A stretch of DNA of 64,000 nucleotides, from the NCBI GenBank assembly GCA_030695905.1, contig JAUYOL010000001.1, positions 66,023-130,022 on the forward strand. The letters are read 5' to 3'. The position numbers and the translations under genes were made by a program. Of the stretch, positions 1 through 64,000 are shown one piece after another. How positions within the stretch are numbered: position 1 is the stretch's first letter; every line of letters starts with the position of its first letter. This DNA comes from Candidatus Omnitrophota bacterium. GTDB lineage: Bacteria; Omnitrophota; Gorgyraeia; 2-01-FULL-45-10. Below the pieces are notes generated by a model. The model was not told the origin of the DNA and searched no databases. It was given only the letters and a program-made list of their open reading frames with translations.

Positions 1-64
1 ACTAAAATAATTACAGTTTTTGTCAACGGCTGTATTGTTCTAAAAGATGGCGGGATAATTTAAG

Positions 65-850
65 ATGAAGCAGTTAAAGGCAAAGATACTTGAAAACAAA
101 ATTGTGGCCCCCGGATTCTATAAAATATGTGTGGAGAGCCCATATCTTGCTAAAGCTACTAAGCCGGGGCAGTTCTTTAAAGTCCGATGCTACGACTCCG
201 GCGAGCCTATTTTGAGAAGGCCGCTGGGAGCGCACAGTATATCGAAAAATAGCGTAGAGATGCTGTATGAAGTCGTGGGCAAAGGGACAGAATTGCTTAC
301 CAAGAAAAAAGCAGGAGACCTTCTCGATATAATCGGTCCTCTCGGCAATGGATTCAGCTTACCCCGGTCTCCGGCCTCCGGCCTCCGATCCCCGATACTG
401 ATAGCAGGCGGCATAGGTGTCGCTCCGCTGCTTGCCTTAGCGCAGAAGATAGCCTCGAAACAGGTAGGATTTCATGTAATAATAGGAGCTAAGACGAAGT
501 CAGGTATTTTGTGCGAAAAGGAGTTTAAAAAATTAGGAGCTTTTGTTATGGTGTCGACCGAGGACGGCTCAAAAGGGCATAAGGGTTATGCCACCGATAT
601 ATTAAAGCATCTATTGAAGACCATTGGCTGCCAGTCGTCGGGCATATACGCGTGCGGCCCACACCCAATGCTTAAGGCCGTGGGCCATATATCGGAGCTT
701 ATGCATATCCCATGCCAGGTATCGCTTGATGAGCGCATGGCATGCGGCGTGGGCGTGTGTTTAGGGTGCCCCGTTAAGGTTAAGTCCGGCGGCTATAAGA
801 TGGTGTGCAAAGACGGCCCGGTCTTTGACGCAAAGGAGATAGCCTGGTGA
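65..850 (+). CDS. pyrK: dihydroorotate dehydrogenase electron-transfer subunit (FAD/NAD-binding, C-terminal 2Fe-2S Cys cluster)
   Basis: Translation has the PyrK-like ferredoxin-reductase fold and the C-terminal CGVGVCLGC motif. It overlaps the next gene (pyrD) by 4 nt. Confidence 0.8.
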   Translation: MKQLKAKILENKIVAPGFYKICVESPYLAKATKPGQFFKVRCYDSGEPILRRPLGAHSISKNSVEMLYEVVGKGTELLTKKKAGDLLDIIGPLGNGFSLPRSPASGLRSPILIAGGIGVAPLLALAQKIASKQVGFHVIIGAKTKSGILCEKEFKKLGAFVMVSTEDGSKGHKGYATDILKHLLKTIGCQSSGIYACGPHPMLKAVGHISELMHIPCQVSLDERMACGVGVCLGCPVKVKSGGYKMVCKDGPVFDAKEIAW

Positions 851-1755
851 GGACAAACGTCAACATAGGCAAGTTAAAATTAAAAAATCCGGTAATGGTT
901 GCCTCTGGCACATTCGGGCCGGAATACAGCGCATTCTTTAATATAAATAAACTGGGCGCATATATAGCGAAAACGGTCACTTTAAACGCGAGAACCGGGA
1001 ATCCGCCACCCAGAATCGCCGAAACTCCGTCGGGGATGCTAAACGCGATAGGCCTTGAAAACACAGGAGTGTTAGATTTTATTAAGAATAAACTTCCAAA
1101 ACTCCAAGGTATAACAATACCCATCATAGCGAGCATAGCGGGAAACGACGCGCGTGAATTTAAGGAGCTGGCAGCGTCTTTGAGCAAAGTCAAAAAAATC
1201 GCGGGGTTAGAAGTAAATCTTTCCTGTCCGAATGTAAAACACGGTAAAAGAGACTTTTTGATCGCGCAGGACGAACGCGCTACATACGAAATAATAAGAG
1301 CTATCCGCAAGGCAACCAGTCTAACCATAATAGCAAAGCTGTCGCCGAATGTTACCGACATAACGAAGATAGCCCAGGCTGCGGAAAGTGCCGGTGCCAA
1401 CGCGGTCTCATTGGTCAATACATTTATAGGCATGGCGGTGGACATCGAGACAAAAAAGCCCATACTCGGAAATGTTACGGGAGGGTTGAGCGGACCGGCG
1501 ATAAAACCCATCGCACTTCGCATGGTAAGAGACGTATATAAAAAAGTGAAGATACCCGTAGTAGGTATTGGCGGAATAATGGATTATAAAGATGCCGCGG
1601 AATTTATTCTATGCGGCGCAACCGCTATCCAGGTAGGAACCGCTAACTTTGTTAACCCAAGCGCACCGGCGGATATTTTGGAAGGCCTAAAAGATTATAT
1701 AATAAAAAATAAAATCAAAGATATCAACTACCTGATAGGAGCGCTTAAAGTATGA
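847..1755 (+). CDS. pyrD: dihydroorotate dehydrogenase catalytic subunit (class 1B)
   Basis: Conserved N-terminus NPVMVASGTFG and a TIM-barrel DHOD pattern. It follows pyrK in an operon. Confidence 0.85.
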   Translation: MRTNVNIGKLKLKNPVMVASGTFGPEYSAFFNINKLGAYIAKTVTLNARTGNPPPRIAETPSGMLNAIGLENTGVLDFIKNKLPKLQGITIPIIASIAGNDAREFKELAASLSKVKKIAGLEVNLSCPNVKHGKRDFLIAQDERATYEIIRAIRKATSLTIIAKLSPNVTDITKIAQAAESAGANAVSLVNTFIGMAVDIETKKPILGNVTGGLSGPAIKPIALRMVRDVYKKVKIPVVGIGGIMDYKDAAEFILCGATAIQVGTANFVNPSAPADILEGLKDYIIKNKIKDINYLIGALKV

Positions 1756-2462
1756 ACGCTAATGAACGCCTTATAGTCGCGTTGGACGTAGACACAAGCC
1801 AAAAAGCGCTTGGGCTTGTAGAGAAACTCAAGAAAGATATTAAAACATTCAAGATAGGCAGCGAGCTATTCACGTCATGCGGGCCGGGCATAGTGGAAGA
1901 AGTGAGAAAAAAAGGCTGTGGAGTATTTCTGGACCTCAAATTTCATGACATACCGAATACGGTGGAAAAATCTGCCATTGCGGCAACAAGGCTCGGCGCG
2001 TTCATATTCAATGTGCACGCGCTTGGAGGCTCGGAGATGATGAAAAGGGCCGGCGCGGCGGTAGCGCAAGAGGCAAAAAAACTTAATATAAATAAGCCAA
2101 AAGTCATAGCGATTACAGTGCTTACCAGCATGGATGAAAATAGCTTGAAGAAGATAGGCATAGATGATAACATGGAAACCCAAGTTTTGAAGCTTGCGAA
2201 ATTAGCTGAAGGTTCCGGCTTAGACGGCGTCGTAGCGTCTCCGGCAGAAGTGAAATTAATCAGAAAAAATTTGGGGAAAGATTTTTTAATAGTTACTCCC
2301 GGAGTAAGGCCTTCATGGGCGGCCAAGGGCGACCAGAAAAGAGTGGCAACTCCGAAAGAAGCCATCGATAACGGAGCCGATTTTATAGTAGTCGGCAGGC
2401 CGATCATAGAGGCCGCGGATCCTGTAGAAGCGGCAAAAAGAGTCTTAGAAGAGATCGGGTGA
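1752..2462 (+). CDS. pyrF: orotidine-5'-phosphate decarboxylase
   Basis: LIVALDV...FLDLKFHDIPNT motif typical of OMP decarboxylase. Sits in the pyr operon. Confidence 0.85.
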   Translation: MNANERLIVALDVDTSQKALGLVEKLKKDIKTFKIGSELFTSCGPGIVEEVRKKGCGVFLDLKFHDIPNTVEKSAIAATRLGAFIFNVHALGGSEMMKRAGAAVAQEAKKLNINKPKVIAITVLTSMDENSLKKIGIDDNMETQVLKLAKLAEGSGLDGVVASPAEVKLIRKNLGKDFLIVTPGVRPSWAAKGDQKRVATPKEAIDNGADFIVVGRPIIEAADPVEAAKRVLEEIG

Positions 2463-3031
2463 TGAACGAAAAAGACGTTTTAGATATATTTAACAAACAA
2501 AATGCTCTTCTGACAGGGCATTTTAAGCTTTCAAGCGGCTTACATAGCGAAAAATATTTGCAATGTGCTCTTGTGCTGCAATATCCGGATATCGCGCAGA
2601 AGCTTTCCGTGGAGCTGGCGAAGAAATTCTCTAAAACAAAGATAGATCTTGTTGTCGGCCCGGCTCTCGGCGGTGTAACGTTCGCGTATGAGGTCGCAAG
2701 AGCCCTGGGCGTAAGAGGACTGTTTACAGAGCGCCAGGAAGGAAAGATGGTGTTGCGCCGCGGGTTTTCGATAGGTAAGGGCGAAAAGGTTTTAGTCGTA
2801 GAAGATGTCGTTACGACCGGCGGATCGACAAAGGAAGTAATAGACGTTGTTAAATCTTGCGGGGCTGATGTTGTAGGTGTAGGCAGTGTAATCGACAGAA
2901 GCAGCGCCGCGATAGATTTTGGCGTGCCTTTTTACGCGCTCGCTAAAGTGAGAGTCGAGACCTTTGAGGAAACCGGCTGTCCACTGTGTAAAAAGAACGT
3001 TCCGGTAACCAAACCTGGTTCAAGGAAGTAA
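2459..3031 (+). CDS. pyrE: orotate phosphoribosyltransferase
   Basis: PRTase motif VLVVEDVVTTGGS and a GHFKLSSG N-terminus. Last gene of the pyr operon. Confidence 0.85.
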   Translation: MMNEKDVLDIFNKQNALLTGHFKLSSGLHSEKYLQCALVLQYPDIAQKLSVELAKKFSKTKIDLVVGPALGGVTFAYEVARALGVRGLFTERQEGKMVLRRGFSIGKGEKVLVVEDVVTTGGSTKEVIDVVKSCGADVVGVGSVIDRSSAAIDFGVPFYALAKVRVETFEETGCPLCKKNVPVTKPGSRK

Positions 3032-3068
3032 CAATATAGCGGTATTTGTAGTATAATATTGAAAATTC

Positions 3069-3143
3069 GGGCAAGTAGCTCAATGGCGGAGCACTCGGTT
3101 TACATCCGATAGGTTACAGGTTCGACCCCTGTCTTGCCCACCA
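3069..3143 (+). tRNA. tRNA-Val (anticodon TAC)
   Basis: Cloverleaf: acceptor gggcaag/cttgccc, T-loop TTCGACC, anticodon loop ttTACat, 3' CCA. Confidence 0.7.
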
Positions 3144-3153
3144 TAAACAAAAA

Positions 3154-3188
3154 TCTCCCACACATAATGGATGTGGGATTTTTGTTTA
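3154..3188. terminator. bidirectional rho-independent terminator between tRNA-Val (+) and nth (-)
   Basis: Hairpin tcccaca-N9-tgtggga, flanked by an A-run upstream and a T-run downstream. Confidence 0.5.
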
Positions 3189-3827
3189 TTTATGGTAGAA
3201 GATCTTTTTGGATGGGCAGAGATTGCCCAGGACACACTCAAGGCACTTAGGTTTTGCTGCGACGCAAATAGCTCGACCATGCGCAATCAGCAGGTCGCTT
3301 AATTTGGGCCAGTCTTTTTTCGGCGTTATCTTCATTAGATCGACCTCGATTTTTACGGGGTCTTCGTTTTTTGTTAGTCCGAGCCGAAGGCTTAAGCGGC
3401 GCACATGCGTATCGACAGCGATGCCTTCTATCTTGCCATAGCCATGTGACAGCACTATATTGGCCGTTTTCCGCGCGACGCCGGGCAGCTCTATCAATTT
3501 CTCCATCGAATCAGGGACCCTGCCTTTAAACTTTTCCACTATAATCTTCGCCGAGCCTATTATATTCTTCGCCTTGCTATGATAGAATCCCGTAGAGCGG
3601 ATCTGCGATTCGAAGGTCTTTAAATTCGCGGACGCGAAATCCGCCGCGGTTTTATATTTTTTGAATAACGGCCCTGTGACGATATTTACTCTCTTATCGG
3701 TACACTGCGCGGAAAGAATAGTAGCTACCAGCAACTGAAGAGTGTTTTTATGCAGGAGGGCCGTTGTAGCGCCGGGGTATTCTTTTTTCAGAAGGTGTAA
3801 GATCCTGCCTATTCTATTTTTTGGCAT
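3186..3827 (-). CDS. nth: endonuclease III (DNA glycosylase/AP lyase)
   Basis: HhH-GPD motif LPGVARKTANIVL and a C-terminal 4Fe-4S cluster CX6CX2CX5C. Confidence 0.85.
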   Translation of the reverse strand: MPKNRIGRILHLLKKEYPGATTALLHKNTLQLLVATILSAQCTDKRVNIVTGPLFKKYKTAADFASANLKTFESQIRSTGFYHSKAKNIIGSAKIIVEKFKGRVPDSMEKLIELPGVARKTANIVLSHGYGKIEGIAVDTHVRRLSLRLGLTKNEDPVKIEVDLMKITPKKDWPKLSDLLIAHGRAICVAAKPKCLECVLGNLCPSKKIFYHK

Positions 3828-4992
3828 GCGCTTTCTTTTCGGCGTCGCGTTTTTTAGCTTTTTTTAAGGATGGGTCGAAGTGCTCAAATTTCAGGAACTG
3901 GCAGATGAAGTTAAAGACAGGCCGAAACATTCTATTTTGGAGCCTTACATAAAGGTGAAGAGGAATAAATTCAAACCCGAGCCTTCTTTTTGGCTCATAT
4001 CCCGTGATGCCCATCGCATATTTTTTTATCTTATTGGCTATACACCAATTAAGGACATCGCGGAACTTCAAAAAATAAAGATGGTACTGGTGGGCTATCG
4101 TATAATCCAGTCCTACATAGTAATCTATCAGAATGTCCTCGGATACAAGGCACAACAAAAACGCCACTAACCTGCCGTCTATCTTCCAAAGGAAATATTT
4201 TACTTTTCCGGGCATGTTCTTAGGCAGGTTTTTAAAGAATGCCGGAGGCAAAAGCTCAAAACCCATGTCATGTTTTTCCACGATATCAAGATACAGCTTA
4301 TACACATCCTTTAACGTGGCATCGTCGGGGTTATCCGCTATCTCCATAGCTATTTTTAATTTACCGTCTACTTTTTTGAACTTTCTCCTTAAGTCATAAC
4401 GGTTGGGCGCGCTTAAGGTATTTAAATATTCCTCGAAGTTTTTAAACTTTACGTCCAGCATGGTTGTGGGCAGGCTGTCGAATTTTTTGAAACCCTTATT
4501 TTTTAGAGGAGCCAGCAAATTTATATATTCATCGCGAAAGTCCTTAAACGCGATTACCGCCGCTTTGTTTTTTCTTGCCGTCTGTTCCAACTTGCGGGAT
4601 ATCGTTTCGATAACGGCTTTACTACACACAGAAGATCCGATGTGGCCTTCCCCCATGGGCATGCCGCACACCAGAGCTTTTAGGCTGAATATATTAGGCA
4701 GGCGTTTTTTTATCGAATTTGTAACACGTCTTAATGGGCCGTTGATACTTGTATCGAGGGAGTAATTTAGCAGGAAGAACGTGGTGGCCGCGACAGGCGT
4801 TTTGCGGTCATAGACCATCAGATAATGCATTGTAAATTGGTCTAAATTCGCTTCGTCGAGATTATTGAAAAAGCCATAATTTTCAAGCACATCGGGGTAG
4901 ACCTTCTTCCAGTCAGTTTCCGGCATATCGGTTATGCGCCTGGTTACCCTTGTCTTAAGGCCTGTTTTTTTATGGCGACGCGATAAGATCAA
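3814..4992 (-). CDS. GNAT-fold acyltransferase, BioF2-like/FemAB-like (Acetyltransf_6 family)
   Basis: 392 aa. Pattern similarity to the DUF482/Acetyltransf_6 family. Lys-rich C-terminal tail. Confidence 0.4.
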   Translation of the reverse strand: MILSRRHKKTGLKTRVTRRITDMPETDWKKVYPDVLENYGFFNNLDEANLDQFTMHYLMVYDRKTPVAATTFFLLNYSLDTSINGPLRRVTNSIKKRLPNIFSLKALVCGMPMGEGHIGSSVCSKAVIETISRKLEQTARKNKAAVIAFKDFRDEYINLLAPLKNKGFKKFDSLPTTMLDVKFKNFEEYLNTLSAPNRYDLRRKFKKVDGKLKIAMEIADNPDDATLKDVYKLYLDIVEKHDMGFELLPPAFFKNLPKNMPGKVKYFLWKIDGRLVAFLLCLVSEDILIDYYVGLDYTIAHQYHLYFLKFRDVLNWCIANKIKKYAMGITGYEPKRRLGFEFIPLHLYVRLQNRMFRPVFNFICQFLKFEHFDPSLKKAKKRDAEKKAHAKK

Positions 4993-5081
4993 TTTTATCG
5001 TCCTTCCGGGTGGATATTACAGAGTCTATGCGGTATATGATATCATTGGTATATATATTTGGCAAGATTTGGTTGTGGGGG

Positions 5082-7130
5082 TTATCTTTCTTTTTTTAGC
5101 ACACCGAGGAAAGCATCCACTATCTTTGGGTCGAATTGAGTGCCCGCGCCGCTTTTAATTATTTTTACCGCTTCTTTTTTTGGAAGCGCTTTGCGGTAGG
5201 GGCGGTCTGAAATTAGCGCCTGGTAGACGTCGGCTATCGCGACTATGCGCGCGCCTATAGGTATGGACTCCTTTCTTAGGCTGTGCGGATATCCTTTGCC
5301 GTTCCACCACTCATGATGGTGGAGAATGACAGGTATAATGTCGCGCAGGGAGTGTATCGGCCTTACAATATCAGCGCCTATCTGGGGGTGCTCTTTAATA
5401 ATTTCTCTTTCCTGTTTCGTTAGTTTCCCGGCCTTAAGAAGGATCTTTTCGGGTACGCCGATCTTCCCAAGGTCGTGCAGCACCGAAGCTTCTTTTATGA
5501 CTTCTATCTTATCTTTTGGCAGGCCAAGCGAATGGGCTATACCCGTAGCGTAGTGGATCGTTTTTTCCACATGCTCACCGGTATAACGGTCTTTTAATTC
5601 GATAGTTTTAGCGAAAGCAAATATAGCTTCTATTACGCTTTGATTCCCGCGGGCGGTAAGCTTTTTTATCTTATTCTTTAACACATCAACACCTGGTTCT
5701 TCCTGTGGCTGTGTGATATCTTTTTTTATTTCCAGATCCACATATGAATATACCCTGTCTCCACCGTCTTCTTTGGCCTTATTCAGTATCTGGTCAGCTA
5801 TGTCGATAAAGTCGATTCCGCAATCGATTCTTTTATCGATAGGGTATGAACTGACTGCCGCGCTTGCCTTGATCTTTACACTGTGTTTTTTATCACCAAA
5901 ACCATGCAAGCGTATCATGTCGAGTATTCTTTGGGCCAGGGTGAGCGCTTCATATTTTCCGGTACCTGGAGATATGATAATAAACTCCTCTCCGCCGAAC
6001 CTTATCACTATATCGTAAACGCGGACCTCTTTTTTTAATAACCTTGCGAACTGTTTTAATATTGTATCGCCGAACTGGTGCCCATAGACATCGTTTATCG
6101 ACTTGAAATAATCTATATCCATCATGATTACAGAAAGCTCCTGGGAGTGTCTTTTTGCGCGCTCAAGCTCCGACTTCATTGCGTCAACAAGATAGTGATG
6201 ATTGTATAGACCGGTATGAGAGTCTTTCAAGGCAAGATGTTTCAGGTTTTCATTTGCCTTCGAAAGCGCGCTGTTTAATTCCATTATCTTATTTTCCGAT
6301 TCTTTGCGCTCTGTAATATCGCGTGTTATCGCGAGCAGCTGATACTTGCCTCCTATGATAGCGCGCCTTAAGCTTACCTCTACCCAAAATGTCCTGCCTA
6401 CCTTATCTTTAACGAGCTGCTCGAAAAGCTGTGGTTGTCCGCGCCCTGCTTTATCATAACTATCCCATACATTCTTTAACATATGAGGGCTCTCTCCCGG
6501 AATGACGGCCTGCAGGTCGAGCCCAGCCATCTCTTCCCTGCGGTAACAAAAAAGCTCGCAAGCTCTTTCATTCGCGTCGATTATTTTATATGTTTTTATA
6601 TCCCTTATTATTATCGCGTCATTCGCTGACTCGAATATAGAATGGTAGCTCTCTTCCGATATTCTGCACGCGTTCTCCATCTCCTTGCGTTGCGTGATAT
6701 CATGGAATACGCCCTGCACCACTTCCTTGTTTTCTATTTCTGTAATAGAACAGCTTATAAGCACCGTCTTTATCTTTCCGGATTTTGTTACTATATCCGC
6801 TTCATCCACACCCATTTTATTAAAAGCCTGGCCGAAGAACATATCTTTGTAGCGCCCTGCTTCATCAGCGGGATGCAGCGTTGTCTGGTGCTGGCCTATA
6901 ATCCCATCCTTAGATCTCTCAAAAAGCTTTTCGGCAGCCTTGTTGCAGTTGATAATAATGCCTGTTTCAGGGTCGGCCCACATGATAGCGTCAAGGGCGT
7001 TCTCGAACGCGAGCCTGAACCTCTTTTCGTTTTCCTGCAATTCCTGGGTGCGGTCTCTTACCAGGTTTTCAAGATGCTCTCTGTAGCGTTTTAGCTCTTC
7101 ATTTTTTTGCTCATGTTCACTCGAGCACAT
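5082..7130 (-). CDS. PAS-PAS-GGDEF-HD-GYP c-di-GMP turnover protein
   Basis: GGDEF active site RFGGEEF. HD-GYP motifs HDLGKIGVP and HHHEWWNGKGYP. Two N-terminal PAS domains. Confidence 0.85.
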   Translation of the reverse strand: MCSSEHEQKNEELKRYREHLENLVRDRTQELQENEKRFRLAFENALDAIMWADPETGIIINCNKAAEKLFERSKDGIIGQHQTTLHPADEAGRYKDMFFGQAFNKMGVDEADIVTKSGKIKTVLISCSITEIENKEVVQGVFHDITQRKEMENACRISEESYHSIFESANDAIIIRDIKTYKIIDANERACELFCYRREEMAGLDLQAVIPGESPHMLKNVWDSYDKAGRGQPQLFEQLVKDKVGRTFWVEVSLRRAIIGGKYQLLAITRDITERKESENKIMELNSALSKANENLKHLALKDSHTGLYNHHYLVDAMKSELERAKRHSQELSVIMMDIDYFKSINDVYGHQFGDTILKQFARLLKKEVRVYDIVIRFGGEEFIIISPGTGKYEALTLAQRILDMIRLHGFGDKKHSVKIKASAAVSSYPIDKRIDCGIDFIDIADQILNKAKEDGGDRVYSYVDLEIKKDITQPQEEPGVDVLKNKIKKLTARGNQSVIEAIFAFAKTIELKDRYTGEHVEKTIHYATGIAHSLGLPKDKIEVIKEASVLHDLGKIGVPEKILLKAGKLTKQEREIIKEHPQIGADIVRPIHSLRDIIPVILHHHEWWNGKGYPHSLRKESIPIGARIVAIADVYQALISDRPYRKALPKKEAVKIIKSGAGTQFDPKIVDAFLGVLKKER

Positions 7131-7166
7131 TTTTACATGTCTCCTAATACGGGTAAAAAAGCAGGC

Positions 7167-7529
7167 TTATCTAATAAACATTCTTATTTTTTCGAGTAGA
7201 TCTGCCGGCTCAAAAGGCTTTAATATGTAGTCATCGGCGCCCATCTCTTTTATTCTTTCAGGGACACGGATGATACTTGCGGTAAATATTATAATAGGTA
7301 TGTGTTTAAAATGTGGATCGGACTTTAATTTTTTGCAAAGCACATCCCCCTGCATTTCGGGCAGAAGCAGGTCCAGCAGTATCAGATCCGGCATCTCTGT
7401 TTTCAGCAGTTTAAGAGTCTCCTCACTGCTCGTCGTCGATAATATGTCGTAGCCGGCGGCTTTTAGTCTCTCCTGGGCGAGGGTAAGAAGATCCGGTTCG
7501 TCCTCAACTATTAGTATTTTTTTTGCCAT
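7167..7529 (-). CDS. response regulator receiver protein (stand-alone REC)
   Basis: MAKKILIVEDE ... LLDLLLP ... K-P REC signature. Start trimmed to the internal ATG abutting the upstream kinase stop. Confidence 0.75.
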   Translation of the reverse strand: MAKKILIVEDEPDLLTLAQERLKAAGYDILSTTSSEETLKLLKTEMPDLILLDLLLPEMQGDVLCKKLKSDPHFKHIPIIIFTASIIRVPERIKEMGADDYILKPFEPADLLEKIRMFIR

Positions 7530-7530
7530 A

Positions 7531-9399
7531 TCATCTTCTCCGTTCTGTGATTGGTAAGACAAAATGTACGGTTGTTCCCTTGCCGAATTCTGACTCGGCC
7601 CAGATCTTTCCTTTATGTATTTCAATAATCTCTTTTGATATGGCAAGTCCTAACCCTGATCCGCCAACCTTTCTTTCCACTTGAGAAAACCGCTTGAATA
7701 GTTTGGGCATATCATCCTCTTTTATTCCACAGCCGGTATCGGTTACCGATACCTGGATGGAATTATCGCCCTTTATGGAAGCTATCGTTATACTGCCCCT
7801 TTTTGTATACTTTACAGCATTGCTGATGAGATTGTTCAGGACCTCTATAATCTTGTCTTTATCGAAATTGGCACGAGGCAACTTATTTTCAAGTTTGAGA
7901 TTAAATTTTAGCCTATTCTTGCTTACCAGGGAAAGCATTGCCAGATGGACCTCGCGGATGATGTCGTTAATATTGTTTTCCTCGAATTTAAGTTTCATCA
8001 TACCAGCGTCGAGCTTTTGGAAGTCCAGCACCTGATTGATTAATCTCGTAAGCCTGTCTATATTCCTTTTTGCTATATCAAGTATATCCTTTTTTTCCGT
8101 ATCTATAATGCCGGTCCTACTTTCGGTGACAAGAGAGAAAGCCTCCTTTATAGCGCTTAGCGGGGTTCTAAGCTCATGAGATACCATATTCATAAAGTCT
8201 TCTTTTGCCGTTATCGCCTGTTTGCGCTCGGTGATGTCACGCACTATAGAAAGAAGGCAGTACCTTCCTCCTATAATCGCCCGTTTTGCGTTGACTTCGA
8301 CCCAGAACTCCCTGCCGAATTTATCTTTAGTAAACCATTCAAAAATCTGTGGTATGCCGGAAGCCGCCTGTTCGTAAAACTGCCTGCATTTTTCAGCGGT
8401 ATATTGGCCAAAACTAATGTAAAAAGGCTCCAAATTTAACCCTATCATTTCCTCTTTAGGATAGCAAAAGATTTCACATGCTTTGCTGTTAACATTTATT
8501 ATGTGGTATGTTTTGATATCGCGAATAATAATTCCGTCATTCGCTGACTCGAATATAGAGTGGTAGCTCTCTTCCGATACCCTGCAAGCGTTCTCCATCT
8601 CCTTGCGCTGCGTAATATCGTGGAATACGCCCTGCATGACCCGTTTATTTTCTATCTCTGTCATAGAGCAGCTTATGAGCACTATTTTTATCTTTCCGGA
8701 TTTTGTCACTATAGTAGCTTCATCCACACCCATTTTGTTCAAAATTTGATTTTTAAACATTTCGGAATAACGTTCTTTTTCATTAGTAGGATGCAGAGTT
8801 GTTTGGTGACGGCCTATTAGTTCATCCTTAGATTTCTCAAAAAGCTTTTCGGCAGCCTTGTTGCAGTTGATAATAATGCCTGTTTCCGGGTCGGCCCACA
8901 GGATAGTGTCAAGGGCGTTCTCAAAAGCGAGCCGAAACTTTTTTTCACTTTCCTGCAGCGCTCGGGTACGATCACCCAGCAATTTTTCCAGATTTTGTTT
9001 ATATAAATTCGTCTCCGAGTCTTTTCTTATGCGCTCACTTATGTCCTCCACCATCTCAACAGCGGCTGTAATATTACCATTGGCATCCTTCAGAGGAGAA
9101 GAGACGATTCTGTAATTGACTATACGGCCGCCCACAGGTGTTTGTGTTATCGCTTCATGCACAAGCCCGTCTTTTAGAGTCAGACAAGTAGGGCAGTAAG
9201 AACAGATGCTATCGCGGGGAGGATTATTAAATGTGCGATAGCATATAGGTTTTTTTGCGACATCTATATAGGGGAACCACTGCCTCATCTTTGTGTTAAG
9301 CGCAAGTATCTGCATATCTGGGCTTATTAGTGCAATGCCTATATCTATGCTATCAACCATGCCCCTGCATATCTCATCAGTTAATCTGAATGTTTCCAT
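7531..9399 (-). CDS. PAS-domain sensor histidine kinase
   Basis: H-box SHELRTPL. HATPase_c with a GSGLGLAISK G2 box. Three PAS repeats. Confidence 0.85.
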   Translation of the reverse strand: METFRLTDEICRGMVDSIDIGIALISPDMQILALNTKMRQWFPYIDVAKKPICYRTFNNPPRDSICSYCPTCLTLKDGLVHEAITQTPVGGRIVNYRIVSSPLKDANGNITAAVEMVEDISERIRKDSETNLYKQNLEKLLGDRTRALQESEKKFRLAFENALDTILWADPETGIIINCNKAAEKLFEKSKDELIGRHQTTLHPTNEKERYSEMFKNQILNKMGVDEATIVTKSGKIKIVLISCSMTEIENKRVMQGVFHDITQRKEMENACRVSEESYHSIFESANDGIIIRDIKTYHIINVNSKACEIFCYPKEEMIGLNLEPFYISFGQYTAEKCRQFYEQAASGIPQIFEWFTKDKFGREFWVEVNAKRAIIGGRYCLLSIVRDITERKQAITAKEDFMNMVSHELRTPLSAIKEAFSLVTESRTGIIDTEKKDILDIAKRNIDRLTRLINQVLDFQKLDAGMMKLKFEENNINDIIREVHLAMLSLVSKNRLKFNLKLENKLPRANFDKDKIIEVLNNLISNAVKYTKRGSITIASIKGDNSIQVSVTDTGCGIKEDDMPKLFKRFSQVERKVGGSGLGLAISKEIIEIHKGKIWAESEFGKGTTVHFVLPITERRR

Positions 9400-9409
9400 A
9401 TTTAGCTAC

Positions 9410-9784
9410 TTAAGCCTTCCCGCTCTCTCTATCTATTATCTCTACTATGCTATCAAGCAGAGAATCCATGCTTGCCGATTTTTCCAGATATTCATCCGCG
9501 CCGGAATATTTGGCTATGGGAGCCGATATTGCCGGATAGCCGGTGAGAAACACGGTTTTTGTATCAAGCTTATTCGTTTTAACATACTTAGCGAGCTCCA
9601 AGCCCGTAAGCCCCGGCATATTAAAGTCCACAAATATTATGTCGTAGTGGTTACTTTTTATCATATCCAATGCCCTGTCTCCGTCATAAGCAAAATCCAC
9701 GCGATGGCCTTTTCCCGTTAAAAATTTCTTTATTATACCTATGAGATCCTTATCGTCATCGGCGATAAGTATATTCTTTTCCAT
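9410..9784 (-). CDS. response regulator receiver protein (CheY-like)
   Basis: ILIADDD ... DIIFVDFNMPGLTG ... REC fold, 124 aa. Confidence 0.8.
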   Translation of the reverse strand: MEKNILIADDDKDLIGIIKKFLTGKGHRVDFAYDGDRALDMIKSNHYDIIFVDFNMPGLTGLELAKYVKTNKLDTKTVFLTGYPAISAPIAKYSGADEYLEKSASMDSLLDSIVEIIDRESGKA

Positions 9785-9799
9785 ATTGGTACCTCCAAT

Positions 9800-10255
9800 C
9801 TATTTGGGCGGTATTTGGTTTAATAAGAGCCAATATAGCCCCAGCTCCGAGACCGCCGTGACAAACTTATCAAACTCTACGGGCTTGGGTATGTAGCTAT
9901 TTGCCCCATATTTATAGCTTTTAACCAGGTCCTCCTCCTCTTTTGAAGAGGTCAGTATTACAACGGGTATTGATTTGGTTTTATCGTCCGTCTTTATTTT
10001 GCGCAATACTTCCAGGCCGTCCACCTTTGGAAGCTTTATATCGAGCAGTATTACTTTCGGCCTGATGCCGTTATTGCCATTCTTTTTTGCCGCATATGCG
10101 CCTTCGTGGAAGATAAAGTCGAGGGCCTCAGCGCCGTCCTTTACCACATAAACTTTATTGGCAAGCCTTCGCTTTTCTAAAACCCTCAAGATAAGCTCGA
10201 TATCGTCAGGATTATCCTCAACCAAAAGAATGTCAGCCGCTTCTTTTATTCCCAT
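9800..10255 (-). CDS. response regulator receiver protein
   Basis: [10 protein letters not shown] ... [12 protein letters not shown] ... YIPKP REC signature. Start set at the internal Met, overlapping the upstream kinase by 23 nt. Confidence 0.75.
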
Positions 10256-12053
10256 GGTTACCCCCTTTTTTAGGCAGCGCGAAATAAAACGTTGCCCCTT
10301 CACCGGTTTTGCCTTCTGCCCAGATCCTGCCCCCGTGCCGGTCAATGATCTGACGCGCGATAGCCAGGCCGACTCCTGTTCCCTCGAACTGGGCTTCATC
10401 ATGGAGCCTCTGGAATATTTCAAATAATTTATCCATATATTTCATATCAAATCCTACGCCGTTATCTTTCACATAATATTTATTTTCTTTCGCGTCGCTT
10501 ATACAGCCTATCTCAATAGTACCCATTTTTTTAGATCTTGTAAATTTGGCTGCGTTTGACAGTATATTGTACCAGACATGATGCATAAGGCTTGGATCGC
10601 CATTTGCGGGAGGGATATCTTTTATATCTATCTTTAATGTTCGGTCAGGCGTTATCTCATCCTTCATATCTTCTAATACACATTTTACGATTTTTTCCAT
10701 ATCGATATGGCGCATTTGTACCTTTTGGCGTCCCAAGTGCGCGAATCGAAGCAGGTCTTCTATCAGCAGGCCCATCTTTTTCACATTTTTGCGTATAGTG
10801 ACAAGGTTATGCTTGCCGGCATCATCGAGCTTATCACCATAATCTTCCAGTAGCATACGGCTAAATCCGTCTATTGATCGAAGAGGGGCCCGAAGATCAT
10901 GCGATACGGAGTAATTGAAGGCATCGAGCTGTTTATTCGTCTCCTCAAGCTCCGTCGTGCGCTCTCTCGCCAATTCTTCGAGATGCCCGCGATATTGCTC
11001 TAATTCATTCTCTATCTTCTTGCGCTCGGAAATTTCCCTGCTTAATCTCTCAAGCGTGCCGGCAGTAGTCTTGGCTATATAAAATGACGCAGCGGCAGAT
11101 AGCACCAAAACAAAGACAAATATACCTATAAGAAAATTTCTTAGCGTTGTTACATCGGTAAATGCTTCGTCGCAGTCTATTTTTGCCACTATGCCCCATT
11201 CGGAAGAGGGTATATAGTCCCAGGCCGCTATAACATCCCTATTTCGATAGTCGGTCGAATGGCCGCCCCCTTTTACGCCTAATACAGCACGCTGGGCAGG
11301 TATGGCCGTTTTTTCTCCTATGCGGATCTTTTTTGTAAGAGTCGCTTTGGGATCGTGCCGAAGAGGATTTAGAAAGAGGATCTCGTTCCCTATTTTTTTG
11401 CACAGCAACGTCTCTCCGGTATTGCCCAGTCCCGTTGTGTCCTGGACAAGATTATAGAATTGGGTCATATTGACCTCGAAAACTATGACACCTACAAGGA
11501 GGCCATCGGAGCCAAGAACAGGAGCGCTTATAAGAAGCGCTGGTTTGCCTTCCCGCATCTCATCCAAAAATATATCTGTAAAATATACGCCGGTTTTTCC
11601 CTCGGAAAAGGCTTTTTGTTCCGAGTCTTGCAGGCTTCGCAGAAGATGCTTTGGGTATTGGCGGGGATTTGAAGTGTATACTATCTTTCCGGTGGGTTCA
11701 ACTAATATAATTTCGTATAGATCCAGAATGTACTGCATTGGCCTTAATTGTTCGTCCAGGGCCTCTTTGGCAGACATGAATTCAGCCTTCGATGTGTCAC
11801 CCGAAAGCCTTGTCAATATTGGCAGATTTTTCCTGATCATCCAGAAATTCTGCGCCATCTTTATGCTATTCTCAAGTCCTTTGAAGTATGTGTTGATTTT
11901 ATCTGCCTTGAAGGCTACTATGTCTTCAAGCGAGGAGATGTGATGCTTTTCAATCGATCGTGCATAGTTAATGAAAGTTAAAGCGGCAATAAGAATAGTT
12001 GGGATTAAAGCGATGGCAAGAAAAATAAAGGTAAGCCTTGACCTGATAGACAT
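10233..12053 (-). CDS. sensor histidine kinase with periplasmic Cache-like domain
   Basis: Two TM helices around a ~270-aa extracytoplasmic domain. His[13 protein letters not shown]. HATPase_c [12 protein letters not shown]. Confidence 0.85.
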
Positions 12054-12124
12054 ACGATTATGGCCCCCCGAGCAGCCCTACCTTCGAGTATAGCACAATA
12101 ATCAAAACAGTCAATCAGTTGTGA

Positions 12125-12202
12125 TGGCGGGGACGACGGGGGTCGAACCCGCGACCTTCAGATCGACAATCTGACGTTCTAACCAAACTGAACTACGTCC
12201 CC
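12125..12202 (-). tRNA. tRNA-Asp (anticodon GTC)
   Basis: Reverse complement folds as a cloverleaf with loop ttGTCga, T-loop GGTTCGA and 3' CCA. Confidence 0.85.
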
Positions 12203-12327
12203 AATTTTACGAAGTGAAATGTGTGAGGTATTATATACTTACCGCCCGAATATAGCAAGATTTTTTTAAGGATTATTTGTATTGCTAAAAATAGAGTGGT
12301 ATACTTTAACCAAAAACTAAAACCTGC

Positions 12328-13779
12328 ATGATAAAGTTCAAAAATAAAGTTCTGGTAATCGGATATGGCTCGGTCGCCAAATGCACGCTGCCGATACTAT
12401 TAAAACACATCGATATACCACACAAAAACATCACAATAATAGATTTTATAGATAAAAGAAAAGAATTGCAGCCGTGGATCAAAAAAGGCATTAAGTATTT
12501 TCAGGAAAAAGTCACCCCCATAAATATAAACCAGCTTTTATCAAAACATGTTTCATCAGGCGGGCTTGTCATAGACCTCGCATGGAACATAGAATGTCTG
12601 GATATGCTAAGCTGGTGCCACGATAACAAAGTTTTATACATCAACACTTCCGTCGAGGAATGGGATCCTTACGCGGGCATTCACAATAAAAGCGCGTTTA
12701 AAAAATCTCTGTACTATAAACAGATGCAGATACGCGATATGGTGTCCAAATGGAGCAACGGTTTTATCACGGCCGTCTTGGACCATGGCGCGAATCCGGG
12801 GCTCATTTCGCATTTTACCAAAAAAGGCATCACAGATATCGCGTTAAAATACATTAAGGATAAAACCGTTCAGAAAAATCACGCAAAAAATATAGAGCGT
12901 CTTTTAAGCAGTAAAAATTTTTCCCGGCTTGCGATGATGTTAGGGATAAAGGTAATTCATATAAGCGAGCGGGACACTCAAGTGACAAACAGGCCCAAAG
13001 AAGTAGACGAATTTGTCGGCACGTGGAGCATAGAGGGGCTAAGGGAAGAAGGCATCTCCCCTTCCGAGATGGGGTGGGGTACACATGAAAAAGAGCCCGG
13101 TTTAATACATAGCGTCCCTCCATATGGCCCGAAAAATCAGATATTTTTGTCACAGATGGGGATGAATACGTGGGTAAGGACATGGGTGCCTAACGAAGAG
13201 ATCGTAGGTATGGTGATAAGGCATGCGGAGGCCTTCAGCATATCTGACAATCTTACTGTGCATGAAAAAGGCCGGGCGGTTTACAGGCCCACGGTGCACT
13301 ATGCCTATATGCCGTGCAATGAGACTATAGCGTCGCTTCATGAATTACGCGCCAGAAATTACGAACTGCAGAAAAAACAGCGCATAATGAGTGATGAGAT
13401 AAAAAGCGGCGCTGATATATTGGGCGCGCTTATCATGGGCCACAAATATAATTCGTGGTGGACGGGCAGCGTGCTTAGCATAGAGTCTTCGAGAAGACTG
13501 GTGCCGCACCAGAACGCCACAACGATGCAGGTCGCTATAGGAGTCGTATCGGGCATAATGTGGATGATAGAAAACCCGGATAAGGGCGTAAATGCGCCTG
13601 ATGATCTGCCGCACGAGTATATACTAAATATAGCCAAGCCTTACTTAGGAAAGCTTGTATCGGAACCTTCGGATTGGACCCCCCTGAAGAATTATAGGGT
13701 ATTTTTCAAAGAGAACCACTCTGCTCACCTCGATAAAAGAAATATCTGGGCCTTCAAAAACTTCCTATTCAAAGATTAA
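12328..13779 (+). CDS. homospermidine synthase-like (saccharopine dehydrogenase family NAD-binding)
   Basis: N-terminal Rossmann VLVIGYGSVAKCTLP. ~480 aa length matches bacterial Hss. Confidence 0.55.
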   Translation: MIKFKNKVLVIGYGSVAKCTLPILLKHIDIPHKNITIIDFIDKRKELQPWIKKGIKYFQEKVTPININQLLSKHVSSGGLVIDLAWNIECLDMLSWCHDNKVLYINTSVEEWDPYAGIHNKSAFKKSLYYKQMQIRDMVSKWSNGFITAVLDHGANPGLISHFTKKGITDIALKYIKDKTVQKNHAKNIERLLSSKNFSRLAMMLGIKVIHISERDTQVTNRPKEVDEFVGTWSIEGLREEGISPSEMGWGTHEKEPGLIHSVPPYGPKNQIFLSQMGMNTWVRTWVPNEEIVGMVIRHAEAFSISDNLTVHEKGRAVYRPTVHYAYMPCNETIASLHELRARNYELQKKQRIMSDEIKSGADILGALIMGHKYNSWWTGSVLSIESSRRLVPHQNATTMQVAIGVVSGIMWMIENPDKGVNAPDDLPHEYILNIAKPYLGKLVSEPSDWTPLKNYRVFFKENHSAHLDKRNIWAFKNFLFKD

Positions 13780-13871
13780 AATCTGTTAGAAATAAAAAAA
13801 CTTGCTTTTGCCCATTGTAAATTACTATCTTATGATATATACTCTAATTAAGAGAAAAGAAAGAAATCTAT

Positions 13872-13958
13872 ATCGATAAAGGCAAACCTAGCGAAAGCTA
13901 TGGGACGCAAAACTAAAGAACCTAAAGCCGTAAGGCCATGGTAGTCAGTCGCCGAAAA
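13872..13958 (+). ncRNA. candidate c-di-GMP-I (GEMM) riboswitch
   Basis: GGCAAACC ... tagcGAAAgcta (GNRA hairpin) ... GGGACGCAAA ... gccGTAAggc ... GGTAGTCAGTCGCC. This closely follows the Vc2-type GEMM-I consensus. Sits in the 5' leader of ORF 14029. Confidence 0.55.
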
Positions 13959-14028
13959 TAGGTTAATAGTCTATTGGCGGTGTACCATGTGCAAACGGCT
14001 TAATTTTTTATCATGGGGGGTGATTTAG

Positions 14029-14349
14029 ATGCGCTCTATGGCAAAGCAGGTATTAAAAATAGCAATCCTGGCTATAATTTTGACCATAGTCGCTCTATAT
14101 ACCCCGGTATATTTTTCTGGACCTTATGGTCTATCTTACAGCTCCACCATCCATGCCTCCGCACAGGAAAAAAACGATAACATTGTGATAGATAGCTATT
14201 GCGAATCAAGCGGTGTTAATTCGATAATAAATCTTGAAAACTGCAGTATGGCCAACAAAATCGCAATGGAGAAGGGCCAGATAAGGATAGTAAGAGATAA
14301 TGCCGGAGAGCCTGAAAACGCTTACGCGAAAAATATAGAAGATGAATAA
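14029..14349 (+). CDS. hypothetical secreted/membrane protein (riboswitch-controlled)
   Basis: N-terminal hydrophobic signal/anchor. Lies downstream of the GEMM-like leader. Confidence 0.5.
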   Translation: MRSMAKQVLKIAILAIILTIVALYTPVYFSGPYGLSYSSTIHASAQEKNDNIVIDSYCESSGVNSIINLENCSMANKIAMEKGQIRIVRDNAGEPENAYAKNIEDE

Positions 14350-14382
14350 TCCAGAGCCTTTTTACAATTATGTGGTATAATA

Positions 14383-14414
14383 CTCCCCGTTAGAATTAAC
14401 ACGGGGAGTTTTTT
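14383..14414 (+). terminator. hairpin + T6, terminator of ORF 14029 overlapping extended -10 promoter (tgtggTATAAT at 14371-14381)
   Basis: ctccccg-N12-cggggag followed by tttttt immediately before the ATG at 14415. The right arm doubles as a GGGGAG Shine-Dalgarno. Confidence 0.4.
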
Positions 14415-14810
14415 ATGGATAAAAAACCTTATATTCTTGTAGTGGACGATGAAAGCGACGCGCGCTCGATGGTGATAGATTTTCTGAAAGAGCGCTATGA
14501 GTGTGAGTTTGCCGAGGCAAAAGACGGCGAAGAGGCGGTAAACTTTTTGAAGTGTCACCCATGCGACCTGATGATCCTCGATATAAAGATGCCTAAAAAA
14601 GGCGGTATCGCGGTAATAAAAGAAGCGAGAGAGATTAACCCAAAGCTCGATATATTAGTGGTATCAGCCTGGGTGAGCGACGAAGTGTCTCAGGAAGCGG
14701 TTGAAAGCGGCGCGACCGACTATCTGGTCAAGCCGATAGACCTTAAAGTTGTGGCAATGAAATTTTCCGATATCTTAAAGAAGAAAGGGTATCTGGTTAG
14801 TAAGATTTAG
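14415..14810 (+). CDS. response regulator receiver protein (stand-alone)
   Basis: ILVVDDESD ... LMILDIKMPKKGG ... YLVKP. Confidence 0.8.
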   Translation: MDKKPYILVVDDESDARSMVIDFLKERYECEFAEAKDGEEAVNFLKCHPCDLMILDIKMPKKGGIAVIKEAREINPKLDILVVSAWVSDEVSQEAVESGATDYLVKPIDLKVVAMKFSDILKKKGYLVSKI

Positions 14811-15387
14811 GATTCTGGATTATTATGCAGCGCGCTTTTAAGCTGTGTGAAGGATTCTCGAAATGATGCGGAAGACTGCTTAAAAATGAAAGAGAATCGC
14901 CTTTACTTAAAAGGTGCTTCTCTCCCCCGACAAAAACCTGCGTCTCTCCCTGTAATATTATTATCAGCTTTTCAAAACTATTTGTATCCTGCGGATCCTG
15001 CTCTTCCCTTGTCGCTCCTCCGGGACGAAGTATCAGTTCCATCGCCAAAAACCTCATGCTGCGCGGGCTCAAAATCTCCGCGATCGCTTTGCCATTATAT
15101 ATGTACTCATTATTTGCCCTGTCTTTGCGGCGCATTATTGTCACTATTTTTGATACTTCTTTATCAGTGCCTTCAACCAGCTCTTTTAAGGATATGCCAA
15201 GGCCCGTTGAGATCTGATACAGGCTTCTTAAGCGGATAGTGTCTCTGCGGCCTTTTTCAAGCCGGCATAGAGAGTAGTATGTCAGCGCTCTTTTGCCGAA
15301 TATATCGACAAGTTTTTTGTGGAAGTCTTTAAGGCTGACCTTTAGTACGGTTTTTCTTAAGTAGCGGATCTTTTCCGAAAGTTTCAT
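14797..15387 (-). CDS. XRE-family HTH transcriptional regulator with C-terminal cupin domain
   Basis: N-terminal HTH_3-like. C-terminal cupin beta-barrel pattern (G(X)5HXH-like ... PHHF). Confidence 0.65.
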   Translation of the reverse strand: MKLSEKIRYLRKTVLKVSLKDFHKKLVDIFGKRALTYYSLCRLEKGRRDTIRLRSLYQISTGLGISLKELVEGTDKEVSKIVTIMRRKDRANNEYIYNGKAIAEILSPRSMRFLAMELILRPGGATREEQDPQDTNSFEKLIIILQGETQVFVGGEKHLLSKGDSLSFLSSLPHHFENPSHSLKARCIIIQNPKSY

Positions 15388-15593
15388 ATGTCACCTTTGT
15401 TCTGTCAGAAGAAAGTATACAACGAAACTCTTTAACTGTCAATAGAAAAATTGATTTTTTGTGTAGATTTTTTATATAAAACAGCAAAAATATATAACTT
15501 TTTTAGTTCCTAATTAATTAACATAACTTATTCATAATAAATAAGTTATGAGGTTACAAAAATATAATAATTGACGTTTCATTTTAAAAATAC

Positions 15594-15622
15594 TTGACAA
15601 ACAGCAATTCGTATGCTATATT
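15594..15622 (+). promoter_or_regulatory. sigma70-like promoter (TTGACA-17-TATATT) for ORF 15656
   Basis: Consensus -35/-10 with 17-nt spacer. AGGAGG ribosome-binding site at 15640. Confidence 0.4.
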
Positions 15623-15655
15623 TGAAGTGTAATACAAAGAGGAGGGGAAAAGAAA

Positions 15656-15994
15656 ATGATGACTCTAAAAATGGCAATAATAGCGATGATGATAAGTTCT
15701 TCAGCGGTACCTTTTAACGGTTCAGATGTAAATAAGGCGATTGAGCATCCGAGGATTTCCGAAGTAATGGATTATTCAGTACCAAAAGATACCAGCGCCC
15801 TCGATGTTAAGGATATAGCGGATGCTCAATATGCGCCTGTTGATCAGGCCGCACCGGTAGAAGAGGCCGTTTCTGCCAGGCAGACTGTCAACGGAGACAA
15901 GACATATGAACAATGCATGAGAGAAGAGTTTGAACGCATATATGAAGAAATAAACAGGATGCTTAATGAGGTGGTTGATCGTTGTGACAAGTAG
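15656..15994 (+). CDS. hypothetical protein with N-terminal hydrophobic segment
   Basis: ORF with a strong ribosome-binding site. No recognisable domain. Confidence 0.45.
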   Translation: MMTLKMAIIAMMISSSAVPFNGSDVNKAIEHPRISEVMDYSVPKDTSALDVKDIADAQYAPVDQAAPVEEAVSARQTVNGDKTYEQCMREEFERIYEEINRMLNEVVDRCDK

Positions 15995-16039
15995 TTGTAG
16001 TTGCATAGAGTGATATTGTAGTGTTATAATAATCGCCCT

Positions 16040-16759
16040 ATGAGACAAGCATTATCAGCAGCAATCTGGATCTTCGTGGCACTTCTTACCGTACTCTTGT
16101 ACCTCGCAATGTTGTTCTTCGTAATAGTCCTTTATCCATTTGATAAGAAACGAAAAGTCGCGCATGCGCAGTGTTACTGGTGGAGCGATGCCCTTCTAAA
16201 GTTTAATCCGGGCTGGAAGATGGATATTTCCGGGCTCGAAAATATTGACAAGAAGAAAACGTATGTTATAGTAGCTAATCACCAGAGCCTGGCGGACATA
16301 ATAGTTTTATACCAGATAAAGACGCAGTTTAAATGGGTTGCCAAGGAGAGCCTTTTTAATATACCATTTTTAGGATGGTGCATGTCGCTTGCCAGGCACA
16401 TAAAGCTGGAGCGGGGCAAGCTTACAAGCATAAAAAAGGTATATCGTGAGGCCGCGGAATGGTTGAGGCAGGATATGTCGGTGTTATTTTTTCCTGAGGG
16501 CACCAGAAGCGAAACGGACAGGATGAATGAATTTCAGAACGGCGCGTTCAAACTTGCCATAAAAGAGAAGAGATATGTTCTGCCGATACTTATCAAGGGA
16601 ACGAGAGACGCCATACCAAAGCATGGCCGGCAATTTGCGGATAAGATGCATTGCACACTAAGGGTGTTGCCGGAGATAGATACGTCGAGATTTGGTCCGG
16701 GCGATTTCGAGCTTTTGAGAGATGAAGCGCGTTCAAAAATGGAGGCCGTATCAACGTGA
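16040..16759 (+). CDS. plsC: 1-acyl-sn-glycerol-3-phosphate acyltransferase
   Basis: LPLAT motifs NHQSLADI (HX4D) and FPEGTRS. Confidence 0.8.
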   Translation: MRQALSAAIWIFVALLTVLLYLAMLFFVIVLYPFDKKRKVAHAQCYWWSDALLKFNPGWKMDISGLENIDKKKTYVIVANHQSLADIIVLYQIKTQFKWVAKESLFNIPFLGWCMSLARHIKLERGKLTSIKKVYREAAEWLRQDMSVLFFPEGTRSETDRMNEFQNGAFKLAIKEKRYVLPILIKGTRDAIPKHGRQFADKMHCTLRVLPEIDTSRFGPGDFELLRDEARSKMEAVST

Positions 16760-17079
16760 TTACATATGATGATTTCAAAAAAGTAGAGTTAAAGATAGCA
16801 AAGATCCTTGAAGCCGAAGAGGTTGCCGGAGCGGAGAAACTGTTAAAGCTCCAGATAGATCTGGGTAATTCCGAAAAAAGACAGATCGTAGCCGGTATAA
16901 AGAAACAATATCAGGCGAAAGATCTTATTGGCAAGGAGATAGCGGTTATTACAAATCTCGAGCCCCGTATGGTGATGGGGATAGAGAGTAACGGCATGCT
17001 TTTGGCCGCGTCCGGGGACGCCGGGCCCGTTATTCTTATACCTGAAAAAGAAGTTCCTCCCGGAAGCGGGATAAAATAG
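16756..17079 (+). CDS. tRNA-binding domain protein (CsaA/Trbp111-like, MetRS C-terminal-like OB fold)
   Basis: FKKVELKIAKILEAEEV ... LQIDLG ... motif of the EMAP/CsaA tRNA-binding domain. Confidence 0.7.
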   Translation: MITYDDFKKVELKIAKILEAEEVAGAEKLLKLQIDLGNSEKRQIVAGIKKQYQAKDLIGKEIAVITNLEPRMVMGIESNGMLLAASGDAGPVILIPEKEVPPGSGIK

Positions 17080-17091
17080 ACGGATATTGAC

Positions 17092-17168
17092 GCGCCTGTA
17101 ACTCACATGGATAGAGTACCTGGCTACGAACCAGGGTGTAGCAGGTTCGATCCCTGCCAGGCGCGCCA
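17092..17168 (+). tRNA. tRNA-Arg (anticodon ACG)
   Basis: Acceptor gcgcctg/caggcgc. Anticodon loop ctACGaa. T arm gcagg-ttcgatc-cctgc. 3' CCA. Confidence 0.8.
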
Positions 17169-17196
17169 TTTTAATAGTGATAAAGCACTAATTTAT

Positions 17197-17655
17197 ATGT
17201 CAAAACTCGACCAATACTACATGTCCGAGGCCTTGAAAGAGGCGCAGAAGGCTTTTGATGCCGATGATGTGCCGGTAGGGGCGGTTATCGTGCACGAGGG
17301 GCGGGTTATTGCCAGAGCCCATAATCAGATAAAATTGCTCAAAGACCCTACCGCTCACGCCGAGATGATAGCCATTACGCAGGCGGCCTCCTACCTGGCC
17401 AACGAGCGTTTGCTAAATACAACCATGTATGTTACAATTGAACCGTGTTCTATGTGCGCCGGAGCGCTTGTATTGGCTCGCGTAAAAAGGTTGGTTTACG
17501 GGGCATGCGACCCCAGGACAGGCGCATGCCATTCGGTCTTTAAGATCACCGATAATAAGCGATTAAATCACAGAATAAAGACTGAAAAAGGTGTATTGGA
17601 AAAAGAGTGCGTCTGGATGCTGAAAGAGTTCTTTAAGAAGAAACGGGTTAGATAA
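17197..17655 (+). CDS. tadA: tRNA-specific adenosine deaminase
   Basis: CDA-fold zinc motifs HAEMIAI and PCSMCAGA. Start trimmed to the Met downstream of the tRNA. Confidence 0.85.
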   Translation: MSKLDQYYMSEALKEAQKAFDADDVPVGAVIVHEGRVIARAHNQIKLLKDPTAHAEMIAITQAASYLANERLLNTTMYVTIEPCSMCAGALVLARVKRLVYGACDPRTGACHSVFKITDNKRLNHRIKTEKGVLEKECVWMLKEFFKKKRVR

Positions 17656-17665
17656 TCAGTAAAAC

Positions 17666-17757
17666 GGAGAGGTCGCCTAGTGGTCTATGGCGGCGGTTTG
17701 CTAAACCGCTATATGGGTAATACCGTATCGAGAGTTCAAATCTCTCCCTCTCCGCCA
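17666..17757 (+). tRNA. tRNA-Ser (anticodon GCT)
   Basis: Long variable arm. Loop ttGCTaa. T-loop TTCAAAT. 3' CCA. Confidence 0.85.
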
Positions 17758-17835
17758 GTTTTAAGAAGTAAGTTCTTCTCAAAGTAGGAATATGTGGTAT
17801 AATATCCCTACATACTAAATTTTGATCGAAGGGAG

Positions 17836-18219
17836 GTGTTAATAAAGATGAAAAAATTATTATTAGTACTTATCGCTCTTATGCTATCCGCTTCGATATC
17901 CTTTGCTCAGAATGATACGAAAGTCGTTGAGCCGGTAAAATCGGTGGTCGAGGGCATAGAGGCTGTAAGCGAATTCGTAGGTAAGGTAGTATCGGTTACC
18001 GTTGCCGAGCCGGCAAAGGGAGTGACTGAAAGCACGGTAAAAGTCAGCGACGAAATGGGTAATCCCGTATCGTTTACCGTAAGTTCAGCCGCGAAGATCA
18101 CAGACGCGTCCCTAAACGCTATTACATTAGGCCAGCTTAAGGAGGGCGAGAAGGTAAAAGTAAAAGCTATAAAGACAAAAGAGGGCAAGGGAGAGGCTAA
18201 GTCAATAGCTGTTCAGTAA
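17836..18219 (+). CDS. small secreted protein (paralog A)
   Basis: Signal peptide MKKLLLVLIALMLSASISFAQ. Shares a G-NPVSFTV motif with the next gene. Confidence 0.55.
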   Translation: MLIKMKKLLLVLIALMLSASISFAQNDTKVVEPVKSVVEGIEAVSEFVGKVVSVTVAEPAKGVTESTVKVSDEMGNPVSFTVSSAAKITDASLNAITLGQLKEGEKVKVKAIKTKEGKGEAKSIAVQ

Positions 18220-18272
18220 TTCTTGCGATTTGATGTACAATATCAAACTGTTAAAGAAAGGGGGCTATTGCG

Positions 18273-18608
18273 ATGAAAAAATTACTAATCGCTTTAATAG
18301 CTTTAACATTCGTAGTATCGCTGGCTTATGCCGAACAGGCAGGTCAGGCTGCTAAGAGCACCGAAGAATTGAAGACTTTTGTGGGCAAGATCGTATCGTT
18401 AGAATACGCCGATCCTACAAAAGGACTCGACAAGAACAATATGAAGGTTCTTGGCCCGGATGGTAACCCTGTTTCCTTCACGGTTCCGGTCACAGTAACG
18501 CTGCTTGACGCCGCGACAAGAGTTGTCACTCTGAATACCTTCAAAGTGGGTGACACTGTAAAGATTGAGCGCGTAAAGGGCGAAGTAAAGTCAGTACAGA
18601 AGCAATAA
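18273..18608 (+). CDS. small secreted protein (paralog B)
   Basis: Signal peptide. Motif GPDGNPVSFTVPV paralogous to ORF 17836. Confidence 0.55.
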   Translation: MKKLLIALIALTFVVSLAYAEQAGQAAKSTEELKTFVGKIVSLEYADPTKGLDKNNMKVLGPDGNPVSFTVPVTVTLLDAATRVVTLNTFKVGDTVKIERVKGEVKSVQKQ

Positions 18609-18630
18609 TTTCACACTAACGGATTATTCG

Positions 18631-18672
18631 AGACGGCAGGCATTTCTTTTGAAGTGTCTGCCGTCTTGGTTT
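18631..18672 (+). terminator. rho-independent terminator
   Basis: gacggcag-N18-ctgccgtc followed by a T-rich run. Confidence 0.5.
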
Positions 18673-18711
18673 AAATAGACTTTGTGCTGTAAATATGGTA
18701 TTATTGCCCAC

Positions 18712-19644
18712 ATGAAGAAGACTTTAAGGATACTGGGGCTGGTATTACTGATAGGGATAGTCTATTCTCTTATCCCCGTCACAGCACTGTATTTAGGGAA
18801 AGATGTAAGCGGGCCAACCAATGAACAGATCATCGAAAAGCTGAAAAACAATAAGGGTAATGTATTTTCGTTTATTGTTTTCGGCGACAACCACGCAGGC
18901 TTTATATTTAATGACAGCGCTTTCTTAAAAATAATACACAATATAAACAGGGAAAATAGATTCAAGAAGCTGAATATAGACTTTGTGACGAACCTCGGCG
19001 ATATATCCTTCATTAAAGGCACAGAGTGGGATTACCGTTTATATGACAGGCTGCGCGCAAAAATAAAATGGCCGGTCATAAGCTTGATGGGTAATCATGA
19101 CGATGAAAAAGGCAGCGACCGCAGGTTTAAAAAATATTTAGGCAAGAAAGAGTTCACCTTTACCGATCGGAACTCATACTTTATAGTTTTGGACAATAAT
19201 ATAACTTCGTTATCGGAAGAGCAGTGCAAGTGGCTCGAAGAGGAGCTGCAAAAATCAGCGTCTTACGCTCACCGTTTCATATTCATGCATAAACAGGCTA
19301 TGTCATTGTACCAGCAATCGTGGTTCAGGCCGGAATTGGGCAGCTGGTCCTACCGATTCATGAAGTTGTGCGAAAAATACAAGGTGGATATTGTGTTTGC
19401 CGGCCATGAACACATGTTCAGAGAGGCAACTTATGGCGGCGTGCGGTATGTAATGTCAGGTGGAGCGGGGATGCTTAACCAGATACCGGAAGCCGATGGC
19501 GGATATCTGCATTACCTGGTGGTACGCGTGTATGGCGATTATGTAGATTTCGAAGTGCGCAAGATTTTCCCGCCGCTTTGGGAATATTTCACATACTATA
19601 TGTGGAAAGAGCTGTTTTATCTTTTGAAGGATGTATTTTGCTAA
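18712..19644 (+). CDS. calcineurin-like metallophosphoesterase
   Basis: GDNH, GNHD and GHEH metal-binding motifs. N-terminal signal/anchor. Confidence 0.7.
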   Translation: MKKTLRILGLVLLIGIVYSLIPVTALYLGKDVSGPTNEQIIEKLKNNKGNVFSFIVFGDNHAGFIFNDSAFLKIIHNINRENRFKKLNIDFVTNLGDISFIKGTEWDYRLYDRLRAKIKWPVISLMGNHDDEKGSDRRFKKYLGKKEFTFTDRNSYFIVLDNNITSLSEEQCKWLEEELQKSASYAHRFIFMHKQAMSLYQQSWFRPELGSWSYRFMKLCEKYKVDIVFAGHEHMFREATYGGVRYVMSGGAGMLNQIPEADGGYLHYLVVRVYGDYVDFEVRKIFPPLWEYFTYYMWKELFYLLKDVFC

Positions 19645-19654
19645 CCCTTAGACG

Positions 19655-20749
19655 ATGCGCATATTAAGAGATTACATATTAAAGGAATTTTTCCACTCGT
19701 TTTTGCTCTCAATAGTAGTATTCACATTCGCCTTCCTGATAGGTAACATCATACAGATAGCGAACCTTGTAATAAATAAGGGCGTAAACCTGCTATCGGT
19801 GATGCAGCTGTTATTCTTCATGATACCGTGGCTCTTAAGTTTCACATTTCCGATGGCGTCACTTACATCGGTAATACTTACATTCGGGAGATTTTCCAGC
19901 GACGGCGAGCTTACCGCGATGAAGGCCAGCGGAATAAGCCTTTACCGCATAGCGTTTCCTATAATAATGGTGGGGGCTATGATAAGCGCCGCGACGTTTA
20001 TATTAAATGACCAGATATCGTCAAACGCGTCTTACGCGTCGAGAAAAGTCATAAAAGAGATAGGTCTAAAAAACCCGACGGCCTATCTTGAGGCCGGTAC
20101 TTTTATAAGAGGTTTTGAGAATTATGTAATATTCATATACGATGTTAAAGGGAACAAATTCAAAAATATAAGAATATACCAGCCTCAGGAGGGCAAGCCA
20201 ACCCGCACCATAGTGGCGGAGTCGGGCGAGATAAACACTTTTCCCGAAAAAAATCTGCTGGAACTGAAACTATTTAACGGCACAAGCGAAGAACCGTCGC
20301 CTACGGATCCGGAAAATTTTTACAAATTGAATTTCAGGACCTATTATATGACGATAGACCTTGCTAAGATCCTCAAGAAAGAGAAGATAGACAAAAAAAC
20401 CCGTGAAATGACGATGAAAGAACTGCGTGTCGAGATCAAAAAAGATATAGCGCAAAAGATAGACCCGATGCCTGTGCTGGTAGAAATGTACAAAAAGATA
20501 AATATGTCGATAGCGTCGTTTGTGCTTATACTTATAGGCATTCCTCTTGGCATAAGGGCGCACAGGAGTGAGAAATCCATAGGTTTCGGAATAAGCCTTC
20601 TATTATTTGCCATGTACTGGGGGGTGTTTTTGGGCGGTATAGCGATGTCGCTGCGGGGGACGTTACCGCCGTCGATAGGAGTCTCTTTACCCAATTTTGT
20701 ATTTTTTGTGGTTGGTGTGGTGGTGTTTATATTTACAGCAAGGAGGTAG
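19655..20749 (+). CDS. LptF/LptG-family LPS export permease
   Basis: YjgP/YjgQ topology (TM1-3, a periplasmic beta-jellyroll, then three C-terminal TM helices). N-terminus MRILRDYILKEF. Confidence 0.7.
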   Translation: MRILRDYILKEFFHSFLLSIVVFTFAFLIGNIIQIANLVINKGVNLLSVMQLLFFMIPWLLSFTFPMASLTSVILTFGRFSSDGELTAMKASGISLYRIAFPIIMVGAMISAATFILNDQISSNASYASRKVIKEIGLKNPTAYLEAGTFIRGFENYVIFIYDVKGNKFKNIRIYQPQEGKPTRTIVAESGEINTFPEKNLLELKLFNGTSEEPSPTDPENFYKLNFRTYYMTIDLAKILKKEKIDKKTREMTMKELRVEIKKDIAQKIDPMPVLVEMYKKINMSIASFVLILIGIPLGIRAHRSEKSIGFGISLLLFAMYWGVFLGGIAMSLRGTLPPSIGVSLPNFVFFVVGVVVFIFTARR

Positions 20750-20754
20750 TATTT

Positions 20755-20901
20755 ATGGGGCAGAAGAGCCGGTATCAGATAAAAAGTCAGCAGAGGCTTG
20801 TTAGGAAGAAAGCGCGGAAAAAACTTGCCGCTAAAGGCGCGAATCTCGCGGAATATTATTATGGAAAGTATTATTTAAAGCCGGAGTCTTCGGGGGCATA
20901 A
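20755..20901 (+). CDS. small basic hypothetical protein (48 aa)
   Basis: Strong AGGAGG ribosome-binding site 8 nt upstream. Not in the ORF track because it is under 60 aa. Confidence 0.3.
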   Translation: MGQKSRYQIKSQQRLVRKKARKKLAAKGANLAEYYYGKYYLKPESSGA

Positions 20902-20902
20902 C

Positions 20903-21853
20903 ATGGTAGATATTCACGATATAGTTATAGTGGGCGGCGGGCCCGCGGGCCTTACCGCCGGTATTTACGCTTCACGCGCCCGCATGAATACGCTTCTACT
21001 GGAAAAGATCGCCTGCGGCGGGCAGATATTGACAGCCGATGTAATAGAAAATTTTCCCGGGTTCCCCTGCGGTACGAATGGGCCGGACCTGGCGGACTTT
21101 ATGCTGAAGCAGGCCGAGCATTTTGGCCTTGTGATCTCTACGCGTGAAGTTGCCAAGATATTACCAAAAAGCAGCCAATCCGACCCTTTCCTGATAAAGA
21201 CGGTCGAAGGCGATGACATAAAGGCTCTTTCTGTAATAATATCCACCGGAGCTGACTGGAACGCTTTGGGCGTGCCGGGTGAGGATAAACTAAGGGGTAG
21301 GGGAGTTTCATACTGCGCGACATGCGATGGGCCGCTTTTTAGGAACAAAGAAGTAGTCGTTGTGGGCGGAGGAGATACCGCGCTGGGCGAGGCGATATAT
21401 CTGACGCGTTTTGCCAGTAAAGTTACCGTTATACACAGGCGCGACGCTTTAAGGGCAACGCGCATATTGCAGGAAAGAGCGTTTGCCAATAAAAAAATGG
21501 AGCTTTGCCTAAAGTCGGTTGTTACCGAAATAGTGGGGACCAGCCGTGTCGAAGGCGTAAAAGTTAAAAATACGGCGACTTCCGAAGAAAAAACCATTAG
21601 GACTGACGGTGTATTCGTGCTTATAGGCCTTTCACCAAATTCAGGCATGTTTAAGGATCTGCTGAAGCTGGACGAAAAAGGCTATATCATATCAGACGAA
21701 GATATGAAGACTTCCATAGATGGTATATTTGCGTGCGGGGATGTCAGGAGCAAGCCATTAAGGCAGGTTGTTACGGCCACGGGAGAAGGCGCAACCGCCG
21801 CGGTCAGCGCCCAGCATTACGTCGAGAAGCTAAAAGGAACCGATTATAAATAG
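20903..21853 (+). CDS. trxB: thioredoxin-disulfide reductase
   Basis: FAD-binding GGGPAG. Redox-active CATC. NADPH motif GGGDTA. Confidence 0.9.
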   Translation: MVDIHDIVIVGGGPAGLTAGIYASRARMNTLLLEKIACGGQILTADVIENFPGFPCGTNGPDLADFMLKQAEHFGLVISTREVAKILPKSSQSDPFLIKTVEGDDIKALSVIISTGADWNALGVPGEDKLRGRGVSYCATCDGPLFRNKEVVVVGGGDTALGEAIYLTRFASKVTVIHRRDALRATRILQERAFANKKMELCLKSVVTEIVGTSRVEGVKVKNTATSEEKTIRTDGVFVLIGLSPNSGMFKDLLKLDEKGYIISDEDMKTSIDGIFACGDVRSKPLRQVVTATGEGATAAVSAQHYVEKLKGTDYK

Positions 21854-21895
21854 CCTTGACGTCCGTCGTATTTCATGATAATTTATAACCCCTGT

Positions 21896-21970
21896 GCCGA
21901 GGTAGCTCAGTGGTAGAGCGCTGCGCTGAAAACGCAGGCGTGGGCAGTCCGATTCTGCCCCTCGGCACCA
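21896..21970 (+). tRNA. tRNA-Phe (anticodon GAA)
   Basis: Acceptor gccgagg/cctcggc. Loop ctGAAaa. T arm ggcag-tccgatt-ctgcc. CCA. Confidence 0.85.
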
Positions 21971-22009
21971 TTTTTTCTTCTATTAACCCGCCAACTATTT
22001 TGAAAAACT

Positions 22010-23191
22010 ATGCAAGATAAGATAATTCAGTTAAGAAAAGGTAAAAAAGGCAGGCTCAAACCCGGCCATCCCTGGATATTCAAGGGCCAAATACTTAAGC
22101 TGACCTCATCCGTGAGGCCCGGCGATATCGTCACGGTAATAAGCAGCGAAGATGACTTTATAGGCCGCGGCTATTATAACCCCGCTTCCGACATATCTAT
22201 ACGACTGCTAACATTTAACGAAGAGCCCGTAGACAGCGCCCTTATACACAGAAAAATAAAAGAAGCGGTAGAAAAGAGGGAATTTCTAAAAGAAATAACG
22301 AACGCAAAGAGGCTTGTGTTCAGTGAGGCAGACGCGATCCCCGGACTGATAGTCGATCTTTATAATGATACGCTTGTCATCCAAATCTATACGCTTGGGA
22401 TGGAAAAACTGAGAGAAGAGGCCTTGAGCGCTCTTAAGGACGTGGTAGGTCCAAAATATATATATGAGAAAAGTGATTCACCTTTCAGGAGGATAGAAAA
22501 ATTGAAATCGGTTAAATGCTGGGTGGGCACTCCGGGGCCCGCCGAAGTCGAAATCGACGAAGCCAAGGTGAAGTTTATAGTCGATATAGAAAAAGGGCAC
22601 AAGACGGGTTTTTATCTGGACCAGAGGCGGTCAAGGCTCGCTTTGCGCGCGATAGCAAAAGGTAAAAAAGTCCTGGACCTATTCTGTTATACCGGCGGGT
22701 TTTCCATAAATGCCGCTCTGGGCGGAGCAAAAAAGGTTCTCGGCATAGACGTAAAGTCCGACTGGCTTGATTTAGCCCGCAGGAACGCCGCTCTAAACAA
22801 TGTTTCCGGCGCGATCGACCTGCAGGCCAGCGACGCTTTCAACGCTATTAAAAACATCTGTAATTCCGGTGAAAAATTTGATATCATAGTAGTTGATCCT
22901 CCATCATTCTTAAGGAGCAAAAAGGATCTTATAACCGCAGCTAAAGGCTACAAGGAGATAAATACGCTTGCGTTCAAAAGCCTGGCTGACGACGGGGTCT
23001 TGTGCACGTTCTCCTGTTCGCACAATATGCCGAATAAGATGTTTTCCGATATAGTAAAAGACGCGGCGGCCTGCGGCGGGAAAAAATTCGTTATATTAAA
23101 AAGGTGCAGGCAGGACAAGGATCACCCGATATCCAGAGAAATTCCGGAAACAGAATACTTAAAAGGATATTTCTTAAAGACGGTGCAATGA
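22010..23191 (+). CDS. rlmI: 23S rRNA m5C methyltransferase, RlmI-like (PUA + class I SAM MTase)
   Basis: N-terminal GHPWIFKGQI PUA-like domain. SAM motif VLDLFCYTGGFS. Confidence 0.75.
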   Translation: MQDKIIQLRKGKKGRLKPGHPWIFKGQILKLTSSVRPGDIVTVISSEDDFIGRGYYNPASDISIRLLTFNEEPVDSALIHRKIKEAVEKREFLKEITNAKRLVFSEADAIPGLIVDLYNDTLVIQIYTLGMEKLREEALSALKDVVGPKYIYEKSDSPFRRIEKLKSVKCWVGTPGPAEVEIDEAKVKFIVDIEKGHKTGFYLDQRRSRLALRAIAKGKKVLDLFCYTGGFSINAALGGAKKVLGIDVKSDWLDLARRNAALNNVSGAIDLQASDAFNAIKNICNSGEKFDIIVVDPPSFLRSKKDLITAAKGYKEINTLAFKSLADDGVLCTFSCSHNMPNKMFSDIVKDAAACGGKKFVILKRCRQDKDHPISREIPETEYLKGYFLKTVQ

Positions 23192-24027
23192 GCGAAGTAA
23201 AAGATAAAAAACGAAATAGCGGTGTCAGTAACGCGTTCAAGCTGTCTATGGTCGTGTTGCTTTTCGCGCTTACATTCATAAGACTTGCCTGCGCGCTGTA
23301 TTTTCCATCCATAGAAATAATTTCAGATAAAATTCTCCTGGCGATAACATTATTTATAGTTGTATATTTATGGGTAAAAGAAGTAAGGGATTACCATCGC
23401 CTGCTTAGGCTGCACAAAAATTTGCAGATTACCAACGAACAATTAAAGGCTTCCGAAATCGACACCATAGCCGCGCTGATAAAAGCCGAAGAAGAAAAAG
23501 ACGGGTATACCCGCGGCCACTCCGATAGAGTGACTAAAATTTCACTGGCGATAGCCCAAGAGATGAATCTTGATAACGAGAAGAAGAGACTTATCGAACG
23601 CGCGGGCATACTGCACGATATAGGCAAGATAGGGATATGTGATTCGATACTGTGTAAAAAAGAAAAGCTGACAGACGAAGAATGGCTCGTTATAAAGAGC
23701 CATCCGGATAAGGGCGACAAGATTCTGGAGCCGTTAAAATTTCTGCCCACCGAAAGGGATATAATCTTAAGCCACCACGAACGCTATGACGGGAAAGGCT
23801 ATCCGCGCGGGCTTAAAGGCAGCCAGATACGCATAGAGGCGCTCATATTAGCGGTAGCCGACGCTTTTGACGCGATGAATTCCGCGCGTTCTTATAGACA
23901 GCCGCTTAGCAAAGAAGTTATAACGTCAGAATTGGAAAAATCGCGGGGCACACAACATTCGGCGGAAGTTGTTGACTATTTTTTAAGACTGCTTAAGAAA
24001 AGGCCGGAACTCTGGGAGAGGCAATGA
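23188..24027 (+). CDS. membrane-anchored HD-GYP phosphodiesterase
   Basis: HD motif ILHDIGKIG. HHERYDGKGYP. ATGA overlap with rlmI. Confidence 0.8.
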   Translation: MSEVKDKKRNSGVSNAFKLSMVVLLFALTFIRLACALYFPSIEIISDKILLAITLFIVVYLWVKEVRDYHRLLRLHKNLQITNEQLKASEIDTIAALIKAEEEKDGYTRGHSDRVTKISLAIAQEMNLDNEKKRLIERAGILHDIGKIGICDSILCKKEKLTDEEWLVIKSHPDKGDKILEPLKFLPTERDIILSHHERYDGKGYPRGLKGSQIRIEALILAVADAFDAMNSARSYRQPLSKEVITSELEKSRGTQHSAEVVDYFLRLLKKRPELWERQ

Positions 24028-24857
24028 AAAGAAGAATAGGTGAAATTTTAATGGCGAACGGCCTGATAACGAGGAAGATCCTTGACGAGGCGCTTGCTTA
24101 TCAACAGGCCCACGGAGGCAATATAACCCAATACCTGATAGCTCATGGCCATATAAAAGAGGAAGAACTTGCCAAGTGTATTTCAATTCAATTCGGATAT
24201 CCGTACCTGCCGCTAAGGGCCTATGAGATACCCGCGAGTATCGCGAAGATAGTACCCGTGGCTATAGTAAAAAAATACTGGCTCATACCGGTAGATAAGA
24301 TTCAAAATATTATAACGCTTGTCATGGCCGATCCGTTCGACGAGGACGCGCTAAACGAGGTTGAGAAGGCTACCGGGTGCAAGGTGCAGCCGTTTGTGGG
24401 CATACTGTCGGATATACTTAAGGCGATAGAAAAATATTACGGTATAAATGTCGGATATGAAGACCTGAAAAAAACCAGGGAAAAAGCCCCGCTTTTTATC
24501 GCCGAGGAAAAGTATGCCGGTGTCGAACGCAGAAGATCTCTAAGGTTACGCGCGAAGATAGCCGTGCATTTCCCGCTTCAGAATGAATATAAAAAATCCG
24601 AGACAAAAGATGTGAGCATGCATGGATTTTTGTTTGAGTCATCCAACGCGCTTCCGATAGGATCTGTGCTGGTAATGGATGTAGAGCTTCCAAAGGATAT
24701 AAATCCTTATCCGATACCCGCTATTGTAAAGGTGGCCAGAACCATAGAATTGCCAAACAAAGGTTTTGATGTAGGCGTCGAGATAATCAGGATAGCCAAG
24801 GAAGATCTGGAAAAGATTATGAACTACGCTTTGTCGCAGCAAACCGCGCAAAGATAG
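24024..24857 (+). CDS. MshEN (T2SSE_N)-PilZ two-domain c-di-GMP receptor
   Basis: N-terminal RIGEILMANGLITRKILDEALAYQQ matches the MshEN c-di-GMP binding motif. C-terminal PilZ motifs RRRSLRLR and DVSMHG. Confidence 0.7.
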   Translation: MKRRIGEILMANGLITRKILDEALAYQQAHGGNITQYLIAHGHIKEEELAKCISIQFGYPYLPLRAYEIPASIAKIVPVAIVKKYWLIPVDKIQNIITLVMADPFDEDALNEVEKATGCKVQPFVGILSDILKAIEKYYGINVGYEDLKKTREKAPLFIAEEKYAGVERRRSLRLRAKIAVHFPLQNEYKKSETKDVSMHGFLFESSNALPIGSVLVMDVELPKDINPYPIPAIVKVARTIELPNKGFDVGVEIIRIAKEDLEKIMNYALSQQTAQR

Positions 24858-24869
24858 TTTATTCAATAG

Positions 24870-25328
24870 ATGTTTTATAAATTATACCAAAAAATCAGGT
24901 TATTTTTACTATACCTATCCGGCCACAAAAGACAAGTTGCGGCGGCTGTGATAGAAAAAAATTCTAAGATACTCATTGCCAAAAGAAGAAGCGGTGACAC
25001 TCTCGGCGGGAAATGGGAATTCCCCGGAGGAAAGATAGAGCCGGGCGAGACACCGGAAGAATGCCTGACAAGAGAGCTAAAAGAAGAGTTTGATGTAGAG
25101 ACAGAGGTGGAAGGCTTTTTGTTATCCACGACATTCAGATATTTTCTGATTCCCATAGAATTGCTGGCATACAAAGTTAAGCATATATCAGGCGAGTTTA
25201 AAGCGAATGAACACGACGAGATAATGTGGGTATCCCCAAACGAATTCGATAGTTATGATCTTGTCAACGCGGATAAGCCCATAGCCAAAGTAATATTAGA
25301 AGCCAAAAATACGGGATATAAAACATAA
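24870..25328 (+). CDS. NUDIX hydrolase (MutT-like)
   Basis: Nudix box GGKWEFPGGKIEPGETPEECLTRELKEE. Confidence 0.8.
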   Translation: MFYKLYQKIRLFLLYLSGHKRQVAAAVIEKNSKILIAKRRSGDTLGGKWEFPGGKIEPGETPEECLTRELKEEFDVETEVEGFLLSTTFRYFLIPIELLAYKVKHISGEFKANEHDEIMWVSPNEFDSYDLVNADKPIAKVILEAKNTGYKT

Positions 25329-25336
25329 AAATAGGA

Positions 25337-25543
25337 GTGAAGAATATGTGGTACTTTATTATAATCATATCGGTGCTTTATGTGGGTTTCTTTATTTGGG
25401 CTACCATAGATTACAGGAAGAAAGAAAAAGTCCAGGAAAAAGATACGGATAAGTCTGTCTGCCGTTCCGAAAACTCTCTGGATGAGTATGGCAAGAAGAT
25501 GAATACCTCGGAAACCCCCGAATGCCCGGAGCCGGAAGAATGA
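25337..25543 (+). CDS. small membrane protein
   Basis: Single TM helix followed by an acidic tail. Confidence 0.3.
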   Translation: MKNMWYFIIIISVLYVGFFIWATIDYRKKEKVQEKDTDKSVCRSENSLDEYGKKMNTSETPECPEPEE

Positions 25544-25971
25544 CGAAGATCAGGCATTTAGCGCATAAAAAAGGTTTTACCCTTGTAGAAGTGCTGATAG
25601 CGGCTCTTATAATGGGAATAGGCCTTATTAGTGTTGGGGCCGCTATCTATGAACAATTCTCTTTTGTTGGCCAAATAAGGGAGAGGGTCATCGCGGACAT
25701 GGCCGCCCAGGAAGAGATCGAATATATTAGAGGGCTGCCGTTCAATACCATTATAAATTCTAATACAGCTTTCCCTAATCCTTCAAGCTTCAGTTCATTA
25801 TTAAACAATAACAATCCAAGCGTTGCCGTAGCGGTAGACAATTACCTAAGTGATCCTTCAAATAATATTCGCAGGGTTTCCGTTACTGTAAGCTGGGATT
25901 CCTTTATGGGCAGTAGATTACAAACAAACCTCGTTACTTTAGTAACGCGTAACGGTATTGACAGACAATGA
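25540..25971 (+). CDS. prepilin-type N-terminal cleavage/methylation domain pseudopilin
   Basis: KKGFTLVEVLIAALIMGIG class III signal. Confidence 0.7.
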   Translation: MTKIRHLAHKKGFTLVEVLIAALIMGIGLISVGAAIYEQFSFVGQIRERVIADMAAQEEIEYIRGLPFNTIINSNTAFPNPSSFSSLLNNNNPSVAVAVDNYLSDPSNNIRRVSVTVSWDSFMGSRLQTNLVTLVTRNGIDRQ

Positions 25972-26618
25972 TGTATATGGACCGGAAGAATAAAGGTTTC
26001 ACGATAGCCGAGATGCAGATAGCGTTGTTCGTGGCTACTATCATACTGATAGCCGCAATCTCTCTTTATATATTTTATTGGCGAGGATTTGTTACGGGCA
26101 ATACCGTTTTGGATATCTATTCTAATTCAAGGATGGCGATGGGGTGGATAGCAAAAGATGTCAGATCGGCCGCGGAGATATTGCCGCAATCCACAATTGT
26201 GTCGGGGCGCACAACTTCCGATAGCTGTATTGTTCTACAGGTACCGTCTATTGCCAATACCGGCGGCAGCGCCAGTGTTATACCGTCACAATTTGATGAA
26301 ATTGTTTATATAGTGCAAGACGGCAACCTGCAGCGTATCGTAACTCCGTACACAGCAGGGCTTACACCAAGCGTCAGGCCGCCTGAAAACCGCGCCGTAG
26401 CTCGTTATTGTAATTTGGTAACCTTTTACAAAGTAGATACCTCCACCGGTACATGGACGCCTTTATCAGGCTTTTTGGGCAGCGGCGGGAATTTATCCAC
26501 CATTAACAATATGGGCGTATCTTTGCCAATAAATGAGACTACCCTCTCTTTAAGCGGTGTAGAGACACAAAACTATTCGATAACCCCGACCATGGTATTA
26601 AGATTGCGGAATAAATAG
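25968..26618 (+). CDS. pilin-like minor pseudopilin
   Basis: KGFTIAEMQIALFV prepilin signal. Confidence 0.65.
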   Translation: MMYMDRKNKGFTIAEMQIALFVATIILIAAISLYIFYWRGFVTGNTVLDIYSNSRMAMGWIAKDVRSAAEILPQSTIVSGRTTSDSCIVLQVPSIANTGGSASVIPSQFDEIVYIVQDGNLQRIVTPYTAGLTPSVRPPENRAVARYCNLVTFYKVDTSTGTWTPLSGFLGSGGNLSTINNMGVSLPINETTLSLSGVETQNYSITPTMVLRLRNK

Positions 26619-26640
26619 GCGAGAAAGAGGTATAAAGTTT

Positions 26641-27867
26641 ATGCGTAGTAAAAAAAATAAAGGCGTTGTGCTGATTACGACCATTTTGATCGCGTCTATC
26701 CTAATAATAATCGCTATACCGTATATATCAAGAGTCGCTTCGGAATATAGGCTGATGTCAAAAATGTATAAATCAACTCTTGCTCTTAATTTAGCCGAAG
26801 CGGGTATAGAGCGGGCCATCTGGGAAATATGTTATAACAATAGCGATTTTTCGGGATGGGTGTATTCAAACGAGGCCAATATTCAAACATGGGCTATTTC
26901 AAACGCAGCGTTTAAAAACACAGCCGGCAAAACAGTCGGTTATTATGATCTTGCAGTTTCGCTTCCCGTAGGGACAACAACGCGGACAATTGTGTCCACA
27001 GCTTATGTGCCGGGTAAAAGTTCTCCGGACGCGACAAAAAAGATCACGGTCAATTATGCCGGGGGCCAGTATCATTTTACGAACGCGATTGCAGCCGCCG
27101 GTTCTAATCCAAGTATTACGGTAAGCGGCAATGTAATAGTGGATAGTTATGATTCTTCGGTCGGGCCTTATGGCAACCCGAATCAGACTAACACCAGGCA
27201 GGGTAATATACAAACCAACGGCCCCATAAACCTGACCGGTAACGCATATATATACGGTAATGCGAACCCCGGGCCAAGCTATCCATTCTCGGGCAATCCT
27301 CCGGTGTCCGGTTCTTATGCAACTTTGTCAGCTCCTATCAGTGTTAATCCCATACCTGCCGCGACTGTTAACGCCGCGCGAACGACTAATAATAACAGCA
27401 ATATTACCGTTACAAGCGATGGAAACACAACGGCCTATGCCGGCGGGGATGTTCTTAGCGTAAGCAGTAACGATATTTTGACACTCGCGGGCGGCACATA
27501 CTATTTTACTTCGATGAGTGTGTCCGGTAACGCCCAGATCAGCGTCAGCGGATCATCTATAATATACGTGGATGGCGGCAACGTATCAGTATCCGGCAAC
27601 GGGATTGTTAACAGTGGCACGCCGTTAAATCTGGCATTATATTCTACAGGCAATAATGTTACACTGTCCGGCAATTCGGCATATATCGGGACGGTATATG
27701 CGCCCGATGCTACTGTGCGGGTAAGCGGTAATGACAACTTTTATGGAGCTATTGTTTGCGGCAGCAGCGTTGATACAGGTAACGCGTCCATTCATTTTGA
27801 TTTAGCGCTGATAAACGCGCCTCAAGTCGTCGATAATGATAGAATTATTTCCTGGCTCGAAGAGTAG
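26641..27867 (+). CDS. PilX-like minor pilin with repetitive (VSGN) beta-rich C-terminus
   Basis: N-terminal hydrophobic prepilin-like helix. Repeated SGN/VSG motifs. Confidence 0.5.
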   Translation: MRSKKNKGVVLITTILIASILIIIAIPYISRVASEYRLMSKMYKSTLALNLAEAGIERAIWEICYNNSDFSGWVYSNEANIQTWAISNAAFKNTAGKTVGYYDLAVSLPVGTTTRTIVSTAYVPGKSSPDATKKITVNYAGGQYHFTNAIAAAGSNPSITVSGNVIVDSYDSSVGPYGNPNQTNTRQGNIQTNGPINLTGNAYIYGNANPGPSYPFSGNPPVSGSYATLSAPISVNPIPAATVNAARTTNNNSNITVTSDGNTTAYAGGDVLSVSSNDILTLAGGTYYFTSMSVSGNAQISVSGSSIIYVDGGNVSVSGNGIVNSGTPLNLALYSTGNNVTLSGNSAYIGTVYAPDATVRVSGNDNFYGAIVCGSSVDTGNASIHFDLALINAPQVVDNDRIISWLEE

Positions 27868-27875
27868 ACGCCCTA

Positions 27876-27940
27876 TCCTATAAGCACCAAACCTCTCCCG
27901 GCGTTCTTACCACTCGATATAAGCAACTATCTCCGCTAAA
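27876..27940 (+). pseudogene. remnant 3' end of an excisionase-like gene (copy 1 of direct repeat)
   Basis: ~85% identical to 31349-31415. Translates in frame to YPISTKPLPAFLPLDISNYLR*, against YPISIKPLPVFSPLDISSHVR* in the intact gene 31182..31415. Confidence 0.5.
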
Positions 27941-28024
27941 AATCGTTGTAAGTTTATACTACAATCGTCGTAATGGTTTTACCTCTTAATGCGAGGTGAT
28001 CCCTAATCAATTCATGGAAATGTC

Positions 28025-28078
28025 CAGTGATAGGAAATGTCCACTAAACAGAGGACATTTAGATGCAGTGGACATTTA
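28025..28078. promoter_or_regulatory. nested palindromic operator-like sites (AAATGTCCA / TGGACATTT)
   Basis: aaatgtccag ... aaatgtccac-taaacag-aggacattt ... tggacattt. Related to the TGTTCAC-taaacag-GTGAACA motif at 31444. Confidence 0.45.
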
Positions 28079-28169
28079 ATACAACCTATCTGATCTATAC
28101 CATCGGACAGTTGTTCTATTTCATAGAACAGGCAGCATTTCCCTCTTTAAGAAAAACCTTGACATCAAT

Positions 28170-28215
28170 GTTCACTAATGGTATATTGTTCAGTAATTAG
28201 TGAACATTAAAAAGG
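28170..28215. promoter_or_regulatory. inverted repeats TGTTCAC...GTGAACA immediately upstream of abiEi-like gene (autorepressor operator candidate)
   Basis: tgttcactaat...attagtgaacatt followed by ggagtgaacatt, then the ATG. Confidence 0.45.
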
Positions 28216-28216
28216 A

Positions 28217-28912
28217 GTGAACATTATGAATGGCCATACAAATGGAACGAATATTTTTGCTGATAAGGCGACTTTCATTCTAAGGAAGATGCTGTCTAAT
28301 CCCGAAAAGAAGTGGGTTACGCGCGACTTTATGGGTGATGACGGGGTAAGCCTTGGAATGGCGCAGGGAGTGCTTGAAACGATGGCGAAGAAGGGCTACA
28401 TCGAGCGGGTCAAGCGCGGTCCCGATAGCTATGCGCTTCTTACGAATAAAAACGAACTCATTAGCGATTGGGTATCGGAGTATCGGTTTGACCTAAACGA
28501 AGTCGATGTTTATTATTCCCCTGATAAGAATATTCTATTGAAGCTTAAGGATTATCTGAAAGATAAACAATACGCGCTCACTCTTCATTCGGGCGCTAAC
28601 CTGATAACATCTTTTGTGGTTACAGATCAAATCGATCTGTATTTTAAGCCGGAAAACTGGAAGAAAGAGATCCTTGAGTTGCGACAACAGCTTGACTTAA
28701 AGGAGCTTGTAAGAGGCGGTAATGTCCGCATTATTTGCCCCGCGTACAAAAATAGCGTATTTTATGGGGCCCGGACAATAAAGGGATGCAAAGTTGTTTC
28801 CGGTCTACAGCTTTACCTTGATCTCTACAATTTTAAACCTCGTGGCCGCGAGCACGCGGAATATCTGAAAAAAGCATTGGAAGAGAAGGGGAAGAGCTTG
28901 TATGAATCTTGA
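28217..28912 (+). CDS. AbiEi-like wHTH antitoxin/transcriptional regulator
   Basis: N-terminal winged-helix. Overlaps the downstream nucleotidyltransferase gene by 11 nt. Upstream palindromes. Confidence 0.45.
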   Translation: MNIMNGHTNGTNIFADKATFILRKMLSNPEKKWVTRDFMGDDGVSLGMAQGVLETMAKKGYIERVKRGPDSYALLTNKNELISDWVSEYRFDLNEVDVYYSPDKNILLKLKDYLKDKQYALTLHSGANLITSFVVTDQIDLYFKPENWKKEILELRQQLDLKELVRGGNVRIICPAYKNSVFYGARTIKGCKVVSGLQLYLDLYNFKPRGREHAEYLKKALEEKGKSLYES

Positions 28913-29699
28913 GAAAATCGAAGCCGTATTTTTTAGTGTGCTTGAAGATATCAGCGGTTATCTTCCGGATCTCACGCTTGTCGGAGGATGGATGCCGTAC
29001 ATCTATTCAAATTTTCTTTGGAAAACATCCGTAAAAAATCCAGTAACCACGGTTGATATTGATTTTGGCGTGGATCAATCCGTTACCGGAGATTATTCAA
29101 AGACAATTTTTGAAACGCTTTCCCCTTTGGATTACAAAGAGCGTCATTTTAAGATGGATAGGCCGTTTCCTGTAGTGCTCTATAAAGAAAAGGTTCCGGT
29201 AGAGTTTATTACTTATCCTACCGTCGATATTAAAGCGATCGAGAAGATGGTGGGTCAGCAAATACAGATAAACAAGATCGATAAATTTGATTTTCTATTA
29301 AAACACCGGATCTCGATAAACGTTCAGGGTAAGCAAAAGAACAAAAGCTATCTTATCAATTGCCCAAGCCCATCGGCTTTTTTGTATCACAAGGGAGCGA
29401 CTTTTATTTATAGGGAGAACGAAGAGAAGCGGGCTAAGGATTTGTACTACATGTACTTCATCTTGCGGTACGCGCCTGACATCGATGCTATTTTGAAGGA
29501 AGTATCCCAGTACAGAGAAAAAGGGCATTTAATGGATGTGCCGGATAATATAAATAAGTTCTTCGAAAGAGTTTCAAGTCAAGGGTGCCTTTTGATAGAA
29601 GAGGAAAACGGCCCCGATGAATACATTCATGATGTTCGGCAGGACATATTTGATAGATTTAATGGGCTGAAGGAAGCATTAAAAGGGATCGGCAAGTGA
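28902..29699 (+). CDS. AbiEii-like nucleotidyltransferase (DUF1814-type toxin)
   Basis: Pol-beta NTase motif GGW ... TVDIDF (GSx9-13DxD). Confidence 0.5.
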   Translation: MNLEKIEAVFFSVLEDISGYLPDLTLVGGWMPYIYSNFLWKTSVKNPVTTVDIDFGVDQSVTGDYSKTIFETLSPLDYKERHFKMDRPFPVVLYKEKVPVEFITYPTVDIKAIEKMVGQQIQINKIDKFDFLLKHRISINVQGKQKNKSYLINCPSPSAFLYHKGATFIYRENEEKRAKDLYYMYFILRYAPDIDAILKEVSQYREKGHLMDVPDNINKFFERVSSQGCLLIEEENGPDEYIHDVRQDIFDRFNGLKEALKGIGK

Positions 29700-29824
29700 A
29701 GACCTACGCTGTCGGCGATATTCATGGCGCCTACAAGGCATTGATACAGTGTTTTAATACTAAGAAATACTGGCAGTCGGATTTGTCGCCGGAATTATAT
29801 GGCGGGACACTGGACAGATTATAA
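29696..29824 (+). pseudogene. 42-aa N-terminal fragment of an ApaH/PPP-like metallophosphatase
   Basis: GTG-initiated frame VKTYAVGDIHGAYKAL... carries the GDxHG motif, then stops after 42 codons. Confidence 0.3.
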
Positions 29825-30377
29825 GGGCCAAGTCGCGAGAGTTGATGATTTATTTTGGACCTCAAATTACATGAAAAAAGCCATAATCGTTAATGATAAA
29901 ATGCAGAAGAATTTCCGCTATTATCTGACAGAGCCTGCCGGTAAAAATTTCCACCCGGAATTTAAGCCGGAGCTCACCCCGAAAGAAATGCTGGAGATGG
30001 GAGTCTTTGGCGGGAAATACATGACCGATTGTGGAAAGGAATTTCCCGGATCATGGTACAAAAAAGCAAAGCTATGTCCCGAAAAACATGACGCAAACTT
30101 AAATTATTTCGGCATAAACGCGAGCCAGCCTCTTTCTATTTGGAGAAAGAAAGGATGGATATATCCGGATGATCCCCGCGGATGGTTCCAGTGGTATTGC
30201 CGTTATTATATGGGGCGGCGCCTTCCGGGAGAGGATGAGCGCCAGATAAAGAGATGGAAGGCGATAAAAAGACATATCGCTCAAGTTAAGAAAAACTGTA
30301 AGAAACAAGACGCCGCCTGCAGGCCTAGGCAACGGCAGGCAATCCTTCATTGGGCGTATGACAGTAGAACATTATAA
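29799..30377 (+). CDS. hypothetical protein (Trp/Tyr-rich conserved C-terminal GWFQWYCRYYMGRR)
   Basis: ORF only. Start uncertain. Confidence 0.4.
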   Translation: MAGHWTDYKGQVARVDDLFWTSNYMKKAIIVNDKMQKNFRYYLTEPAGKNFHPEFKPELTPKEMLEMGVFGGKYMTDCGKEFPGSWYKKAKLCPEKHDANLNYFGINASQPLSIWRKKGWIYPDDPRGWFQWYCRYYMGRRLPGEDERQIKRWKAIKRHIAQVKKNCKKQDAACRPRQRQAILHWAYDSRTL

Positions 30378-30550
30378 AGGAGCTAAAGGATATGAGTAAA
30401 AAAGACAAAAAGATCATTCTTATAGCCCAGCGCAACCCTCAGGCCGCCTTCAGCGCGTTGGACGGACCAGGAGCCGGGATGGGGCGAAGAAGATCACCTG
30501 ATGAATGAGTAGAGATTTTTGGGAAAATCTGCTATAATCTCGTGAAACAC

Positions 30551-30588
30551 GCTGGCGTAGCTCAGTTGGTAGAGCAGCGGTTTCGTAA
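30551..30588 (+). mobile_element. attL: 38-nt 5' fragment of tRNA-Thr(CGT), identical to 53618-53655, ending at anticodon loop
   Basis: gctggcgtagctcagttggtagagcagcggtttcgtaa is identical to the 5' part of the intact tRNA-Thr. It is preceded by a TATAAT (30531-30536) that fits the original tRNA promoter. Confidence 0.7.
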
Positions 30589-31181
30589 TGGAAACAGGGC
30601 AGTTTTCGTAACCCATTGATATTGTTGCAACTGCGTTATTTCACTGTGAGTTACGTCGCAATTCGAGTTGTAGCAATCTGGACGAATCTGTGTCATTCTG
30701 GCTATGTTTTTATCACAAATTTAGCACAACGACCCCGCGTCGTCATTGCGAGGCCCGAAGGGCCGAAGCAATCTCAATCGCGGTGTAATGATCGCAGTAG
30801 CCGACGTTTTAACGTCGGCTACGTCTGTATAGATGCATAGAAGTGGGGTTATTTGCGTCCACGTCGCGTCTGGCGGGCATGATCAGGTCAGTCTATGCTT
30901 ACGGGTCCTTGGAAGGGGGGTCGGGGTGCGGGTCGGGCGAGGCGCAGGTTGTCAGTGATTTCAGGTTTGAAAAAGCGTGTCCATGTCAATTCATCTAAGG
31001 ACACACTATCAGCATAGGTGATTTGGGACGTCCTTTCCGTCGGAGAATGGCAATATTTTGCGTCAAAAATTATCATCGCCGGGAGGGCCAAAACAGCCGT
31101 TTTTAGGGACATTTTGCTGATTTTTAAGAAATTTTTTATTACAAGTTTGTTATCATTTGTAACAAAGCGTATAGGTGATTT

Positions 31182-31415
31182 ATGGAAAACGGTTACTACG
31201 AGACATATACAGTGCGAGAGATCGCCAAGCAGTTTAAAGTCCATCCCTACACTGTCCGAAGACTGGCAAGGCGGAAGAAGATCCCCGCCTTTCGATTCGG
31301 CGGCCAGTGGAGATTTCATAAACTCGACATCGAGCGATGGGCAGCGTCCTACCCCATAAGTATCAAACCTCTGCCGGTGTTCTCACCACTCGATATAAGC
31401 AGCCATGTTCGCTAA
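31182..31415 (+). CDS. excisionase/AlpA-like HTH DNA-binding protein
   Basis: TVREIAKQFKVHPYTVRRLARRKKIPAFRFGGQWRF follows the excisionase-family HTH_17 pattern. Confidence 0.6.
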   Translation: MENGYYETYTVREIAKQFKVHPYTVRRLARRKKIPAFRFGGQWRFHKLDIERWAASYPISIKPLPVFSPLDISSHVR

Positions 31416-31443
31416 AAATAGATTAATGTTCACTCAGCCCTTA

Positions 31444-31468
31444 ATGTTCACTAAACAGTGAACATTAG
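31444..31468. promoter_or_regulatory. palindromic operator ATGTTCAC-taaacag-GTGAACAT
   Basis: Perfect 8-bp inverted repeat. Related to the palindromes at 28025-28078. Confidence 0.45.
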
Positions 31469-31634
31469 GGTGTGGGCGTCTTGTCGCAAAAACTGTATAC
31501 TTTTTGCGACATAAATTAAGGCCATGTCCCGCTATCTTTAATTCTGCATGAATGTTACATATAATGTAATAAAAACGACAGGAGATTTTCGTTGACTTAC
31601 CCTGTGATTCGTGCTATAAAGTGCAATAACAGCA

Positions 31635-31853
31635 ATGGAGGATAAAATGTCAAAGATAGGAGCCTCACACATGGATATCGTAAAAAAATTAGAGCTGTAT
31701 CGCTTGGAGAATAAGATTACCCAGCAGGCATTGGCTAAAGAGCTTGACGTAGCCTTTTCTACTGTCAGTAGGTGGTTTAACGGCAAGACAGTTCCCAGCA
31801 AAATTCAGCAGTATCATGTAGAAAAGTATCTGAGGAAGAAGGTGGGAGTATGA
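31635..31853 (+). CDS. XRE-family HTH regulator
   Basis: ITQQALAKELDVAFSTVSRWFNG HTH_3 motif. Confidence 0.7.
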   Translation: MEDKMSKIGASHMDIVKKLELYRLENKITQQALAKELDVAFSTVSRWFNGKTVPSKIQQYHVEKYLRKKVGV

Positions 31854-33205
31854 AATTCACAGAAAGCGAAATCGTAGAGCTCAAAACATCGACATCAGAG
31901 CTCAAAGAGGCGATCATTTCATTGGGGGCCATGTTGAACAAGCATGGCAAGGGCACAGTTTATTTCGGCATCGGTGATAATGGTGCCGTTTTGGGACAAC
32001 AGATCGGCAAATCAACCATAAAAGATGTTTCAAAAGCCATCAGTGATTGGATTGAACCCAAGGTTTATCCTGATATTCAGGCCAAGAAAATACAAGGCAA
32101 GGACTGTATTGTTGTTAAAGCCAGCGGACATGATGTCGTGTATTCGGCCCGCGGACGATACTATTTACGGATGGGAGAGGAAGATAAGAAACTTTCGGTT
32201 GATGAACTAAGGCATCTGGTTGAAAAGAAAAATAACTATGCCTATTCATGGGGTGCTGAGCTTTCTAATTTTTCACTATCAAAGGTTAGCGTTGCGACGG
32301 TTAAGAAGTTTGTTGAGAAAGGCCGCAAGGCCGGACGTATTGAATACGCTTATGATTCGGCGCATAACGTCCTTAATAAAATTCACCTACTCAAGGGTAA
32401 AAGATTGCTTAACGCGGGTCGGGCGCTATTTTGTGAAGACAGTGGTGTTGAAGTTCAAGCGGCTGTCTTTGCCGGTAAAGATAAAACGACATTCGTCGAT
32501 ATTCAGAGTTTTCGCGGGCCTCTTTTTAGTTTGATCGAACGGTGCGAAGTTTACGCCAAAGAACACATTAACTGGCGCGCTGATCTTTCCGGTAGCACAA
32601 GGGTGGAAATCCCGGAGGTTCCCGTCCGTGCTATGAAGGAAGCTATTATCAATTCCCTTTGCCACAGAGATTTTTATAATCCTAAAACGAACGAGATCGC
32701 TATTTATCGAGATAGGATCGAAATTTATAACCCCGGCCAGTTTCCTTTTGACCATGATCCGGACGAGTTCATCGCAGGTCATGGTAAAAGCTATCCCAGA
32801 AACCCACTGATTGCGGAAGCTTTTTATCTGGCTAAGGATATTGAGCGGTGGGGGTCAGGCTTGCGGCGTATCAAGGAAGAATGCGATGCCGCGGGTGTGA
32901 AGGTTGCCTTCGAGAAGGTATCTACCGGCTTTCAGGTGACGTTTTATCGGTCAGAAGCCGACACTACCCCTCAAAAGGGCGGAGAAACTGGGGAAAAAAC
33001 TAGGGTAGAAACTAGGGTAGAAACTAGGGTAGAAATAATCAAAATTATGAAAGAAAATCCTCGCGTTACAGTAGGAGATATTGCGAAGGCGACGGGATTG
33101 ACCATAAAAGGCGTTGAGTGGAACATCAAGGATCTTAAGCAGAAAGGCTTGATTAAGCGTATCGGACCTAATAAGGGCGGCCATTGGGAAGTGGTGACGC
33201 AATAA
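31850..33205 (+). CDS. AlbA_2 (Schlafen-like divergent AAA)/HATPase_c_4 protein with C-terminal wHTH
   Basis: N-terminal ESEIVELKTS...GKGTVYFGIGDNG pattern of the AlbA_2 domain. C-terminal HTH. Internal TRVE x3 repeat. Confidence 0.55.
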   Translation: MKFTESEIVELKTSTSELKEAIISLGAMLNKHGKGTVYFGIGDNGAVLGQQIGKSTIKDVSKAISDWIEPKVYPDIQAKKIQGKDCIVVKASGHDVVYSARGRYYLRMGEEDKKLSVDELRHLVEKKNNYAYSWGAELSNFSLSKVSVATVKKFVEKGRKAGRIEYAYDSAHNVLNKIHLLKGKRLLNAGRALFCEDSGVEVQAAVFAGKDKTTFVDIQSFRGPLFSLIERCEVYAKEHINWRADLSGSTRVEIPEVPVRAMKEAIINSLCHRDFYNPKTNEIAIYRDRIEIYNPGQFPFDHDPDEFIAGHGKSYPRNPLIAEAFYLAKDIERWGSGLRRIKEECDAAGVKVAFEKVSTGFQVTFYRSEADTTPQKGGETGEKTRVETRVETRVEIIKIMKENPRVTVGDIAKATGLTIKGVEWNIKDLKQKGLIKRIGPNKGGHWEVVTQ

Positions 33206-33450
33206 TGATTCTCGTCCTCGCAGGGAATAAAGATGAATTCGAAAAGTTTTTGGAGAACCACGAGCCTAAAAACATTTTTAGATTTATCAGCAATGATTCG
33301 GATTATGCAGGGCATAAGAAATGCGATCTACTTCGTATCGGGTCTTACGAAGACAATCCATTGTGGAAAGACATGGATAAGCGGAAAATGTTAAATAAAT
33401 ATTGCTGTTCGAACGAAATTGACATAAATGATGCTTATTTGCGTAGATAA
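33205..33450 (+). CDS. hypothetical protein
   Basis: ORF starting on the ATGA overlap with the upstream stop. Confidence 0.35.
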   Translation: MILVLAGNKDEFEKFLENHEPKNIFRFISNDSDYAGHKKCDLLRIGSYEDNPLWKDMDKRKMLNKYCCSNEIDINDAYLRR

Positions 33451-33615
33451 TGCGCAATTAGTGCACGATTAGTTAATGAGCCATAAATGAGCCAAATGCG
33501 CCAAAGGGGCGCTAATGGGGCGAAAGGGGCAGTAAGGTTCGATTGCACGATTTGGACGAATAGTGCACGATTGGCCTAAGGGGACATAAAGGGGACAAAT
33601 GAGCAGGGTTTTATT

Positions 33616-34161
33616 ATGAACTATTGGTGGACATCAGATTATCACTTTTCGCATTTTAATATCATTCGCTATTGCAAGAGGCCTTTTGAGACGGCTGAAG
33701 AAATGAATGAAACGATCATCCGCAAGCATAATGAGCGGGTTAAGCCGGACGATACAGTTTTCTTTCTGGGCGACTTCATCTTTAAAGGTGGGAAAGAAGG
33801 TGGTGTAGAGAAATACCGGCAGTTCGAAAAGAGGCTGAATGGTAAGTTTATTTTCATCAAAGGCAACCACGACCGGCATAACAGCCTCAATACGATTATC
33901 TCGAAGATGTATATTCATTATGGCTCTAAGGATATTTGCATGACGCACCGGGCCGAGGACGCGGACCCGAATGTGCCATGGAATTTCTGCGGGCACGTTC
34001 ATGAGAAGTATAAGGTGAAACGTTTGAACGAGAATTCCATAATAGTGAACCTTTGTGTTGAGGTGTGGGATTATTATCCGGTCGCGTTTAAACAGATCAG
34101 TTCCGTGATTGCAACATTCATAAAGGAAGAGAAAAATGGTGTGTCGCAGGATCAGATATAA
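33616..34161 (+). CDS. metallophosphoesterase
   Basis: SDYHFSH, GDFIF and GNHD motifs. Confidence 0.6.
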   Translation: MNYWWTSDYHFSHFNIIRYCKRPFETAEEMNETIIRKHNERVKPDDTVFFLGDFIFKGGKEGGVEKYRQFEKRLNGKFIFIKGNHDRHNSLNTIISKMYIHYGSKDICMTHRAEDADPNVPWNFCGHVHEKYKVKRLNENSIIVNLCVEVWDYYPVAFKQISSVIATFIKEEKNGVSQDQI

Positions 34162-34207
34162 ATTGGAGTAGATTTTATGGATACAAAAATAATGAGGAGT
34201 ATTTCTT

Positions 34208-34402
34208 ATGCCAATGATTAAATGTACTGATGAACAAGCTCATTTAATAGAATTGTGTTTGGAAACCATGTGCAGAGCTACCATGGGTCAACTAAGGCAT
34301 GTTATCGAATCTATGGAGCAGATTAGAGGAAAATTATTTGAGGTGAAATGTCCGGATGGAGAAGTGCGAAGTTTTTATTCTCTTGGAAGCTATATAGAAT
34401 AA
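34208..34402 (+). CDS. hypothetical small protein
   Basis: ORF only. Confidence 0.3.
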   Translation: MPMIKCTDEQAHLIELCLETMCRATMGQLRHVIESMEQIRGKLFEVKCPDGEVRSFYSLGSYIE

Positions 34403-34735
34403 ATGATAAAACCCATCCTTTTTCCGGAGTTATCCTCTAATGAAAGTTATGGAGTTGGGCAGAAGGCCATTGGGAAAGGGCAGGTATTGTACGAAATGGA
34501 AAAGGTTTTGCAAAATTACCGTGCCAAAAAGGACAATCATCCTAAAAATTCAGTTACTTGGCATGAGCCTTTACACTACAGTAAAAAACCATTGATTGAG
34601 GTTATGAAATTACAGAATGAGATGAAGCAGGTTAAGAAGAAGAAAATGGTTCAAAGGGCTCACAATGCGTTCAAAAGGGGCCCGGCGAGCGTAGTTAAAC
34701 GAAAGGGTTATCGTAAATTGAAGGGCAACCATTAA
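34403..34735 (+). CDS. hypothetical basic protein
   Basis: ORF only. Confidence 0.3.
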   Translation: MIKPILFPELSSNESYGVGQKAIGKGQVLYEMEKVLQNYRAKKDNHPKNSVTWHEPLHYSKKPLIEVMKLQNEMKQVKKKKMVQRAHNAFKRGPASVVKRKGYRKLKGNH

Positions 34736-34912
34736 GGATTTCTTAATAGTTCAAATTAGCCAATAACCTGTTGGCCAAATGGAAGCAAGGCAAGAGATAA
34801 TATGCGTTACTTGTTCTATATCAAAACAAGTAAAACTTAACAAGTTGATTTACATAGAGTTACAGCATTTTTACTTGGTTTTTCGTTGAAGTGAAGAACA
34901 TAGAAGAGAAGA

Positions 34913-35167
34913 ATGGCAAAAGAAGCATTGGAGTTATGGCAGGCCCTACCGACGGATACAAGATGCATGCTTTTGAGCAACGTCTGGTGCGGTGAGTGCC
35001 GGAAGGCGGTGACCATTGTCGATTATCATGCGGAGTTAAAGGGCGTAGTGGTCCTGCAGGGCTTCTGCGGCACCTGCGGGCATAAGGTAGCTCGGGTCAT
35101 CGACGATCTGGCCCCGGCTCCAAAGAGGACGAAGCAAGGCAATAAGAGAAAATACAGAAAATATTAG
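34913..35167 (+). CDS. small zinc-ribbon-like protein
   Basis: CGEC ... CGTCGH paired Cys motifs. Confidence 0.4.
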
Positions 35168-35189
35168 ATGCTTACAGAAAGGGCCAGGC

Positions 35190-36725
35190 ATGGCAAAAAA
35201 TAAGAATACAAATGGTGATTTGAACTTTGAGCCGAAGCTGTGGCAGACGGCTGATAAGATGCGTAATAACATGGACGCTGCCGAATATAAGCATGTGGTG
35301 TTAGGGCTTATCTTCCTTAAATATATATCAGATGCCTTCAGTGAGCTTTATCAGAAATTAGCTGGTACCAAAGGCGCGGACGCTGAGGATCCGGACGAAT
35401 ACAGGGCCGAAAACGTATTCTACGTCCCAAAAAAGGCCCGATGGGATTATCTGCAGAAAAACGCGAAACAGCCCACCATTGGCAAGTTTATTGATGATGC
35501 AATGGATGAAATCGAGAAGGATAACTCCACCCTGAAAGGCGTTCTTCCTAAAAACTATGCCCGGCCGGCCCTTGATAAACAGCGTCTCGGAGAACTCATC
35601 GACCTTATTGGGACAATTGGCCTTGGTGACAAAGAAAATCGAAGCAAGGACATCTTGGGCCGTGTATATGAGTATTTCCTGGGCCAATTTGCGGATGCGG
35701 AGGGCAAGAAAGGCGGACAATTCTATACTCCGCGCAGTATAGTGCGCTTGCTTGTCGAAATGCTCGAGCCATATAAAGGTCGGGTATTTGATCCATGCTG
35801 CGGATCGGGCGGCATGTTCGTCCAAGGCGAGAAATTTGTGCAGATACATGGTGGCCGAATTGGCGATATTGCCGTATATGGACAGGAATCAAACCAAACA
35901 ACATGGCGTCTTTGCAAAATGAATCTTGCTATTCGTGGTATCGATGCCAACATCGCATGGAACAACGAAGGCAGCTTCTTAAATGACGCTCACAAGGACC
36001 TTAAGGCCGACTTTGTCATCGCTAACCCTCCGTTTAACGACAGCGACTGGAAGGGCGAACTTTTACGCGAAGATATTCGCTGGAAATATGGGACGCCACC
36101 TATGGGCAATGCAAACTTTGCATGGGTTCAACACTTCATTCATCATCTTTCACCCACAGGGCTGGCTGGCTTTGTCTTGGCTAATGGCGCTATGTCGTCT
36201 AACGCTTCAGGTGAAGGCGATATCAGAAAAAGTATCATAGAAGCAGATATCGTGGATTGTATGGTGGCCCTACCCTCACAGCTTTTCTATAACACTATGA
36301 TACCGGCATGTCTTTGGTTTATCGTGCGTGATAAGAAAAATCACAAATTCAGAGATCGACGCGGTGAAACACTTTTTATCGACGCTCGCAATATGGGCGC
36401 CATGATCGACCGCAGGCACCGCGAACTTACGGACGACGATATTACCAAGGTCGTTGGCACATATCATGCTTGGCGTAGCAAGGGTGGTAAATATAAGGAT
36501 ATAGCCGGATTCTGCAAATCAGCGAAACTATCAGAAATTCAAAAGCATGGCCACATTCTCACCCCGGGCCGTTATGTGGGGGCTGCTGAGGTTGCGGAGG
36601 ACGATGAGGTATTTGAAAATAAGATGAAGCGTCTCACGGGTGAGTTGTCAGAGCAGTTTAAACAATCGGATAAGCTTGAGGCAGAGATCAAAAAGAATCT
36701 CAAAGGCTTAGGATATGAAATTTGA
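35190..36725 (+). CDS. hsdM: type I restriction-modification N6-adenine methyltransferase subunit
   Basis: HsdM N-terminal domain. Catalytic NPPFN. SAM motif [10 protein letters not shown]. Confidence 0.9.
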
Positions 36726-36755
36726 AAGCTAGAGAATATTATTCCGATAGTAAAA

Positions 36756-37619
36756 ATGGCGGTTTTTATGTATGCATATAATTTTAAACCGAAACAGAAA
36801 GCGATAAATTTTAAAGAAATTTTTGTTGTAATGCCATTCGGAAGCAAATACGACGATATTTATGAGAAATTGATTGTGCCAGCAACTGAAAAAGCGAATG
36901 GCATACTGTCTTATAGTGGTAGTCAGCGGTTGCTTCCCTACAGATCCAAAGATGATATACGAACAACTTCTGGCTGGATTAATGTATTAGAGCATTTATT
37001 AACGGCGCAAATAGTTCTCGGGGTCCTTACTGATAATAATCCTAATGTGTTTTATGAGCTGGGGATAGCGCACGCTACAGAACCAATTACTCGTCAAATC
37101 CTCGTAGCGCCGAAACAATATGAGCGGCAATTTGATTTAAAAGATCTTATTTACTACGAGTATGAAGATGAGCTTGATAAAAGTATTGACCCATTGGCTA
37201 GTCGAATAGCAGACGCTATCAAAAGCTACAACATTGATGAGGAAAAAAAGATTAACCAAGCACGAATGCTCATCGGTCCTTATGAATTTGAGGTGCTGAT
37301 GACGCAGGGAAGCAAAAGGAACTTTGTATTGCATACATCAGTAAAAGGCCGTGAAGACTACGAGAAAGAACTTTTGGCAAGGTTGGGCGAAGAACATTTA
37401 AAAGGAGCGTTTGAAAGGCATGTTCCTGCAATAGCCAATCTTTGTAGCCACGGGTTTCTTGGCCTTCACACATCTTCCGAACGAAAGGACGATAAAACCG
37501 TTGTTCATTTTTCTTATCATTGGACAGAGTTAGGCAATAGCTTACTTTATTTTATGAAATTAATACCGATTGAGGAATTGAGAGCTAGGCGCGATGGAAT
37601 GCCAGCATATTTTGATTAA
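36756..37619 (+). CDS. hypothetical protein inserted between hsdM and hsdS; N-terminal TIR-like / nucleoside 2-deoxyribosyltransferase-like pattern
   Basis: IFVVMPFGSKYDDIY ... VLGVLTDNNPNVFYELGIAHA resembles the NDT/TIR-like (SLOG-fold) signature. Weak assignment. Confidence 0.45.
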   Translation: MAVFMYAYNFKPKQKAINFKEIFVVMPFGSKYDDIYEKLIVPATEKANGILSYSGSQRLLPYRSKDDIRTTSGWINVLEHLLTAQIVLGVLTDNNPNVFYELGIAHATEPITRQILVAPKQYERQFDLKDLIYYEYEDELDKSIDPLASRIADAIKSYNIDEEKKINQARMLIGPYEFEVLMTQGSKRNFVLHTSVKGREDYEKELLARLGEEHLKGAFERHVPAIANLCSHGFLGLHTSSERKDDKTVVHFSYHWTELGNSLLYFMKLIPIEELRARRDGMPAYFD

Positions 37620-37623
37620 ATCT

Positions 37624-38937
37624 ATGAACAAAAATTTCAAACAAACAAAACTTTGTGAAACTCCTGAAGGGTGGGATATCCAAGCCATTGCGGATTTACC
37701 CATTGAGATTATTGATGGTGATCGAGGGCTAAATTATCCTAAGAAAGATGAATTTAAAAAACAGGGGTTTTGTCTATTTCTTAGTACTAAAAATGTCCCA
37801 GGAGAACATTTTGATTTTACCGAAGCTGATTTTATTAACGAGGAACGGGATCGTCTCTTACGAAAAGGTAAATTAAAAAAAGAAGATATTGTCCTTACAA
37901 CGCGTGGCACAGTAGGTAATATTGCGTATTATCATGAACAAATTCCTTACGAACACATTCGTATAAATTCTGGAATGGTTATAATTCGCAATATGGGAGA
38001 CAAATTTGATACGGGTTATCTATGCCATCTTTTGAAAAGCCCTATAGTGAAACAGCAATACCTTAGCTTTGCTACTGGATCGGCACAACCACAGTTGCCG
38101 ATCAGGGATATTAACAAAATTAGACTAACAGTACCTTCTATTTTAGAACAGCGTGCCATTGCCAAAATCCTTTCTGACCTTGATGATAAAATAGAACTCA
38201 ATCACCGGATGAACAAAACCCTCGAATCCATCGTGCAGGCGACTTTTAAGCGGTGGTTTGTAGATTTTGAATTTCCAGATGAACATGGTAATCCATATAA
38301 AACATCTGGTGGAAAGATGACTGACTCTGATCTCGATGAGATCCCTGATGGATGGACTGTTAAGGAAATATCTGATTGCGGAGAAATTGTATGTGGAAAA
38401 ACACCTCCGACGGTTGACAAAGACAATTATGGCAATGATTTATTCTTTATAACCATACCAGATATGCGCGGGCAAGCGTTTGTAATAAAAACGGAACGAA
38501 AACTCTCTAAAAAAGGAGCTTCGACGCAAAATAAAAAAGAATTGCCGGCTCTAACTATTTGCGTAAGTTGCATTGCGACCCCCGGCCTAGTTTCCTTGAC
38601 CAGCGCCCCCAGCCACACAAACCAACAAATTAACAGCATTGTTTGTAATAAAAATATTAGCCCATTTTTTATGTACTACACAATGCTTTATAAGAGTGAA
38701 GAAATAAAGACTATGGGCCTTGGTGGTACCGCAACGCTAAATCTTAATACGGGAAATTTTGCGCGCATTAAAATAGTCGTACCGGAAAAGACAATCACGG
38801 ACGCTTTTCATAAAACAGCAACACCTTTTATGGAAAAGATTTTGTCTAATTTGAAAGAAAATGAAAGTCTTTACATTATTCGCGGTTCTCTTTTACCAAG
38901 GTTAATGTCAGGAAAAATAAGGCTAGGTAAAAATTAA
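37624..38937 (+). CDS. hsdS: type I restriction-modification specificity subunit
   Basis: Two target-recognition domains separated by conserved coiled regions. Possible alternative start at 37594. Confidence 0.75.
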   Translation: MNKNFKQTKLCETPEGWDIQAIADLPIEIIDGDRGLNYPKKDEFKKQGFCLFLSTKNVPGEHFDFTEADFINEERDRLLRKGKLKKEDIVLTTRGTVGNIAYYHEQIPYEHIRINSGMVIIRNMGDKFDTGYLCHLLKSPIVKQQYLSFATGSAQPQLPIRDINKIRLTVPSILEQRAIAKILSDLDDKIELNHRMNKTLESIVQATFKRWFVDFEFPDEHGNPYKTSGGKMTDSDLDEIPDGWTVKEISDCGEIVCGKTPPTVDKDNYGNDLFFITIPDMRGQAFVIKTERKLSKKGASTQNKKELPALTICVSCIATPGLVSLTSAPSHTNQQINSIVCNKNISPFFMYYTMLYKSEEIKTMGLGGTATLNLNTGNFARIKIVVPEKTITDAFHKTATPFMEKILSNLKENESLYIIRGSLLPRLMSGKIRLGKN

Positions 38938-38955
38938 TTTTATAGGAGGCGGCAA

Positions 38956-40416
38956 ATGGTGAAAAGTTCTTGGACTTCAGATGATACAAAAACATTAGAT
39001 ATTTTACTGGATTACCAAAATTCTCGAATAGACGCCAATGAGAAATCATCGCAGGAAGAAATAAGAAAGTTATTATTAAAGACAGAAGATGTCATTGACC
39101 TTGCTAATAGCATAATCGCTACTAAAGGGCTTTTGCGAGGAGAAAGAATAATTATTGTTAAAGAAGATGGCAATTCTATAGTCCTAGAAGGCAATCGCAG
39201 AACTTGTGCTTGCCAACTATTACTAAGCCCAGAATTAATTCCAAAAGAATTTAGAACAAAATTCCCTATTTGTCATGACGGAGGGATAAAAAAAGAACTA
39301 GAGCATTTAAAATCTGATATTGCGCCAGATAGATTGGCAGCGGAAATTACTATTACCAAGAGGCATACTGAACCGGGAGTTTCGCAATGGACTCCCATTG
39401 CGAAACAAAGAAGAATTACGCGTCTTGTTGAGGCAAGGAGATCTATTGAAGAGTTAATGTCTGAATTTGGAATGACACGGTCAAACATTTTGAAAACTTT
39501 GAAAGATTATCATATTTTTCAATATGCAAAAAATCTTTCCATTTGGAACAAGGTTGAAAAAGATATTTTGAACGATCCAACTCTCTCAATCAATCCTTTC
39601 ACTCGGTTTTTTGATTTAAAGGGTGTTAAGAAAGCCTTGGAATTGAAACATAAAGAAACTGGCGAATTGGAAATCGAGATAAAAAAAGAACTTTTTGACA
39701 AAATCATAGCTTTTATTGCCCGCGAATTTTTAATTCCCGATAAAGGCACAAGTAAGCTTGGTGCAAATACTCGCACAACGCCAGAAGAGTTGTTTCAAAG
39801 TATTTCTTCACATGATAAAGATATAAGAGCATTTCTAAAAAAGAAGCTAAAATTGGATAATTTGAAGAATAAGGAAAAAGCTAAATCTGGGGCCGAATCA
39901 GCAGAACAAACAGGTACGGCTAGGACTTCAGGTGCAACAGCTTCTACGCAAACATCGGCAAAGTCTGGAAAGTTCTTTGAAAATCTTCCCTGTCCTTTAA
40001 AAGATAACCAGCTATTGTTAGTTGTGAATGAAATATCGGATATAAATTATAAGAAATATCGCCTATCAGCAACCTTTCTTGTAAGAGCTTTAGTTGAAAG
40101 AATCTTGAATCATTGCATCGACAAATATGCGCTTAAGAAACAATTGCTAAAGGAGTTTTACACTAAGCGCAAGGGGTGTAAAGGCATAGAACCAGGGCTA
40201 GAGTTTGTGGTTGATTTTTGTATAAAAAATCATGATCAAATGTTCAATGTAAATACAGTACGAAATATTCTAAGAAAATGGAAAGGGGATAAGGATCTAT
40301 TAGATATTATCATTCATGGTCGTTGGGCCAATCCTAGCATTACAAACCTTGAACATTTCGCATCTCTCATTCGACCTACGGTTGAACAAATTCTTAGCGG
40401 GAATGCTTTGAAATGA
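38956..40416 (+). CDS. ParB/Srx-like N-terminal domain protein (486 aa) embedded in RM operon
   Basis: VLEGNRRTCA matches the ParB-N/DGQHR-like DGxxR signature. Low-complexity Ser/Thr/Ala linker. Unknown C-terminal domain. Confidence 0.45.
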   Translation: MVKSSWTSDDTKTLDILLDYQNSRIDANEKSSQEEIRKLLLKTEDVIDLANSIIATKGLLRGERIIIVKEDGNSIVLEGNRRTCACQLLLSPELIPKEFRTKFPICHDGGIKKELEHLKSDIAPDRLAAEITITKRHTEPGVSQWTPIAKQRRITRLVEARRSIEELMSEFGMTRSNILKTLKDYHIFQYAKNLSIWNKVEKDILNDPTLSINPFTRFFDLKGVKKALELKHKETGELEIEIKKELFDKIIAFIAREFLIPDKGTSKLGANTRTTPEELFQSISSHDKDIRAFLKKKLKLDNLKNKEKAKSGAESAEQTGTARTSGATASTQTSAKSGKFFENLPCPLKDNQLLLVVNEISDINYKKYRLSATFLVRALVERILNHCIDKYALKKQLLKEFYTKRKGCKGIEPGLEFVVDFCIKNHDQMFNVNTVRNILRKWKGDKDLLDIIIHGRWANPSITNLEHFASLIRPTVEQILSGNALK

Positions 40417-41342
40417 AAATCGAGCAAGAAAATAAAGCTCTGAATAATAAAACAATAACAACCAATCTGAGCCCATTAAGGTATCCAGGTTCAAAGCGGA
40501 AGATAGCTTTGTATATTAGAGAAATCCTTCAACATAACAAGCTAACTCCCGATCTCCTTGTGGAACCATTTGTCGGTGGCGGTAGCATTTCTCTATTTTT
40601 TATTGCCAATAATTTTGTAAAAAAAATTATTATTTCAGATAAAGATAGATTAATTAGCAGTTTTTGGAAGGTAGTTTTTTCTAATCCAGACAGCATCAAC
40701 CGTTTCATTCAACATGTAAAAATTAATCTTAAAAATTTTGATAAGTATAAAAATATCGCAAAAGATACTGAGAATTATAATGAAACTGAATTAGCAAAAG
40801 CATGCATTTTTCTCAACAGAACTAGCTTCTCAGGCGTTTTAGCTAATCCTGCTGGCCCTCTTGGCGGAAGAGAGCAGAGGTCGGACTACAAAATCGATTG
40901 CCGCTTTAATAGAAAAACCATCGTAAAGAAAATTAGTTGCATCGCATCTTTTAAGAGCAGGGTTATTGTTCGTAATGGCCACTGGAAAGATATAATAAAG
41001 TATGCAGAAGGTTGGCGCAAGGATAATAAGGGGTATAAAAAAACATTCATATACCTAGATCCGCCTTTCTATTTAAAAGGAGAAAGTTTATATAGAAATT
41101 ATTTTGAAACCAATCAACACGAAGAACTATCTAAAGAATTGGAGAAAATAACCTGCCCATGGATTTTAAGTTATGATAATGTCTTACAAGTTAGAAAACT
41201 ATATGAGAATTTTAAAAACATCGTTTATATCGACATGCCATATTCAATTAATTCGCATGCTAATAGAATTGAAAAAGAATTGATAATTACTAACTTAAGT
41301 TTGCCCAAGGTAAACGAAATGAGCTTTCATAATAAGCAATGA
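40413..41342 (+). CDS. D12-class (Dam-like) N6-adenine DNA methyltransferase
   Basis: RYPGSKRK ... EPFVGGGS (motif I) and YLDPPF (motif IV). Confidence 0.7.
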
Positions 41343-44300
41343 AAAAAATTACAGAATATGAAATCGAGCAGGTCGCCTTAGATATCCTTTCAGAGCTTAA
41401 ATATAAGGTTATCTACGGGCCGGATATTGCCCCGGATGGGCCGAAGCCAGAGAGACAGAGTTATGCCGATATTGTCCTACTTGTTAGGCTTCGCGAGGCA
41501 ATAAATCAGTTTAATCCTAATATTCCTGCCGAAGCAAAGGATGAAGCAATAAAGCGGATATTACGGACTGAAAGCCCTGACCTTGTAATAAATAATCATC
41601 GCTTTCACAAGATGCTTGTTGATGGTGTTGATGTAGAATATCGCAAAGACGGCCGGATTACCGGCGATAAGGTATGGCTCTTCGACTTTGCAAATCCGAA
41701 TAATAATGAATTCTTAGCGATTAACCAGTTTACCATTATCGAAAATAATATTAATCGCAGGCCTGATATTATTCTCTTTGTGAATGGTCTGCCGATCGTG
41801 GTAATAGAGCTAAAAAATCCGGCTGATGAAAATGCCACTACCTTAACCGCTTTCAAACAATTCCAAACGTATAAACTCCAGATACCCTCTCTTTTTAAGT
41901 TTAACGAGATTTTAGTCGCAAGCGATGGTATTGACGCAAAAGCTGGGACGATAACCTCTGACTGGGAGCGATTCTTGCCATGGAAGACGATCGATGGCAC
42001 CGAGAAGGCATCAAAGGTAATGCCACAGATAGAGGTTTTATTAAAAGGCATGTTTAATAAAAAGGTTTTGCTCGATCTTATCCGGTACTTCGTCGTCTTC
42101 GAGCAGGATAAGGATACTAAAGACAATACGGTTAAAATTTCAAAGAAGATTGCGGCTTATCATCAATATCATGCCGTTAATAAAGCCATCGACGCTACTA
42201 TTAAGGCATCCCGAGCCAGGGGTGATAAGCGTTGCGGTGTAGTTTGGCACACACAGGGTTCGGGCAAAAGCCTTATTATGGCCTTTTATACGGGTAAACT
42301 TGTTTTGAGTTTGGACAATCCCACAGTAGTTGTCTTAACCGATAGAAATGACTTAGATGATCAGCTCTTCGGCACATTCTCCCGATGCAATGAATTGTTG
42401 CGACAAGCGCCAGCGCAAGCAGAATCTCGTGCAAAACTGCAAGAATATCTTAAAGTTTCATCCGGCGGCATTGTATTTACCACTATTCAAAAATTCTTCC
42501 CGGAAGAAAAAGGCGACCAATACCCTCTTCTATCCGAACGTCGTAATATAATTGTCATCGCCGATGAGGCTCACAGAAGCCAGTATGATTTTATTGATGG
42601 TTTTGCCAAGCACATGCGCGACGCCCTACCAAATGCTTCATTTATCGGATTTACTGGCACACCCATAGAACGACACGATCGTAACACTATTGCTGTCTTT
42701 GGTGATTACATTGATATTTATGATATTGAGCAGGCAGTTAACGATGGCGCTACAGTTCGGATATACTACGAGAGCCGGCTTGCTATGCTTGAGCTAAAGG
42801 ATGAGGAACGGCCTAAGATTGATCCCGAGTTTGAAGAAGTCACTGAAGGCGAAGAGTTCAAGAAAAAGGAAAAGCTGAAGACCAGATGGGCCCGGCTTGA
42901 AGCCATTGTTGGAAGTGAAAAGCGTATTAAGCAGATCGCCAAAGATATAGTGAATCATTTCGAAAGCCGTCTTACGGCTGTCGAGGGTAAAGGTATGATT
43001 GTCTGTATGAGCCGGCGAATAGCAATTGATCTTCATAATGAAATTATTAAGCTAAGACCTCAATGGTATAACAAAGATGATGACAAGGGCTTCCTAAAGG
43101 TTATTATGACGGGCTCTGCCAGCGACCCTGTCGAGTGGCAAGAACATATCAGAAATAAACAAAGGCGCAGGGATATTGGTGATCGTATGAAAGATCCAAG
43201 CGATCCGCTGAAATTAGCAATCGTGCGGGATATGTGGCTTACAGGATTTGATGCACCGTCGCTTCATACAATGTATATAGACAAGCCAATGCGGGGCCAC
43301 GGTCTTATGCAAGCTATTGCGCGCGTAAATCGTGTATTTAAGGATAAGCCGGGTGGTCTTGTAGTCGATTATTTAGGTATAGCCGATGATTTAAAGCGTG
43401 CGCTCGCAGAGTATACAGAAAGCGGCGGTAAAGGCAAGCCAGCGTTTAAGCAAGAAGACGCGGTGGCTTTAATGCTCGAGAAATATGAAGTCGTTTGTGG
43501 GATGTTTGATAAATTCAATTATAAAAAATTCTTTCCCGCCCCTGTAAAAGACAAGATGTCTATTATAACACTGGCACAGGAGCACATATTAAAGCAGAAA
43601 AATGGCAAGGAGCGATTGATGGCCTATGTGACACAACTCTCGCAGGCCTTCGCGCTTTCGGTACCGCATAAAGAGGCCTTAAAAATAAGGGATGACGTGG
43701 GATTCTTTCAAGCAGTCCGGGCCCGGCTGGCAAAGTATGAGACCGGCACAGGCAAAACCGAAGAAGATCTCGACTCGGCAATAAAGCAAATTATCTCAAA
43801 GGCTATCATTTCGGACAAAGTAATTGATATATTCGAAGCAGCCGGTCTTAAGAAGCCGGACATTTCTATTCTGTCGGACGAATTTTTGGCCGAAGTTAAA
43901 GGGATGCCACATAAGAACCTTGCCTTCGAACTTTTAAAGAAATTACTCAATGATGAAATCAGGACGAGATCTCGCAAAAATCTTATTCAGGGCCGATCAT
44001 TCGCTGAAATGCTCGAGAAGGCCATTAAGAAGTACCAGAATAAGGCCATAGAAGCAGCCAAAGTCATCGAAGAACTGATTGAGCTTGCCAAAAAGATGCG
44101 CGAGGCCGATAAGCGTGGCGAAGATCTCGGGCTGAATGAGGACGAGATTGCGTTTTACGATGCTCTGGAGGTTAATGACAGCGCTGTAAAGGTATTAGGA
44201 GACGAGATCTTAAAAACTATTGCCCGGGAGCTCGTTCAGACGGTTCGTAATAATGTTAGTATCGACTGGACCTTAAAGGAAAGCATTCAGGCAAAGCTAC

Positions 44301-44932
44301 GGGTTATGGTAAAAAGGATATTACGCAAGCACGGCTACCCTCCGGATAAGGAAAAGAAAGCCACCGAGACTGTTTTAGAGCAGGCTACCTTATTAGGCAA
44401 GGACTGGGCCGAGAAACCAGAAGAATCCGTAGAAAAATCAGATCTATTCTTTAGCGATGTGATCGATAAGGCGACTTTCGAAGAGGATTATTTGCCTATT
44501 TATGATTTGCAGGCGGTTGCGACATCGTTCCGAGAGCAAACCACACCAACAATTAAAGGCTGGAAGCCGATAAAGGGCCGTAATATTAATAAAGATATGT
44601 TTATCGCTCAGGTTGTCGGTAAATCTATGGAGCCAACGATACAAGATGGCAGCTGGTGTATTTTCCGTTTTGATCGTGGCGGTTCGCGCAATGGTTTGGT
44701 AGTGCTTGCCGAATCGCGGTTAGTATCTGATCCGGAAACGAGTCAAAACTTTACCATTAAGCGCTACAAGAGCGAAAAAGAAGATCTCGGCCAGGGCCAG
44801 TGGAGACATAAACGTATTACCCTATCGCCGGACAATAAGACTTTTAACGATATTGTGCTTGAAAACGTTGCCGGTGACGATTTTCGGATTGTAGCTGAAT
44901 TTATAGAGATATTGAAGATTAGGAGTATTTGA
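41339..44932 (+). CDS. hsdR: type I restriction enzyme R subunit fused to C-terminal LexA/S24-like peptidase domain
   Basis: Res-III/DEAD motifs (GSGKS, DEAH) and helicase C. The last ~147 aa (44489-44932) carry GKSMEP ... KRYK ... the S24 Ser/Lys dyad pattern. Confidence 0.8.
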
Positions 44933-45013
44933 CCAAGGGTGATTAGATAGGTGCCTTGAAAGATAGTGGGAAACGTATCGAGTAAAATATTTGTAGCCAA
45001 AAGGTATATTTTC

Positions 45014-46768
45014 ATGACAATGGTTGCAGTATGTCTTTTCAAAGAAGGTGGCGTATTAATCTCCGATTCTCGGGCAACCAAGGATAATAATGGTAAATAC
45101 GCATTTAGCGATACTCTTCAAAAAATTCTCTACATTCGCAAAAATATTGCTCTTTCATATGCAGGTGACGTTCAAATTGCCGGAGATGTTGCAAGAGAAG
45201 TACGGTTAAAGGTTATCGGAGATGACAATCTTAAAGAGCCGCAAACCCTAGCGGCGAAAATACCGACAATTGCCACCCTATCATATCTCAAATATGTATT
45301 TATTAGAGGTAGGCCCTGCGCTGTATATTTACTGCTGGCAGGAGTTGATTCTTCGGGAAAAACATATGCATGGGTTTTTAAGTCACCCGGTTTTAAACCA
45401 ATAAAGATTGAAAATGGTTTCGATGTAATTGGTTCGGGAGAGGTAGTTGTTCCATATTTGGAAAAAAGTTATAAAAATATAGATAGCTCCCATAACGATC
45501 TTAAGTCTAAAGCAGATGCATTAATAGTCGGGCTTGAGAGTGAGCTACAAAAACACGATGTAAACACAGTCGGTGGACTTTTTCAGGTTGTTCTTCTTAC
45601 CCCCGAAGGAATACGTCCCCTTCGTTATGGGTTCATGGACTTAGATCCACTTAAAAGTGGTGATGCAAAAAGTATGGAATTGATCAAGGGGAAATGGACA
45701 CAGACAAATGAGGCAACGCGAGAAAAAGTAGAGCTTTTAGAACCATCTAAACTTGTCACCAATGTTTTTAAAGAGACGCAATTTCATGAATATGCGCCAC
45801 CCAATCAGGATAAAAAAATTCCAAAATGGTATTCATACTATTTTATTACATGTTCAAAAGTCAAAAGGGATATTACTACGACAGAATTTCAGGGTGTATT
45901 AACACAAATAGCCAGTTTAAGATATCCGGCCACTATACCCATTATTGCATCCATGGGATTTTGGGGTACTGCCGGTGAGAATCAAATAGAATTGCGAGTG
46001 GAAAAAGACGGAAAACAAGAAACGATTTATTCCAAAAAAATCCATACAGAATATTTACCCGAAATAGTTGAATTGGATGCAGAAATAAAGCTTGTTATTA
46101 GTTCGCCAGGGCCCGCATTCTTAGAGTTCTTAATTAATAAGCAGGTTCTTGCTAGAAAAGCTCTTTATTTTGGCAATCTCAACGGCATTCCAAAATCCGA
46201 TGGGGATAAAGAAGAATTTCTCAGAGAGCGTCAATCACAGCTCACAGAGGAACACCGACAACTTTCGGATGCTTTTTTGAATGACAAAAATTCTGTTACT
46301 GAATATTTCGTCTTATGTGAGAACTGCATTCATGAGGGAAATGTAATTAAATTTATCAATGAAATGAAAGCGGTTTATTGGAAATCATACCCGCTACCTT
46401 TACGGGTATATATTGCTAGTGCAATCAGAATGCCAAAAGGCAAACATAGTATCCGCATAGAGTTAGTGAATGCGGCGACTCGATATAACTCAAACATAAC
46501 AAACACTACTGTAGAAAACACATCCGATTGCTTAGTTACTCCTATCCATGGCGAAATGGTTGTGAATATACCAGAGCCCGGTATTTATTTTTTCAATCTA
46601 TACGTTGATGGCAAATTTATTACAAGTGCGCTTCTTCCAGCGGAGCTCTCGAAAGCCAAATATTCTTACAGTCTGACAGATGAGGGAGAAAAAATGGTTG
46701 AGTCTGGAGAGTTAATAATTTTGCCAAGACGGTCTATTTTAGAAAGCGAAATAAAGAATAACAAATAA
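45014..46768 (+). CDS. HslV/proteasome-beta-like Ntn-hydrolase domain fused to ~400-aa unknown C-terminal domain
   Basis: N-terminal MTMVAV ... ISDSRAT ... K ... SYAGDVQIAGD ... IGSGE aligns with HslV Thr1/Asp17/Lys33/GSGG. No adjacent HslU. Confidence 0.55.
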   Translation: MTMVAVCLFKEGGVLISDSRATKDNNGKYAFSDTLQKILYIRKNIALSYAGDVQIAGDVAREVRLKVIGDDNLKEPQTLAAKIPTIATLSYLKYVFIRGRPCAVYLLLAGVDSSGKTYAWVFKSPGFKPIKIENGFDVIGSGEVVVPYLEKSYKNIDSSHNDLKSKADALIVGLESELQKHDVNTVGGLFQVVLLTPEGIRPLRYGFMDLDPLKSGDAKSMELIKGKWTQTNEATREKVELLEPSKLVTNVFKETQFHEYAPPNQDKKIPKWYSYYFITCSKVKRDITTTEFQGVLTQIASLRYPATIPIIASMGFWGTAGENQIELRVEKDGKQETIYSKKIHTEYLPEIVELDAEIKLVISSPGPAFLEFLINKQVLARKALYFGNLNGIPKSDGDKEEFLRERQSQLTEEHRQLSDAFLNDKNSVTEYFVLCENCIHEGNVIKFINEMKAVYWKSYPLPLRVYIASAIRMPKGKHSIRIELVNAATRYNSNITNTTVENTSDCLVTPIHGEMVVNIPEPGIYFFNLYVDGKFITSALLPAELSKAKYSYSLTDEGEKMVESGELIILPRRSILESEIKNNK

Positions 46769-47056
46769 AATCACCCCCCCCAATCAACTTTTCTTATGCG
46801 CGCATTTATATACAGCGAACGATGCATAATAATTTAAATGTTTACGGGTCCTTGGAAGGCGGGTCGGGCGCGGCACAAATATTTATTAAAATAGAGACAG
46901 CGCCGTTTTTCAAAAATAAATAGTCGCTGGCCCTATTTTCAGTTAATGAAGTCTAACCAATGGGAATAGTGACCGGACGCTATTCGGACACCGGTAATTG
47001 CATGTTATATATTCACAAAGTCAGGTTAGTAGTGTATAATATAATTGAGGTGAAAA

Positions 47057-47755
47057 ATGGGCAAGGTATACAAAAATGCTCCATTAGTTGAAGCGGTTTT
47101 TGAAATGCGCTTTCCCGCTGATCTAAACATAGAATGCGCCAGATCAAATTTCTATGAGAGCATAAAAAAGGATTTTCCTAACATCTTTGTCCCGAATGCT
47201 CAATTCGGACAGGCGCTTGCGCTACAACCATATGAGTTTAAGAGCGCGGATCATAAGAAAGTCATACGTTTTTCAATAAATAGCTTCGCTTTCCATACGA
47301 GTGATTACTCAGGCGGGTTTGAGCTATTCGAAGAAGAGTGTCTTAAATACATTAATCTGTTCATAAAATTCTTTAAAATCTCTACATTGAACCGCATGGG
47401 TCTTCGTTATATTAACAGAATAGCTATTATGCGCAAAGATGGCTTAATACCAATCGGTGAATACTTAAACTTTGGTTTTGAACTGCCGGACAGCATGTCA
47501 AGCGATCCAGAGATATTTCATGCGTTGCTTATTAACAAAGTGGGTGATGGTAAGTTGCGAACTCTTATTCAATATCAAGAAGTACCGCCCAAGAACGAAG
47601 TAATACTGTTAGATTTCGATTATTACTACGAGGACAAAATAAAGGCTATAGATTTCCCTAAATATCTTACGCAGGCGCATAAGCATATAAAAGAGGATGT
47701 GTTCAAGAAATTGATAAGCGAAAATTATATGAAAGCGTTAGAGGCTAAAGGATGA
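47057..47755 (+). CDS. TIGR04255-like conserved hypothetical protein
   Basis: N-terminus YKNAPLVEAVFEMRFP is the signature I recall for that family. First gene of three overlapping genes. Confidence 0.45.
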   Translation: MGKVYKNAPLVEAVFEMRFPADLNIECARSNFYESIKKDFPNIFVPNAQFGQALALQPYEFKSADHKKVIRFSINSFAFHTSDYSGGFELFEEECLKYINLFIKFFKISTLNRMGLRYINRIAIMRKDGLIPIGEYLNFGFELPDSMSSDPEIFHALLINKVGDGKLRTLIQYQEVPPKNEVILLDFDYYYEDKIKAIDFPKYLTQAHKHIKEDVFKKLISENYMKALEAKG

Positions 47756-48264
47756 TAAAGACAATATCTGCTACTTTTCACGGCGAAGACTATACGAAAT
47801 TAGCAAGAAATCTATCTTTCAGGGTAGAAGAAAATGCTGTGCCTGCAGGGGTTAAGTTGGATAGAAATGTCTTTGAAGAGGTGTTGGATTTAATGCGCGT
47901 TGAATATCAGAAGCCTGATGACGTGATGCCTGCTAAGCCAGATGCGCTGTCATTGGACTGTATTGTACCCGACGCAGTTTTTACGGTAAATCAGAGCGTT
48001 TTTACATATCCTATTTTTTCATTACCACACTGCCAACTAAAGCACCCTATACAGATTGTCATTGAAGCAAAAGAGGACGGTAATGTTATTGTTTGGAGCG
48101 ATGAGTTCGAGTTGTCGGGCTTGGGCGGAACAAAGGAAGAAGCGCTTGCGGATTTCAGTTCTTTTGTATTCTCTGATCGTAATTCATTAAGAAAGATACC
48201 GACGGATAAACTTAGTGATGGCGCGAAAGATTTATTGCGTAGATATGAAGAATATTTAGAATAG
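47752..48264 (+). CDS. hypothetical protein (operon partner)
   Basis: ATGA overlap with the upstream gene. Confidence 0.4.
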   Translation: MIKTISATFHGEDYTKLARNLSFRVEENAVPAGVKLDRNVFEEVLDLMRVEYQKPDDVMPAKPDALSLDCIVPDAVFTVNQSVFTYPIFSLPHCQLKHPIQIVIEAKEDGNVIVWSDEFELSGLGGTKEEALADFSSFVFSDRNSLRKIPTDKLSDGAKDLLRRYEEYLE

Positions 48265-48266
48265 CA

Positions 48267-48554
48267 ATGCAGATAAAGAAAAAGATAATTGAACGAGGAT
48301 TGTTAGGCAAAGGGTTTGCCCAAGATAACACCGATCACGAGATATTAAGGTTAGTGGTAGACGGCAAAACTACTAAAGTAAGAACAAAGCTTTCCTTCGG
48401 CTCTAAGTATAAAGATTATGGTGATACGCTATTAGATTGCGTAAAGAAACAGCTTCACTTTGGGACTAAGACGCAACTTGTTAGATTGATAGATTGTACG
48501 ACAAGGCATGAGGAGTATGTAGCGTATCTCAGAACACTTGGCGTATGTCTCTAA
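48267..48554 (+). CDS. hypothetical protein (operon partner)
   Basis: 2-nt spacing from the upstream gene. Confidence 0.35.
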   Translation: MQIKKKIIERGLLGKGFAQDNTDHEILRLVVDGKTTKVRTKLSFGSKYKDYGDTLLDCVKKQLHFGTKTQLVRLIDCTTRHEEYVAYLRTLGVCL

Positions 48555-48693
48555 ATAAATAATAAAAGCGAATAATAGGCAACCCGAGGGGTTGCTTTTT
48601 TATTGTATTCAAAAATAAATAATCGATAGTCCTATTTTTTATTTGACCTACCTGAAATATCGCGATTTTCCCGTTTAAAGCCAATCCCCATTA

Positions 48694-49066
48694 TTGCTAC
48701 TCCGTAGCAACGACCCCATTGTCAAAATAATTCGTTATTGTAAGATAGGTATAGAAACACATAGGTTGAATTTGTCCATTTTGTGGTAACGACCCTATTG
48801 CAAAAGAAACCTGCTGTTGTAGAATTGTGATGAGGCGGGGTTTTTCTTTTTTTATCCCCGACACTTTAACAGGAAAACCGGTATATACGTTGTAGGAGGG
48901 GGCATTTGAGCGAAAAAATCTGTATATACGTTTTGAGAAATAATTGCGGAAACCCCGACATTTTAGCAGGAAAACCGGAATATACGTTATAGGCGCGGAT
49001 GAAGAAAGTGAAAAAAGTGAAAATATTTCCGGCACTTTTGCATAAAACGTCGTATATAGCTAGTAG
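48694..49066. repeat. iteron-like direct repeats and GTATATAC palindromes upstream of replication gene
   Basis: Two ~41-bp direct repeats at 48856 and 48952. Four GTATATA(C/G) cores. 24-bp direct repeats at 48704 and 48784. Confidence 0.5.
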
Positions 49067-49077
49067 GAGGCATTGAA

Positions 49078-49311
49078 ATGGTGACCGGGAAGCATTTTGA
49101 AGCGGGAAACCTCTATCTGGCTACGTATCTTTTCTTTTGCGGGTTTGCTATGAAGGGGATTGCGGGATCGGGCCGGCTTAAGAGGATCCTGTTTGACGAT
49201 ATCCCTGCCGTGCATAAGGCCTGTGAGGAGTTTTACGCCGATTCAGACGCGCGCAAGTTGTTTGACTGTTACCGGAGGGTAAAGGATTACTTATTTCAGA
49301 ACGGAGTTTAA
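49078..49311 (+). CDS. hypothetical small protein
   Basis: ORF with a GGAGG ribosome-binding site. Confidence 0.4.
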   Translation: MVTGKHFEAGNLYLATYLFFCGFAMKGIAGSGRLKRILFDDIPAVHKACEEFYADSDARKLFDCYRRVKDYLFQNGV

Positions 49312-49313
49312 CG

Positions 49314-51689
49314 ATGGAAGTCGAGAGAAGAGTAGAGAAGAGATGGATCAGCGAGAATATTCCTGCCGAATTAAAGGATCTGCCGATCTGGGTTGGTTTT
49401 AAGTTTATTCCGCAGGAAGGTCAAAAGCCCCGCAAAGAGCCGTTCAATGCCGCGACCGGCGGCAAAGCCTGTTCGAATAATCCAAAAACATGGCGGTCAT
49501 TTGATGAGGTTATCGGAAGGGCCGAATCAATGCATTTTAATGCCATTGGGATTGGGCTTTCTGAGCCGTACGTTGGCGTAGACCTCGACCATTCCGTTGT
49601 TGATGGAGATATCCAGCCATGGGCCCAAAAGATCATATCGATCATCGATAGTTATACCGAATTCTCTCCCAGCAAAACAGGTGTTCATATTCTTTGTAAA
49701 GGTACGCTTCAAAAGGGACGCAAATTCAGCGCACTTAATATCGAAATGTATCAGAAGACCCGGTTTTTTACGGTTACCGGAGACGTTGTGCCTGAATGCA
49801 GGTCAGAGATCATGGATCGAAGCGGGCAGATCACGAAATTATTCGAAGAGTGTGAGCAGAAGGACAATGAGAAGAGGCAATCAAAATCAATCCTCGACCG
49901 CATATTGAAAAGCCAAGACGCGGAGAAGTTTCAGAAGCTTTTCTCGGGCCAGTGGCAGGATTTATATCCTTCTCAGTCTGAGGCAGACCTTGCGTTGTGC
50001 AACAAGCTGGCCTTTTGGACCGGCAAGGATCCGGCGCTTATGGATTCGCTCTTCCGTAAATCCGGCCTTATGAGGCTCAAGTGGGATGAGAAGCATTTCG
50101 GTGACGGCAGGACATACGGCCAGTCGGTAATAGAGAAAGCGATTAGCGGTTGCCGAGATGTTTATAGCGGCTCTCAAGAGATAACCACAAAACATAAACT
50201 TACACAGGGCGAGATCATCACCCGTGATTGTGAAGAGAAGATTACGGATTTCTTCAGGGATCAGCATGGCAATACTTTCGTCGTGCTTCCGGTTGAGGGC
50301 CACCTTGAGGTATGCCCGACATCAAGCGGTCGCTTTAGGAATTGGAAAGCAACACGTTTTCGTGAGAGGTTCGGTGTCCCGCCAAAAAACGAAGCCATTA
50401 TTCAGGCGCGGATTCAAGTGGAGGCGCGCTGTGGGTGCGGCAAGCAGGTGGAATTATTTAATCGTATAGGCTGGCATGAAGGCAAAATCTATTATGACCT
50501 TACTACTCCTGATTATCGTGGTGTAGCTATTGATGAAAACGGCTGGAATGTCGTCTTCTTACCGCCAATATTCAGGCGTTACCAGCATCAAGCACAGCAG
50601 GTCATTCCGGTTAATGACGGAGATCCGAAAGAGATCTTACGCTTTTGTAATGTGGGTCCGGATGATCACTGCCTTTTTATGGTCGCGATCGCGTCTTTCT
50701 TCATTCCGAACATCCCACATGTGATCATAAGCCAGACCGGCGAGCAGGGTTCCGGCAAGTCCAACAATTCCCGCAAGATCAAGGGTTTGGGCGACCCATC
50801 ACGCGTTATGCTCATCTCGACTCCAAAGGACTTGGAGCAGGCGCAGATGACGGCCGAGAAGCACTGGATCAGCACTTTCGACAATATCTCCAAAATTCAT
50901 GAATGGTTTAGCGACTTCCTGTGTCGTGGCGTTACCGGCGAGGGCGACATGAAGCGCAGTCTTTATACCAATGACGATGAGTTTATCCGGTCATACCGCC
51001 GTTGTTTTGTCTTAAACGGCATCGGCGTTTCAATGTGGCGCGGGGATTTGCTCGACCGCGCGGTTATCTTCGATATACCGGTCCTAAAGGATGCCCGGCC
51101 GGAGCGAGTCATGGATGACGAATGGCAAAAAGCCTTGCCCGGGATCCTCGGAGGCTTCTTTACAGCTATTTCAAAGGCTATGAGAACAGTTTCGCAAGTT
51201 ACCGGCCATGAGAAGTTCCGCATGGCCGATTTTGCCCAGTGGGGCGGCGCTCTGGCTCAAGAGCTCGGCTATTCGAGAGACGAATTCTTTAAGAAATATC
51301 AGGAATCCGTCAAAGGTAAATGGCAGGACACAGCCGAGGACAGCGTCTTTGCCAAAAAGATAATGGATCTTATGGATAGGCGCAACGGCTATTGGGAGGG
51401 TTCAGCGGCAGAGCTTTTGCATGAGATAACGCCGGATAGCGGTGAAGAGAAGGGCATACCCAAAACAGCCAAGTGGCTTTCAACTGAGCTGGTGCGTATC
51501 GCTCCGGTCATGCGTAATGTTGGGGTTGATATTGTGAAGAATGAGAAGCGCGAGCCGGGCACCGGCAGGCGTATCTTTATACTTAAAAGAACAGGGCCAA
51601 AGAGCTGTGAGGATCGGTGTGAGCAGAGTGTGAGCAGCGGCTTGTTTTGTGAGGATCGCGTGGGGGTAGACAGTGATCGGCCGTTCTGA
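49314..51689 (+). CDS. prim-pol (bifunctional primase/polymerase)-type replication protein with P-loop NTPase domain
   Basis: N-terminal LPIWVGFK ... VDLDH ... SPSKTGVHIL prim-pol pattern. GEQGSGKS Walker A in the middle. Confidence 0.65.
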   Translation: MEVERRVEKRWISENIPAELKDLPIWVGFKFIPQEGQKPRKEPFNAATGGKACSNNPKTWRSFDEVIGRAESMHFNAIGIGLSEPYVGVDLDHSVVDGDIQPWAQKIISIIDSYTEFSPSKTGVHILCKGTLQKGRKFSALNIEMYQKTRFFTVTGDVVPECRSEIMDRSGQITKLFEECEQKDNEKRQSKSILDRILKSQDAEKFQKLFSGQWQDLYPSQSEADLALCNKLAFWTGKDPALMDSLFRKSGLMRLKWDEKHFGDGRTYGQSVIEKAISGCRDVYSGSQEITTKHKLTQGEIITRDCEEKITDFFRDQHGNTFVVLPVEGHLEVCPTSSGRFRNWKATRFRERFGVPPKNEAIIQARIQVEARCGCGKQVELFNRIGWHEGKIYYDLTTPDYRGVAIDENGWNVVFLPPIFRRYQHQAQQVIPVNDGDPKEILRFCNVGPDDHCLFMVAIASFFIPNIPHVIISQTGEQGSGKSNNSRKIKGLGDPSRVMLISTPKDLEQAQMTAEKHWISTFDNISKIHEWFSDFLCRGVTGEGDMKRSLYTNDDEFIRSYRRCFVLNGIGVSMWRGDLLDRAVIFDIPVLKDARPERVMDDEWQKALPGILGGFFTAISKAMRTVSQVTGHEKFRMADFAQWGGALAQELGYSRDEFFKKYQESVKGKWQDTAEDSVFAKKIMDLMDRRNGYWEGSAAELLHEITPDSGEEKGIPKTAKWLSTELVRIAPVMRNVGVDIVKNEKREPGTGRRIFILKRTGPKSCEDRCEQSVSSGLFCEDRVGVDSDRPF

Positions 51690-51905
51690 AAGCGTGAGCT
51701 TGCTCACGAACCTCACACTTGCTCACAGCCCTGCTCACAGGGAGAACCTACGGATTATCAATGGGTTAGGCGATTTTGTGAGGTTTGTGAGGCTATTTCT
51801 CTAAAGTGTATAAGATAAAAATATTTAATATAAATAGGTGTATTGCTCACACAAAGGACGCAGGTATAAGGAGAGGGATTTTTGCCTCACAATGCTCACA
51901 ACGAA
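51606..51905. repeat. array of >12 TGTGAG/CTCACA hexamer copies
   Basis: tgtgaggatcgg, tgtgagcag x2 ... ttgctcacga, ttgctcacag, ctgctcacag, tgtgaggtttgtgagg, ttgctcacac, gcctcacaatgctcacaa. Confidence 0.5.
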
Positions 51906-52213
51906 AGGAGAAGTGGTCATGGATAAGGCATGGAATAAGGCTTGTAAAAGGATGGCGGAGCAGGGTAACCGAGAGGTTAAGGCGCACGGCAGGCGATGGG
52001 ACAAGAAGCTTAAAAGGTTGGCAAGTAAGTGGAACGCATCGGCTTCGGGGTCCCTCCAGGGGGGTGTCGGCCGAGGGTCAGGCGAGGCGAAGTCTGTGAG
52101 TGATGTCAGTTTTTGAAAATGTCGTGTCGTGGTCGCATAGGCTGTTTTTGTGCTCAAGGCCACGACAAAACCGGACATTTGCGATGTCCGAATGTCCTAT
52201 TGCGTAATAAACT

Positions 52214-52402
52214 ATGACAAAATTATTTTCACCTCAAGAATTGTCCGAAGTTTTAAATATAAGCATCGAGACCGTCTATGCGTGGACGTCTCAGAAGAGG
52301 ATCCCGTATATCAAAATGGGCAGGCTTGTTCGGTTTAATATGGATGAGGTGAATAAGTGGCTTGAAAGGCAGAGGGTAATGCCATATGAGGGCGAGGGAT
52401 GA
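52214..52402 (+). CDS. xis: excisionase (AlpA/Xis HTH family)
   Basis: LSEVLNISIETVYAWTSQKRIPYIKMGRLVRF. Confidence 0.7.
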   Translation: MTKLFSPQELSEVLNISIETVYAWTSQKRIPYIKMGRLVRFNMDEVNKWLERQRVMPYEGEG

Positions 52403-52512
52403 GGGAAAAATGGGACAGTCCCAATCAACGCTTAATAGATGCTTTTGGGACAGTCCCTATTTTTCCTTAACTACTTGCCAACTCGCAGAAAATATGGCTA
52501 TATACACATACT

Positions 52513-53616
52513 ATGATATATAAACGAGGCAAAACATGGTACATAGGTTACTCCGCTAACGGGCGGTTGATGCGGGAAGCGGTTGGTGAGTCGCGGAAAT
52601 TCGCCGAGCTTGTTCTTGGCAAGAAACGGGCCGAGGTCAGAGAGGGCCGTTTCCTCGATGTCAAGAAACACGCGAAGATCAAGTTTGAGGATTTCGCTAA
52701 GACATTTGTGGAGCTCCATTCAAAGGTTAATAAAAGGCCCAGAGTCGCCAAGAGAGACGAACAACTCATAAAACGCCTGTCCGGGCATTTCGCGGGCAAG
52801 TATCTGTACGAGATAACATCCAAGCAGATAGAAGAATATAAAAAAGTCCGTAAAGAGACTAAGCTCAAGGATAAGTTTATTGCCGCGGCGACCGTAAACA
52901 GAGAATTGGCATGTCTCAAGTGCATGTTTAATAAAGCGATCGAATGGGGCAAGGCAGATGAGAACCCTGTCCGTAAGGTGAAGTTATTTAAAGAGAATAA
53001 TAAACGCTTGAGGTTTCTTGAAAGAGAAGAGATACCAAAGTTCTTGGATAGCGCGGCCCCGCATCTAAAGCCGATCCTGATAGTCGCATTATTTACCGGT
53101 ATGCGTAAGTCGGAGATCCTGACTCTCCAATGGAAGAATATCAACTTTGGGCAGGGCATAATATATTTGCTCCACACTAAGAATGGCGAGCGCAGAGAAG
53201 TGCTGATGAACGATATCGTCAAAAAGACACTTATTGCCGTTCCTAAAAATCCCAGCAGCCCATATATATTCTGTCACGAGGACGGTAAGCCCTACCTGAA
53301 TGTCCGAAAATCTTTTGACGCAGTTTTGAAAAAATGTGATATAATTGACTTCAAATTCCACGATCTGAGGCACACATTCGCCTCGCACCTAGTTATGTTC
53401 GGTATAGACATAAAGACAGTGCAGGAGCTGATGGGCCATAAGTCCATTGAGATGACGCTCCGCTATTCGCATCTATCGCCGGATCACAAAAAGAGGGCCG
53501 TGGAGATCTTAGGAAATAGAATTAGCACAAATATAGCACAAACGCCTAAAACGGCAAATACAAGCGAGATAGGCGAATCGCCTAACTCGTTGAAAGAATT
53601 AGAGTTAGTGCATTAA
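52513..53616 (+). CDS. int: tyrosine-type site-specific integrase
   Basis: C-terminal catalytic motifs HDLRHTFAS and LMGHKSIEMTLRYSHL. Ends 2 nt before tRNA-Thr. Confidence 0.9.
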   Translation: MIYKRGKTWYIGYSANGRLMREAVGESRKFAELVLGKKRAEVREGRFLDVKKHAKIKFEDFAKTFVELHSKVNKRPRVAKRDEQLIKRLSGHFAGKYLYEITSKQIEEYKKVRKETKLKDKFIAAATVNRELACLKCMFNKAIEWGKADENPVRKVKLFKENNKRLRFLEREEIPKFLDSAAPHLKPILIVALFTGMRKSEILTLQWKNINFGQGIIYLLHTKNGERREVLMNDIVKKTLIAVPKNPSSPYIFCHEDGKPYLNVRKSFDAVLKKCDIIDFKFHDLRHTFASHLVMFGIDIKTVQELMGHKSIEMTLRYSHLSPDHKKRAVEILGNRISTNIAQTPKTANTSEIGESPNSLKELELVH

Positions 53617-53617
53617 T

Positions 53618-53693
53618 GCTGGCGTAGCTCAGTTGGTAGAGCAGCGGTTTCGTAAACCGCAGGTCGATGGTTCAACTCCATTCGCCAGCTCCA
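53618..53693 (+). tRNA. tRNA-Thr (anticodon CGT); attR within 5' half
   Basis: Cloverleaf with loop ttCGTaa, T-loop TTCAACT and CCA. Confidence 0.85.
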
Positions 53694-53706
53694 TATATCG
53701 TTTCTT

Positions 53707-54447
53707 ATGAAGATAATATTTCTTGGCACAAACGGATGGTATGATACCGAAACAGGAAGCACGCCCTGTATTCTTATCGAAACGGTAGATCGGTTTATCG
53801 TTCTCGATGCGGGGTTTGGTTTTTATAAAGTGAAAAAATATGTAACTTCCAAAAAACCGGTTAGTCTTTTTATCAGCCATCTTCATTATGACCACCTGAT
53901 AGGACTACATACGCTGCCCATCTTTAAACTGGACCAGGGAATAGATATTTACGCGAACAAAATTATAATGAAAGGGCTGAAATCTTTTCTCAAGAGGCCG
54001 TATACCTCGCCGGTCCTTCTGCTTCCGACAAAAGTGCGGTTTCATACGATCACAGGAGATGCCGATTCTCCCGTAAAATTTGAAACGGCAAGAATGCGCC
54101 ATTCGGTTCCCTGCCATGGGTATAAATTTTATATAGAAGGCAAGACGGTTACTTATTGCACCGACACAGGATTATGTAATGGCCTGGAGAAGCTTGCCGG
54201 AGGCGCGGACTTGCTGATCACCGAATGCGCGATGGCGCCCGGAGATAAATCACCCAACATCTTCCATATAACCCCGGAGACCGCGGCGGAAGTTGCCGCG
54301 CGGGCCGGGGCAAAAAAATTGGCTCTGTGCCATTTCGATCCCGCAAAATATCCTACGATAGATAGCCGTAAGTGCGCACAGGACGTGGCCAAGGCTATTT
54401 TTAAAGAGACGGTTGCGACAAGCGATGGCATGGTTGTAGAAGTTTAA
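53707..54447 (+). CDS. MBL-fold metallo-hydrolase
   Basis: HLHYDH motif. Confidence 0.75.
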   Translation: MKIIFLGTNGWYDTETGSTPCILIETVDRFIVLDAGFGFYKVKKYVTSKKPVSLFISHLHYDHLIGLHTLPIFKLDQGIDIYANKIIMKGLKSFLKRPYTSPVLLLPTKVRFHTITGDADSPVKFETARMRHSVPCHGYKFYIEGKTVTYCTDTGLCNGLEKLAGGADLLITECAMAPGDKSPNIFHITPETAAEVAARAGAKKLALCHFDPAKYPTIDSRKCAQDVAKAIFKETVATSDGMVVEV

Positions 54448-54479
54448 GCTAATAACACCGCGTCGGTGCACAATAAAAT

Positions 54480-55733
54480 ATGACTAAATTCAGAGATGTT
54501 CTCAAGGACCGCAACTTTTTCTGCCTTTGGCTCGCGCAGATAATATCAAACTTCGGCGACAGGCTGACACAGATGGCGCTGGTCGCGCTCATTTATCAGC
54601 GCACACCGGGAAACACGGTGGCGCTGGCCAAGCTAATATCCTTTACCGTTATACCGGTATTTTTGATCGGGCCCATCGCGGGAGCGTGGGTCGACAGGCT
54701 CAACAAGAGAAACGTGATGATAATTTCCGATCTGTTGAGAGGGATACTGATACTGACCATACCGTTCTTCATACTATCTAAACAGATAATTCCTATATAT
54801 CTCGCGATATTCCTGGCGTTTTCCATCTCCAGATTCTTTATTCCGTCAAAGATGGCGATAATACCGGAACTCGTATCGAAAGACAAGCTTCTTGTGGCGA
54901 ATACTCTTGCCGACACGACTCATATGGTCGGTAATGTGCTTGGGCTGGTGGTGGCCGGTATACTCGTGAATATAAGGTTTATCGGCGCGATAGGCGGGTT
55001 CTACATAGACGCGGCCACTTTTTTTGTTTCGGCGGCATTTATAACTATGATAGCGCAGAAAGAATTTGTTACGCATGTGGCCGAGGATATCAAAGTAACA
55101 CGGAAAGCACTTGAAAACTCTATCCGCAAGTCAATATTCGAGGAGATAAAGGACGGAATAAGATATTTAATGCAATACAACGAAATGCATTTTATAGTCT
55201 ACGTATTTTTTCTTCTTATGGCGGGCCTCGGGGCCATATCGTGCGTCGTAATAGTATTTATTCAGGAGTCTTTTGGTACGGCTACACTCGATCTGGGCTT
55301 AATAGGGCTTTTCCTGGTAGGCGGATTGTTGTTGGGCGCGCTCATCTACGGTAAGCTTGGCCAAAAACTGGAAAAGAAAAAGGCCATATTGATAAGTTTT
55401 ATTACTACGGGTATAGCGTTGATGCTGTTTACTTTTTTTGTGAGGAAATGTCCCAACGTTCTTGTAAGCGGCATCCTATCAGGCCTTATAGGGATGGCCG
55501 CAAGCCCGATAATGACTTCTGTAAATACTCTTACACATGAGACTATGCCCGAAGAAGCTCGCGGCAGGACTTTCAGCTCGCTGGAAGCGGTAATACATCT
55601 GGCATTTTTAGTATTTATGTTTATGGCGGCTTATGCGGCAAAATACGTGGATAGGTTCTGGATATTGATAGCAGTAGGCGCTATATTCGCAATATGCGGT
55701 TTATTGGGCACGGTATTGAAGTCGAAAGATTAA
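54480..55733 (+). CDS. MFS transporter
   Basis: 12-TM pattern. GDRLNKR-like motif between TM2 and TM3. Confidence 0.75.
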   Translation: MTKFRDVLKDRNFFCLWLAQIISNFGDRLTQMALVALIYQRTPGNTVALAKLISFTVIPVFLIGPIAGAWVDRLNKRNVMIISDLLRGILILTIPFFILSKQIIPIYLAIFLAFSISRFFIPSKMAIIPELVSKDKLLVANTLADTTHMVGNVLGLVVAGILVNIRFIGAIGGFYIDAATFFVSAAFITMIAQKEFVTHVAEDIKVTRKALENSIRKSIFEEIKDGIRYLMQYNEMHFIVYVFFLLMAGLGAISCVVIVFIQESFGTATLDLGLIGLFLVGGLLLGALIYGKLGQKLEKKKAILISFITTGIALMLFTFFVRKCPNVLVSGILSGLIGMAASPIMTSVNTLTHETMPEEARGRTFSSLEAVIHLAFLVFMFMAAYAAKYVDRFWILIAVGAIFAICGLLGTVLKSKD

Positions 55734-55746
55734 CGCTTTTGAAGGG

Positions 55747-55920
55747 TTATTTTGACTTGAAATCCCTGTCGTGCTTGCCTTTTTCAGCGGAGCAGACCCT
55801 GAAGTAGTTGCATACCGGGCAGCAGATATTCTCTTCTCCCTTTTCCCCGCGATACCATTTGGTTTCACAGGTCCAGTAGACCTGGCATGTTTCGCAGCAG
55901 CTCATCTTGGGATTGGGCAT
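55747..55920 (-). CDS. small Cys-rich protein (57 aa)
   Basis: AAGGAG ribosome-binding site 7 nt upstream. 11 Cys (CC..C..C ... CC..C). Under the 60-aa cut-off of the track. Confidence 0.35.
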   Translation of the reverse strand: MPNPKMSCCETCQVYWTCETKWYRGEKGEENICCPVCNYFRVCSAEKGKHDRDFKSK

Positions 55921-56041
55921 AGCTTTGAATCTCCTTCAGAACCTAAAATACATTATATGTATATAATTGTCAATAAAATTCGAAAGTGCAATAAGAATTC
56001 GCTTGGATTTTTTCTACCGATGATATATAATCTGCTTCATA

Positions 56042-56290
56042 ATGGACCAGGCCGATAAACGTAAATCCGATCTTTATAAGTGGATCAAGATAGGCGGGCT
56101 TCTATCGTTTCTGCCGTTTGTGCTCGTTTCAGGGCCCATGGCGGGTTATTTTTTAGGAAACTATCTGGAAAAAAAATTCAACCTGCCTTTTTATGTATCG
56201 ATCGCTCTTATAACGATAGGTTTCGCCGCAAGTATAAAAGAGACGATAAAAATAGTCAAAATGGCTTTGCGGACGCAGGAGAAGGCTTAA
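56042..56290 (+). CDS. AtpZ/AtpI-family small membrane protein
   Basis: Two TM helices. Lies immediately upstream of atpB. Confidence 0.5.
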   Translation: MDQADKRKSDLYKWIKIGGLLSFLPFVLVSGPMAGYFLGNYLEKKFNLPFYVSIALITIGFAASIKETIKIVKMALRTQEKA

Positions 56291-56291
56291 A

Positions 56292-57047
56292 ATGCATCAC
56301 GGTGAGATACCAAACCTTGTAACTATTTTAGCGGGACACCTTAAATCGGGCAATATAGCCCAGTATCTTTATCGGTGGGAAAATATAATATTTTCCGTAA
56401 TAGCGCTTTCTATAATATCCATCGTAGCTTATTTGGCTTACAGAAAAATCAATTTAATGCCATCCAGGCTTCAGGGGGCTTTTGAACTTTTTGTGGCAGG
56501 CGTAGATGATTTTGTGTGCGGCATAATAGGCCATAAGGGCAGGCAGTACACGCCATTTATCGGGACGCTCTTTATATACATACTTTTTATGAACCTTCTT
56601 AGCTTAGTTCCTTTCATGAAATCTCCCACTACCAGTTGGTCCATAACGCTGGCGCTTGCCGTGGTAGTTTTTTTCTATGTTCAATATGCCGGAATAAAAG
56701 AACTGGGATTTTTAGGATATATAGACCATATGTTAGGCAAGCCCAGAGGCATAATGGCGATATCTGTTGTAATGCCGCTTATGATGCTGTTTCTCCATGT
56801 GGTATCGGAATTGGTGCGTCCGATAAGCTTATCGCTTCGTCTGCGCAGCAATATATGGGGAGACGACATGCTGCTTTCATTGATGGCGGGTTTCGGGATC
56901 AAAGGCATACCGCTGCTTTTATTTAACAGTGTGCTGGCGCTCCTTGCGTCAGTGGTGCAGGCTACAGTTTTTTGCCTTTTGACCACAATATACTTCGCGC
57001 TCGTTTTGTCGCACGAAGAAGAAGAGAAAATAGGGCCCCTAACATAG
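56292..57047 (+). CDS. atpB: F0F1 ATP synthase subunit a
   Basis: LSLRLRSNI conserved Arg motif. Confidence 0.85.
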   Translation: MHHGEIPNLVTILAGHLKSGNIAQYLYRWENIIFSVIALSIISIVAYLAYRKINLMPSRLQGAFELFVAGVDDFVCGIIGHKGRQYTPFIGTLFIYILFMNLLSLVPFMKSPTTSWSITLALAVVVFFYVQYAGIKELGFLGYIDHMLGKPRGIMAISVVMPLMMLFLHVVSELVRPISLSLRLRSNIWGDDMLLSLMAGFGIKGIPLLLFNSVLALLASVVQATVFCLLTTIYFALVLSHEEEEKIGPLT

Positions 57048-57068
57048 TAATAACAAAGGAGGTGACAC

Positions 57069-57299
57069 ATGGATTACAAAGCAGTTCTCGCGATAGGATT
57101 ACCTATCGGATTGGGTATAGTAGGTTTCGGCTCCGCGATAGCGCTGGGCAAAGCCGTTGCGTCCGCGATGGAAGCTACCGGCAGGCAGCCAGAGGCATCA
57201 ACGAAGATTTTGATAAACATGGCTACAGGCTGCGCATTTATCGAAGCGCTTACAATTTACGCGCTTGTATTTGTGTTTGGTCTTGCCGGGAAGATTTAA
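57069..57299 (+). CDS. atpE: F0F1 ATP synthase subunit c
   Basis: Hairpin with the GRQPE loop and a conserved carboxylate helix. Confidence 0.9.
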   Translation: MDYKAVLAIGLPIGLGIVGFGSAIALGKAVASAMEATGRQPEASTKILINMATGCAFIEALTIYALVFVFGLAGKI

Positions 57300-57315
57300 T
57301 TAAGGGATTCGCTTA

Positions 57316-57813
57316 ATGGAGCTATTAAAACTTTTAGACACCAGCCAAATAATCGCGCAGGCTATCAGTTTTCTCATACTGTTTTTTATATTGCGCGTTA
57401 TCGTATGGAAACGCTTCCTTAAAGTTCTTGACGACAGGAAGGAAAAAATATCTTCCGAATTCAAGAGCATAGAGGACTCCAAAGATGAGGTTGAGCAGCT
57501 TAAATCGGATTACAAGGCTCGAATAGACAATATAGACGAGATAGCGAAGGTCAGGCTCGAGGAGGCGGTGTCGGAAGGTAGGCGCATAGCGGAGGAAATA
57601 AGAGAGAACGCCAATGCGGAGGCTCTGCAGATTATCGAAAAGACCGACGAGGCCATAAAGTCGGAGCTTTCCAGGGCCAGAGAAGAGTTTAGGGATGATA
57701 TAGTGGATATAGCTATAACCGCTGCCGGAAAAGTTATAGAAGAAAAATTGACTGAAAGCGAAGACAAGAAGATAGTCGAAGATTTTTTAAAGAGGCTTGA
57801 TAGGGCGACATGA
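57316..57813 (+). CDS. atpF: F0F1 ATP synthase subunit b
   Basis: N-terminal TM helix followed by a long charged coiled coil. Confidence 0.8.
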   Translation: MELLKLLDTSQIIAQAISFLILFFILRVIVWKRFLKVLDDRKEKISSEFKSIEDSKDEVEQLKSDYKARIDNIDEIAKVRLEEAVSEGRRIAEEIRENANAEALQIIEKTDEAIKSELSRAREEFRDDIVDIAITAAGKVIEEKLTESEDKKIVEDFLKRLDRAT

Positions 57814-58346
57814 CCTTAATAAAAAGATATGCCGAAGGCTTTTTGGAATACGCTAAGGAGACTATAGGTTCCCAGAGGGCCATGGAAGAGATGAAAGCAG
57901 CGAAAGATGTTTTTCGCGACAATCCGGAGTTTAAAGAATTTCTGGAGAATCCGGCGATAAATTATATCGAGAAGTGCGGTGTTATAGACAGGACTCTTGC
58001 AACGAGTTTTTCGCAGGAGATGCGGAATTTCTTAAAGCTTCTTTTAAAAAAATCCCGGATAGATAAATTTTCTGAAATTGCTGAGTATGTCAGGATAAAA
58101 TATGCGCATGGGGAAAAATCCAGTGCCTTGCTGTATACCAGTTATCTTATGGGCACCGAATTTTTGGAAAAGTTTAAAAATGCGCTCGAGAATAAATTGC
58201 GCGTGAAACTGCAGCTTTATGTAAATCTGGCTCCTGATATGCTTGGGGGCGTGCGTGTGATTTTCGGCAACAAGATATTGGATGGTTCCGTGAGGAAACG
58301 CCTTGAAGACGTAAAACGAAAACTATTAGCCGCAAAGGTGGCATAA
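57810..58346 (+). CDS. atpH: F0F1 ATP synthase subunit delta
   Basis: OSCP-like. Operon position. Confidence 0.8.
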
Positions 58347-58347
58347 A

Positions 58348-59868
58348 ATGGAATTTAGACCGGAAGAAGTAACAGCGATAATAAAACTGGAACTCGAAAA
58401 ATATAAGACCAGGCTCAGGATGGAGTCCATAGGCACCGTACTGCAGGTAGGAGACGGTATAGCGCTTGCCTACGGCCTAGATGATGTTATGGCCGGTGAG
58501 CTTGTTCAATTCTCAAGTAATGTCACGGGCATGGTATTTAACCTGGAAGAAGAGAATGTCGGTATTATTATATTCGGCGACGAAAAAACTATAAAAGAAG
58601 GCGATACGGTAAAGAGGACTTATAAAGTGGCCCAGATGCCGGTAGGCGAAGCGCTTTTAGGCAGGGTTGTCAACGCGCTTGGAGTGCCCATAGACGGCTT
58701 GGGCGAGATAAATACGCATAGATACCGGCCTATAGAGACCAGGTCGCCCACTGTTGTGCAGCGGCAGCCCGTCAAAGAACCTCTGCAGACGGGGATAAAG
58801 GCGATAGATTCTATGATACCGATAGGCCGCGGCCAGCGCGAGCTTGTAATCGCTGACAGGCAGACAGGTAAAACCTCTATAGTAATAGACACTATTATAA
58901 ATCAGAAGAACAAGGGAGTGTATTGCATATACGTCGCGATAGGCCAGAAGATGTCAAATATAGTGGCCGTTACCGAGACGCTGAAAAAATATGGCGCGTT
59001 GGAATATACCGTTATAGTTAATGCCTCTTCGCGTTCGGCCGCGTCTTCACAATATCTGGCTCCATTTGCCGGATGCGCTATAGGAGAAGAATTTCTGCAT
59101 ACAGGAAGGCATGCCCTGGTCATATATGATGATCTATCCAAACATGCGCAGGCATACCGGCAACTATCGCTTCTTCTTCGTCGTCCACCCGGCAGAGAAG
59201 CATATCCAGGAGATATATTTTATCTTCACGCAAGGCTCCTGGAGCGCGCGGCTAAACTTACAGATGAATTAGGAGGCGGCTCACTTACGGCTATCCCCAT
59301 AATCGAAACCCAGGCCGGAGATATAACCAGCTACATACCCACAAACGTTATATCAATTACCGATGGACAGATATATCTTGAAAGTGACCTTTTTTACGCC
59401 GGCGTCCGGCCTGCGATAAATGTGGGCCTTTCTGTTTCGCGTGTAGGCGGTAACGCGCAGACCAAGGCGATGAAACAGGTTGCCGGCAGGCTAAGGCTTG
59501 ACCTTGCCCAATATAGGGAGTTATTGGCCTTTACGCAATTCGGCGCGGAGCTCGACAAAACTACACAGGCGCAGCTGATACGCGGCGAGCGCATGGTCGA
59601 AATACTAAAACAAGGGCAGTATGATACGCTGCCTATTTCAAAACAGATACTGATAATATACGCGGGGACCAACGGTTATCTTGATGACCTGCCCGTGGCG
59701 TCTATAAAGAAATTCGAAAGCGAATTCTACAAATATGTCGATAACCAGCATACCGACATCGCGATTGAGATCGAAACCAAGCACCACTTAAGTGAAGAGC
59801 TGATGTTGAGGCTTAATAGTATGATTGTTCTGTTTAAAGAAGAGTTTAAAAAGCAAAATAAATTATGA
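58348..59868 (+). CDS. atpA: F0F1 ATP synthase subunit alpha
   Basis: P-loop GDRQTGKT. Confidence 0.95.
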
Positions 59869-60722
59869 CACAGGCCATTACCGGCATAAAGCTCAGGATG
59901 CGCAGCGTCGCCAATATCCGCAAAATTACAAGGGCGATGGAGATGGTATCGATGTCAAAATTAAACCGCGTAAGAGCGTCTCTTTTCGCGATGCGTAACT
60001 ATTTTGGCAGGCTCGAGGCCATATTTAATGATTTCCTGGCGCATACGGGTTATACCGCGCATCCGTTATTTGAAAAGCGCCAGAATGTAGAAAAAATAGG
60101 GCTGTGCGTAATAACATCTGATACAGGGTTGTGCAGCACATATAACCAGTTAATTATAAGGGCCGCCGAGGCCTTCATATCGAGATTTCAGAAAGAGAAT
60201 ATAAAGATAGTGACGGTCGGAAAAGAAGGCTACCACCATTTTAAAAAATTGGGTTTTGACATAAAAAGTTCCTATCCGGAATTGCATGGCCGCTATCCCG
60301 GAAAGCTGACGGAGAAGATGGCATCCGATCTAATAAGTCTTTTTTTAAACAGGGAAGCCGATGAAGTGTACGTGGCATATACGCATTTCGAATCGACTTT
60401 ACGGCACAGGCCAAAAGTGGAGAAATTCGTTAATATAGAATATAAAGATATAGGCTACGAGGATTACCTTATATTGGAGCCCGATATAAATGGTGTCGCG
60501 CAGGAGCTGGTCCCAAAATATTTATCCGAAAAGTTTCGGCTAACTCTTCTGGAGGCGCTTACGTCGGAGCATGCGGCAAGGATGTTCGCTATGAAGACGG
60601 CGACGGACAATGCGAATGAATTGATGGATACATTAACATTATTGAGAAATAAAGCGCGCCAGGCCGCGATTACAAAAGAGGTCATCGAGATTGCCTCGGG
60701 CGCGGAAGCTATGAGGGAGTAA
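59865..60722 (+). CDS. atpG: F0F1 ATP synthase subunit gamma
   Basis: N-terminus [11 protein letters not shown] ... [10 protein letters not shown]. Confidence 0.9.
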
Positions 60723-62370
<1,648 letters not shown>

Positions 62371-62379
<9 letters not shown>

Positions 62380-63762
62380 CATCAGGCCCAGTTGCAGGAA
62401 AAGAAGCAGATGGGCGAGCGCAAGGCCCGGTATAGCGATTGCGATTCCCGCCTTTAACCATTCAAGAAAAGATATCTGACATATTTTGCAGCGTTCAAGG
62501 TGTCCCACGGCCACTATATTTGCGGTACTGCCTATTATCGTAAGGTTCCCCAATATAGTTGATCCGAAAAGAATTGCCCACCATAGAGGGAATACATCCA
62601 CGCCCATAGAGCCTATATCTTTTATTATGGGTATAAAAGTGGCGACCGCCAGCACGTTATCCATGACGGCTGTAAGCGCGCCGGATGTCCACACACATAT
62701 GGACATCAATAGCGGAATATTTTTCCCCGCGGAATCCACTATGTTCTTTGCCACGACGGATGTTATACCCTGATATGTCAATGTGCCCACGGACGCGAAT
62801 AGAAAGAGAAAGAACGCAAGCGTCCACCAATCGACCTTCCTCTCGACTATGTCGCGGGCCTGTTTGCGCCCGATAACCAATACTGTCGCAGCTCCGATTA
62901 TAGACGTTCCCAGGAGCATTGTGTTTTTTGCGAGGCCCAGCAGATGCTCTATCTGGTGGTGCAGCACAAGGCATACGATAACGCAGGCAAATACCGCCCC
63001 GGCTATAATGGTATCCCTTGGCATCACTTTCTTTTCCGGTATAGCTTCCTTTATAGCTTTTTCTCTTTTGTGCGCCTGCATGGCGGCATGAAGCTCTTTT
63101 ATCGGTTTTGAGTAATATATAAAGAAAGCGGCTATCGTCGCCAAAAGGACTATGATGGATATTGGCGTAGCCCATCTTATGAAGTCCATGAACCCAAGAG
63201 AACTGCGCAAGGCTATTATGACGCCTATAGGGTTACCTACTACTGTAGCGCTTGAACCTATGTTTGTGGCGAAGACTACCATTATAATAAAAGGGACGGG
63301 GTTTAATTTATATCTGCTTGTTATGTTGAGCATCGCTGTTATCATGAAAAGGATACTTGTGACTTCGTCGACCAGCGCCGCCGATATGCCGGACATAATA
63401 AGCATTAGTATTATAAGGCGGTTCCCATTCATACCTACCAGCGATATTAGTTTATTTACCAGGTGTTCAAAAAATTGTTTTTCTTCCAGGTAGCCGACTA
63501 TTATCATCATGCCTATTAAGAATAATATTATATCGACGTTAGCGAATTCGATAATATGGGGCACATCCAATAATCCGGCGACCATAAGTATTCCGACGCC
63601 AAATAGCGCGAAGGCGAGCCTGTAGCTCCAGAAAAATATTGCGCCGAAAAATATCGCAGAAAATCCGCCTACGGCTATGAGTTGTTTAGTGGTAAGGCCT
63701 AATGTCGAGGATGCGAGGACCGTTAATATCAGCCCGGCTGTATAAAGAAGCGCGTTTCTCAT
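62371..63762 (-). CDS. ArsB/NhaD-superfamily ion transporter permease
   Basis: Polytopic. Internal repeat architecture typical of CitMHS/ArsB/NhaD. Confidence 0.55.
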
Positions 63763-63882
63763 TTATTTTCCCATTCCTTGAGATTTATGATAACATACGC
63801 ACCTGGTCATAACAAGATTTTTTTGTTGAGCGATATAAGTTTTAGGTGTATATTATATATACTAAAAAGCAGGGGTAAAAGT

Positions 63883-64000
63883 ATGGTAGAAATAAATAGT
63901 GAAAATTTTAGCAAAGAAGTACTCGGCTCGGAAAAAGTTGTCCTTGTGGATTTTTGGGCGCCATGGTGCGTGCCCTGCAAGGTTATCGCCCCGACAGTCG
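63883..64000 (+). CDS. trxA: thioredoxin (partial, truncated by window end)
   Basis: VLVDFWAPWCVPCK active-site region. Confidence 0.7.
   Translation, partial: MVEINSENFSKEVLGSEKVVLVDFWAPWCVPCKVIAPTV

What the first reader, a model, noticed from the sequence alone, without database searches (positions are those of the whole stretch)
6515..8965. Recent duplication of a ~530-nt PAS-PAS module between the GGDEF-HD-GYP gene and the adjacent histidine kinase
Residues ~30-205 of ORF 5082..7130 and ~147-320 of ORF 7531..9399 are ~85% identical. The run includes identical stretches such as GVFHDITQRKEMENACR. Even the antisense ORFs 6642..7094 and 8560..8820 share N-termini. This points to module exchange or gene conversion, so both outputs (c-di-GMP turnover and phosphorelay) may read the same signal.
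Basis: seen in the sequence. Interest (0 to 1): 0.55.

Follow-up and report, generated by a model that had tools for sequence, protein, structure and literature searches.

The report
One shared PAS sensor cassette
Two neighbouring signalling genes of an uncultured Omnitrophota bacterium, a histidine kinase and a c-di-GMP enzyme, carry copies of a single PAS sensor domain (not a PAS-PAS pair); the kinase is a lineage-specific chimera, which makes this a clean but ordinary case of sensor-domain shuffling.

Summary
The repeat is real: a direct repeat with an offset of 1918 nt, in frame and ungapped. It is smaller, older and more structured than described.

- **Extent.** Only 129 codons are close copies (window 6618-7004 and 8536-8922). 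They are 83% identical in amino acids and 84% in nucleotides, with dS about 0.56 and dN/dS about 0.19. This is exactly one PAS unit, from the N-cap of PAS1 to the N-cap of PAS2.
- **Flanks.** The linker helix and the rest of PAS2 are homologous, but their synonymous sites are saturated.
- **PAS2 cores are not duplicates.** In trees, gene A's PAS2 sits with orthologous GGDEF-HD-GYP proteins. The kinase's PAS2 sits with PAS-kinase proteins. Both placements have 100% bootstrap.
- **Relatives.** Syntenic relatives have one long PAS-GGDEF-HD-GYP gene here, several of them starting with the Cys-rich PAS0 domain. None has a kinase and receiver gene in front of it. The kinase's 3' half and the receiver gene after it match a conserved two-gene kinase cassette found elsewhere.
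- **Conclusion.** The kinase is a lineage-specific chimera that acquired the c-di-GMP enzyme's sensor end. Later gene conversion probably kept PAS1 similar.
- **Function.** A shared PAS1 input to both outputs is plausible but untested, and the ligand cannot be predicted.

This is a known kind of event, of modest interest.

The parts
5082..7130 (-). Gene A (682 aa): linker helix, PAS1, PAS2, GGDEF, HD-GYP. It has GGEEF at aa 379, an RxxD I-site at aa 370, HD at aa 552 and GYP at aa 613.
   Evidence: Pfam; motifs. Self hit P0034 is annotated 'diguanylate cyclase [Candidatus Omnitrophota bacterium]'. The locus is syntenic with orthologues.
7005..7121 (-). Linker helix of A (aa 4-42). It is an old homologue of 8923-9039 in B and is not part of the young tract.
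   Evidence: 54% aa and 59.8% nt identity with saturated synonymous sites. 9 of 21 codons are the same, against 79 of 103 in the tract (Fisher p = 0.003). It aligns with the PAS0-to-PAS1 linker of orthologues P0035 and P0036.
6618..7004 (-). PAS1 cassette, copy in A (aa 43-171). It is one PAS unit, from the PAS1 N-cap (FENALDAI) to the PAS2 N-cap (FESANDAI).
   Evidence: Changepoint analysis. 84.0% nt identity, dS 0.56, dN/dS 0.19. A and B are sisters with 99% bootstrap, inside the GGDEF-HD-GYP PAS1 clade. AlphaFold2 model pLDDT 90.5.
6822..6869 (-). Divergent island inside the tract in A (aa 88-103), which is the F-alpha helix of PAS1.
   Evidence: 10 of the 22 tract differences lie here, as pairs spaced 3-4 residues apart, so the other helix face is identical. 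nt identity is about 56% and synonymous sites are saturated. 2 of 8 codons are the same, against 77 of 95 in the rest of the tract (p = 0.002).
6300..6617 (-). Rest of PAS2 in A (aa 172-277), of the GGDEF-HD-GYP lineage type.
   Evidence: 71-82% identical to orthologues but 48-51% to B. Diagnostic residues are shown. Clade support is 100%.
7167..7529 (-). Stand-alone receiver (120 aa). It starts 1 nt after the stop of B and ends 36 nt before A.
   Evidence: Pfam Response_reg; junction sequences. It is 72% identical over its full length to the receiver that follows the PAS-kinase in L100, and only 28-33% identical to the two upstream receivers.
7531..9399 (-). Gene B (622 aa): PAS0, linker, PAS1, PAS2', HisKA, HATPase_c. 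It has an H-box HELRTPL at aa 408 and N, G1 and G2 boxes.
   Evidence: Pfam; motifs. Self hit P0154. No full-length relative was found.
8536..8922 (-). PAS1 cassette, copy in B (aa 160-288).
   Evidence: Same evidence as for 6618-7004. The nearest sequences are A at 83%, then GGDEF-HD-GYP orthologues at 62-72%. No other kinase examined has this domain; the best is 36% or less.
8740..8787 (-). F-alpha island, copy in B (aa 205-220).
8218..8535 (-). Rest of PAS2' in B (aa 289-394), of the PAS-kinase lineage type. The chimera junction lies at its 5' edge.
   Evidence: Best hits are kinases P0178 (69%) and P0158, P0173 and P0162 (61%). HK-type signature residues begin at about B aa 322. The HK clade has 100% bootstrap and an A+B clade 0%. 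A 25-nt exact match (6617-6641 / 8535-8559) ends the tract.
9040..9399 (-). PAS0 of B (aa 1-120), a Cys-rich PAS (C53-x12-C66-x2-C69-x2-C72).
   Evidence: Pfam PAS_4. It is 64-69% identical to the N-terminal PAS0 of GGDEF-HD-GYP orthologues P0035, P0036, P0047 and P0049. Its sister is one of these in about 80% of bootstraps. Three of the Cys are conserved in 98-100% of 45 homologues.
9410..12053 (-). Upstream genes of the same strand cluster: receiver 9410-9784, receiver about 9800-10255, and dCache histidine kinase 10233-12053.
   Evidence: Pfam. Gaps of 36 nt or less, or overlaps. L096 has a dCache kinase and a double receiver directly upstream of its GGDEF-HD-GYP gene.
6642..7094 (+). Antisense ORF. 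Like 8560-8820 (+), it is a by-product of the repeat and not a gene.
   Evidence: The two starts are exactly 1918 nt apart. Both lie entirely antisense to well-supported PAS coding sequence.

Best explanation
The window comes from a Candidatus Omnitrophota genome.

**Ancestral state (inferred).** At this conserved locus the ancestor had one long c-di-GMP turnover gene: PAS0, linker, PAS1, PAS2, GGDEF, HD-GYP.

**The rearrangement (shown in outline, mechanism inferred).** In this lineage a two-gene cassette (PAS2'-HisKA-HATPase kinase plus a 120-aa receiver) became joined to the gene's 5' sensor part. The crossover lay in the strongly conserved N-terminal part of PAS2. A second copy of linker-PAS1-PAS2 N-cap remained in front of PAS2-GGDEF-HD-GYP. 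The result is what is seen now:
- B = PAS0-linker-PAS1-PAS2'-kinase
- a receiver
- A = linker-PAS1-PAS2-GGDEF-HD-GYP
- the two PAS1 units lie 1918 nt apart as direct repeats.

**Later history (inferred, about 55-60% likely).** The linker and the F-alpha helix are saturated at synonymous sites, while the rest of PAS1 has dS of 0.2-0.6. The simplest reading is that gene conversion between the adjacent copies re-homogenised PAS1 in one or two patches, under purifying selection (dN/dS 0.19).

**Function (inferred, not shown).**
- The six genes are close-packed on one strand and probably co-transcribed.
- PAS1 folds as a FixL/LOV-like cytoplasmic PAS with N-cap and C-terminal helices. It would pass its state down a helical spine to the kinase in B and to the cyclase/phosphodiesterase in A.
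- One cytoplasmic cue could therefore drive both phosphorelay and c-di-GMP turnover.
- The Cys-rich PAS0 input now reaches only the kinase.
For: **Repeat and its limits**
- Direct repeat and ungapped alignment.
- Codon-identity changepoint at aa 43-171: 79/103 same codons inside, 27/77 outside, 0 of 500 permutations as extreme.
- Flanks differ from the tract by Fisher test: p = 0.003 on the 5' side and 6e-8 on the 3' side.
- Tract statistics: 84.0% nt, dS 0.56, dN/dS 0.19.

**Origin of the tract**
- A and B are sisters with 99% bootstrap, nested with 100% support in the PAS1 clade of GGDEF-HD-GYP proteins.

**B is a chimera**
- PAS2 cores fall in separate clades at 100% each, and an A+B clade gets 0%.
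- B's kinase half is 62% identical to L100's PAS-kinase. The receiver after B is 72% identical to L100's adjacent receiver.
- B's PAS0 groups with the PAS0 of GGDEF-HD-GYP proteins in about 80% of bootstraps.
- No full-length B relative appears in 5.8 billion proteins or 1.84 billion representatives. The colinear kinases lack both this PAS1 and PAS0.

**Synteny**
- Relatives carry a single long gene followed by FemAB-like, Nth and pyrE/pyrF/pyrD genes, as in the window. L096 also has a dCache kinase and a double receiver directly upstream. None has an intervening kinase and receiver.
- A begins where orthologues have the end of PAS0, and it has its own AGGAGA ribosome-binding site.

**Function**
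- Catalytic motifs are intact in both proteins.
- PAS1 model pLDDT is 90.5, with best fold matches to dimeric FixL PAS, short LOV proteins and YF1.
Against: - The arrangement has been seen once, on one metagenome-assembled contig, and read support could not be checked.
- No relative carries the A/B pair, so the rearrangement cannot be dated and independent homogenisation cannot be tested.
- The case that the linker is older than the tract rests on few codons (9/21). The linker tree is unresolved.
- The closest orthologues, P0035-P0037, are on short or non-syntenic contigs, so the ancestral architecture at this exact locus is inferred from several relatives rather than seen in one.
- The tract equals exactly one PAS unit, which fits a single cassette paste as well as conversion.
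- Co-transcription, a shared ligand and catalytic activity are all untested.
- The promoter and terminator scan was uninformative: 25 promoter-like sites against 17.5 expected, and 6 terminator-like sites against 7.8 expected.
Confidence: 0.7

Rival explanations
1. Single cassette paste, with no later conversion. A pre-existing kinase with PAS0-linker-PAS2'-HisKA-HATPase (the architecture of P0155) received one PAS1 unit copied from neighbouring gene A. Recombination occurred between the conserved N-cap motifs at both ends. The 84% identity simply dates that one event.
For: - The tract runs from N-cap to N-cap, which is exactly one PAS unit of 129 codons.
- Both flanks are saturated.
- P0155 shows that a PAS0-PAS2'-kinase architecture exists.
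- Orthologues of A differ in which N-terminal PAS units they carry, so PAS units are gained and lost often.
Against: - B's PAS0 and linker are colinear with GGDEF-HD-GYP orthologues and closest to them. The sister is one of these in about 80% of bootstraps, against 62-64% identity to P0155.
- The syntenic gene in relatives carries PAS0, whereas A lacks it.
- The F-alpha island inside the tract is saturated at synonymous sites (2/8 against 77/95, p = 0.002), which a single paste does not predict.
Confidence: 0.22
2. One reading: a recent duplication of the whole PAS-PAS module (about 530 nt or more) between the two genes.
For: Homology is detectable across both PAS domains, A aa 4-277 to B aa 121-394, ungapped.
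Against: - The PAS2 cores are 48-51% identical, their synonymous sites are at the codon-usage floor, and each is closer to other proteins: A to orthologues at 71-82%, B to kinases at 61-69%.
- The cores fall in separate clades at 100% bootstrap.
- dS of 0.56 in the best part is not recent.
Confidence: 0.03
3. Assembly artefact. The contig is a chimera of two related populations, and the two PAS1 copies are allelic versions of one gene that were wrongly joined.
For: This is a metagenome-assembled genome. Each protein was seen on one contig only.
Against: - The copies are only 84% identical.
- The longest exact run is 52 nt and lies mid-tract. Only 25 nt are exact at the 3' edge, and there is no homology at the receiver-to-A junction.
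- All reading frames are intact, with translational coupling and a ribosome-binding site.
- Two independent misjoins would be needed.
Confidence: 0.05

Closest known systems
Lineage-specific expansion with domain shuffling of sensor histidine kinases (Alm, Huang and Arkin 2006, PMC1630713)
   Same: New kinases arise inside a genome by recombining upstream sensor domains. The PAS next to the kinase core stays with the core, while more N-terminal PAS domains are swapped. Here PAS2' travels with the kinase core and PAS0-PAS1 are the newcomers.
   Different: - The donor here is a different output class (GGDEF-HD-GYP), and it is the adjacent gene.
- The donor gene appears to have been split.
- The shared unit shows a conversion-like mosaic at synonymous sites.
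- That paper worked at the level of domain architecture and did not describe this.
Engineered PAS/LOV swaps in histidine kinases (YF1 = YtvA LOV on the FixL kinase; PDB 4gcz)
   Same: A PAS unit flanked by an N-cap and a C-terminal helix can be exchanged between signalling proteins and still transmit a signal. The PAS1 model's best structural matches include FixL dimeric PAS, short LOV proteins and YF1. The natural tract runs from N-cap to N-cap, so the helical linkers on both sides are preserved.
   Different: PAS1 lacks the FixL proximal His, which aligns to a Tyr, and the LOV Cys, whose position is a Gln. Its cofactor or ligand is therefore unknown. That the swap is tolerated functionally is an inference; the YF1 design history is from my own knowledge.
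GGDEF plus HD-GYP multidomain c-di-GMP enzymes with PAS inputs (HD-GYP survey, bioRxiv 10.1101/2021.11.05.467447)
   Same: HD-GYP is commonly fused to PAS, GAF, REC and GGDEF domains. Gene A has all the catalytic motifs.
   Different: Nothing is unusual about A itself beyond the loss of PAS0 relative to orthologues.
Gene conversion (concerted evolution) between bacterial paralogues, such as tufA/tufB or rRNA operons (own knowledge)
   Same: A discrete tract of raised synonymous identity between nearby direct repeats, flanked by older homology.
   Different: Here it covers a single domain inside two genes with otherwise different architectures. It is far from identity (dS 0.56), so conversion, if it happened, is not ongoing at a high rate.

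Membership tests
PAS domain (Pfam PAS_9 / PAS / PAS_4 clan) | Profile match above the curated cut-off, and the five-strand beta-sheet with flanking helices | tested here: met
   PAS_9 scores 83 bits in A and 108 bits in B, against a cut-off of 27. The AlphaFold2 model has pLDDT 90.5 with the strand and helix order of a PAS fold. Foldseek probability is 1.0 to FixL and LOV PAS domains.
Heme-binding PAS of the FixL / DosP type | Proximal histidine on the F-alpha helix | tested here: not met
   In the profile alignment to FixL, the proximal-His position aligns to the family's conserved Tyr. The position is Tyr in A and B and varies among orthologues.
LOV (flavin) PAS | Conserved Cys in the GxNCRFL motif on E-alpha | tested here: not met
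   The corresponding stretch is IIGQHQTTLHP in A and IGRHQTTLHP in B, with no Cys. The structural similarity is at fold level only, with 17-22% identity. The motif alignment was done by eye.
Diguanylate cyclase (GGDEF) | GG(D/E)EF active-site motif; RxxD inhibitory site five residues upstream | tested here: met
   GGEEF at aa 379 and RVYD at aa 370. Pfam GGDEF scores 126 bits. Activity was not tested.
HD-GYP phosphodiesterase | HD_5 profile match, HD dyad and GYP motif | tested here: met
   HD_5 scores 133 bits over 4-170 of 170 profile positions. HD at aa 552 and GYP at aa 613. The full set of metal ligands was not checked.
Sensor histidine kinase (HisKA family) | H-box histidine in HisKA; N, G1 and G2 boxes in HATPase_c | tested here: met
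   HELRTPL at aa 408, NLISNAVK at aa 523, DTGCG at aa 554, GSGLGL at aa 580. Pfam HisKA scores 60 bits and HATPase_c 104 bits.
Gene-conversion tract between paralogues | A block of raised synonymous identity bounded on both sides by homologous but more diverged sequence | tested here: met
   Same-codon fraction is 77% inside. Outside it is 43% on the 5' side and 27-35% on the 3' side. The permutation test gave 0 of 500, and Fisher tests gave p = 0.003 and 6e-8.
Gene-conversion tract between paralogues | Tree of the tract conflicts with the trees of the flanks | tested here: inconclusive
   The conflict is clear on the 3' side (PAS2 cores in different clades). That flank is better explained by the chimera junction. 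The decisive 5' flank (linker, 39 aa) is unresolved.
Gene-conversion tract between paralogues | The same paralogue pair in related genomes, with paralogues more alike within genomes than orthologues between genomes | not testable with these tools
   No relative with the pair was found in any collection searched.

The most novel reading that the evidence does not exclude
PAS1 is kept alike in the two proteins by repeated gene conversion because they must match. One possibility is that kinase and c-di-GMP enzyme form PAS1-mediated heterodimers. Another is that they must bind the same ligand with the same affinity. Either would hard-wire phosphorelay to c-di-GMP turnover.

More generally, in Omnitrophota PAS units flanked by the conserved N-cap coding motif (F-E-x-A-x-D-A-I) may behave as recombination-ready cassettes that move between output classes. 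In addition, recombination between the two 387-nt direct repeats would delete the kinase and receiver genes and recreate the ancestral long gene, giving a population-level switch between two wirings.
Probability: 0.12. Interest if true: 0.55.

Novelty: new member of a known kind. Interest (0 to 1): 0.3.

Why it matters
Domain shuffling is the accepted source of new bacterial sensors, but it is usually inferred from architectures long after the event. Several things are still readable here:
- the donor (the neighbouring GGDEF-HD-GYP gene);
- the recipient cassette (PAS-kinase plus receiver);
- the crossover region (the conserved PAS2 N-terminus);
- a later conversion-like mosaic.

The case also gives a natural instance of one PAS unit working in front of two different output classes. 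That is the premise of engineered PAS and LOV swaps.

The practical value is limited. The organism is uncultured, the arrangement has been seen once, and the signal is unknown.

Tried and rejected
- **Module query.** It returned neither the window's own protein nor the 66-81% orthologues that the full-length query later found. My first conclusion, that the two copies were each other's closest relatives for both PAS domains and that nothing close existed elsewhere, was wrong and was dropped.
- **Genome-contig scan.** It showed only that the PAS1 family is spread over anaerobic bacterial and archaeal genomes at about 40% identity or less over the whole module. No close relative appeared.
- **Metagenome-contig scan.** Copy-specific peptides (NKMGVDE, QRKEMEN) found nothing above 32%.
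- **Tandem duplication of the upstream genes.** Rejected. The three receivers are 28-33% identical to one another, and B's kinase core is 33% identical to the dCache kinase core. L096's upstream kinase is 27% identical to B.
- **Ligand prediction.** The profile search against PDB sequences and the Foldseek search gave only generic PAS, FixL, LOV and DosP matches. The heme-His and LOV-Cys positions are not conserved, so no ligand is proposed.
- **Long exact run.** I did not treat the 52-nt exact run as evidence of a very recent micro-conversion. Given that all 17 residues there are conserved, it is not clearly beyond chance. This was a rough hand estimate.
- **Promoter and terminator scan.** Not informative.
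- **Linker tree.** The 39-column tree is unresolved.

Full report
**1. The observation**

Two minus-strand genes lie 400 nt apart with a small receiver gene between them. Gene A (5082-7130, 682 aa) is linker-PAS-PAS-GGDEF-HD-GYP. Gene B (7531-9399, 622 aa) is PAS-linker-PAS-PAS-HisKA-HATPase_c.

A direct repeat links them, at 6528-7075 and 8446-8993, with an offset of 1918 nt and about 80% nt identity. blastn gives 6580-7075 vs 8498-8993 at 80.8%. The proteins align without gaps from A aa 4-277 to B aa 121-394. There is no third copy in the window.

Their starts are exactly 1918 nt apart, so they are by-products of the repeat.

**2. The similarity is a mosaic**

I used codons that encode the same residue in both genes as a clock. 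Inside A aa 43-171, 79 of 103 such codons are the same codon. Outside, 27 of 77 are the same, which is what codon usage alone predicts. No permutation out of 500 gave as strong an interval.

| Region of A | nt identity | Synonymous sites | Other |
|---|---|---|---|
| Tract, aa 43-171 | 84.0% | dS 0.56 (0.34-0.90) | dN 0.11, dN/dS 0.19 |
| Linker, aa 4-42 | 59.8% | saturated | same codon 9/21, p = 0.003 vs tract |
| aa 172-204 | not computed | at the codon-usage floor | 70% aa, same codon 6/22 |
| aa 205-277 | not computed | at the codon-usage floor | 48% aa, same codon 12/34 |

Sources.

Inside the tract, aa 88-103 form an island. Ten of the 22 amino-acid differences lie there, nt identity is about 56%, and 2 of 8 codons are the same against 77 of 95 elsewhere in the tract (p = 0.002). 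The two halves on either side of the island have dS of 0.23 and 0.60.

The tract runs from the PAS1 N-cap (FENALDAI) to the PAS2 N-cap (FESANDAI). That is exactly one PAS unit plus the helix that follows it. It ends in a 25-nt exact match.

**3. Relatives change the story**

A first search with the module alone missed all close relatives. Full-length searches found the window's own proteins, annotated as Candidatus Omnitrophota on a 142,762-nt contig. They also found many orthologues of A at 66-81% identity, most of which are longer than A.

Comparison by segment gave the following:
- One group of orthologues (P0035-P0040, P0042) has a PAS1 that is 58-72% identical to both A and B.
- A second group has an unrelated PAS in that position.
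- All of them have a PAS2 core 60-82% identical to A's, but only 49-56% identical to B's.
- Several (P0035, P0036, P0047, P0049) carry a domain 64-69% identical to B's Cys-rich PAS0.

B's PAS2 core and kinase core are closest to PAS-kinase proteins, at 61-71%.

Bootstrapped neighbour-joining trees agree:
- For the tract, A and B are sisters at 99%, inside the GGDEF-HD-GYP PAS1 clade at 100%.
- For the PAS2 core, A is in the GGDEF-HD-GYP clade and B in the kinase clade, each at 100%. An A+B clade gets 0%.
- B's PAS0 has a GGDEF-HD-GYP protein as sister in about 80% of replicates.

The alignment shows B switching to kinase-type signature residues after the conserved start of PAS2.

**4. B is a lineage-specific chimera**

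B has no full-length relative in the 5.8-billion-protein collection or among 1.84 billion representatives read exhaustively. The colinear kinases at 44-46% identity lack PAS0. In the PAS1 position they have only a generic PAS, 36% identical or less.

In locus L100, a 455-aa PAS-kinase is 62% identical to B aa 258-619. It is followed directly by a 120-aa receiver that is 72% identical to the receiver downstream of B. The 3' half of B and its receiver therefore form a conserved two-gene cassette.

**5. Synteny**

Downstream of A the window has FemAB-like and Nth genes, then pyrE, pyrF and pyrD on the other strand. Contigs carrying P0040, P0042, P0043 and P0049 show the same neighbours around a single long PAS-GGDEF-HD-GYP gene. 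FemAB is 74% and Nth 83% identical to their L096 counterparts.

L096 also has a dCache kinase and a double receiver directly upstream of that gene, as the window has upstream of B. No relative has a kinase and receiver between them.

A begins where orthologues have the last strand of PAS0. Its linker resembles P0036's (64% aa), and it has its own AGGAGA ribosome-binding site.

**6. Most likely history**

An ancestral PAS0-linker-PAS1-PAS2-GGDEF-HD-GYP gene was joined to a PAS2'-kinase plus receiver cassette. The crossover lay in the conserved N-terminal part of PAS2. Linker-PAS1 was duplicated, so that both products kept it.

The saturated linker and F-alpha island next to a much younger PAS1 core suggest later gene conversion between the adjacent direct repeats. 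A single paste of one PAS unit into an older kinase is the main rival. The PAS0 tree, the synteny and the island count against it, but it is not excluded.

A tandem duplication of the upstream genes is rejected. An assembly artefact is unlikely but could not be tested.

**7. Function**

Both proteins have intact catalytic motifs. Gene spacing suggests one operon; the promoter scan says nothing either way.

PAS1 models confidently (pLDDT 90.5) as a PAS with an N-cap and a long C-terminal helix. It resembles dimeric FixL PAS, short LOV proteins and YF1. It lacks the FixL proximal His and the LOV Cys, so the ligand is unknown.

The island is the F-alpha helix. The differences fall in pairs every 3-4 residues. 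One helix face is therefore identical in A and B (E90, R93, Y94, M97, F98, Q101, N104, K105), and the other face has diverged. That fits a conserved core or pocket with a drifting surface, so a shared PAS1 input is plausible.

The two proteins are not equivalent sensors, however. PAS0 is on the kinase only, and the PAS2 domains are of different origin.

**8. Comparison with what is known, and verdict**

Domain shuffling that accompanies lineage-specific expansion of kinases is well described. This includes the pattern in which the kinase-proximal PAS stays with the core while distal PAS domains are exchanged (PMC1630713). PAS-GGDEF-HD-GYP architectures are common.

This locus is a well-resolved new example, with an unusual donor-recipient pair and a conversion-like mosaic. 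It is not a new kind of system. Interest is about 0.3.

Noticed in passing
window 9184-9243 (B aa 53-72): The N-terminal PAS0 carries C-x12-C-x2-C-x2-C. The first three Cys are conserved in 98-100% of 45 homologues from kinases and GGDEF-HD-GYP proteins, and the fourth in only 22%. This could be a metal or Fe-S binding PAS, which would make it a redox or oxygen sensor.
   Followed up: partly
window 10233-12053, compared with L096 6724-9030: The dCache kinase shares its dCache part with L096's upstream kinase (52% over aa 1-300), but the kinase cores are only 30% identical and the window's protein lacks HAMP-PAS. This looks like a second domain swap in the same gene cluster.
   Followed up: partly
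orthologues P0035-P0049: Orthologues of gene A differ widely in their N-terminal PAS units: PAS0-PAS1-PAS2, other-PAS1-PAS2, PAS0-PAS2, PAS0-other-PAS2, or PAS2 only. PAS2-GGDEF-HD-GYP stays at 71-85% identity. PAS units seem to turn over quickly in this family.
   Followed up: partly
window 5082 to 4992, compared with L096 12473-16971: Relatives (L096 and the P0040 contig) have MazE, an outer-membrane factor, a membrane-fusion protein and a MacB-type ABC transporter between the GGDEF-HD-GYP gene and FemAB-like. The window has none of these.
   Followed up: no
window 9800-10423: The listed TTG start gives a 207-aa ORF that overlaps the dCache kinase by about 190 nt. The receiver domain starts at aa 65. 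The likely start is the ATG of [15 protein letters not shown] near 10255, which overlaps the kinase stop by about 20 nt.
   Followed up: partly
method: The word-indexed protein search with the 260-aa module returned neither the identical database protein nor its 66-81% orthologues, whereas the full-length query did. Negative results from short multi-PAS queries in that tool should not be trusted.
   Followed up: yes
L001-L080: The PAS1 family (motifs FRLAFENA, NCNKAAE, HQTxLHP) occurs in genomes from many anaerobic lineages. These include Bathyarchaeia, Hadesarchaea, Heimdallarchaeota, Planctomycetota and Desulfobacteria, where it is attached to different outputs.
   Followed up: no

Follow-up and report, generated by a model that had tools for sequence, protein, structure and literature searches.

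A gene for a small protein of 106 residues lies within a 64-kb stretch of DNA from a Candidatus Omnitrophota bacterium, the whole of which was analysed and is referred to below as the window. The gene is preceded at a distance of 72 nt by a candidate c-di-GMP-I (GEMM-I) riboswitch, and the unit formed by the two is flanked immediately by a saccharopine-dehydrogenase-family gene on one side and a stand-alone receiver on the other. The features discussed here are collected in Table 1.

Table 1. Features of the riboswitch unit and of its surroundings, with positions counted from the first letter of the window and residue equivalences given in Vc2 numbering
Feature	Position	Strand	Basis or remark
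PAS-PAS-GGDEF-HD-GYP protein, 682 aa	5082-7130	-	Pfam, motifs
Putative sigma-70 promoter	13815-13843	+	consensus scan
-35 TTGTAA	13815-13820	+	17-nt spacer to -10
-10 TATACT	13838-13843	+	
P1 5' strand AAUCUAU.UCG	13865-13875	+	MFE folds; 7-lineage pair counts
Vc2 C13-G94	C13874-G13954		
Vc2 G14-C93 (top of P1)	G13875-C13953		
Vc2 5-nt linker	13876-13880		
Vc2 G20	G13881		
GGCAAACC	13881	+	listed aptamer element
Vc2 G21-C46	G13882-C13908		P1b pair
Vc2 C22-G45	C13883-G13907		P1b pair
GAAA-capped hairpin CCTAGCGAAAGCTATGG	13887-13903	+	GAAA loop 13893-13896
GGGACGCAAA	13902	+	listed aptamer element
Vc2 C44	C13906		
Vc2 A47	A13909		
P2	13911-13950	+	
Tetraloop-receptor-like CCUAAA/CAUGG in P2	13921-13926 and 13937-13941	+	
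Intrinsic-terminator-like element	13925-14011	+	folding; interrupted hairpin + U-tract
GUAA-capped hairpin P2b GCCGTAAGGC (GTAA in DNA)	13927-13936	+	
GGTAGTCAGTCGCC	13940-13953	+	listed aptamer element
Vc2 G83	G13944		
Vc2 C92	C13952		
P1 3' strand CGA..AUAGGUU	13953-13964	+	folds
Ribosome-binding site GGGGGGUGAU	14015-14024	+	sequence; ends 4 nt before ATG 14029
Regulated gene, 106 aa	14029-14349	+	ORF list; own ribosome-binding site
Extended -10 TGGTATAAT for receiver gene	14373-14381	+	conserved in 7/7 lineages
Hairpin CTCCCCG/CGGGGAG	14383-14408, T6 at 14409-14414	+	directly before receiver ATG 14415
HD-GYP protein	23104-24027		Pfam
MshEN+PilZ protein, 277 aa	24024-24857	+	Pfam; 4-nt overlap with HD-GYP gene

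The original prediction had placed the element beside a locus with many c-di-GMP enzymes and receivers. Such enzymes and receivers are indeed encoded in the window, but the c-di-GMP genes lie 7-10 kb away and do not adjoin the riboswitch. On the upstream side, the PAS-PAS-GGDEF-HD-GYP protein has an intact GGEEF motif, an RxxD I-site and an HD-GYP motif, and the residue at its Hypr-specificity position is the canonical Asp; judging from these motifs, both synthesis and breakdown of c-di-GMP may be among its activities, and the ligand could plausibly be supplied or consumed by it. Between 7.5 and 14.8 kb there are two histidine kinases and three receivers. On the downstream side, a gene for an HD-GYP protein overlaps one for a protein with MshEN and PilZ, which are two different c-di-GMP-binding modules. 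Given the GGDEF, HD-GYP and MshEN+PilZ genes in the window, the organism plausibly makes, degrades and senses c-di-GMP. It should also be noted that a second small ORF (15656-15994, forward strand, 112 aa) follows the cupin gene and that its product has a hydrophobic N-terminus in the window copy. Each of the six related lineages described below has a syntenic ORF after its cupin gene (copies in L002-L012), the lengths ranging over 93-126 aa, and this second small ORF has neither a Pfam match nor a preceding riboswitch.

When the window was scanned against Rfam 15 with cmscan, RF01051 (c-di-GMP-I) matched positions 13871-13956 of the forward strand with 69.3 bits (gathering score 35, E 1.7e-11). 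The alignment spans model positions 1-87 of 87 at about twice the gathering score, and in a permissive scan (E <= 1) canonical RF01051 was the top-scoring model of clan CL00126. At the same cutoff, the window held no match to c-di-GMP-II (RF01786) and no second riboswitch in the Rfam 15 scan. A tandem arrangement was also considered and was rejected because there is a single riboswitch match in the window. Elsewhere, an 89-nt long-arm tRNA at 17666-17754 is overlapped by sub-threshold matches to RF04351 (47.1 bits, GA 68, reverse strand) and RF02223 (24.2 bits, GA 70), which are most likely artefacts.

The class assignment had been proposed from five sequence elements, all of which were found in the order claimed (Table 1), and an Rfam search and the formation of P1 had been named as checks on it. 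The score is well above the gathering score, the match covers the full length of the model, P1 closes when 13860-13970 is folded without constraints (MFE), and the pocket residues are kept, all of which bear out the assignment. Every sequence- and structure-level hallmark of the class that was tested is present, with ligand binding and regulation standing as predictions. We regard 13871-13956 as an almost certain c-di-GMP-I aptamer. The functional unit is longer than the 13872-13958 first proposed, since it extends from 13865, the first position of P1, to about 14011, where the expression platform ends.

In the unconstrained MFE fold, 13865-13871 pairs with 13958-13964 and 13873-13875 with 13953-13955, so that P1 encloses both aptamer hairpins. 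The result is a three-helix junction made up of P1, a GNRA-capped hairpin and a receptor-bearing hairpin. A47 of Vc2 makes the intercalation contact with the ligand, and an adenine is found at the equivalent position here. The equivalences were established from the Rfam model alignment together with the Vc2 numbering (PMC6140456, PMC11705072). In Vc2, G20 provides the Hoogsteen contact and C92 is the Watson-Crick partner of the ligand (PMC6140456), while the structure around them includes the pairs G14-C93, C13-G94, G21-C46 and C22-G45, an interhelix pair C44-G83 and a contact between the GAAA tetraloop and its receptor (PMC11705072). Counterparts of all of these residues are listed in Table 1. 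In the window, P2 is closed beside the pocket by an A.C pair (C13950), at a position where five of the seven lineages have U; this mismatch could result in weaker ligand binding.

To place the element among its relatives, homologues of the small protein were collected. When 1.84 billion representatives were searched exhaustively with HMMER, 12 homologous proteins were obtained; a profile search of 5.8 billion proteins returned 10, which amounts to about 14 for both searches together. Protein-pattern scans of genome and metagenome contig collections, based on a two-sequence alignment, did not find relatives, and exact-pattern DNA scans of genome and metagenome contig collections with the conserved P2 stretch gave no match. 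Exact look-ups of five homologues plus the first yielded 12 related metagenome loci (designated by L numbers), which collapse to six distinct lineages, or seven with the window. The gene order of the window recurs at all of these loci: the saccharopine-dehydrogenase-family gene is separated by roughly 250 nt of intergenic DNA from the small gene, after which come a stand-alone receiver of 130 aa and, on the opposite strand, a Cupin_2 regulator. All 12 have an above-threshold RF01051 match (50.8-63 bits) between the Sacchrp_dh gene and the small gene. In the seven lineages found, the small orphan gene is always preceded by an RF01051 riboswitch.

When the seven aptamers were aligned, 94.4% of the structure cells were paired, as opposed to 18-36% with the partners slid. 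The seven outer pairs of P1 and its two inner C-G/G-C pairs are kept throughout, one pair showing a double-sided change. Three pairs in all show such changes, and the observed covariation score was reached by 30 of 500 shuffles; this support is thin because the seven sequences are close. It was also observed that an insertion of about 38 nt lengthens the P2b hairpin of one lineage (L003:363-425, GGCCCGCCUGCC...GGGCAGGCC), whose aptamer still scores 50.8 bits for RF01051 and whose terminator is kept.

We then considered how the aptamer might be coupled to the small gene. Folding of the leader yields a hairpin at 13925-14001 (AAGCCGU...ACGGCUU, -32.7 kcal/mol) followed by AAUUUUUU, with the terminator tail AAUUUUUUAU at 14002-14011. 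The 5' arm of this hairpin consists of P2b, the P2 3' strand, C92 and the P1 3' strand of the aptamer. Its innermost stem pairs AAUAGG of the P1 3' strand with UCUAUU (13970-13975), a downstream copy that resembles the P1 5' strand. Given that the terminator reuses the 3' half of the aptamer, the two folds are mutually exclusive, and a transcriptional ON switch is predicted from this exclusivity. When the aptamer and P1 were enforced, the downstream region could still form no more than a hairpin of -6.4 kcal/mol, set apart from the U-tract. By free energy, the terminator fold (-43.1 kcal/mol) is favoured over the aptamer-enforced fold (-27.2 kcal/mol) by about 16 kcal/mol, and the control of the switch must therefore be kinetic. 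Kinetic control is the usual mode of transcriptional riboswitches. It should be noted that UUAA lies between the last G-C pair and the U-tract and that the stem is interrupted; owing to this interruption, a consensus terminator scan did not call the riboswitch terminator.

The same platform is used in five of the seven lineages, namely the window, L001, L002, L003 and L007. Their hairpins range from -30 to -51 kcal/mol and are followed by 6-8 U, and the arms are altered yet remain complementary (for example, CAUGGUA/UACCAUG vs CAUGGC/GCCAUG). All seven lineages have (G)AUCUA further downstream as a copy of the P1 5' strand. The remaining two lineages, L004 (934-991) and L010 (3946-4000), have shorter leaders of 55-58 nt without a U-tract, and thus must act translationally or by a mechanism other than an intrinsic terminator. 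In the full-leader MFE fold of L010, the P2 5' strand CUCUCAG pairs with the Shine-Dalgarno region, a layout that would amount to a translational platform in place of a transcriptional one with the same ON logic. In L004, CUCUCAG is complementary to CUGAGGG of the Shine-Dalgarno region, yet the MFE fold pairs that region with another upstream strand; from the complementarity, we infer a translational ON platform through pairing of P2 with the Shine-Dalgarno region as a candidate arrangement for this lineage.

These two lineages raise the question of whether the window copy is a true c-di-GMP-I riboswitch that works mainly or only by sequestering the ribosome-binding site, or that is an OFF switch. 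A related pairing is seen in the window itself: in the ligand-free full-leader MFE fold, the P2 5' strand (13914-13923) is paired with GGGGGGUGAU, the ribosome-binding site. Furthermore, Vc2 is described as an OFF switch in one source (bioRxiv 10.1101/617340) and as a translational OFF switch in another (PMC9262584), so that the direction cannot be assumed from the class alone. However, the strong hairpin, the run of U and the complementary changes in its arms recur in the five lineages noted above, and ON logic likewise results when the P2 5' strand sequesters the ribosome-binding site. Both the terminator layout and the ribosome-binding-site layout therefore imply the same direction. As nothing terminator-like is left once the aptamer is enforced, an OFF design is without structural basis. 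We thus consider a mainly translational or an OFF mode improbable for the window copy, and a transcriptional ON switch, as modelled from the folds, the probable one. Pairing of the ribosome-binding site with the P2 5' strand would then reinforce the OFF state in read-through RNA.

For the transcriptional ON switch, the following course of events is proposed. Transcription would begin at the conserved promoter (-10 at 13838-13843), and c-di-GMP would bind the nascent three-helix aptamer, contacting G13881, A13909 and C13952, with the GAAA tetraloop docked on the P2 receptor. Ligand binding would lock P1 (13865-13875 with 13953-13964) and make the aptamer's 3' half unavailable to the strand further downstream at 13976-14001, so that the terminator at 13925-14001 would be blocked, the polymerase would pass the U-tract and the gene would be on. 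If the ligand is absent, the downstream strand would invade P1 and P2 and the terminator would form; in any RNA that is read through in this state, the freed P2 5' strand could pair with the ribosome-binding site. Taken as a whole, it is likely that the element is a GEMM-I ON switch in which c-di-GMP binding blocks the terminator and allows a small exported or membrane-anchored protein to be expressed.

The identity of the ligand rests on position 20. An A at this position is what permits recognition of 3',3'-cGAMP, while the affinity of Vc2 with G20 lies in the pM range for c-di-GMP and at only ~10 uM for cGAMP (PMC6140456). Since the window has G13881 at the position of Vc2 G20, c-di-GMP rather than 3',3'-cGAMP is predicted as its ligand. 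L004, L007 and L010 likewise have G. The case for a GEMM-Ib type of element, or for a bispecific RNA, comes from the other three lineages (L001:1296-1382, L002:989-1075 and L003:308-432), which have A at the G20 position (GAUAAUAGCUAACC vs GAUAAAGGCAAACC), the substitution associated with cGAMP recognition (PMC6140456). In the window, however, the A that characterizes GEMM-Ib is not found, the G20 form of Vc2 binds cGAMP only weakly as given above (PMC6140456), and the GGDEF enzyme encoded there has the canonical Asp and not the Hypr Ser. With G20 present and the GGDEF domain canonical, cGAMP was rejected as the ligand of the window copy, and a cGAMP-sensing or bispecific RNA at this locus is very unlikely.

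The A20 orthologues may nevertheless reflect a shift to cGAMP or a dual specificity in the sister lineages. More speculatively, and in our estimation rather doubtfully, the family could be a second-messenger output module peculiar to a single Omnitrophota clade, in which orthologous aptamers have toggled between G20 and A20, different cyclic dinucleotides (c-di-GMP in some lineages, 3',3'-cGAMP or both in others) turn on the same protein, and terminator and ribosome-binding-site platforms are interchangeable. Finally, that the c-di-GMP-predicted element of the window owes its resemblance to chance, or has decayed into a relic without a regulatory role, is scarcely credible: the A.C mismatch beside the pocket and the unconventional terminator could be read in this way, but the E value of 1.7e-11, the position in a 5' leader with promoter and ribosome-binding site, and the retention of element and platform in seven lineages whose proteins have diverged argue against it.

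Across the lineages, identity between the regulated proteins is down to 23-51%. The protein of the window is recorded at NCBI as MDP3790497.1 (hypothetical, Candidatus Omnitrophota bacterium), where it is called from Met4 and has 103 aa; ATG 14029 is the likelier start, because the MRS[MI]AK N-terminus is conserved in the relatives and a ribosome-binding site lies at 14015-14024. The N-terminus is strongly hydrophobic, with a Kyte-Doolittle value of ~2.2 over residues 5-27, and the AlphaFold model has a helix at residues 2-24. An N-terminus of this kind would suit either a signal peptide or a membrane anchor. Hence, the small secreted protein of the original prediction is upheld as to its size and its hydrophobic N-terminus, while secretion is only partly shown and a membrane anchor would fit as well. 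The protein was also examined as a possible lipoprotein; this was rejected because a lipobox is absent and bulky residues stand before the conserved Cys of the relatives. Beyond the N-terminus, the protein is acidic and contains the conserved core DSYCE..SIINLENC..ANKI..ENG.I.IVRD. No match to the protein was found in Pfam or NCBIfam, nor among PDB sequences at E <= 10. With a mean pLDDT of 52.9 and a pTM of 0.23, the AlphaFold model is unreliable, and what it builds is limited to the N-terminal helix and one beta-hairpin. Most likely, the riboswitch would switch on a small, predicted exported protein at high c-di-GMP. As to what this protein does, a cell-envelope or surface factor of the high-c-di-GMP (attached) state is our guess.

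The boundaries of the regulated unit can be drawn from the flanking signals. The putative promoter upstream of the aptamer is present in all seven lineages as TTGTAA/TTGAAT and (TG)TATACT with equal spacing, and transcription would start near 13850. Between the predicted start and P1 lies a purine-rich leader, AGAGAAnAGAAAG (13845-13864), which is conserved in all seven lineages and pairs with the U-rich terminator tail in some folds. No terminator was found between the end of the upstream gene (13779) and the riboswitch, so that read-through transcripts may also feed it. On the other side, the receiver gene has its own extended -10, from which it follows that the riboswitch most likely controls the small gene only; the small gene is thus most likely monocistronic. 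The hairpin before the receiver occurs only in the window and L001, and was missed by the consensus terminator scan owing to its long loop, folding having brought it to light instead. Its 3' arm CGGGGAG holds the ribosome-binding site of the receiver, so that terminator, promoter and ribosome-binding site overlap within 42 nt.

As an element, the riboswitch is a further member of a thoroughly known class that routine Rfam-based annotation would flag; it adds nothing to riboswitch mechanism, and its value is local. The literature searched contained no discussion of riboswitches in Omnitrophota, the two words occurring together only in one unrelated work. The riboswitch provides a handle on c-di-GMP signalling in this uncultivated phylum, and it points to an orphan small protein, predicted to be exported, as something that the cell likely produces when c-di-GMP is high. 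Furthermore, the G20/A20 polymorphism among the orthologues constitutes a small natural experiment on the switching of ligand specificity. A by-product, if the modelled folds hold, would be a case of two expression platforms serving one logic for the same gene.

Among known systems, Vc2 of Vibrio cholerae (PDB 3irw) is the structural reference, and the three-helix aptamer is common to both RNAs. The window copy shares with it the equivalents of G20, A47 and C92, the pairs G21-C46 and C22-G45, a G14-C93-like top of P1 with the 5-nt linker, the GAAA tetraloop with its receptor and possibly the C44-G83 interhelix pair. The two differ at the P2-closing pair, which is A-U in Vc2 and A.C in the window, where P2b is in addition short and GUAA-capped. 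They also differ in host phylum and regulated gene, and in direction: Vc2 is an OFF switch according to PMC9262584 and bioRxiv 10.1101/617340, whereas the window copy has an aptamer-overlapping terminator and is predicted to be ON.

The CD1980.2 family of Clostridioides difficile offers class-I c-di-GMP riboswitches that likewise stand before small membrane-associated proteins (bioRxiv 10.64898/2026.06.10.731418). These are OFF switches, in which c-di-GMP represses, and are linked to sporulation, unlike the predicted ON switch described here; the likeness, compared by description, is confined to the protein being small and membrane-associated. With respect to architecture, a close parallel is found in the GEMM-Ib riboswitch of pilM (Gm0970) in Geobacter metallireducens, a transcriptional ON switch in which aptamer and terminator are mutually exclusive (PMC9262584). 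The pilM element senses 3',3'-cGAMP through A20, in contrast to the G20 and predicted c-di-GMP specificity of the window copy, and the regulated genes are unrelated; what the two are predicted to have in common is the ON architecture of exclusive aptamer and terminator.

Follow-up and report, generated by a model that had tools for sequence, protein, structure and literature searches.

A two-domain MshEN-like and PilZ protein encoded beside an HD-GYP enzyme is probably a local c-di-GMP receptor in Omnitrophota

The window analyzed here, a 64-kb stretch of DNA from an Omnitrophota genome, encodes a protein (ORF 24024-24857) that joins an MshEN-like domain to a PilZ domain, close to an HD-GYP gene and a set of pilin-like genes. 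The locus raises the question of which domain senses c-di-GMP and whether the signal is passed to a fibre. A sequence-only reading proposed that the protein carries two independent c-di-GMP-binding modules and gates the adjacent pilin-like fibre. A c-di-GMP-I riboswitch and a gene for a PAS-GGDEF-HD-GYP protein, both within the window, indicate that c-di-GMP is in use in this organism.

The features of the locus are collected in Table 1. Within the window's sub-clade the rlmI-type gene is conserved 5' of the module, with orthologues there in L004, L005, L008, L089, and the P0005 contig, and it lies outside the signalling module. ATGA overlaps connect the rlmI stop to the HD-GYP start and the HD-GYP stop to the receptor start. 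The receptor gene had been placed between the HD-GYP gene and three prepilin-like genes; the HD-GYP gene is indeed directly upstream, but the NUDIX gene and the 65-aa ORF separate the receptor from the pilins. The stop of the 65-aa ORF overlaps the start of pilin gene 1.

Table 1. Coordinates of the genes and receptor segments in the window.
Feature	Position	Strand	Evidence
RlmI-type 23S rRNA m5C methyltransferase	22010..23191	+	Pfam PUA_3 and Methyltrans_SAM; NCBIfam RlmI below cut-off
Membrane-anchored HD-GYP protein, 279 aa	23188..24027	+	HD_5 117 bits, HD 74 bits
MshEN-like and PilZ two-domain protein, 277 aa	24024..24857	+	Pfam, NCBIfam, AlphaFold2, Foldseek
MshEN motif I, residues 4-27, RIGEILMANGLITRKILDEALAYQ	24033..24104	+	fits the 24-residue consensus
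MshEN motif II, residues 33-56, NITQYLIAHGHIKEEELAKCISIQ	24120..24191	+	non-canonical: Asn at position 1, Thr at position 3
MshEN_C (GSPII/N1E-like) alpha/beta subdomain, residues 57-140	24192..24443	+	Pfam PF05157, 58.1 bits (cut-off 23.1)
Inter-domain linker, residues 144-171	24453..24536	+	pLDDT <50 yet conserved residues; runs into RxxxR
PilZ domain, residues 168-268	24525..24827	+	Pfam PilZ, 31.8 bits (cut-off 22.5)
PilZ RxxxR, R170/R174	24531..24545	+	kept in 143/143 family members
PilZ DxSxxG, residues 196-201	24609..24626	+	D/NxSxxG nearly invariant in 143 family members
NUDIX (MutT/NudG-like) hydrolase	24870..25328	+	NUDIX 71.8 bits; NCBIfam MutT/NudG just under cut-off
65-aa ORF, one hydrophobic helix	25346..25543	+	gene call in L001 and sequence
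Minor-pilin-like gene 1, 143 aa	25540..25971	+	class III signal MTKIRHLAHKKG/FTLVE (slash, cleavage site); N_methyl 30 bits (cut-off 21.2)
Minor-pilin-like gene 2, 216 aa	25968..26618	+	signal KNKG/FTIAE; N_methyl 17.8 bits, below cut-off
Pilin-like gene 3, 408 aa	26641..27867	+	hydrophobic N-terminal anchor after KKNKG, without Glu5; DUF7305

Both proposed folds were recovered above the Pfam and NCBIfam cut-offs, and the structural analyses agree. The NCBIfam MshE-related c-di-GMP motif model covers residues 4-56 (48.4 bits, cut-off 38), and NfrB models from the same collection match the N half. The AlphaFold2 model has two folded domains (pLDDT 77). Strands 87-93, 96-101, and 120-125 with flanking helices form the MshEN_C subdomain, and the PilZ part is a beta-barrel with a C-terminal helix. 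The model gives no confident inter-domain arrangement (pTM 0.46) and predicts no cis-docking. Foldseek matched the N half to the MshEN domain of 5HTL (target-normalised TM-score 0.74), PilF GSPII, and Xanthomonas citri PilB-N in the PDB; for the C half, the matches were PilZ structures with bound c-di-GMP, including MotI, YcgR, Alg44, and MapZ.

The conservation of the two candidate sites was compared over 143 family members, of which the short-form subset has n = 81. By alignment, the PilZ site of the family is canonical and intact. The strings RRRSLR and DVSMHG picked out beforehand contain R170/R174 and residues 196-201, respectively, and linker residues P156, L157, F158, Y164, G166, and E168 are also conserved. 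The MshEN string picked out beforehand is present, but it covers just motif I, and one MshEN c-di-GMP site is made of two tandem 24-residue motifs according to the published consensus. Motif I has Lys or Arg at position 1, Gly at position 3 in 123/143 members, and Gln at position 24 in 127/143. After a spacer of 5 residues, motif II of the window's receptor departs from the consensus, with Asn in place of Arg at position 1 and Thr in place of Gly at position 3. Position 3 of motif II is Gly in none of the 143 members and Thr in 110, whereas Gln at position 24 is retained in 121.

Published mutants give a measure of this change. The G40I substitution at motif II position 3 of Vibrio cholerae MshEN abolished ligand stabilisation, and Ala at that position in PilF GSPII-A constructs made binding 10-30 fold weaker and altered its mode. 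Position 1 is more tolerant: PilF GSPII-B binds at 6 nM despite Lys and Leu there, and a relaxed published motif permits Asn. With half-site I intact and Gly replaced by Thr in half-site II, canonical high-affinity binding of c-di-GMP by the MshEN domain is doubtful. The dual-receptor proposal is therefore half supported: both folds are present and the PilZ motifs are canonical, but MshEN motif II lacks the position-3 Gly throughout the family. The pocket does not look decayed. T35, Q36, and Y37 are kept in 73/81, 71/81, and 73/81 short-form members, all 61 sequences of alignment A1 have T35, and the motif-end glutamines Q27 and Q56 are strongly conserved together with the hydrophobic positions. 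Retention of the Thr-Gln-Tyr set and both terminal glutamines suggests that the pocket is under selection; by contrast, the equivalent positions are lost in degenerate PilB N-domains from the same phylum.

The two-domain architecture was found in 81 homologues, and the family falls into ~85 clusters at 50% identity. All named members come from Omnitrophota, so the family appears specific to this phylum. Its members are labelled automatically as "PilZ domain-containing protein", and our literature search found no paper describing the family. An N-terminal extension of about 70-750 aa is present in 62/143 members, most of these with a predicted TM helix. The extensions scanned with Pfam gave weak coiled-coil-type matches only and no pilus domains. 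Most members sit among housekeeping or two-component genes in non-pilus contexts. These contexts include MFS and Rnf genes, glycerol metabolism, an ECF sigma factor, glutamate-synthase-like genes, and a GAF-histidine kinase with REC proteins, a context in which one locus has two paralogous copies.

The only recurrent partner is the HD-GYP gene. The window's HD-GYP protein has the HD and HHERYDGKGYP motifs and two N-terminal hydrophobic helices, and part of it matches a model for response-regulator c-di-GMP phosphodiesterases; it is a putative c-di-GMP phosphodiesterase. An HD-GYP orthologue adjoins the module in 7/19 loci: upstream in the window, L004, the P0005 contig, L089, and L011, downstream in L009, and divergent in L010. 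It is missing next to the module in 12/19 loci, including the 79%-identical relative L008. The recurrence of the pairing in three gene arrangements argues for a functional pair. Because ORF 24024-24857 adjoins a gene for a putative c-di-GMP-degrading enzyme, its product is probably a local signal receptor.

The pilin-like genes are less constant. The call of three prepilin-like genes holds for genes 1 and 2, which have class III signals and were picked up by the prepilin pattern scan, whereas gene 3 has a pilin-like N-terminus without Glu5. PilV and GspI models match gene 1 below cut-off, and gene 2 weakly matches a prepilin peptidase-dependent protein model. Gene 3 matches DUF7305 (53.3 bits) and pAdhesive_15 (27.2 bits); its N-terminus has a weak ComGG-like match, and its C-terminal domain is adhesive beta-helix-like. 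The NUDIX gene, the 65-aa ORF, and the trio form one travelling block in the P0005 contig, with the 65-aa ORF at the same position. Trios lie 3' of the receptor gene only in the window and its close relatives (the P0005 contig and L004), and the L004 trio occupies the same position but is not detectably homologous to the window's. The trio is absent from L089 and L008, and in the 62%-identical relative L002 the region corresponding to 24.87 to 54.4 kb of the window is absent, with the MFS orthologue directly after the receptor gene. No GspE/PilB, PilC/platform, or secretin gene lies within the 64-kb window, as the sequence-only reading had noted for a full GspE ATPase. In P0176, for which no second example was found, the module is fused to a C-terminal part homologous to pilin gene 3 (E = 1e-17), and a secretin gene is adjacent. 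The proposed gating of the adjacent fibre is weakened by these distributions. The pilin genes are connected to the receptor only locally; the receptor may regulate a pilus, but local gene order does not establish it.

A different line of evidence connects the MshEN half to pilus machines. Its closest sequence relatives are stand-alone MshEN proteins of ~148 aa (112-142 bits, 40-47% identity; loci L017-L087), which share the QFGYPYLPL segment. Of 71 loci, nearly all have one or two genes for ~570-aa PilB-like proteins immediately 3' of the stand-alone gene; in a few, the contig ends before the pilB position. The N-termini of those PilB-like proteins match the MshEN half with 23-97 bits. One Omnitrophota locus has the order GGDEF, MshEN, PilB, PilB, REC-HD-GYP, PilC. 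Given this kinship, a pilus-machine target of the receptor is plausible. The stand-alone proteins differ from the receptor family in having no PilZ domain and in having Gly at position 3 of both motifs (70/71 each), and they always adjoin PilB, whereas the window's receptor gene does not.

Known systems share parts of this design. The MshEN domains of V. cholerae MshE (5HTL) and PilF GSPII-B/C have the same two-subdomain fold, motif I, 5-residue spacer, and terminal glutamines, but they are part of an ATPase and have Arg or Leu with Gly in motif II. The best PDB sequence match of the receptor is Thermus thermophilus PilF GSPII-A (9G1W), a non-binding domain that likewise pairs a near-perfect motif with a motif II deviating at positions 1 and 3. 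Unlike the receptor family, GSPII-A lacks both terminal glutamines and belongs to an ATPase. In the X. citri PilB-N-PilZ-FimX complex (7LKM/7LKO), an MshEN-like ND0+ND1 and a separate PilZ-fold protein control the pilus ATPase. Neither has c-di-GMP motifs, and FimX senses the ligand; in the receptor the folds are covalently joined and the PilZ motifs are canonical, and its 64-kb locus has no ATPase or FimX. In YcgR, PlzD/VCA0042, MotI/DgrA, and PP4397, as in the receptor, the PilZ barrel is C-terminal and RxxxR lies in the linker that connects it to an N-terminal output domain, but that domain is YcgR-N/PilZN rather than MshEN/GSPII. Ligand binding re-orients the domains of these two-domain proteins. 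RpfG, an HD-GYP protein, is linked through PilZ proteins to pili in Xanthomonas. RpfG with its PilZ proteins, and the MshEN-glycosyltransferase NfrB with DgcJ, likewise pair a turnover enzyme with a dedicated receptor; the window's putative pair is distinct in consisting of a phosphodiesterase and a receptor encoded by adjacent overlapping genes.

The observed folds, motifs, conservation, and neighbourhoods are best explained by a soluble Omnitrophota-specific effector with PilZ sensing, an MshEN-like output, and an HD-GYP partner, with the pilins outside the conserved module (probability roughly 0.5). The alternative that both domains bind c-di-GMP, with two affinity thresholds that gate a fibre of the downstream trio through an ATPase encoded elsewhere, is unlikely. 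The passed motif model, the canonical motif I and spacer, the Gln closing both motifs in most members, and the dispensable Arg at position 1 favour it, as do the trios in the window and two close relatives and the P0176 fusion beside a secretin gene. It conflicts with the family-wide absence of the motif II Gly and the cost of its replacement in V. cholerae MshEN and PilF GSPII-A, with a pilin association confined to the variable region of one sub-clade, with the singleton status of P0176, and with the absence of ATPase, platform, and secretin from the 64 kb. It is highly improbable that the altered pocket binds another nucleotide, such as a hybrid or other cyclic dinucleotide, or forms a composite site with PilZ-bound ligand. 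The near-invariant Thr-Gln-Tyr and terminal glutamines, lost in the degenerate PilB domains, suggest this purely inferential idea, but their conservation could equally mark a protein-protein interface, and no MshEN domain with another ligand was found in the MshEN binding papers examined.

A tentative possibility is a PilZ-only effector unrelated to pili, with the MshEN-like part a generic interaction domain, for example for a membrane or two-component partner, and the pilins chance neighbours in a flexible region. The diverse gene contexts, the mostly TM-containing extensions, and the missing segment in L002 fit this picture. Outputs other than pili, for example the NfrB glycosyltransferase, are likewise under the control of MshEN domains, which counts against a pilus link in the favoured explanation. 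On the other side, genes for the nearest relatives of the N half lie immediately 5' of pilB, pilus/T2SS ATPases have an N-domain of this fold that binds GspL/PilM-type partners or PilZ, and close relatives have two different pilin trios at one and the same position. The conserved Q27, Q56, and hydrophobic positions mean that the pocket could still bind a nucleotide, contrary to a view of this domain as output only.

In the favoured explanation, c-di-GMP would be sensed at the canonical PilZ site, where the RxxxR arginines end the conserved flexible linker and D/NxSxxG lies on the barrel. By analogy with YcgR, PlzD, and MotI, bound ligand would clamp the linker and bring the N-terminal domain into a new orientation. 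The overlapping membrane-anchored HD-GYP enzyme would be the cognate local phosphodiesterase of the receptor. The NUDIX, small ORF, and minor-pilin cassette would be a sub-clade-specific neighbour in a variable region that may be a target outside the conserved module. The MshEN/GSPII domain, which we infer to be a paralogue of the stand-alone proteins upstream of pilB, most likely serves as the end that gives the output or binds a partner, and would mimic the N-domain of a pilus-assembly ATPase. Any partner in a pilus machine would have a structural precedent in the non-covalent PilB-N:PilZ complex.

The window belongs to a Candidatus Omnitrophota MAG. The 277-residue product of ORF 24024–24857 (the receptor), a 100% match to an NCBI protein, contains two recognizable folds. 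Pfam MshEN (PF05157; residues 57–140, 58.1 bits) and Pfam PilZ (residues 168–268, 31.8 bits) both pass their curated thresholds, and the NCBIfam MshE-related c-di-GMP motif domain covers residues 4–56 with 48.4 bits against a cut-off of 38. An AlphaFold2 model (61 homologues in the alignment, mean pLDDT 77) consists of a helical bundle (helices 5–57), an alpha/beta subdomain, a linker (residues 144–171), and a beta-barrel with a terminal helix. The linker has low model confidence and is marked disordered, yet it keeps the conserved residues P156, F158, Y164, G166, and E168. Foldseek searches of the PDB returned separate structures for the two halves. The N-terminal half matched V. cholerae MshEN with bound c-di-GMP (5HTL; E = 1.8e-8, target-normalised TM-score 0.74) as well as PilF GSPII-A/B and X. 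citri PilB-N. The C-terminal half matched the c-di-GMP-bound PilZ structures of MotI, PP4397, YcgR, Alg44, MapZ, and MrkH, and also PA4608. The MshEN fold, an MshEN_N four-helix bundle joined to an MshEN_C alpha/beta subdomain, is found in the receptor by Pfam, the model, and Foldseek. Docking of the PilZ domain in cis on the MshEN domain in a 7LKO-like arrangement is unsupported; the model has a pTM of 0.46 and the linker is disordered.

A word-indexed search identified 81 two-domain homologues (46–86% identity), and the named ones are all Omnitrophota "PilZ domain-containing proteins". Exhaustive searching of 1.84 billion cluster representatives with a profile yielded 271 matches below 1e-30, and among the 50%-identity representatives listed the full module is present in about 85. 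The set analyzed was 143 full-module proteins drawn from the cluster representatives and the word-search homologues. Eighty-one of these are short (<300 aa), soluble, and resemble the window protein. The other 62 carry an N-terminal extension of about 70–750 aa, most with a predicted N-terminal TM helix, and the extensions scanned gave weak coiled-coil-type Pfam matches only. Among GTDB species representatives the full module occurs at only nine loci, all Omnitrophota, and we did not detect the architecture outside this phylum among those representatives or the named cluster members. No paper within the scope of the literature search, which covered papers available without subscription, names or describes an MshEN-PilZ protein. 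One retrieved locus (L091) has two paralogous MshEN-PilZ genes 2 kb apart (3019–3888 and 5813–6673) with STAS, REC, and GAF-histidine kinase neighbors, and another (L092) has similar kinase/REC surroundings. The homologue searches also returned eight proteins of 1000–1300 aa with 3–7 tandem MshEN/GSPII domains (P0105, P0118, P0143, P0152, P0157, P0158, P0163, and P0203), three of them also carrying a GspE-type Walker A; according to one published paper, three consecutive GSPII domains are reported only from the Deinococcus-Thermus phylum.

The ligand-binding motifs of the PilZ half are intact. The RxxxR before the barrel is R170 and R174, which none of the 143 members lacks, and the (D/N)xSxxG residues are D196-V-S198-M-H-G201, with D/N in 141, S in 132, and G in 139 of the set. 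Modeled strands between 180 and 256 and a helix at 259–276 (pLDDT about 85) make up the six-stranded barrel and its C-terminal helix. The RxxxR lies at the end of the inter-domain linker, as is typical of two-domain PilZ receptors. In the YcgR/PlzD type, ligand bound at the domain junction re-orients the N-terminal domain. Every testable feature is present, and on its sequence the protein is classed as a canonical PilZ receptor.

The MshEN half is different. The c-di-GMP site of MshEN is built from two 24-residue motifs and a five-residue joint (Wang et al. 2016), with the published motif [RK]hGxxhhxx[GAS]hhxxxxhxxxhxxQ. Motif I (residues 4–27, RIGEILMANGLITRKILDEALAYQ) fits this pattern, and in the family Gly at position 3 is present in 123/143 and Gln at position 24 in 127/143. 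The spacer QAHGG has the expected length of 5 residues. Motif II (residues 33–56, NITQYLIAHGHIKEEELAKCISIQ; NITQYL...Q) is conserved at the hydrophobic positions and in its final Gln, but departs from the consensus at position 1 (Asn) and position 3 (Thr). Of the 143 full-module proteins, 110 have Thr at position 3 of this motif and none has Gly. The V. cholerae MshEN substitution G40I, which is motif II position 3, gave no stabilization by c-di-GMP, from which the authors infer that it binds poorly or not at all (PMC5013675). In GSPII-A subdomains engineered from PilF, replacing this Gly with Ala (Ala41) raised the KD 10–30 fold and altered the binding mode, and Ser at position 1 abolished binding (PMC12002112). 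With Lys and Leu at position 1, PilF GSPII-B still has an affinity of 6 nM (PMC11731258). Position 1 is therefore more tolerant, and Thr at position 3 is the decisive deviation. The receptor lacks a second tandem motif with Gly at position 3, so although it has the MshEN fold it is not classed as a canonical MshEN c-di-GMP sensor, and MshEN-type binding by its N-terminal half is doubtful. Thr35-Gln36-Tyr37 is near-invariant in the short forms, the long forms also conserve it strongly, and the terminal Gln of both motifs is retained in the family. This pattern argues that the motif II surface is probably under selection rather than in decay.

The sequence-only reading had assigned this protein two c-di-GMP modules. 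The strings it quoted are present in the receptor, and its PilZ motifs are canonical. Its MshEN motif is a canonical motif I but only half of one MshEN binding site, and in the alignment of 143 the comparison with reference residues holds for PilZ and motif I and fails at position 3 of motif II. The receptor family is an uncharacterised, phylum-restricted join of two widespread c-di-GMP receptor folds with the second half-site rewritten.

Roughly 300 further genome matches to the N-terminal half belong to a different family. At nearly all of 71 such loci (L017–L087) a stand-alone MshEN protein of ~148 aa is followed directly by one or two PilB-like genes of ~570 aa. Most of these have a GspE-type Walker A, and a few contigs stop short of the second gene. 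Both motifs of the stand-alone proteins have Gly at position 3 in 70/71 and Gln at position 24 in 71/71, and motif II position 1 is Leu, as in the high-affinity GSPII-B. These residues are mostly lost from the PilB-like N-domains in the same loci. The difference suggests that the c-di-GMP sensor of the Omnitrophota pilus motor works in trans. The receptor MshEN half scores 112–142 bits against the stand-alone proteins and 23–97 bits against the PilB-like N-termini; thus, judged by these scores, the receptor looks like a paralogue of the PilB-associated MshEN protein that gained a PilZ domain. One pilB locus (L044, 8550–16223) has the order HAMP-GAF-GGDEF, MshEN, PilB, PilB, REC-HD-GYP, PilC. 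A simple GGDEF pattern found no match in the pilB loci, yet Pfam finds the one in L044, and the pattern count is unreliable.

A structural precedent for an MshEN-like domain acting with a PilZ fold exists in X. citri, where the PilB N-domain binds PilZ and PilZ binds the c-di-GMP receptor FimX (PMC8389850). The bridging PilZ of that system fails to bind c-di-GMP, whereas the receptor PilZ motifs are intact; the likeness is in the pairing of folds only, and the receptor is not a member of the PilB-PilZ-FimX system. Neither FimX nor PilB was found near the receptor in the 64-kb window. In T2SS ATPases the equivalent ND1 subdomain contacts GspL/EpsL.

Every gene in 18.7–27.9 kb of the window is on the + strand and closely packed. 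ATGA overlaps join the rlmI stop to the HD-GYP start and the HD-GYP stop to the receptor start, and pilin-like gene 1 overlaps the stop of the 65-aa ORF. A terminator and promoter scan found no convincing plus-strand intergenic terminator in 21.8–28.4 kb, which is consistent with, without proving, transcriptional read-through from rlmI to 27867. The HD-GYP protein has the HD superfamily fold, the HD and HHERYDGKGYP motifs (LHDIGK and SHHERYDGKGYP in its translation), and two hydrophobic helices at its N-terminus. Its motifs and Pfam match place it in the HD-GYP family as a predicted phosphodiesterase.

Features of the receptor neighborhood in the window
Feature	Coordinates	Strand	Evidence
Metallophosphatase	18682–19644	+	
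LptF/G	19655–20749	+	
Thioredoxin reductase-like	20903–21853	+	
tRNA-Phe	21896–21970	+	
RlmI-type methyltransferase	22010–23191	+	
HD-GYP	23188–24027	+	HD_5, 117 bits (Pfam)
MshEN+PilZ receptor	24024–24857	+	Pfam and NCBIfam
NUDIX	24870–25328	+	
65-aa membrane ORF	25346–25543	+	
Pilin-like gene 1	25540–25971	+	N_methyl above cut-off; class III signal G|FTLVE
Pilin-like gene 2	25968–26618	+	Class III signal G|FTIAE; N_methyl below cut-off
Pilin-like gene 3	26641–27867	+	Pilin-like anchor, no Glu5; DUF7305 (Pfam)

The gene order proposed from sequence alone, HD-GYP, receptor, and three prepilin-like genes, is real, but NUDIX and the 65-aa ORF separate the receptor from the pilins. Two of the three have canonical class III signals, the only two that a pattern scan found in the 64 kb, and the third lacks Glu5. 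The same reading was right that a full GspE ATPase is not local: we detected no assembly ATPase, platform protein, prepilin peptidase, or secretin in the 64-kb window. An AbiEi-like antitoxin/AbiEii-like nucleotidyltransferase pair (28217–29699, +) closely follows the pilin genes and is not part of the integrative element described below; the best sigma-70-like promoter match of the region (28159–28187) precedes it.

The window is rich in c-di-GMP parts: a riboswitch, a signaling cluster, the HD-GYP gene, and the PilZ protein. The riboswitch is a c-di-GMP-I (GEMM-I) aptamer at 13871–13956 (+) that scores 69.3 bits against a gathering score of 35; it is the only one in the window, and none precedes the pilin genes. 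Downstream of it are a 106-aa ORF with a signal/TM-like N-terminus (14029–14349) and a REC-only response regulator (14415–14810). The signaling cluster (5082–12053, -) encodes a PAS-PAS-GGDEF-HD-GYP hybrid (5082–7130), a PAS histidine kinase (7531–9399), a REC protein (9410–9784), and a dCache histidine kinase (10233–12053). The presence of the riboswitch and the PAS-GGDEF-HD-GYP protein indicates that c-di-GMP is in use.

Gene neighborhoods were compared at 19 receptor loci. An HD-GYP gene adjoins the receptor gene in 7 of the 19 and is placed in three ways: upstream in the same orientation (the window, L004, the close relative's P0005 contig, L089, and L011), directly downstream (L009), and divergent (L010). 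The adjacent gene is an orthologue of the window HD-GYP, and in L010 it encodes a larger HD-GYP protein. Adjacency that survives rearrangement is the best contextual signal and supports a phosphodiesterase-receptor pair. HD-GYP is absent next to the receptor in L008 (79% identical) and L005 (61% identical), where rlmI abuts the receptor. Distant members have MFS/Rnf, glycerol metabolism, ECF sigma, glutamate-synthase-like, or GAF-kinase/REC genes as neighbors.

The pilin association is confined to one sub-clade, and a conserved operon of receptor and pilin genes was rejected. Over 15 loci, a prepilin pattern scan together with phmmer located downstream pilin-like genes in the window and L004, and Pfam added the P0005 contig; these are the only three. 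The P0005 contig has the same NUDIX/65-aa/trio block with three further genes intervening. The L004 trio is PilV/W/X-like, and its similarity to the window trio is undetectable beyond the N-termini. In L089 an Omp85/ShlB-type gene comes straight after, and there is no pilin-like trio. In L002 the gene immediately after the receptor is orthologous to the window MFS gene at 54480 (664 bits); therefore 24.87–54.4 kb of the window, which holds the pilin cassette, the AbiE pair, and a 23-kb integrative element, is variable or accreted DNA. A second apparent link to pilins was downgraded. The 723-aa protein P0176 (L088, 4444–6615) combines MshEN-PilZ, a TM segment, and a DUF7305 domain in a single ORF, its DUF7305 part is homologous to the window gene 26641–27867 (E = 1e-17), and its gene lies about 2.7 kb from a divergent secretin gene on a contig of 60% GC. 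Database searches found no second protein of this architecture, so this singleton, which could be an assembly artefact, is given little weight.

In the close relatives L004 (11574–16828), L089 (7859–9505), and the P0005 contig, the variable stretch terminates with an Omp85/ShlB-type transporter, a giant ORF (>1300 to >2800 aa), or both, which suggests a surface-protein hot spot after the receptor. The window equivalent is the AbiE pair and the integrative element. This 23.1-kb element (30551–53655) has a copy of a 38-nt direct repeat of the tRNA-Thr 5' half at each end (30551–30588 and 53618–53655), and its tyrosine integrase (52513–53616) abuts the intact tRNA-Thr. Among the genes that the element carries are those for a type I R-M system, a D12 methylase, a PD-Lambda-5_A-like protein (38956–40416), a Schlafen/AlbA_2 protein, and an NrS-1-type primase-polymerase (49314–51689). 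The 1197-aa restriction R subunit (41339–44932, +) has a C-terminal Peptidase_S24 (LexA/UmuD-like, residues 1066–1187), which looks like an unusual fusion. A 600-aa protein in the element (44966–46768, +) has an N-terminal proteasome-subunit-like domain and a weak, below-cut-off DUF6941, and defence models gave no match to it.

The reading we favor is PilZ sensing with an MshEN-like output and an HD-GYP partner, at a probability of about 0.5. c-di-GMP would bind the PilZ site and clamp the conserved linker, and the clamped linker would re-orient the MshEN-like domain, the output end. This domain would engage the partner usual for a pilus ATPase N-domain or a stand-alone MshEN, and the membrane-anchored HD-GYP would set the local ligand level. 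Within this reading, it is somewhat doubtful that the MshEN pocket still binds c-di-GMP at useful affinity, and pilus machinery as the target is proposed tentatively, with the odds against it. For the receptor, dual sensing and pilus gating are at most candidate roles.

A broader reading, which we consider unlikely as a whole, is that Omnitrophota have moved c-di-GMP control of the pilus motor off the ATPase and onto trans MshEN paralogues, both the ~148-aa protein upstream of pilB and the soluble or membrane-tethered MshEN-PilZ family. In that case the receptor would mimic the PilB N-domain in a ligand-switchable way, as a covalent counterpart to the PilB-N:PilZ pair of Xanthomonas, and the asymmetric MshEN pocket and the PilZ site might read the ligand jointly.

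Of the dedicated receptor domains for c-di-GMP, PilZ and MshEN are the two widespread ones. Docking of the MshEN half on the pilus machine would make the family a new trans-acting coupling of c-di-GMP to pilus assembly; failing such docking, it is one more PilZ adaptor. The family joins these two domains and has one half-site rewritten systematically, which makes it a natural experiment. It asks what the MshEN fold does off the ATPase, how much of the 53-residue site binding requires, and how second-messenger signaling is wired in an uncultured, ultra-small-celled phylum rich in pilus genes.

Follow-up and report, generated by a model that had tools for sequence, protein, structure and literature searches.

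A truncated xis-like gene and an AbiE-like cassette beside a tRNA-Thr island in an Omnitrophota genome: probable remains of a sister element

The window examined here, a stretch of 64,000 nt from a Candidatus Omnitrophota contig (JAUYOL010000001.1), carries two similar short sequences, one at the end of an excisionase-like gene inside a tRNA-delimited island and one outside that island, ahead of an AbiE-like gene pair. They raise the question of where the outer copy came from and how it reached its position. The original prediction described both copies as a duplicated module, consisting of an excisionase gene end and a palindromic operator. The features are listed in Table 1, and related loci are designated by L numbers.

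Table 1. Features of the outer segment and of the resident island, in window coordinates.
Feature	Coordinates	Strand	Details
Stub: dead 3' end of a second xis/HTH_17 gene	27868-27939	+	23 codons (TPYPISTKPLPAFLPLDISNYLR) and TAA
Conserved spacer after xis stop	27940-27977	+	direct repeat ATCGTTGTAA-N12-ATCGTCGTAA at 27942-27951 and 27964-27973
Distal operator set O2	28020-28075		four ATGTCCAC-type half-sites: 28020-28027, 28037-28044, 28051-28058, 28068-28075
abiEi promoter and overlapping operator set O1	28159-28224	+	TTGACA 28159-28164, 17 nt, TG-TATATT 28182-28187; ATGTTCAC-type half-sites: 28168-28175, 28186-28193 (degenerate), 28200-28207, 28217-28224 (overlaps RBS)
AbiEi_2-family antitoxin/repressor-like gene, 228 aa	28226-28912	+	PF09952, 36.3 bits (cut-off 21)
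Nucleotidyltransferase gene, presumed toxin	28902-29699	+	NTP_transf_8 (PF12281), 40.9 bits (cut-off 26.3)
NinI/ApaH-like metallophosphatase pseudogene, third cassette gene	29696-29835	+	intact form 229 aa
Uninterrupted ORF, 192 aa, between cassette and tRNA promoter	29799-30377	+	family not assigned
Native tRNA-Thr promoter remnant, then attL	30510-30588	+	-10 TATAAT 30533-30538
xis_B, intact xis-like HTH_17 gene	31182-31415	+	last 23 codons (31344-31415) are repeat copy 2
Orphan operator set after xis_B	31426-31465		three ATGTTCAC half-sites: 31426-31433, 31444-31451, 31458-31465
Second orphan palindrome	31482-31511		TGTCGCAAAAA-N8-TTTTTGCGACA; resembles L005 and L011 sites
Island right end: tyrosine integrase, tRNA-Thr(CGT)	52513-53693	+	attR repeat 53618-53655

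Region 30551-53655 is a tRNA-integrated genomic island of the tyrosine integrase type: it encodes an integrase (PF00589, 112 bits), is bounded by a 38-nt repeat and is absent from locus L023. The attL copy (30551-30588) is the 5' half of tRNA-Thr(CGT) and matches the attR repeat at 100%, and the integrase gene (52513-53616) stops 1 nt before the intact tRNA-Thr(CGT) (53618-53693). At the opposite end, beside attL, lies xis_B, whose product has the HTH_17 "excise" domain (PF12728, 58.0 bits, cut-off 27; TIGR01764, 49.3 bits, cut-off 28.8), with weak matches also to MAD1 and BldC-type HTH regulators. We call it excisionase-like on account of domain and position, its role in excision being putative. 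The island-free loci L021 and L023 share the native tRNA-Thr promoter, TTTACA-N17-TATAAT; in the window its -10 and part of its spacer are conserved and its -35 has been replaced.

The repeat, originally given as about 85% identity between 27876-27940 and 31349-31415, is real and slightly longer. Positions 27869-27954 and 31345-31430 match without gaps over 86 nt at 80% identity, and BLAST of the window against itself aligned 75 nt at 84% identity (E=6e-16). The top ungapped alignment has 69/86 identities; shuffling the query 200 times yielded 40.8 on average and never more than 45. The outer copy reads in frame (27868-27936) up to a TAA stop (27937-27939), and its translation is the counterpart of ASYPISIKPLPVFSPLDISSHVR, with which xis_B ends; it had been predicted to encode the C-terminal 21 residues of the excisionase-like protein, which is right as to frame and short as to length, the homology covering 23 codons. 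An alignment of 18 homologues demonstrated that the stub matches the conserved tail of the HTH_17 subfamily. Start codon and HTH domain are absent from 27868-27939, where only the tail beyond the domain is present; this is a non-functional leftover, a gene fragment and no member of the HTH_17 family. Its first base lies directly 3' of the TAG (27865-27867) of a DUF7305 pseudopilin-like gene (26641-27867), in the same frame. The junction is identical base for base in L001, an independent assembly (SRR13727529), indicating that it is not an artefact of binning or assembly. Chance similarity or an artefact as the source of the repeat, for which its short length and nothing else speaks, is refuted by the shuffle statistics and the independent assembly, and the homology to many xis tails leaves that explanation with practically no probability.

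An intact counterpart of the outer segment was found in the metagenomic relative L007, in which an intact 77-aa xis gene (7446-7679), the orthologue of the stub, is followed by the spacer, O2, O1, abiEi, the nucleotidyltransferase gene and an intact phosphatase gene. L007 shares 90.7% identity over 1.9 kb with window positions 27868-29757, and its xis tail differs from the stub by 7 nonsynonymous and 3 synonymous changes (dN/dS about 0.7). The L007 block precedes the native promoter and the tRNA-Thr 5' half at 11140; both the left and the right junctions of the xis-abiE block differ between the two loci, and the blocks could be independent acquisitions rather than the product of one old event. 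Locus L023 is syntenic on both flanks (79-87% amino acid identity) and lacks 25542-30548 as well as the island: only about 700 nt lead from the small ORF to the tRNA-Thr, which is uninterrupted between the same flanking genes. Segment 27868-30520 is therefore variable: L023 lacks it, L007 and L014 carry it with different junctions, and the comparison with relatives that had been proposed shows it not to be conserved core. Neither outcome that would have counted against the original prediction, an insignificant similarity or a segment conserved in all relatives, was obtained. Because the L007 arrangement is intact and L023 is without it, we attribute the stub to a sister element and not to the core genome; the claim that it is a remnant of an earlier related element stands in that a second, related xis gene left it behind.

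The spacer behind the stub, which may contain a weak promoter (TTGTAA-N17-CGTAAT) to judge by its letters, also occurs 3' of xis in L006 and L007, and 3' of a second orphan stub in L005 (6088-6119). The L005 stub and spacer (6046-6119) begin right after the stop of the preceding gene and precede another AbiEi-like gene. Together with the high conservation of the spacer's direct repeat (ATCGTTGTAA-N12-ATCGTTGTAA), this second case is what could be expected if the 86-nt block were a selected DNA or RNA element, such as a recombination site at the left edge of the cargo, a promoter or a terminator. Such a role is nevertheless very unlikely: the 24 loci and the window hold only 2 orphan stubs, of unequal length (23 codons in the window, about 14 in L005), seven abiE cassettes are without the block, the changes in the stub look unconstrained, and an Rfam search gave no match.

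The AbiE-like pair reported behind the stub was recovered at 28226-29699. Its AbiEi_2 gene has more than 1000 homologues, the majority of them in Omnitrophota, and the nucleotidyltransferase gene overlaps its end by 11 nt. Judged by dN/dS values of 0.05-0.11 for abiEi (against L007, L014 and L015) and 0.08-0.10 for the nucleotidyltransferase gene, abiEi and abiEii are under purifying selection. On the nucleotidyltransferase the AbiEii model (PF08843) scored 18.6 bits, under the cut-off of 22.5 for a DUF1814/AbiEii assignment, and the PADLOC and NCBIfam AbiE models, including TAA_AbiEi, matched neither cassette protein. Since the presumed toxin matches NTP_transf_8 and falls below the AbiEii cut-off, we call the pair AbiE-like rather than a proven AbiE system. 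Compared with L007 and L014, about 560 nt are missing from inside the phosphatase pseudogene at 29757/29758; window positions 27868-29757 correspond to L007 7608-9498, and 29759-29805 to L007 10061-10107. The "gene fragments" said to follow the pair comprise this single disrupted metallophosphatase gene (29696 to about 29835) and the uninterrupted 192-aa ORF at 29799-30377. That ORF gave zero matches in Pfam, NCBIfam, PHROG and PADLOC and was found in none of the loci compared; L007 has Phd/ParE-like genes at this position instead. Against the sister-element origin, seven other copies of the cassette lack a xis stub, indicating that the cassette is mobile on its own and may have become associated with xis only recently.

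Palindromes do follow each copy of the repeat: the window has 12 ATGTYCAC motifs where 2.0 would be expected, and 0 of 100 shuffles reached 12, with eight of the 12 sites in 28037-28224 and 31426-31465. The letters first given were one base off in each, the correct forms being ATGTCCAC-taaacag-AGGACAT and ATGTTCAC-taaaca-GTGAACAT. Rather than one diverged site, these are paralogous sets of half-sites, and L006 has both in tandem. Nor do they form a single duplicated module with the xis end, as they belong to the abiE cassette: a four-half-site set is present in all nine abiEi_2 promoters examined, seven of these at loci without xis or stub, and in L016 takes the form of a symmetric variant (TGTTCAG...CTGAACA). 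It was not found at the four xis loci without trace of an abiEi_2 cassette (L005, L009, L010 and L011). As the architecture recurs at all nine promoters, the ATGTYCAC sets are most likely AbiEi operators. In the window the four half-sites at the abiEi promoter (11/12 matches in a promoter scan) cover its -10 and RBS. O2, also present in L006, L007 and L016-L018, has two rightward and two leftward half-sites spaced at about N11/N6/N10. The orphan set after xis_B is spaced N11/N6 like O1 and O2, has only three of the four sites and is not followed by an abiEi_2 gene; it is kept in L004, L006 and L008. The second orphan palindrome matches one that is centred on the -10 of AbiEi-like genes 3' of xis in L005 and L011.

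The sequence and spacing of the orphan set match O1, and the window, L004, L006 and L008 agree at 21/21 half-site bases despite varying flanks. It might hence serve the chromosomal AbiEi (28226) as a working site for control of the resident island, either of xis_B read-through or of the XRE/Schlafen operon, and a non-cognate AbiEi-family protein, Rv1044, has been reported to bind PabiEi (PMC7319586), a precedent for cross-binding. At a background identity of 90-94%, however, the half-site conservation is not significant (P about 0.03-0.1 as a rough estimate), the set has no fourth half-site and overlaps no predicted promoter, and L008 keeps it with abiEi_2 absent within 10 kb. We consider a working site rather improbable, and marginally more doubtful still that the stranded AbiEi acts in trans on this set, so that the relic of one island would regulate the cargo or xis read-through of its sister. 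Were it to do so, this would amount to cross-talk or "immunity" between related islands and, more broadly, operator stacks 3' of xis would be working regulatory sites kept through cargo swaps.

Among eight islands with 81-99% identical xis, the cargo 3' of xis varies, comprising XRE and Schlafen-type ATPase genes, AbiEi-like genes and others, which suggests that the position downstream of xis in these Omnitrophota islands serves as a slot for exchangeable cargo. We think it quite probable that the stub is the last 23 codons of a sister element's xis, that the cassette outlived this element, and that the operators after xis_B are orphans. The sister element would have carried the three-gene cassette of abiEi_2, nucleotidyltransferase and phosphatase as its cargo, and everything left of xis codon 55 would have been lost, with the break exactly at the pseudopilin-like gene stop. 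Apart from its phosphatase gene, the cassette would still be working, with transcription from the promoter at 28159-28187. AbiEi most likely shuts down its own cassette by binding the four ATGTTCAC half-sites of O1 over the -10 and RBS, and O2, about 130 nt upstream, may be a further part of this control. Earlier cargo modules of the resident island would then have left behind both the three half-sites 3' of xis_B and the TGTCGCAAAAA palindrome as orphan operators.

The route by which the segment reached its place upstream of the native tRNA-Thr promoter is a separate matter. An older island of the same family might have occupied this tRNA-Thr att site and decayed to 2.7 kb beside the newcomer: the stub and cassette immediately adjoin attL, the related arrangement in L007 adjoins a tRNA-Thr half-site, and this tRNA-Thr has been used repeatedly, as extra 5' tRNA fragments in L005 and L023 attest. 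Since in this family the 5' tRNA half sits at the integrase end, such a tandem would place the older island between the native promoter and the newer attL; the promoter instead lies between the cassette and attL. A search of 25.5-30.5 kb for older-island relics found no attL, leader, integrase (by tblastn), tRNA fragment or tRNA 12-mer, and only the xis stub links segment 27868-30520, in which neither an integrase or its relic nor an att repeat of its own was found, to the island family. A strict tandem is thus unlikely. Of the two origins first proposed, an earlier element at the same hotspot or modular recombination, the relic is borne out; integration at the same att site is unsupported, because the segment lies upstream of the native promoter and retains neither att nor integrase remnants. 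For the sister element's remains we favour capture or rearrangement by recombination, a route no less likely than integration at the tRNA-Thr att site.

The stub and cassette beside the tRNA-Thr hotspot are ordinary, well-documented mobile-element debris and no new kind of system, and prevailing ideas on how such systems work are unchanged. Their chief practical use lies in annotation: a gene call on the 72-nt stub is to be avoided, 30551 marks the island boundary, and the abiE pair belongs to a variable region rather than the core genome. Beyond this, the locus points, in a poorly studied phylum, to a tRNA-targeting island family that has its cargo slot fixed directly 3' of xis, suggests that a toxin-antitoxin cassette can survive the loss of its carrier, offers the ATGTYCAC four-site layout as a concrete candidate operator motif for an abundant AbiEi_2 subfamily, and flags a conserved three-gene AbiE-like version that includes a phosphatase.

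The resident island resembles other tRNA islands with xis/AlpA-type HTH_17 genes in its tyrosine integrase, 38-nt tRNA repeat, xis at the opposite end and defence cargo. Replacement of the tRNA 3' half is the more usual case among tRNA-integrating islands, whereas in this family the crossover falls in the anticodon loop and it is the 5' half that is replaced, with the integrase stop 1 nt away. As in degraded or tandem tRNA islands, a truncated copy of an island gene adjoins the resident island; unlike in these, the relic sits upstream of the native tRNA promoter without att or integrase trace. Defence hotspots of P2/P4-like elements hold cargo between conserved genes of integrative elements, and the island has a similar conserved backbone (leader, xis, integrase) with a fixed slot where unrelated defence or toxin-antitoxin modules interchange. 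Phage or satellite genes were not identified, and the host phylum is Omnitrophota. A further difference is that each swap here seems to leave the operators of the previous module, so that the xis-to-cargo spacer would be a stack of orphan operators.

The cassette itself is closest to the AbiE type IV toxin-antitoxin systems, AbiEi/AbiEii of S. agalactiae and Rv2827c/Rv2826c of M. tuberculosis, with which it shares a two-domain AbiEi-family gene overlapping a nucleotidyltransferase gene. It departs from them in its toxin, an NTP_transf_8 (PF12281) protein rather than DUF1814/AbiEii above cut-off, and in a conserved third gene for a predicted NinI/ApaH-like phosphatase. Both AbiEi and Rv2827c are autorepressors, acting through inverted repeats, two or four in number, that overlap their operon promoters (PMC7319586; PMC3985639). 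Inverted repeats also lie over the promoter of the window cassette, with half-sites of 8 bp at N11/N6/N10 spacing in place of 23-bp repeats, and its two repeat pairs within about 200 nt resemble the four-repeat promoter of Rv2827c (PMC7319586).

The repeat noted in the original prediction was confirmed: positions 27869-27954 match 31345-31430 at 80% identity over 86 nt without gaps, and BLAST of the window against itself recovered a 75-nt core of the repeat (E=6e-16). The best ungapped match to the 86-mer elsewhere in the window had 69 identities, whereas 200 shuffled queries averaged 40.8 and reached 45 at most. The second copy lies in xis_B, the intact excisionase-like gene of the resident tRNA-Thr(CGT) island. 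The first copy had been read as the in-frame C-terminus of an excisionase-like protein, and this holds: it is the stub of a second xis gene, and its tail fits a conserved feature of one xis subfamily in an alignment of 18 homologues. The stub has neither a start codon nor any HTH domain, and its first base adjoins the TAG stop (27865-27867) of a DUF7305 pseudopilin-like gene. This junction is not an assembly artefact, because it is identical base for base in L001, an independent Logan assembly (SRR13727529). The L001 contig ends at window position 28031, inside the first pair of ATGTCCA half-sites, where repeated operator half-sites probably confused the assembler; many AbiEi_2 homologues in the database lie on contigs only 1-2 kb long. 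A degenerate 37-nt pattern derived from the repeat had no match in viral contigs, Rfam at permissive E-values returned no RNA family in 27500-32000, and exact-sequence look-ups of xis_B and the NTase found no record. A 496-nt direct repeat (6580-7075 and 8498-8993, 81%), larger than any other internal repeat of the window, has no relation to the stub.

An intact counterpart of the stub region was found in metagenomic locus L007 (Ga0268276_1001406). Here a 77-aa xis gene (7446-7679, GTG start) retains an upstream region that is homologous to window 31079-31181, and the 1.9 kb after it is 90.7% identical to window 27868-29757. This stretch has the same spacer and both operator sets, together with abiEi, the NTase gene and the 5' part of the metallophosphatase gene. 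Window position 27868 corresponds to L007 7608, within xis, and copy 1 is therefore the leftover of such a gene with its left part lost. The phosphatase gene is intact in L007 (229 aa, 9437-10126), whereas ~560 nt are missing from inside the window gene. Compared with the L007 xis tail, the stub carries seven nonsynonymous and three synonymous changes (dN/dS ~0.7); abiEi and the NTase gene compared with L007, L014 and L015 gave dN/dS of 0.05-0.11. Selection maintains the cassette and not the stub. We conclude that the stub is ordinary mobile-element debris standing before a toxin-antitoxin cassette that is still live, in a phylum that has received little study.

Features of the stub, the cassette and the resident island, in window positions unless a locus is named
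Feature	Position	Remarks
Stub (copy 1)	27868-27939	23 codons (TPYPISTKPLPAFLPLDISNYLR) and TAA at 27937-27939; frame corresponding to the xis_B tail
O2 half-site set	28020-28075	TGTCCAC version, ~130 nt upstream of O1
O1 half-site set	28168-28224	Overlaps the -10 of the promoter and the abiEi RBS
Three-gene cassette	28226 to ~29835; L007 7967-10126	Also in L014, L015, L016, L018 and L019; window copy with broken phosphatase gene
xis_B	31182-31415	77-aa HTH_17 "excisionase family" protein (PF12728 58 bits, TIGR01764 49 bits); 3' end is the second copy of the repeat
Orphan half-site set after xis_B	31426-31465	Three of four half-sites
Second palindrome, TGTCGCAAAAA-N8-TTTTTGCGACA	31482-31511	Beside the orphan set; no gene attached in the window
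Tyrosine integrase gene	52513-53616	Stop 1 nt before tRNA-Thr(CGT)
tRNA-Thr(CGT)	53618-53693	Intact
RNase Z-like protein gene	53707-54447	
Predicted excision junctions of the resident island		attB GCTGGCG...TTCGTAA joined to ACCGCAGG; circular (attP) junction 53617 to 30589

The first 38 nt of tRNA-Thr(CGT), to the end of the anticodon loop, are duplicated exactly at 30551-30588, which delimits the resident island as 30551-53655. It has the usual features of a tRNA-integrated island, with the 5' tRNA half at the integrase end and, at the attL end, a ~590-nt leader followed by xis_B. A metagenome scan with xis_B yielded eight loci with xis genes 81-99% identical. L004-L007 have the same tRNA-Thr half and then the same leader, and in L010 (~4443) and L011 (~3519) this leader is joined to the 5' half of another tRNA, which by our own reading of the anticodon (CTT) is tRNA-Lys. 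The genes after xis encode an XRE protein and a Schlafen/AlbA_2-HATPase_c_4-wHTH protein in the window, L004 and L008, and AbiEi-like proteins in L005 and L011; L009 and L010 carry other genes. The island family recombines in the anticodon loop, contributing the tRNA 5' half, and has a cargo slot directly downstream of xis. Since the integrase gene ends immediately before it, the reconstituted tRNA lacks a promoter of its own close by; once the island has integrated, the native tRNA promoter is directed into the leader and xis. A GC-rich 31-nt motif (TTACGGGTCCTTGGAAGGGGGGTCGGG...) is common to the leaders of all sister islands, and within the resident island it occurs at 30895-30925 and again at 46838-46868 (93.5% identity). 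The leader homology of L008 (9717) and L009 (2024) starts exactly at this motif, beside unrelated chromosomal genes, and it may be a recombination site, a protein-binding site or a module boundary. The resident island also contains a 41-nt direct repeat (48856-48896 and 48953-48993, 90%) in the non-coding stretch before a 791-aa ORF.

Compared with relatives for presence or absence, as the original prediction had proposed, the older segment (27868-30520) proved not to be core sequence. It is missing from L023 (Ga0129287_10001707), which shares synteny with the window both to the left (MTase, HD, MshEN/PilZ, NUDIX, small ORF) and to the right (tRNA-Thr, MBL-fold protein, MFS transporter, ATP synthase genes), with 79-87% amino-acid identity. 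In L023 only ~700 nt of non-coding sequence separate the small ORF from an uninterrupted tRNA-Thr, without the three pseudopilin-like genes, the stub, the cassette or the island. Locus L014 is 68-88% identical over genes matching window 18.3-23.2 kb, and its cassette directly follows the MTase gene and an unrelated 98-aa ORF, with window homology starting only at 28088. The three pseudopilin-like genes (25522-27867, including the DUF7305 gene abutting the stub) are absent at this position in L023 and L014 and are thus likewise part of the variable region; a search of genome contigs with a pseudopilin-like protein gave only 31-32% identical matches in other phyla, uninformative on the empty site. 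L023 also has an unrelated five-gene minus-strand cluster with a DUF4900 protein between its MFS and ATP synthase genes. Among the features usual for an island, the older segment shows only variable presence among relatives.

The original prediction regarded this segment as consistent with the remnant of an earlier related element at the same hotspot or with modular recombination; in the first case, an older island would have integrated in tandem at the same att site. The relic of a related xis and the variability of the segment agree with an earlier element, but integration at the same att site is disfavored. Family geometry would place an older island downstream of the native tRNA promoter, and the xis-abiE block lies upstream of it in both the window and L007; moreover, neither a tRNA fragment nor an integrase relic is present in 25.5-30.5 kb. 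Upstream of tRNA-Thr in the window, L005, L006, L007, L021 and L023 stands the promoter TTTACA-N17-TATAAT, whose 3' end carries "aaaatctgctataat". It is present in full before the uninterrupted tRNA-Thr of the island-free L021 and L023, and is therefore native; on this basis we rejected the idea that the island itself brought "aaaatctgctataat" as a promoter, which would have saved the tandem arrangement. The window and L007 also have different junctions. On the left, the pseudopilin gene stop is joined to xis codon 55 in the window, and a truncated ArsP-like gene is joined 105 nt upstream of xis in L007. The right-hand side is marked in the window by a 192-aa ORF, with no homologue in the older segment or any fetched locus, and a replaced -35, and in L007 by Phd/ParE-like genes and a -35 that is intact. 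The window promoter (30510-30550) reads TAGAGA in place of TTTACA, and the promoter-tRNA leader is 12 nt compared with 67 nt in L021, indicating that the right-hand junction of the older segment cuts into the promoter. Because of the block's position upstream of the native promoter, the lack of tRNA and integrase relics and the differing junctions, we favor a recombination event, either capture or rearrangement, in a region of high plasticity. Separate integration into a since-lost site, followed by trimming, is possible.

A second orphan xis tail (ending in PFSPSDIASRLR and a stop), with the conserved ATCGTTGTAA-N12-ATCGTTGTAA spacer, occurs at L005 6042-6119, directly after the stop of a toxin-less AbiEi-like gene and before another AbiEi-like gene. 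Together with the window stub, it indicates that xis-tail stubs recur at module boundaries, which is the main argument for a minor alternative, that the xis-tail block marks a recombination site. The stub is not an obligatory left end of the cassette: seven cassettes elsewhere lack it, with window homology starting at 28088-28152. Short extra 5' tRNA-Thr fragments (24 nt in L023, 14 nt in L005) and inserts of 80-220 nt between native promoter and tRNA were observed (L023 4558-4729, L005 4377-4462, L006 ~110-203). They have the appearance of scars left at this tRNA by other elements that have since been deleted almost entirely. Immediately 5' of the L023 fragment, ~50 nt resemble sequence upstream of the L011 tRNA-Lys half.

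The half-site ATGTYCAC occurs 12 times in the window (2 expected), and eight of these lie in three clusters, O1, O2 and the orphan set, that align in register as half-site-N11-half-site-N6-inverted half-site-N10-inverted half-site. O1 overlaps the only strong promoter of the region (TTGACA-17-TG-TATATT, 11/12 matches). Seven further cassette loci were fetched from four genomic contexts (L014, L015, L016-L018 and L019-L020), among them a site beside ParDE genes, a polysaccharide gene cluster and a site close to a gene for a serine recombinase. O1 is present in all seven, xis or a stub in none, and in L016 the inner-pair arms are changed symmetrically (TGTTCAG...CTGAACA). No such half-site sets were present in the xis loci L005, L009, L010 and L011. 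The sites thus belong with abiEi and not xis, and Xis is disfavored as their binder.

The two palindromes paired in the original prediction are not a single site diverged in place, as seen from L006, where a TGTCCAC set and a TGTTCAC set stand side by side after xis (L006 1002-1210 matches window 27872-28080, and 1206-1287 matches 31423-31504). In L005 and L011, the second palindrome is centered on the -10 of the AbiEi-like genes after xis. It recurs 3' of xis and 5' of AbiEi-like genes at L005 ~5395-5425, L011 ~4455-4490, L007 7727-7754 and L016 ~7870-7905. With the orphan set and this palindrome, the 219 nt that separate xis_B from the XRE gene hold operators of two vanished modules. This suggests more than one round of cargo replacement, in each of which the 5' control region of the previous module stayed in place. 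Action of the stranded AbiEi on the neighboring island's orphan operators is improbable.

The toxin-antitoxin pair of the cassette is AbiE-like: the antitoxin matches AbiEi_2 above cut-off, and the toxin matches NTP_transf_8, with AbiEii below cut-off. PADLOC and NCBIfam gave no AbiE match for either protein, and a PDB sequence search with AbiEi returned only noise. The third gene encodes a conserved NinI/ApaH-like phosphatase (PHROG 246, E=5e-42), broken in the window. All three genes (abiEi_2, the NTP_transf_8 NTase gene and a 229-237-aa phosphatase gene) are kept in six fetched loci from five contexts, a combination that no PADLOC model matches. AbiEi of S. agalactiae represses its own operon via two inverted repeats in the promoter, and Rv2827c does so via four (PMC7319586; PMC3985639). 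By analogy, we infer that the cassette AbiEi would repress its own operon through the putative operator half-sites. AbiEi is reported to neutralise AbiEii by inducing AbiEii auto-phosphorylation (2026 preprint, 10.64898/2026.01.19.700257), and given this mechanism the linked phosphatase could be a re-activator.
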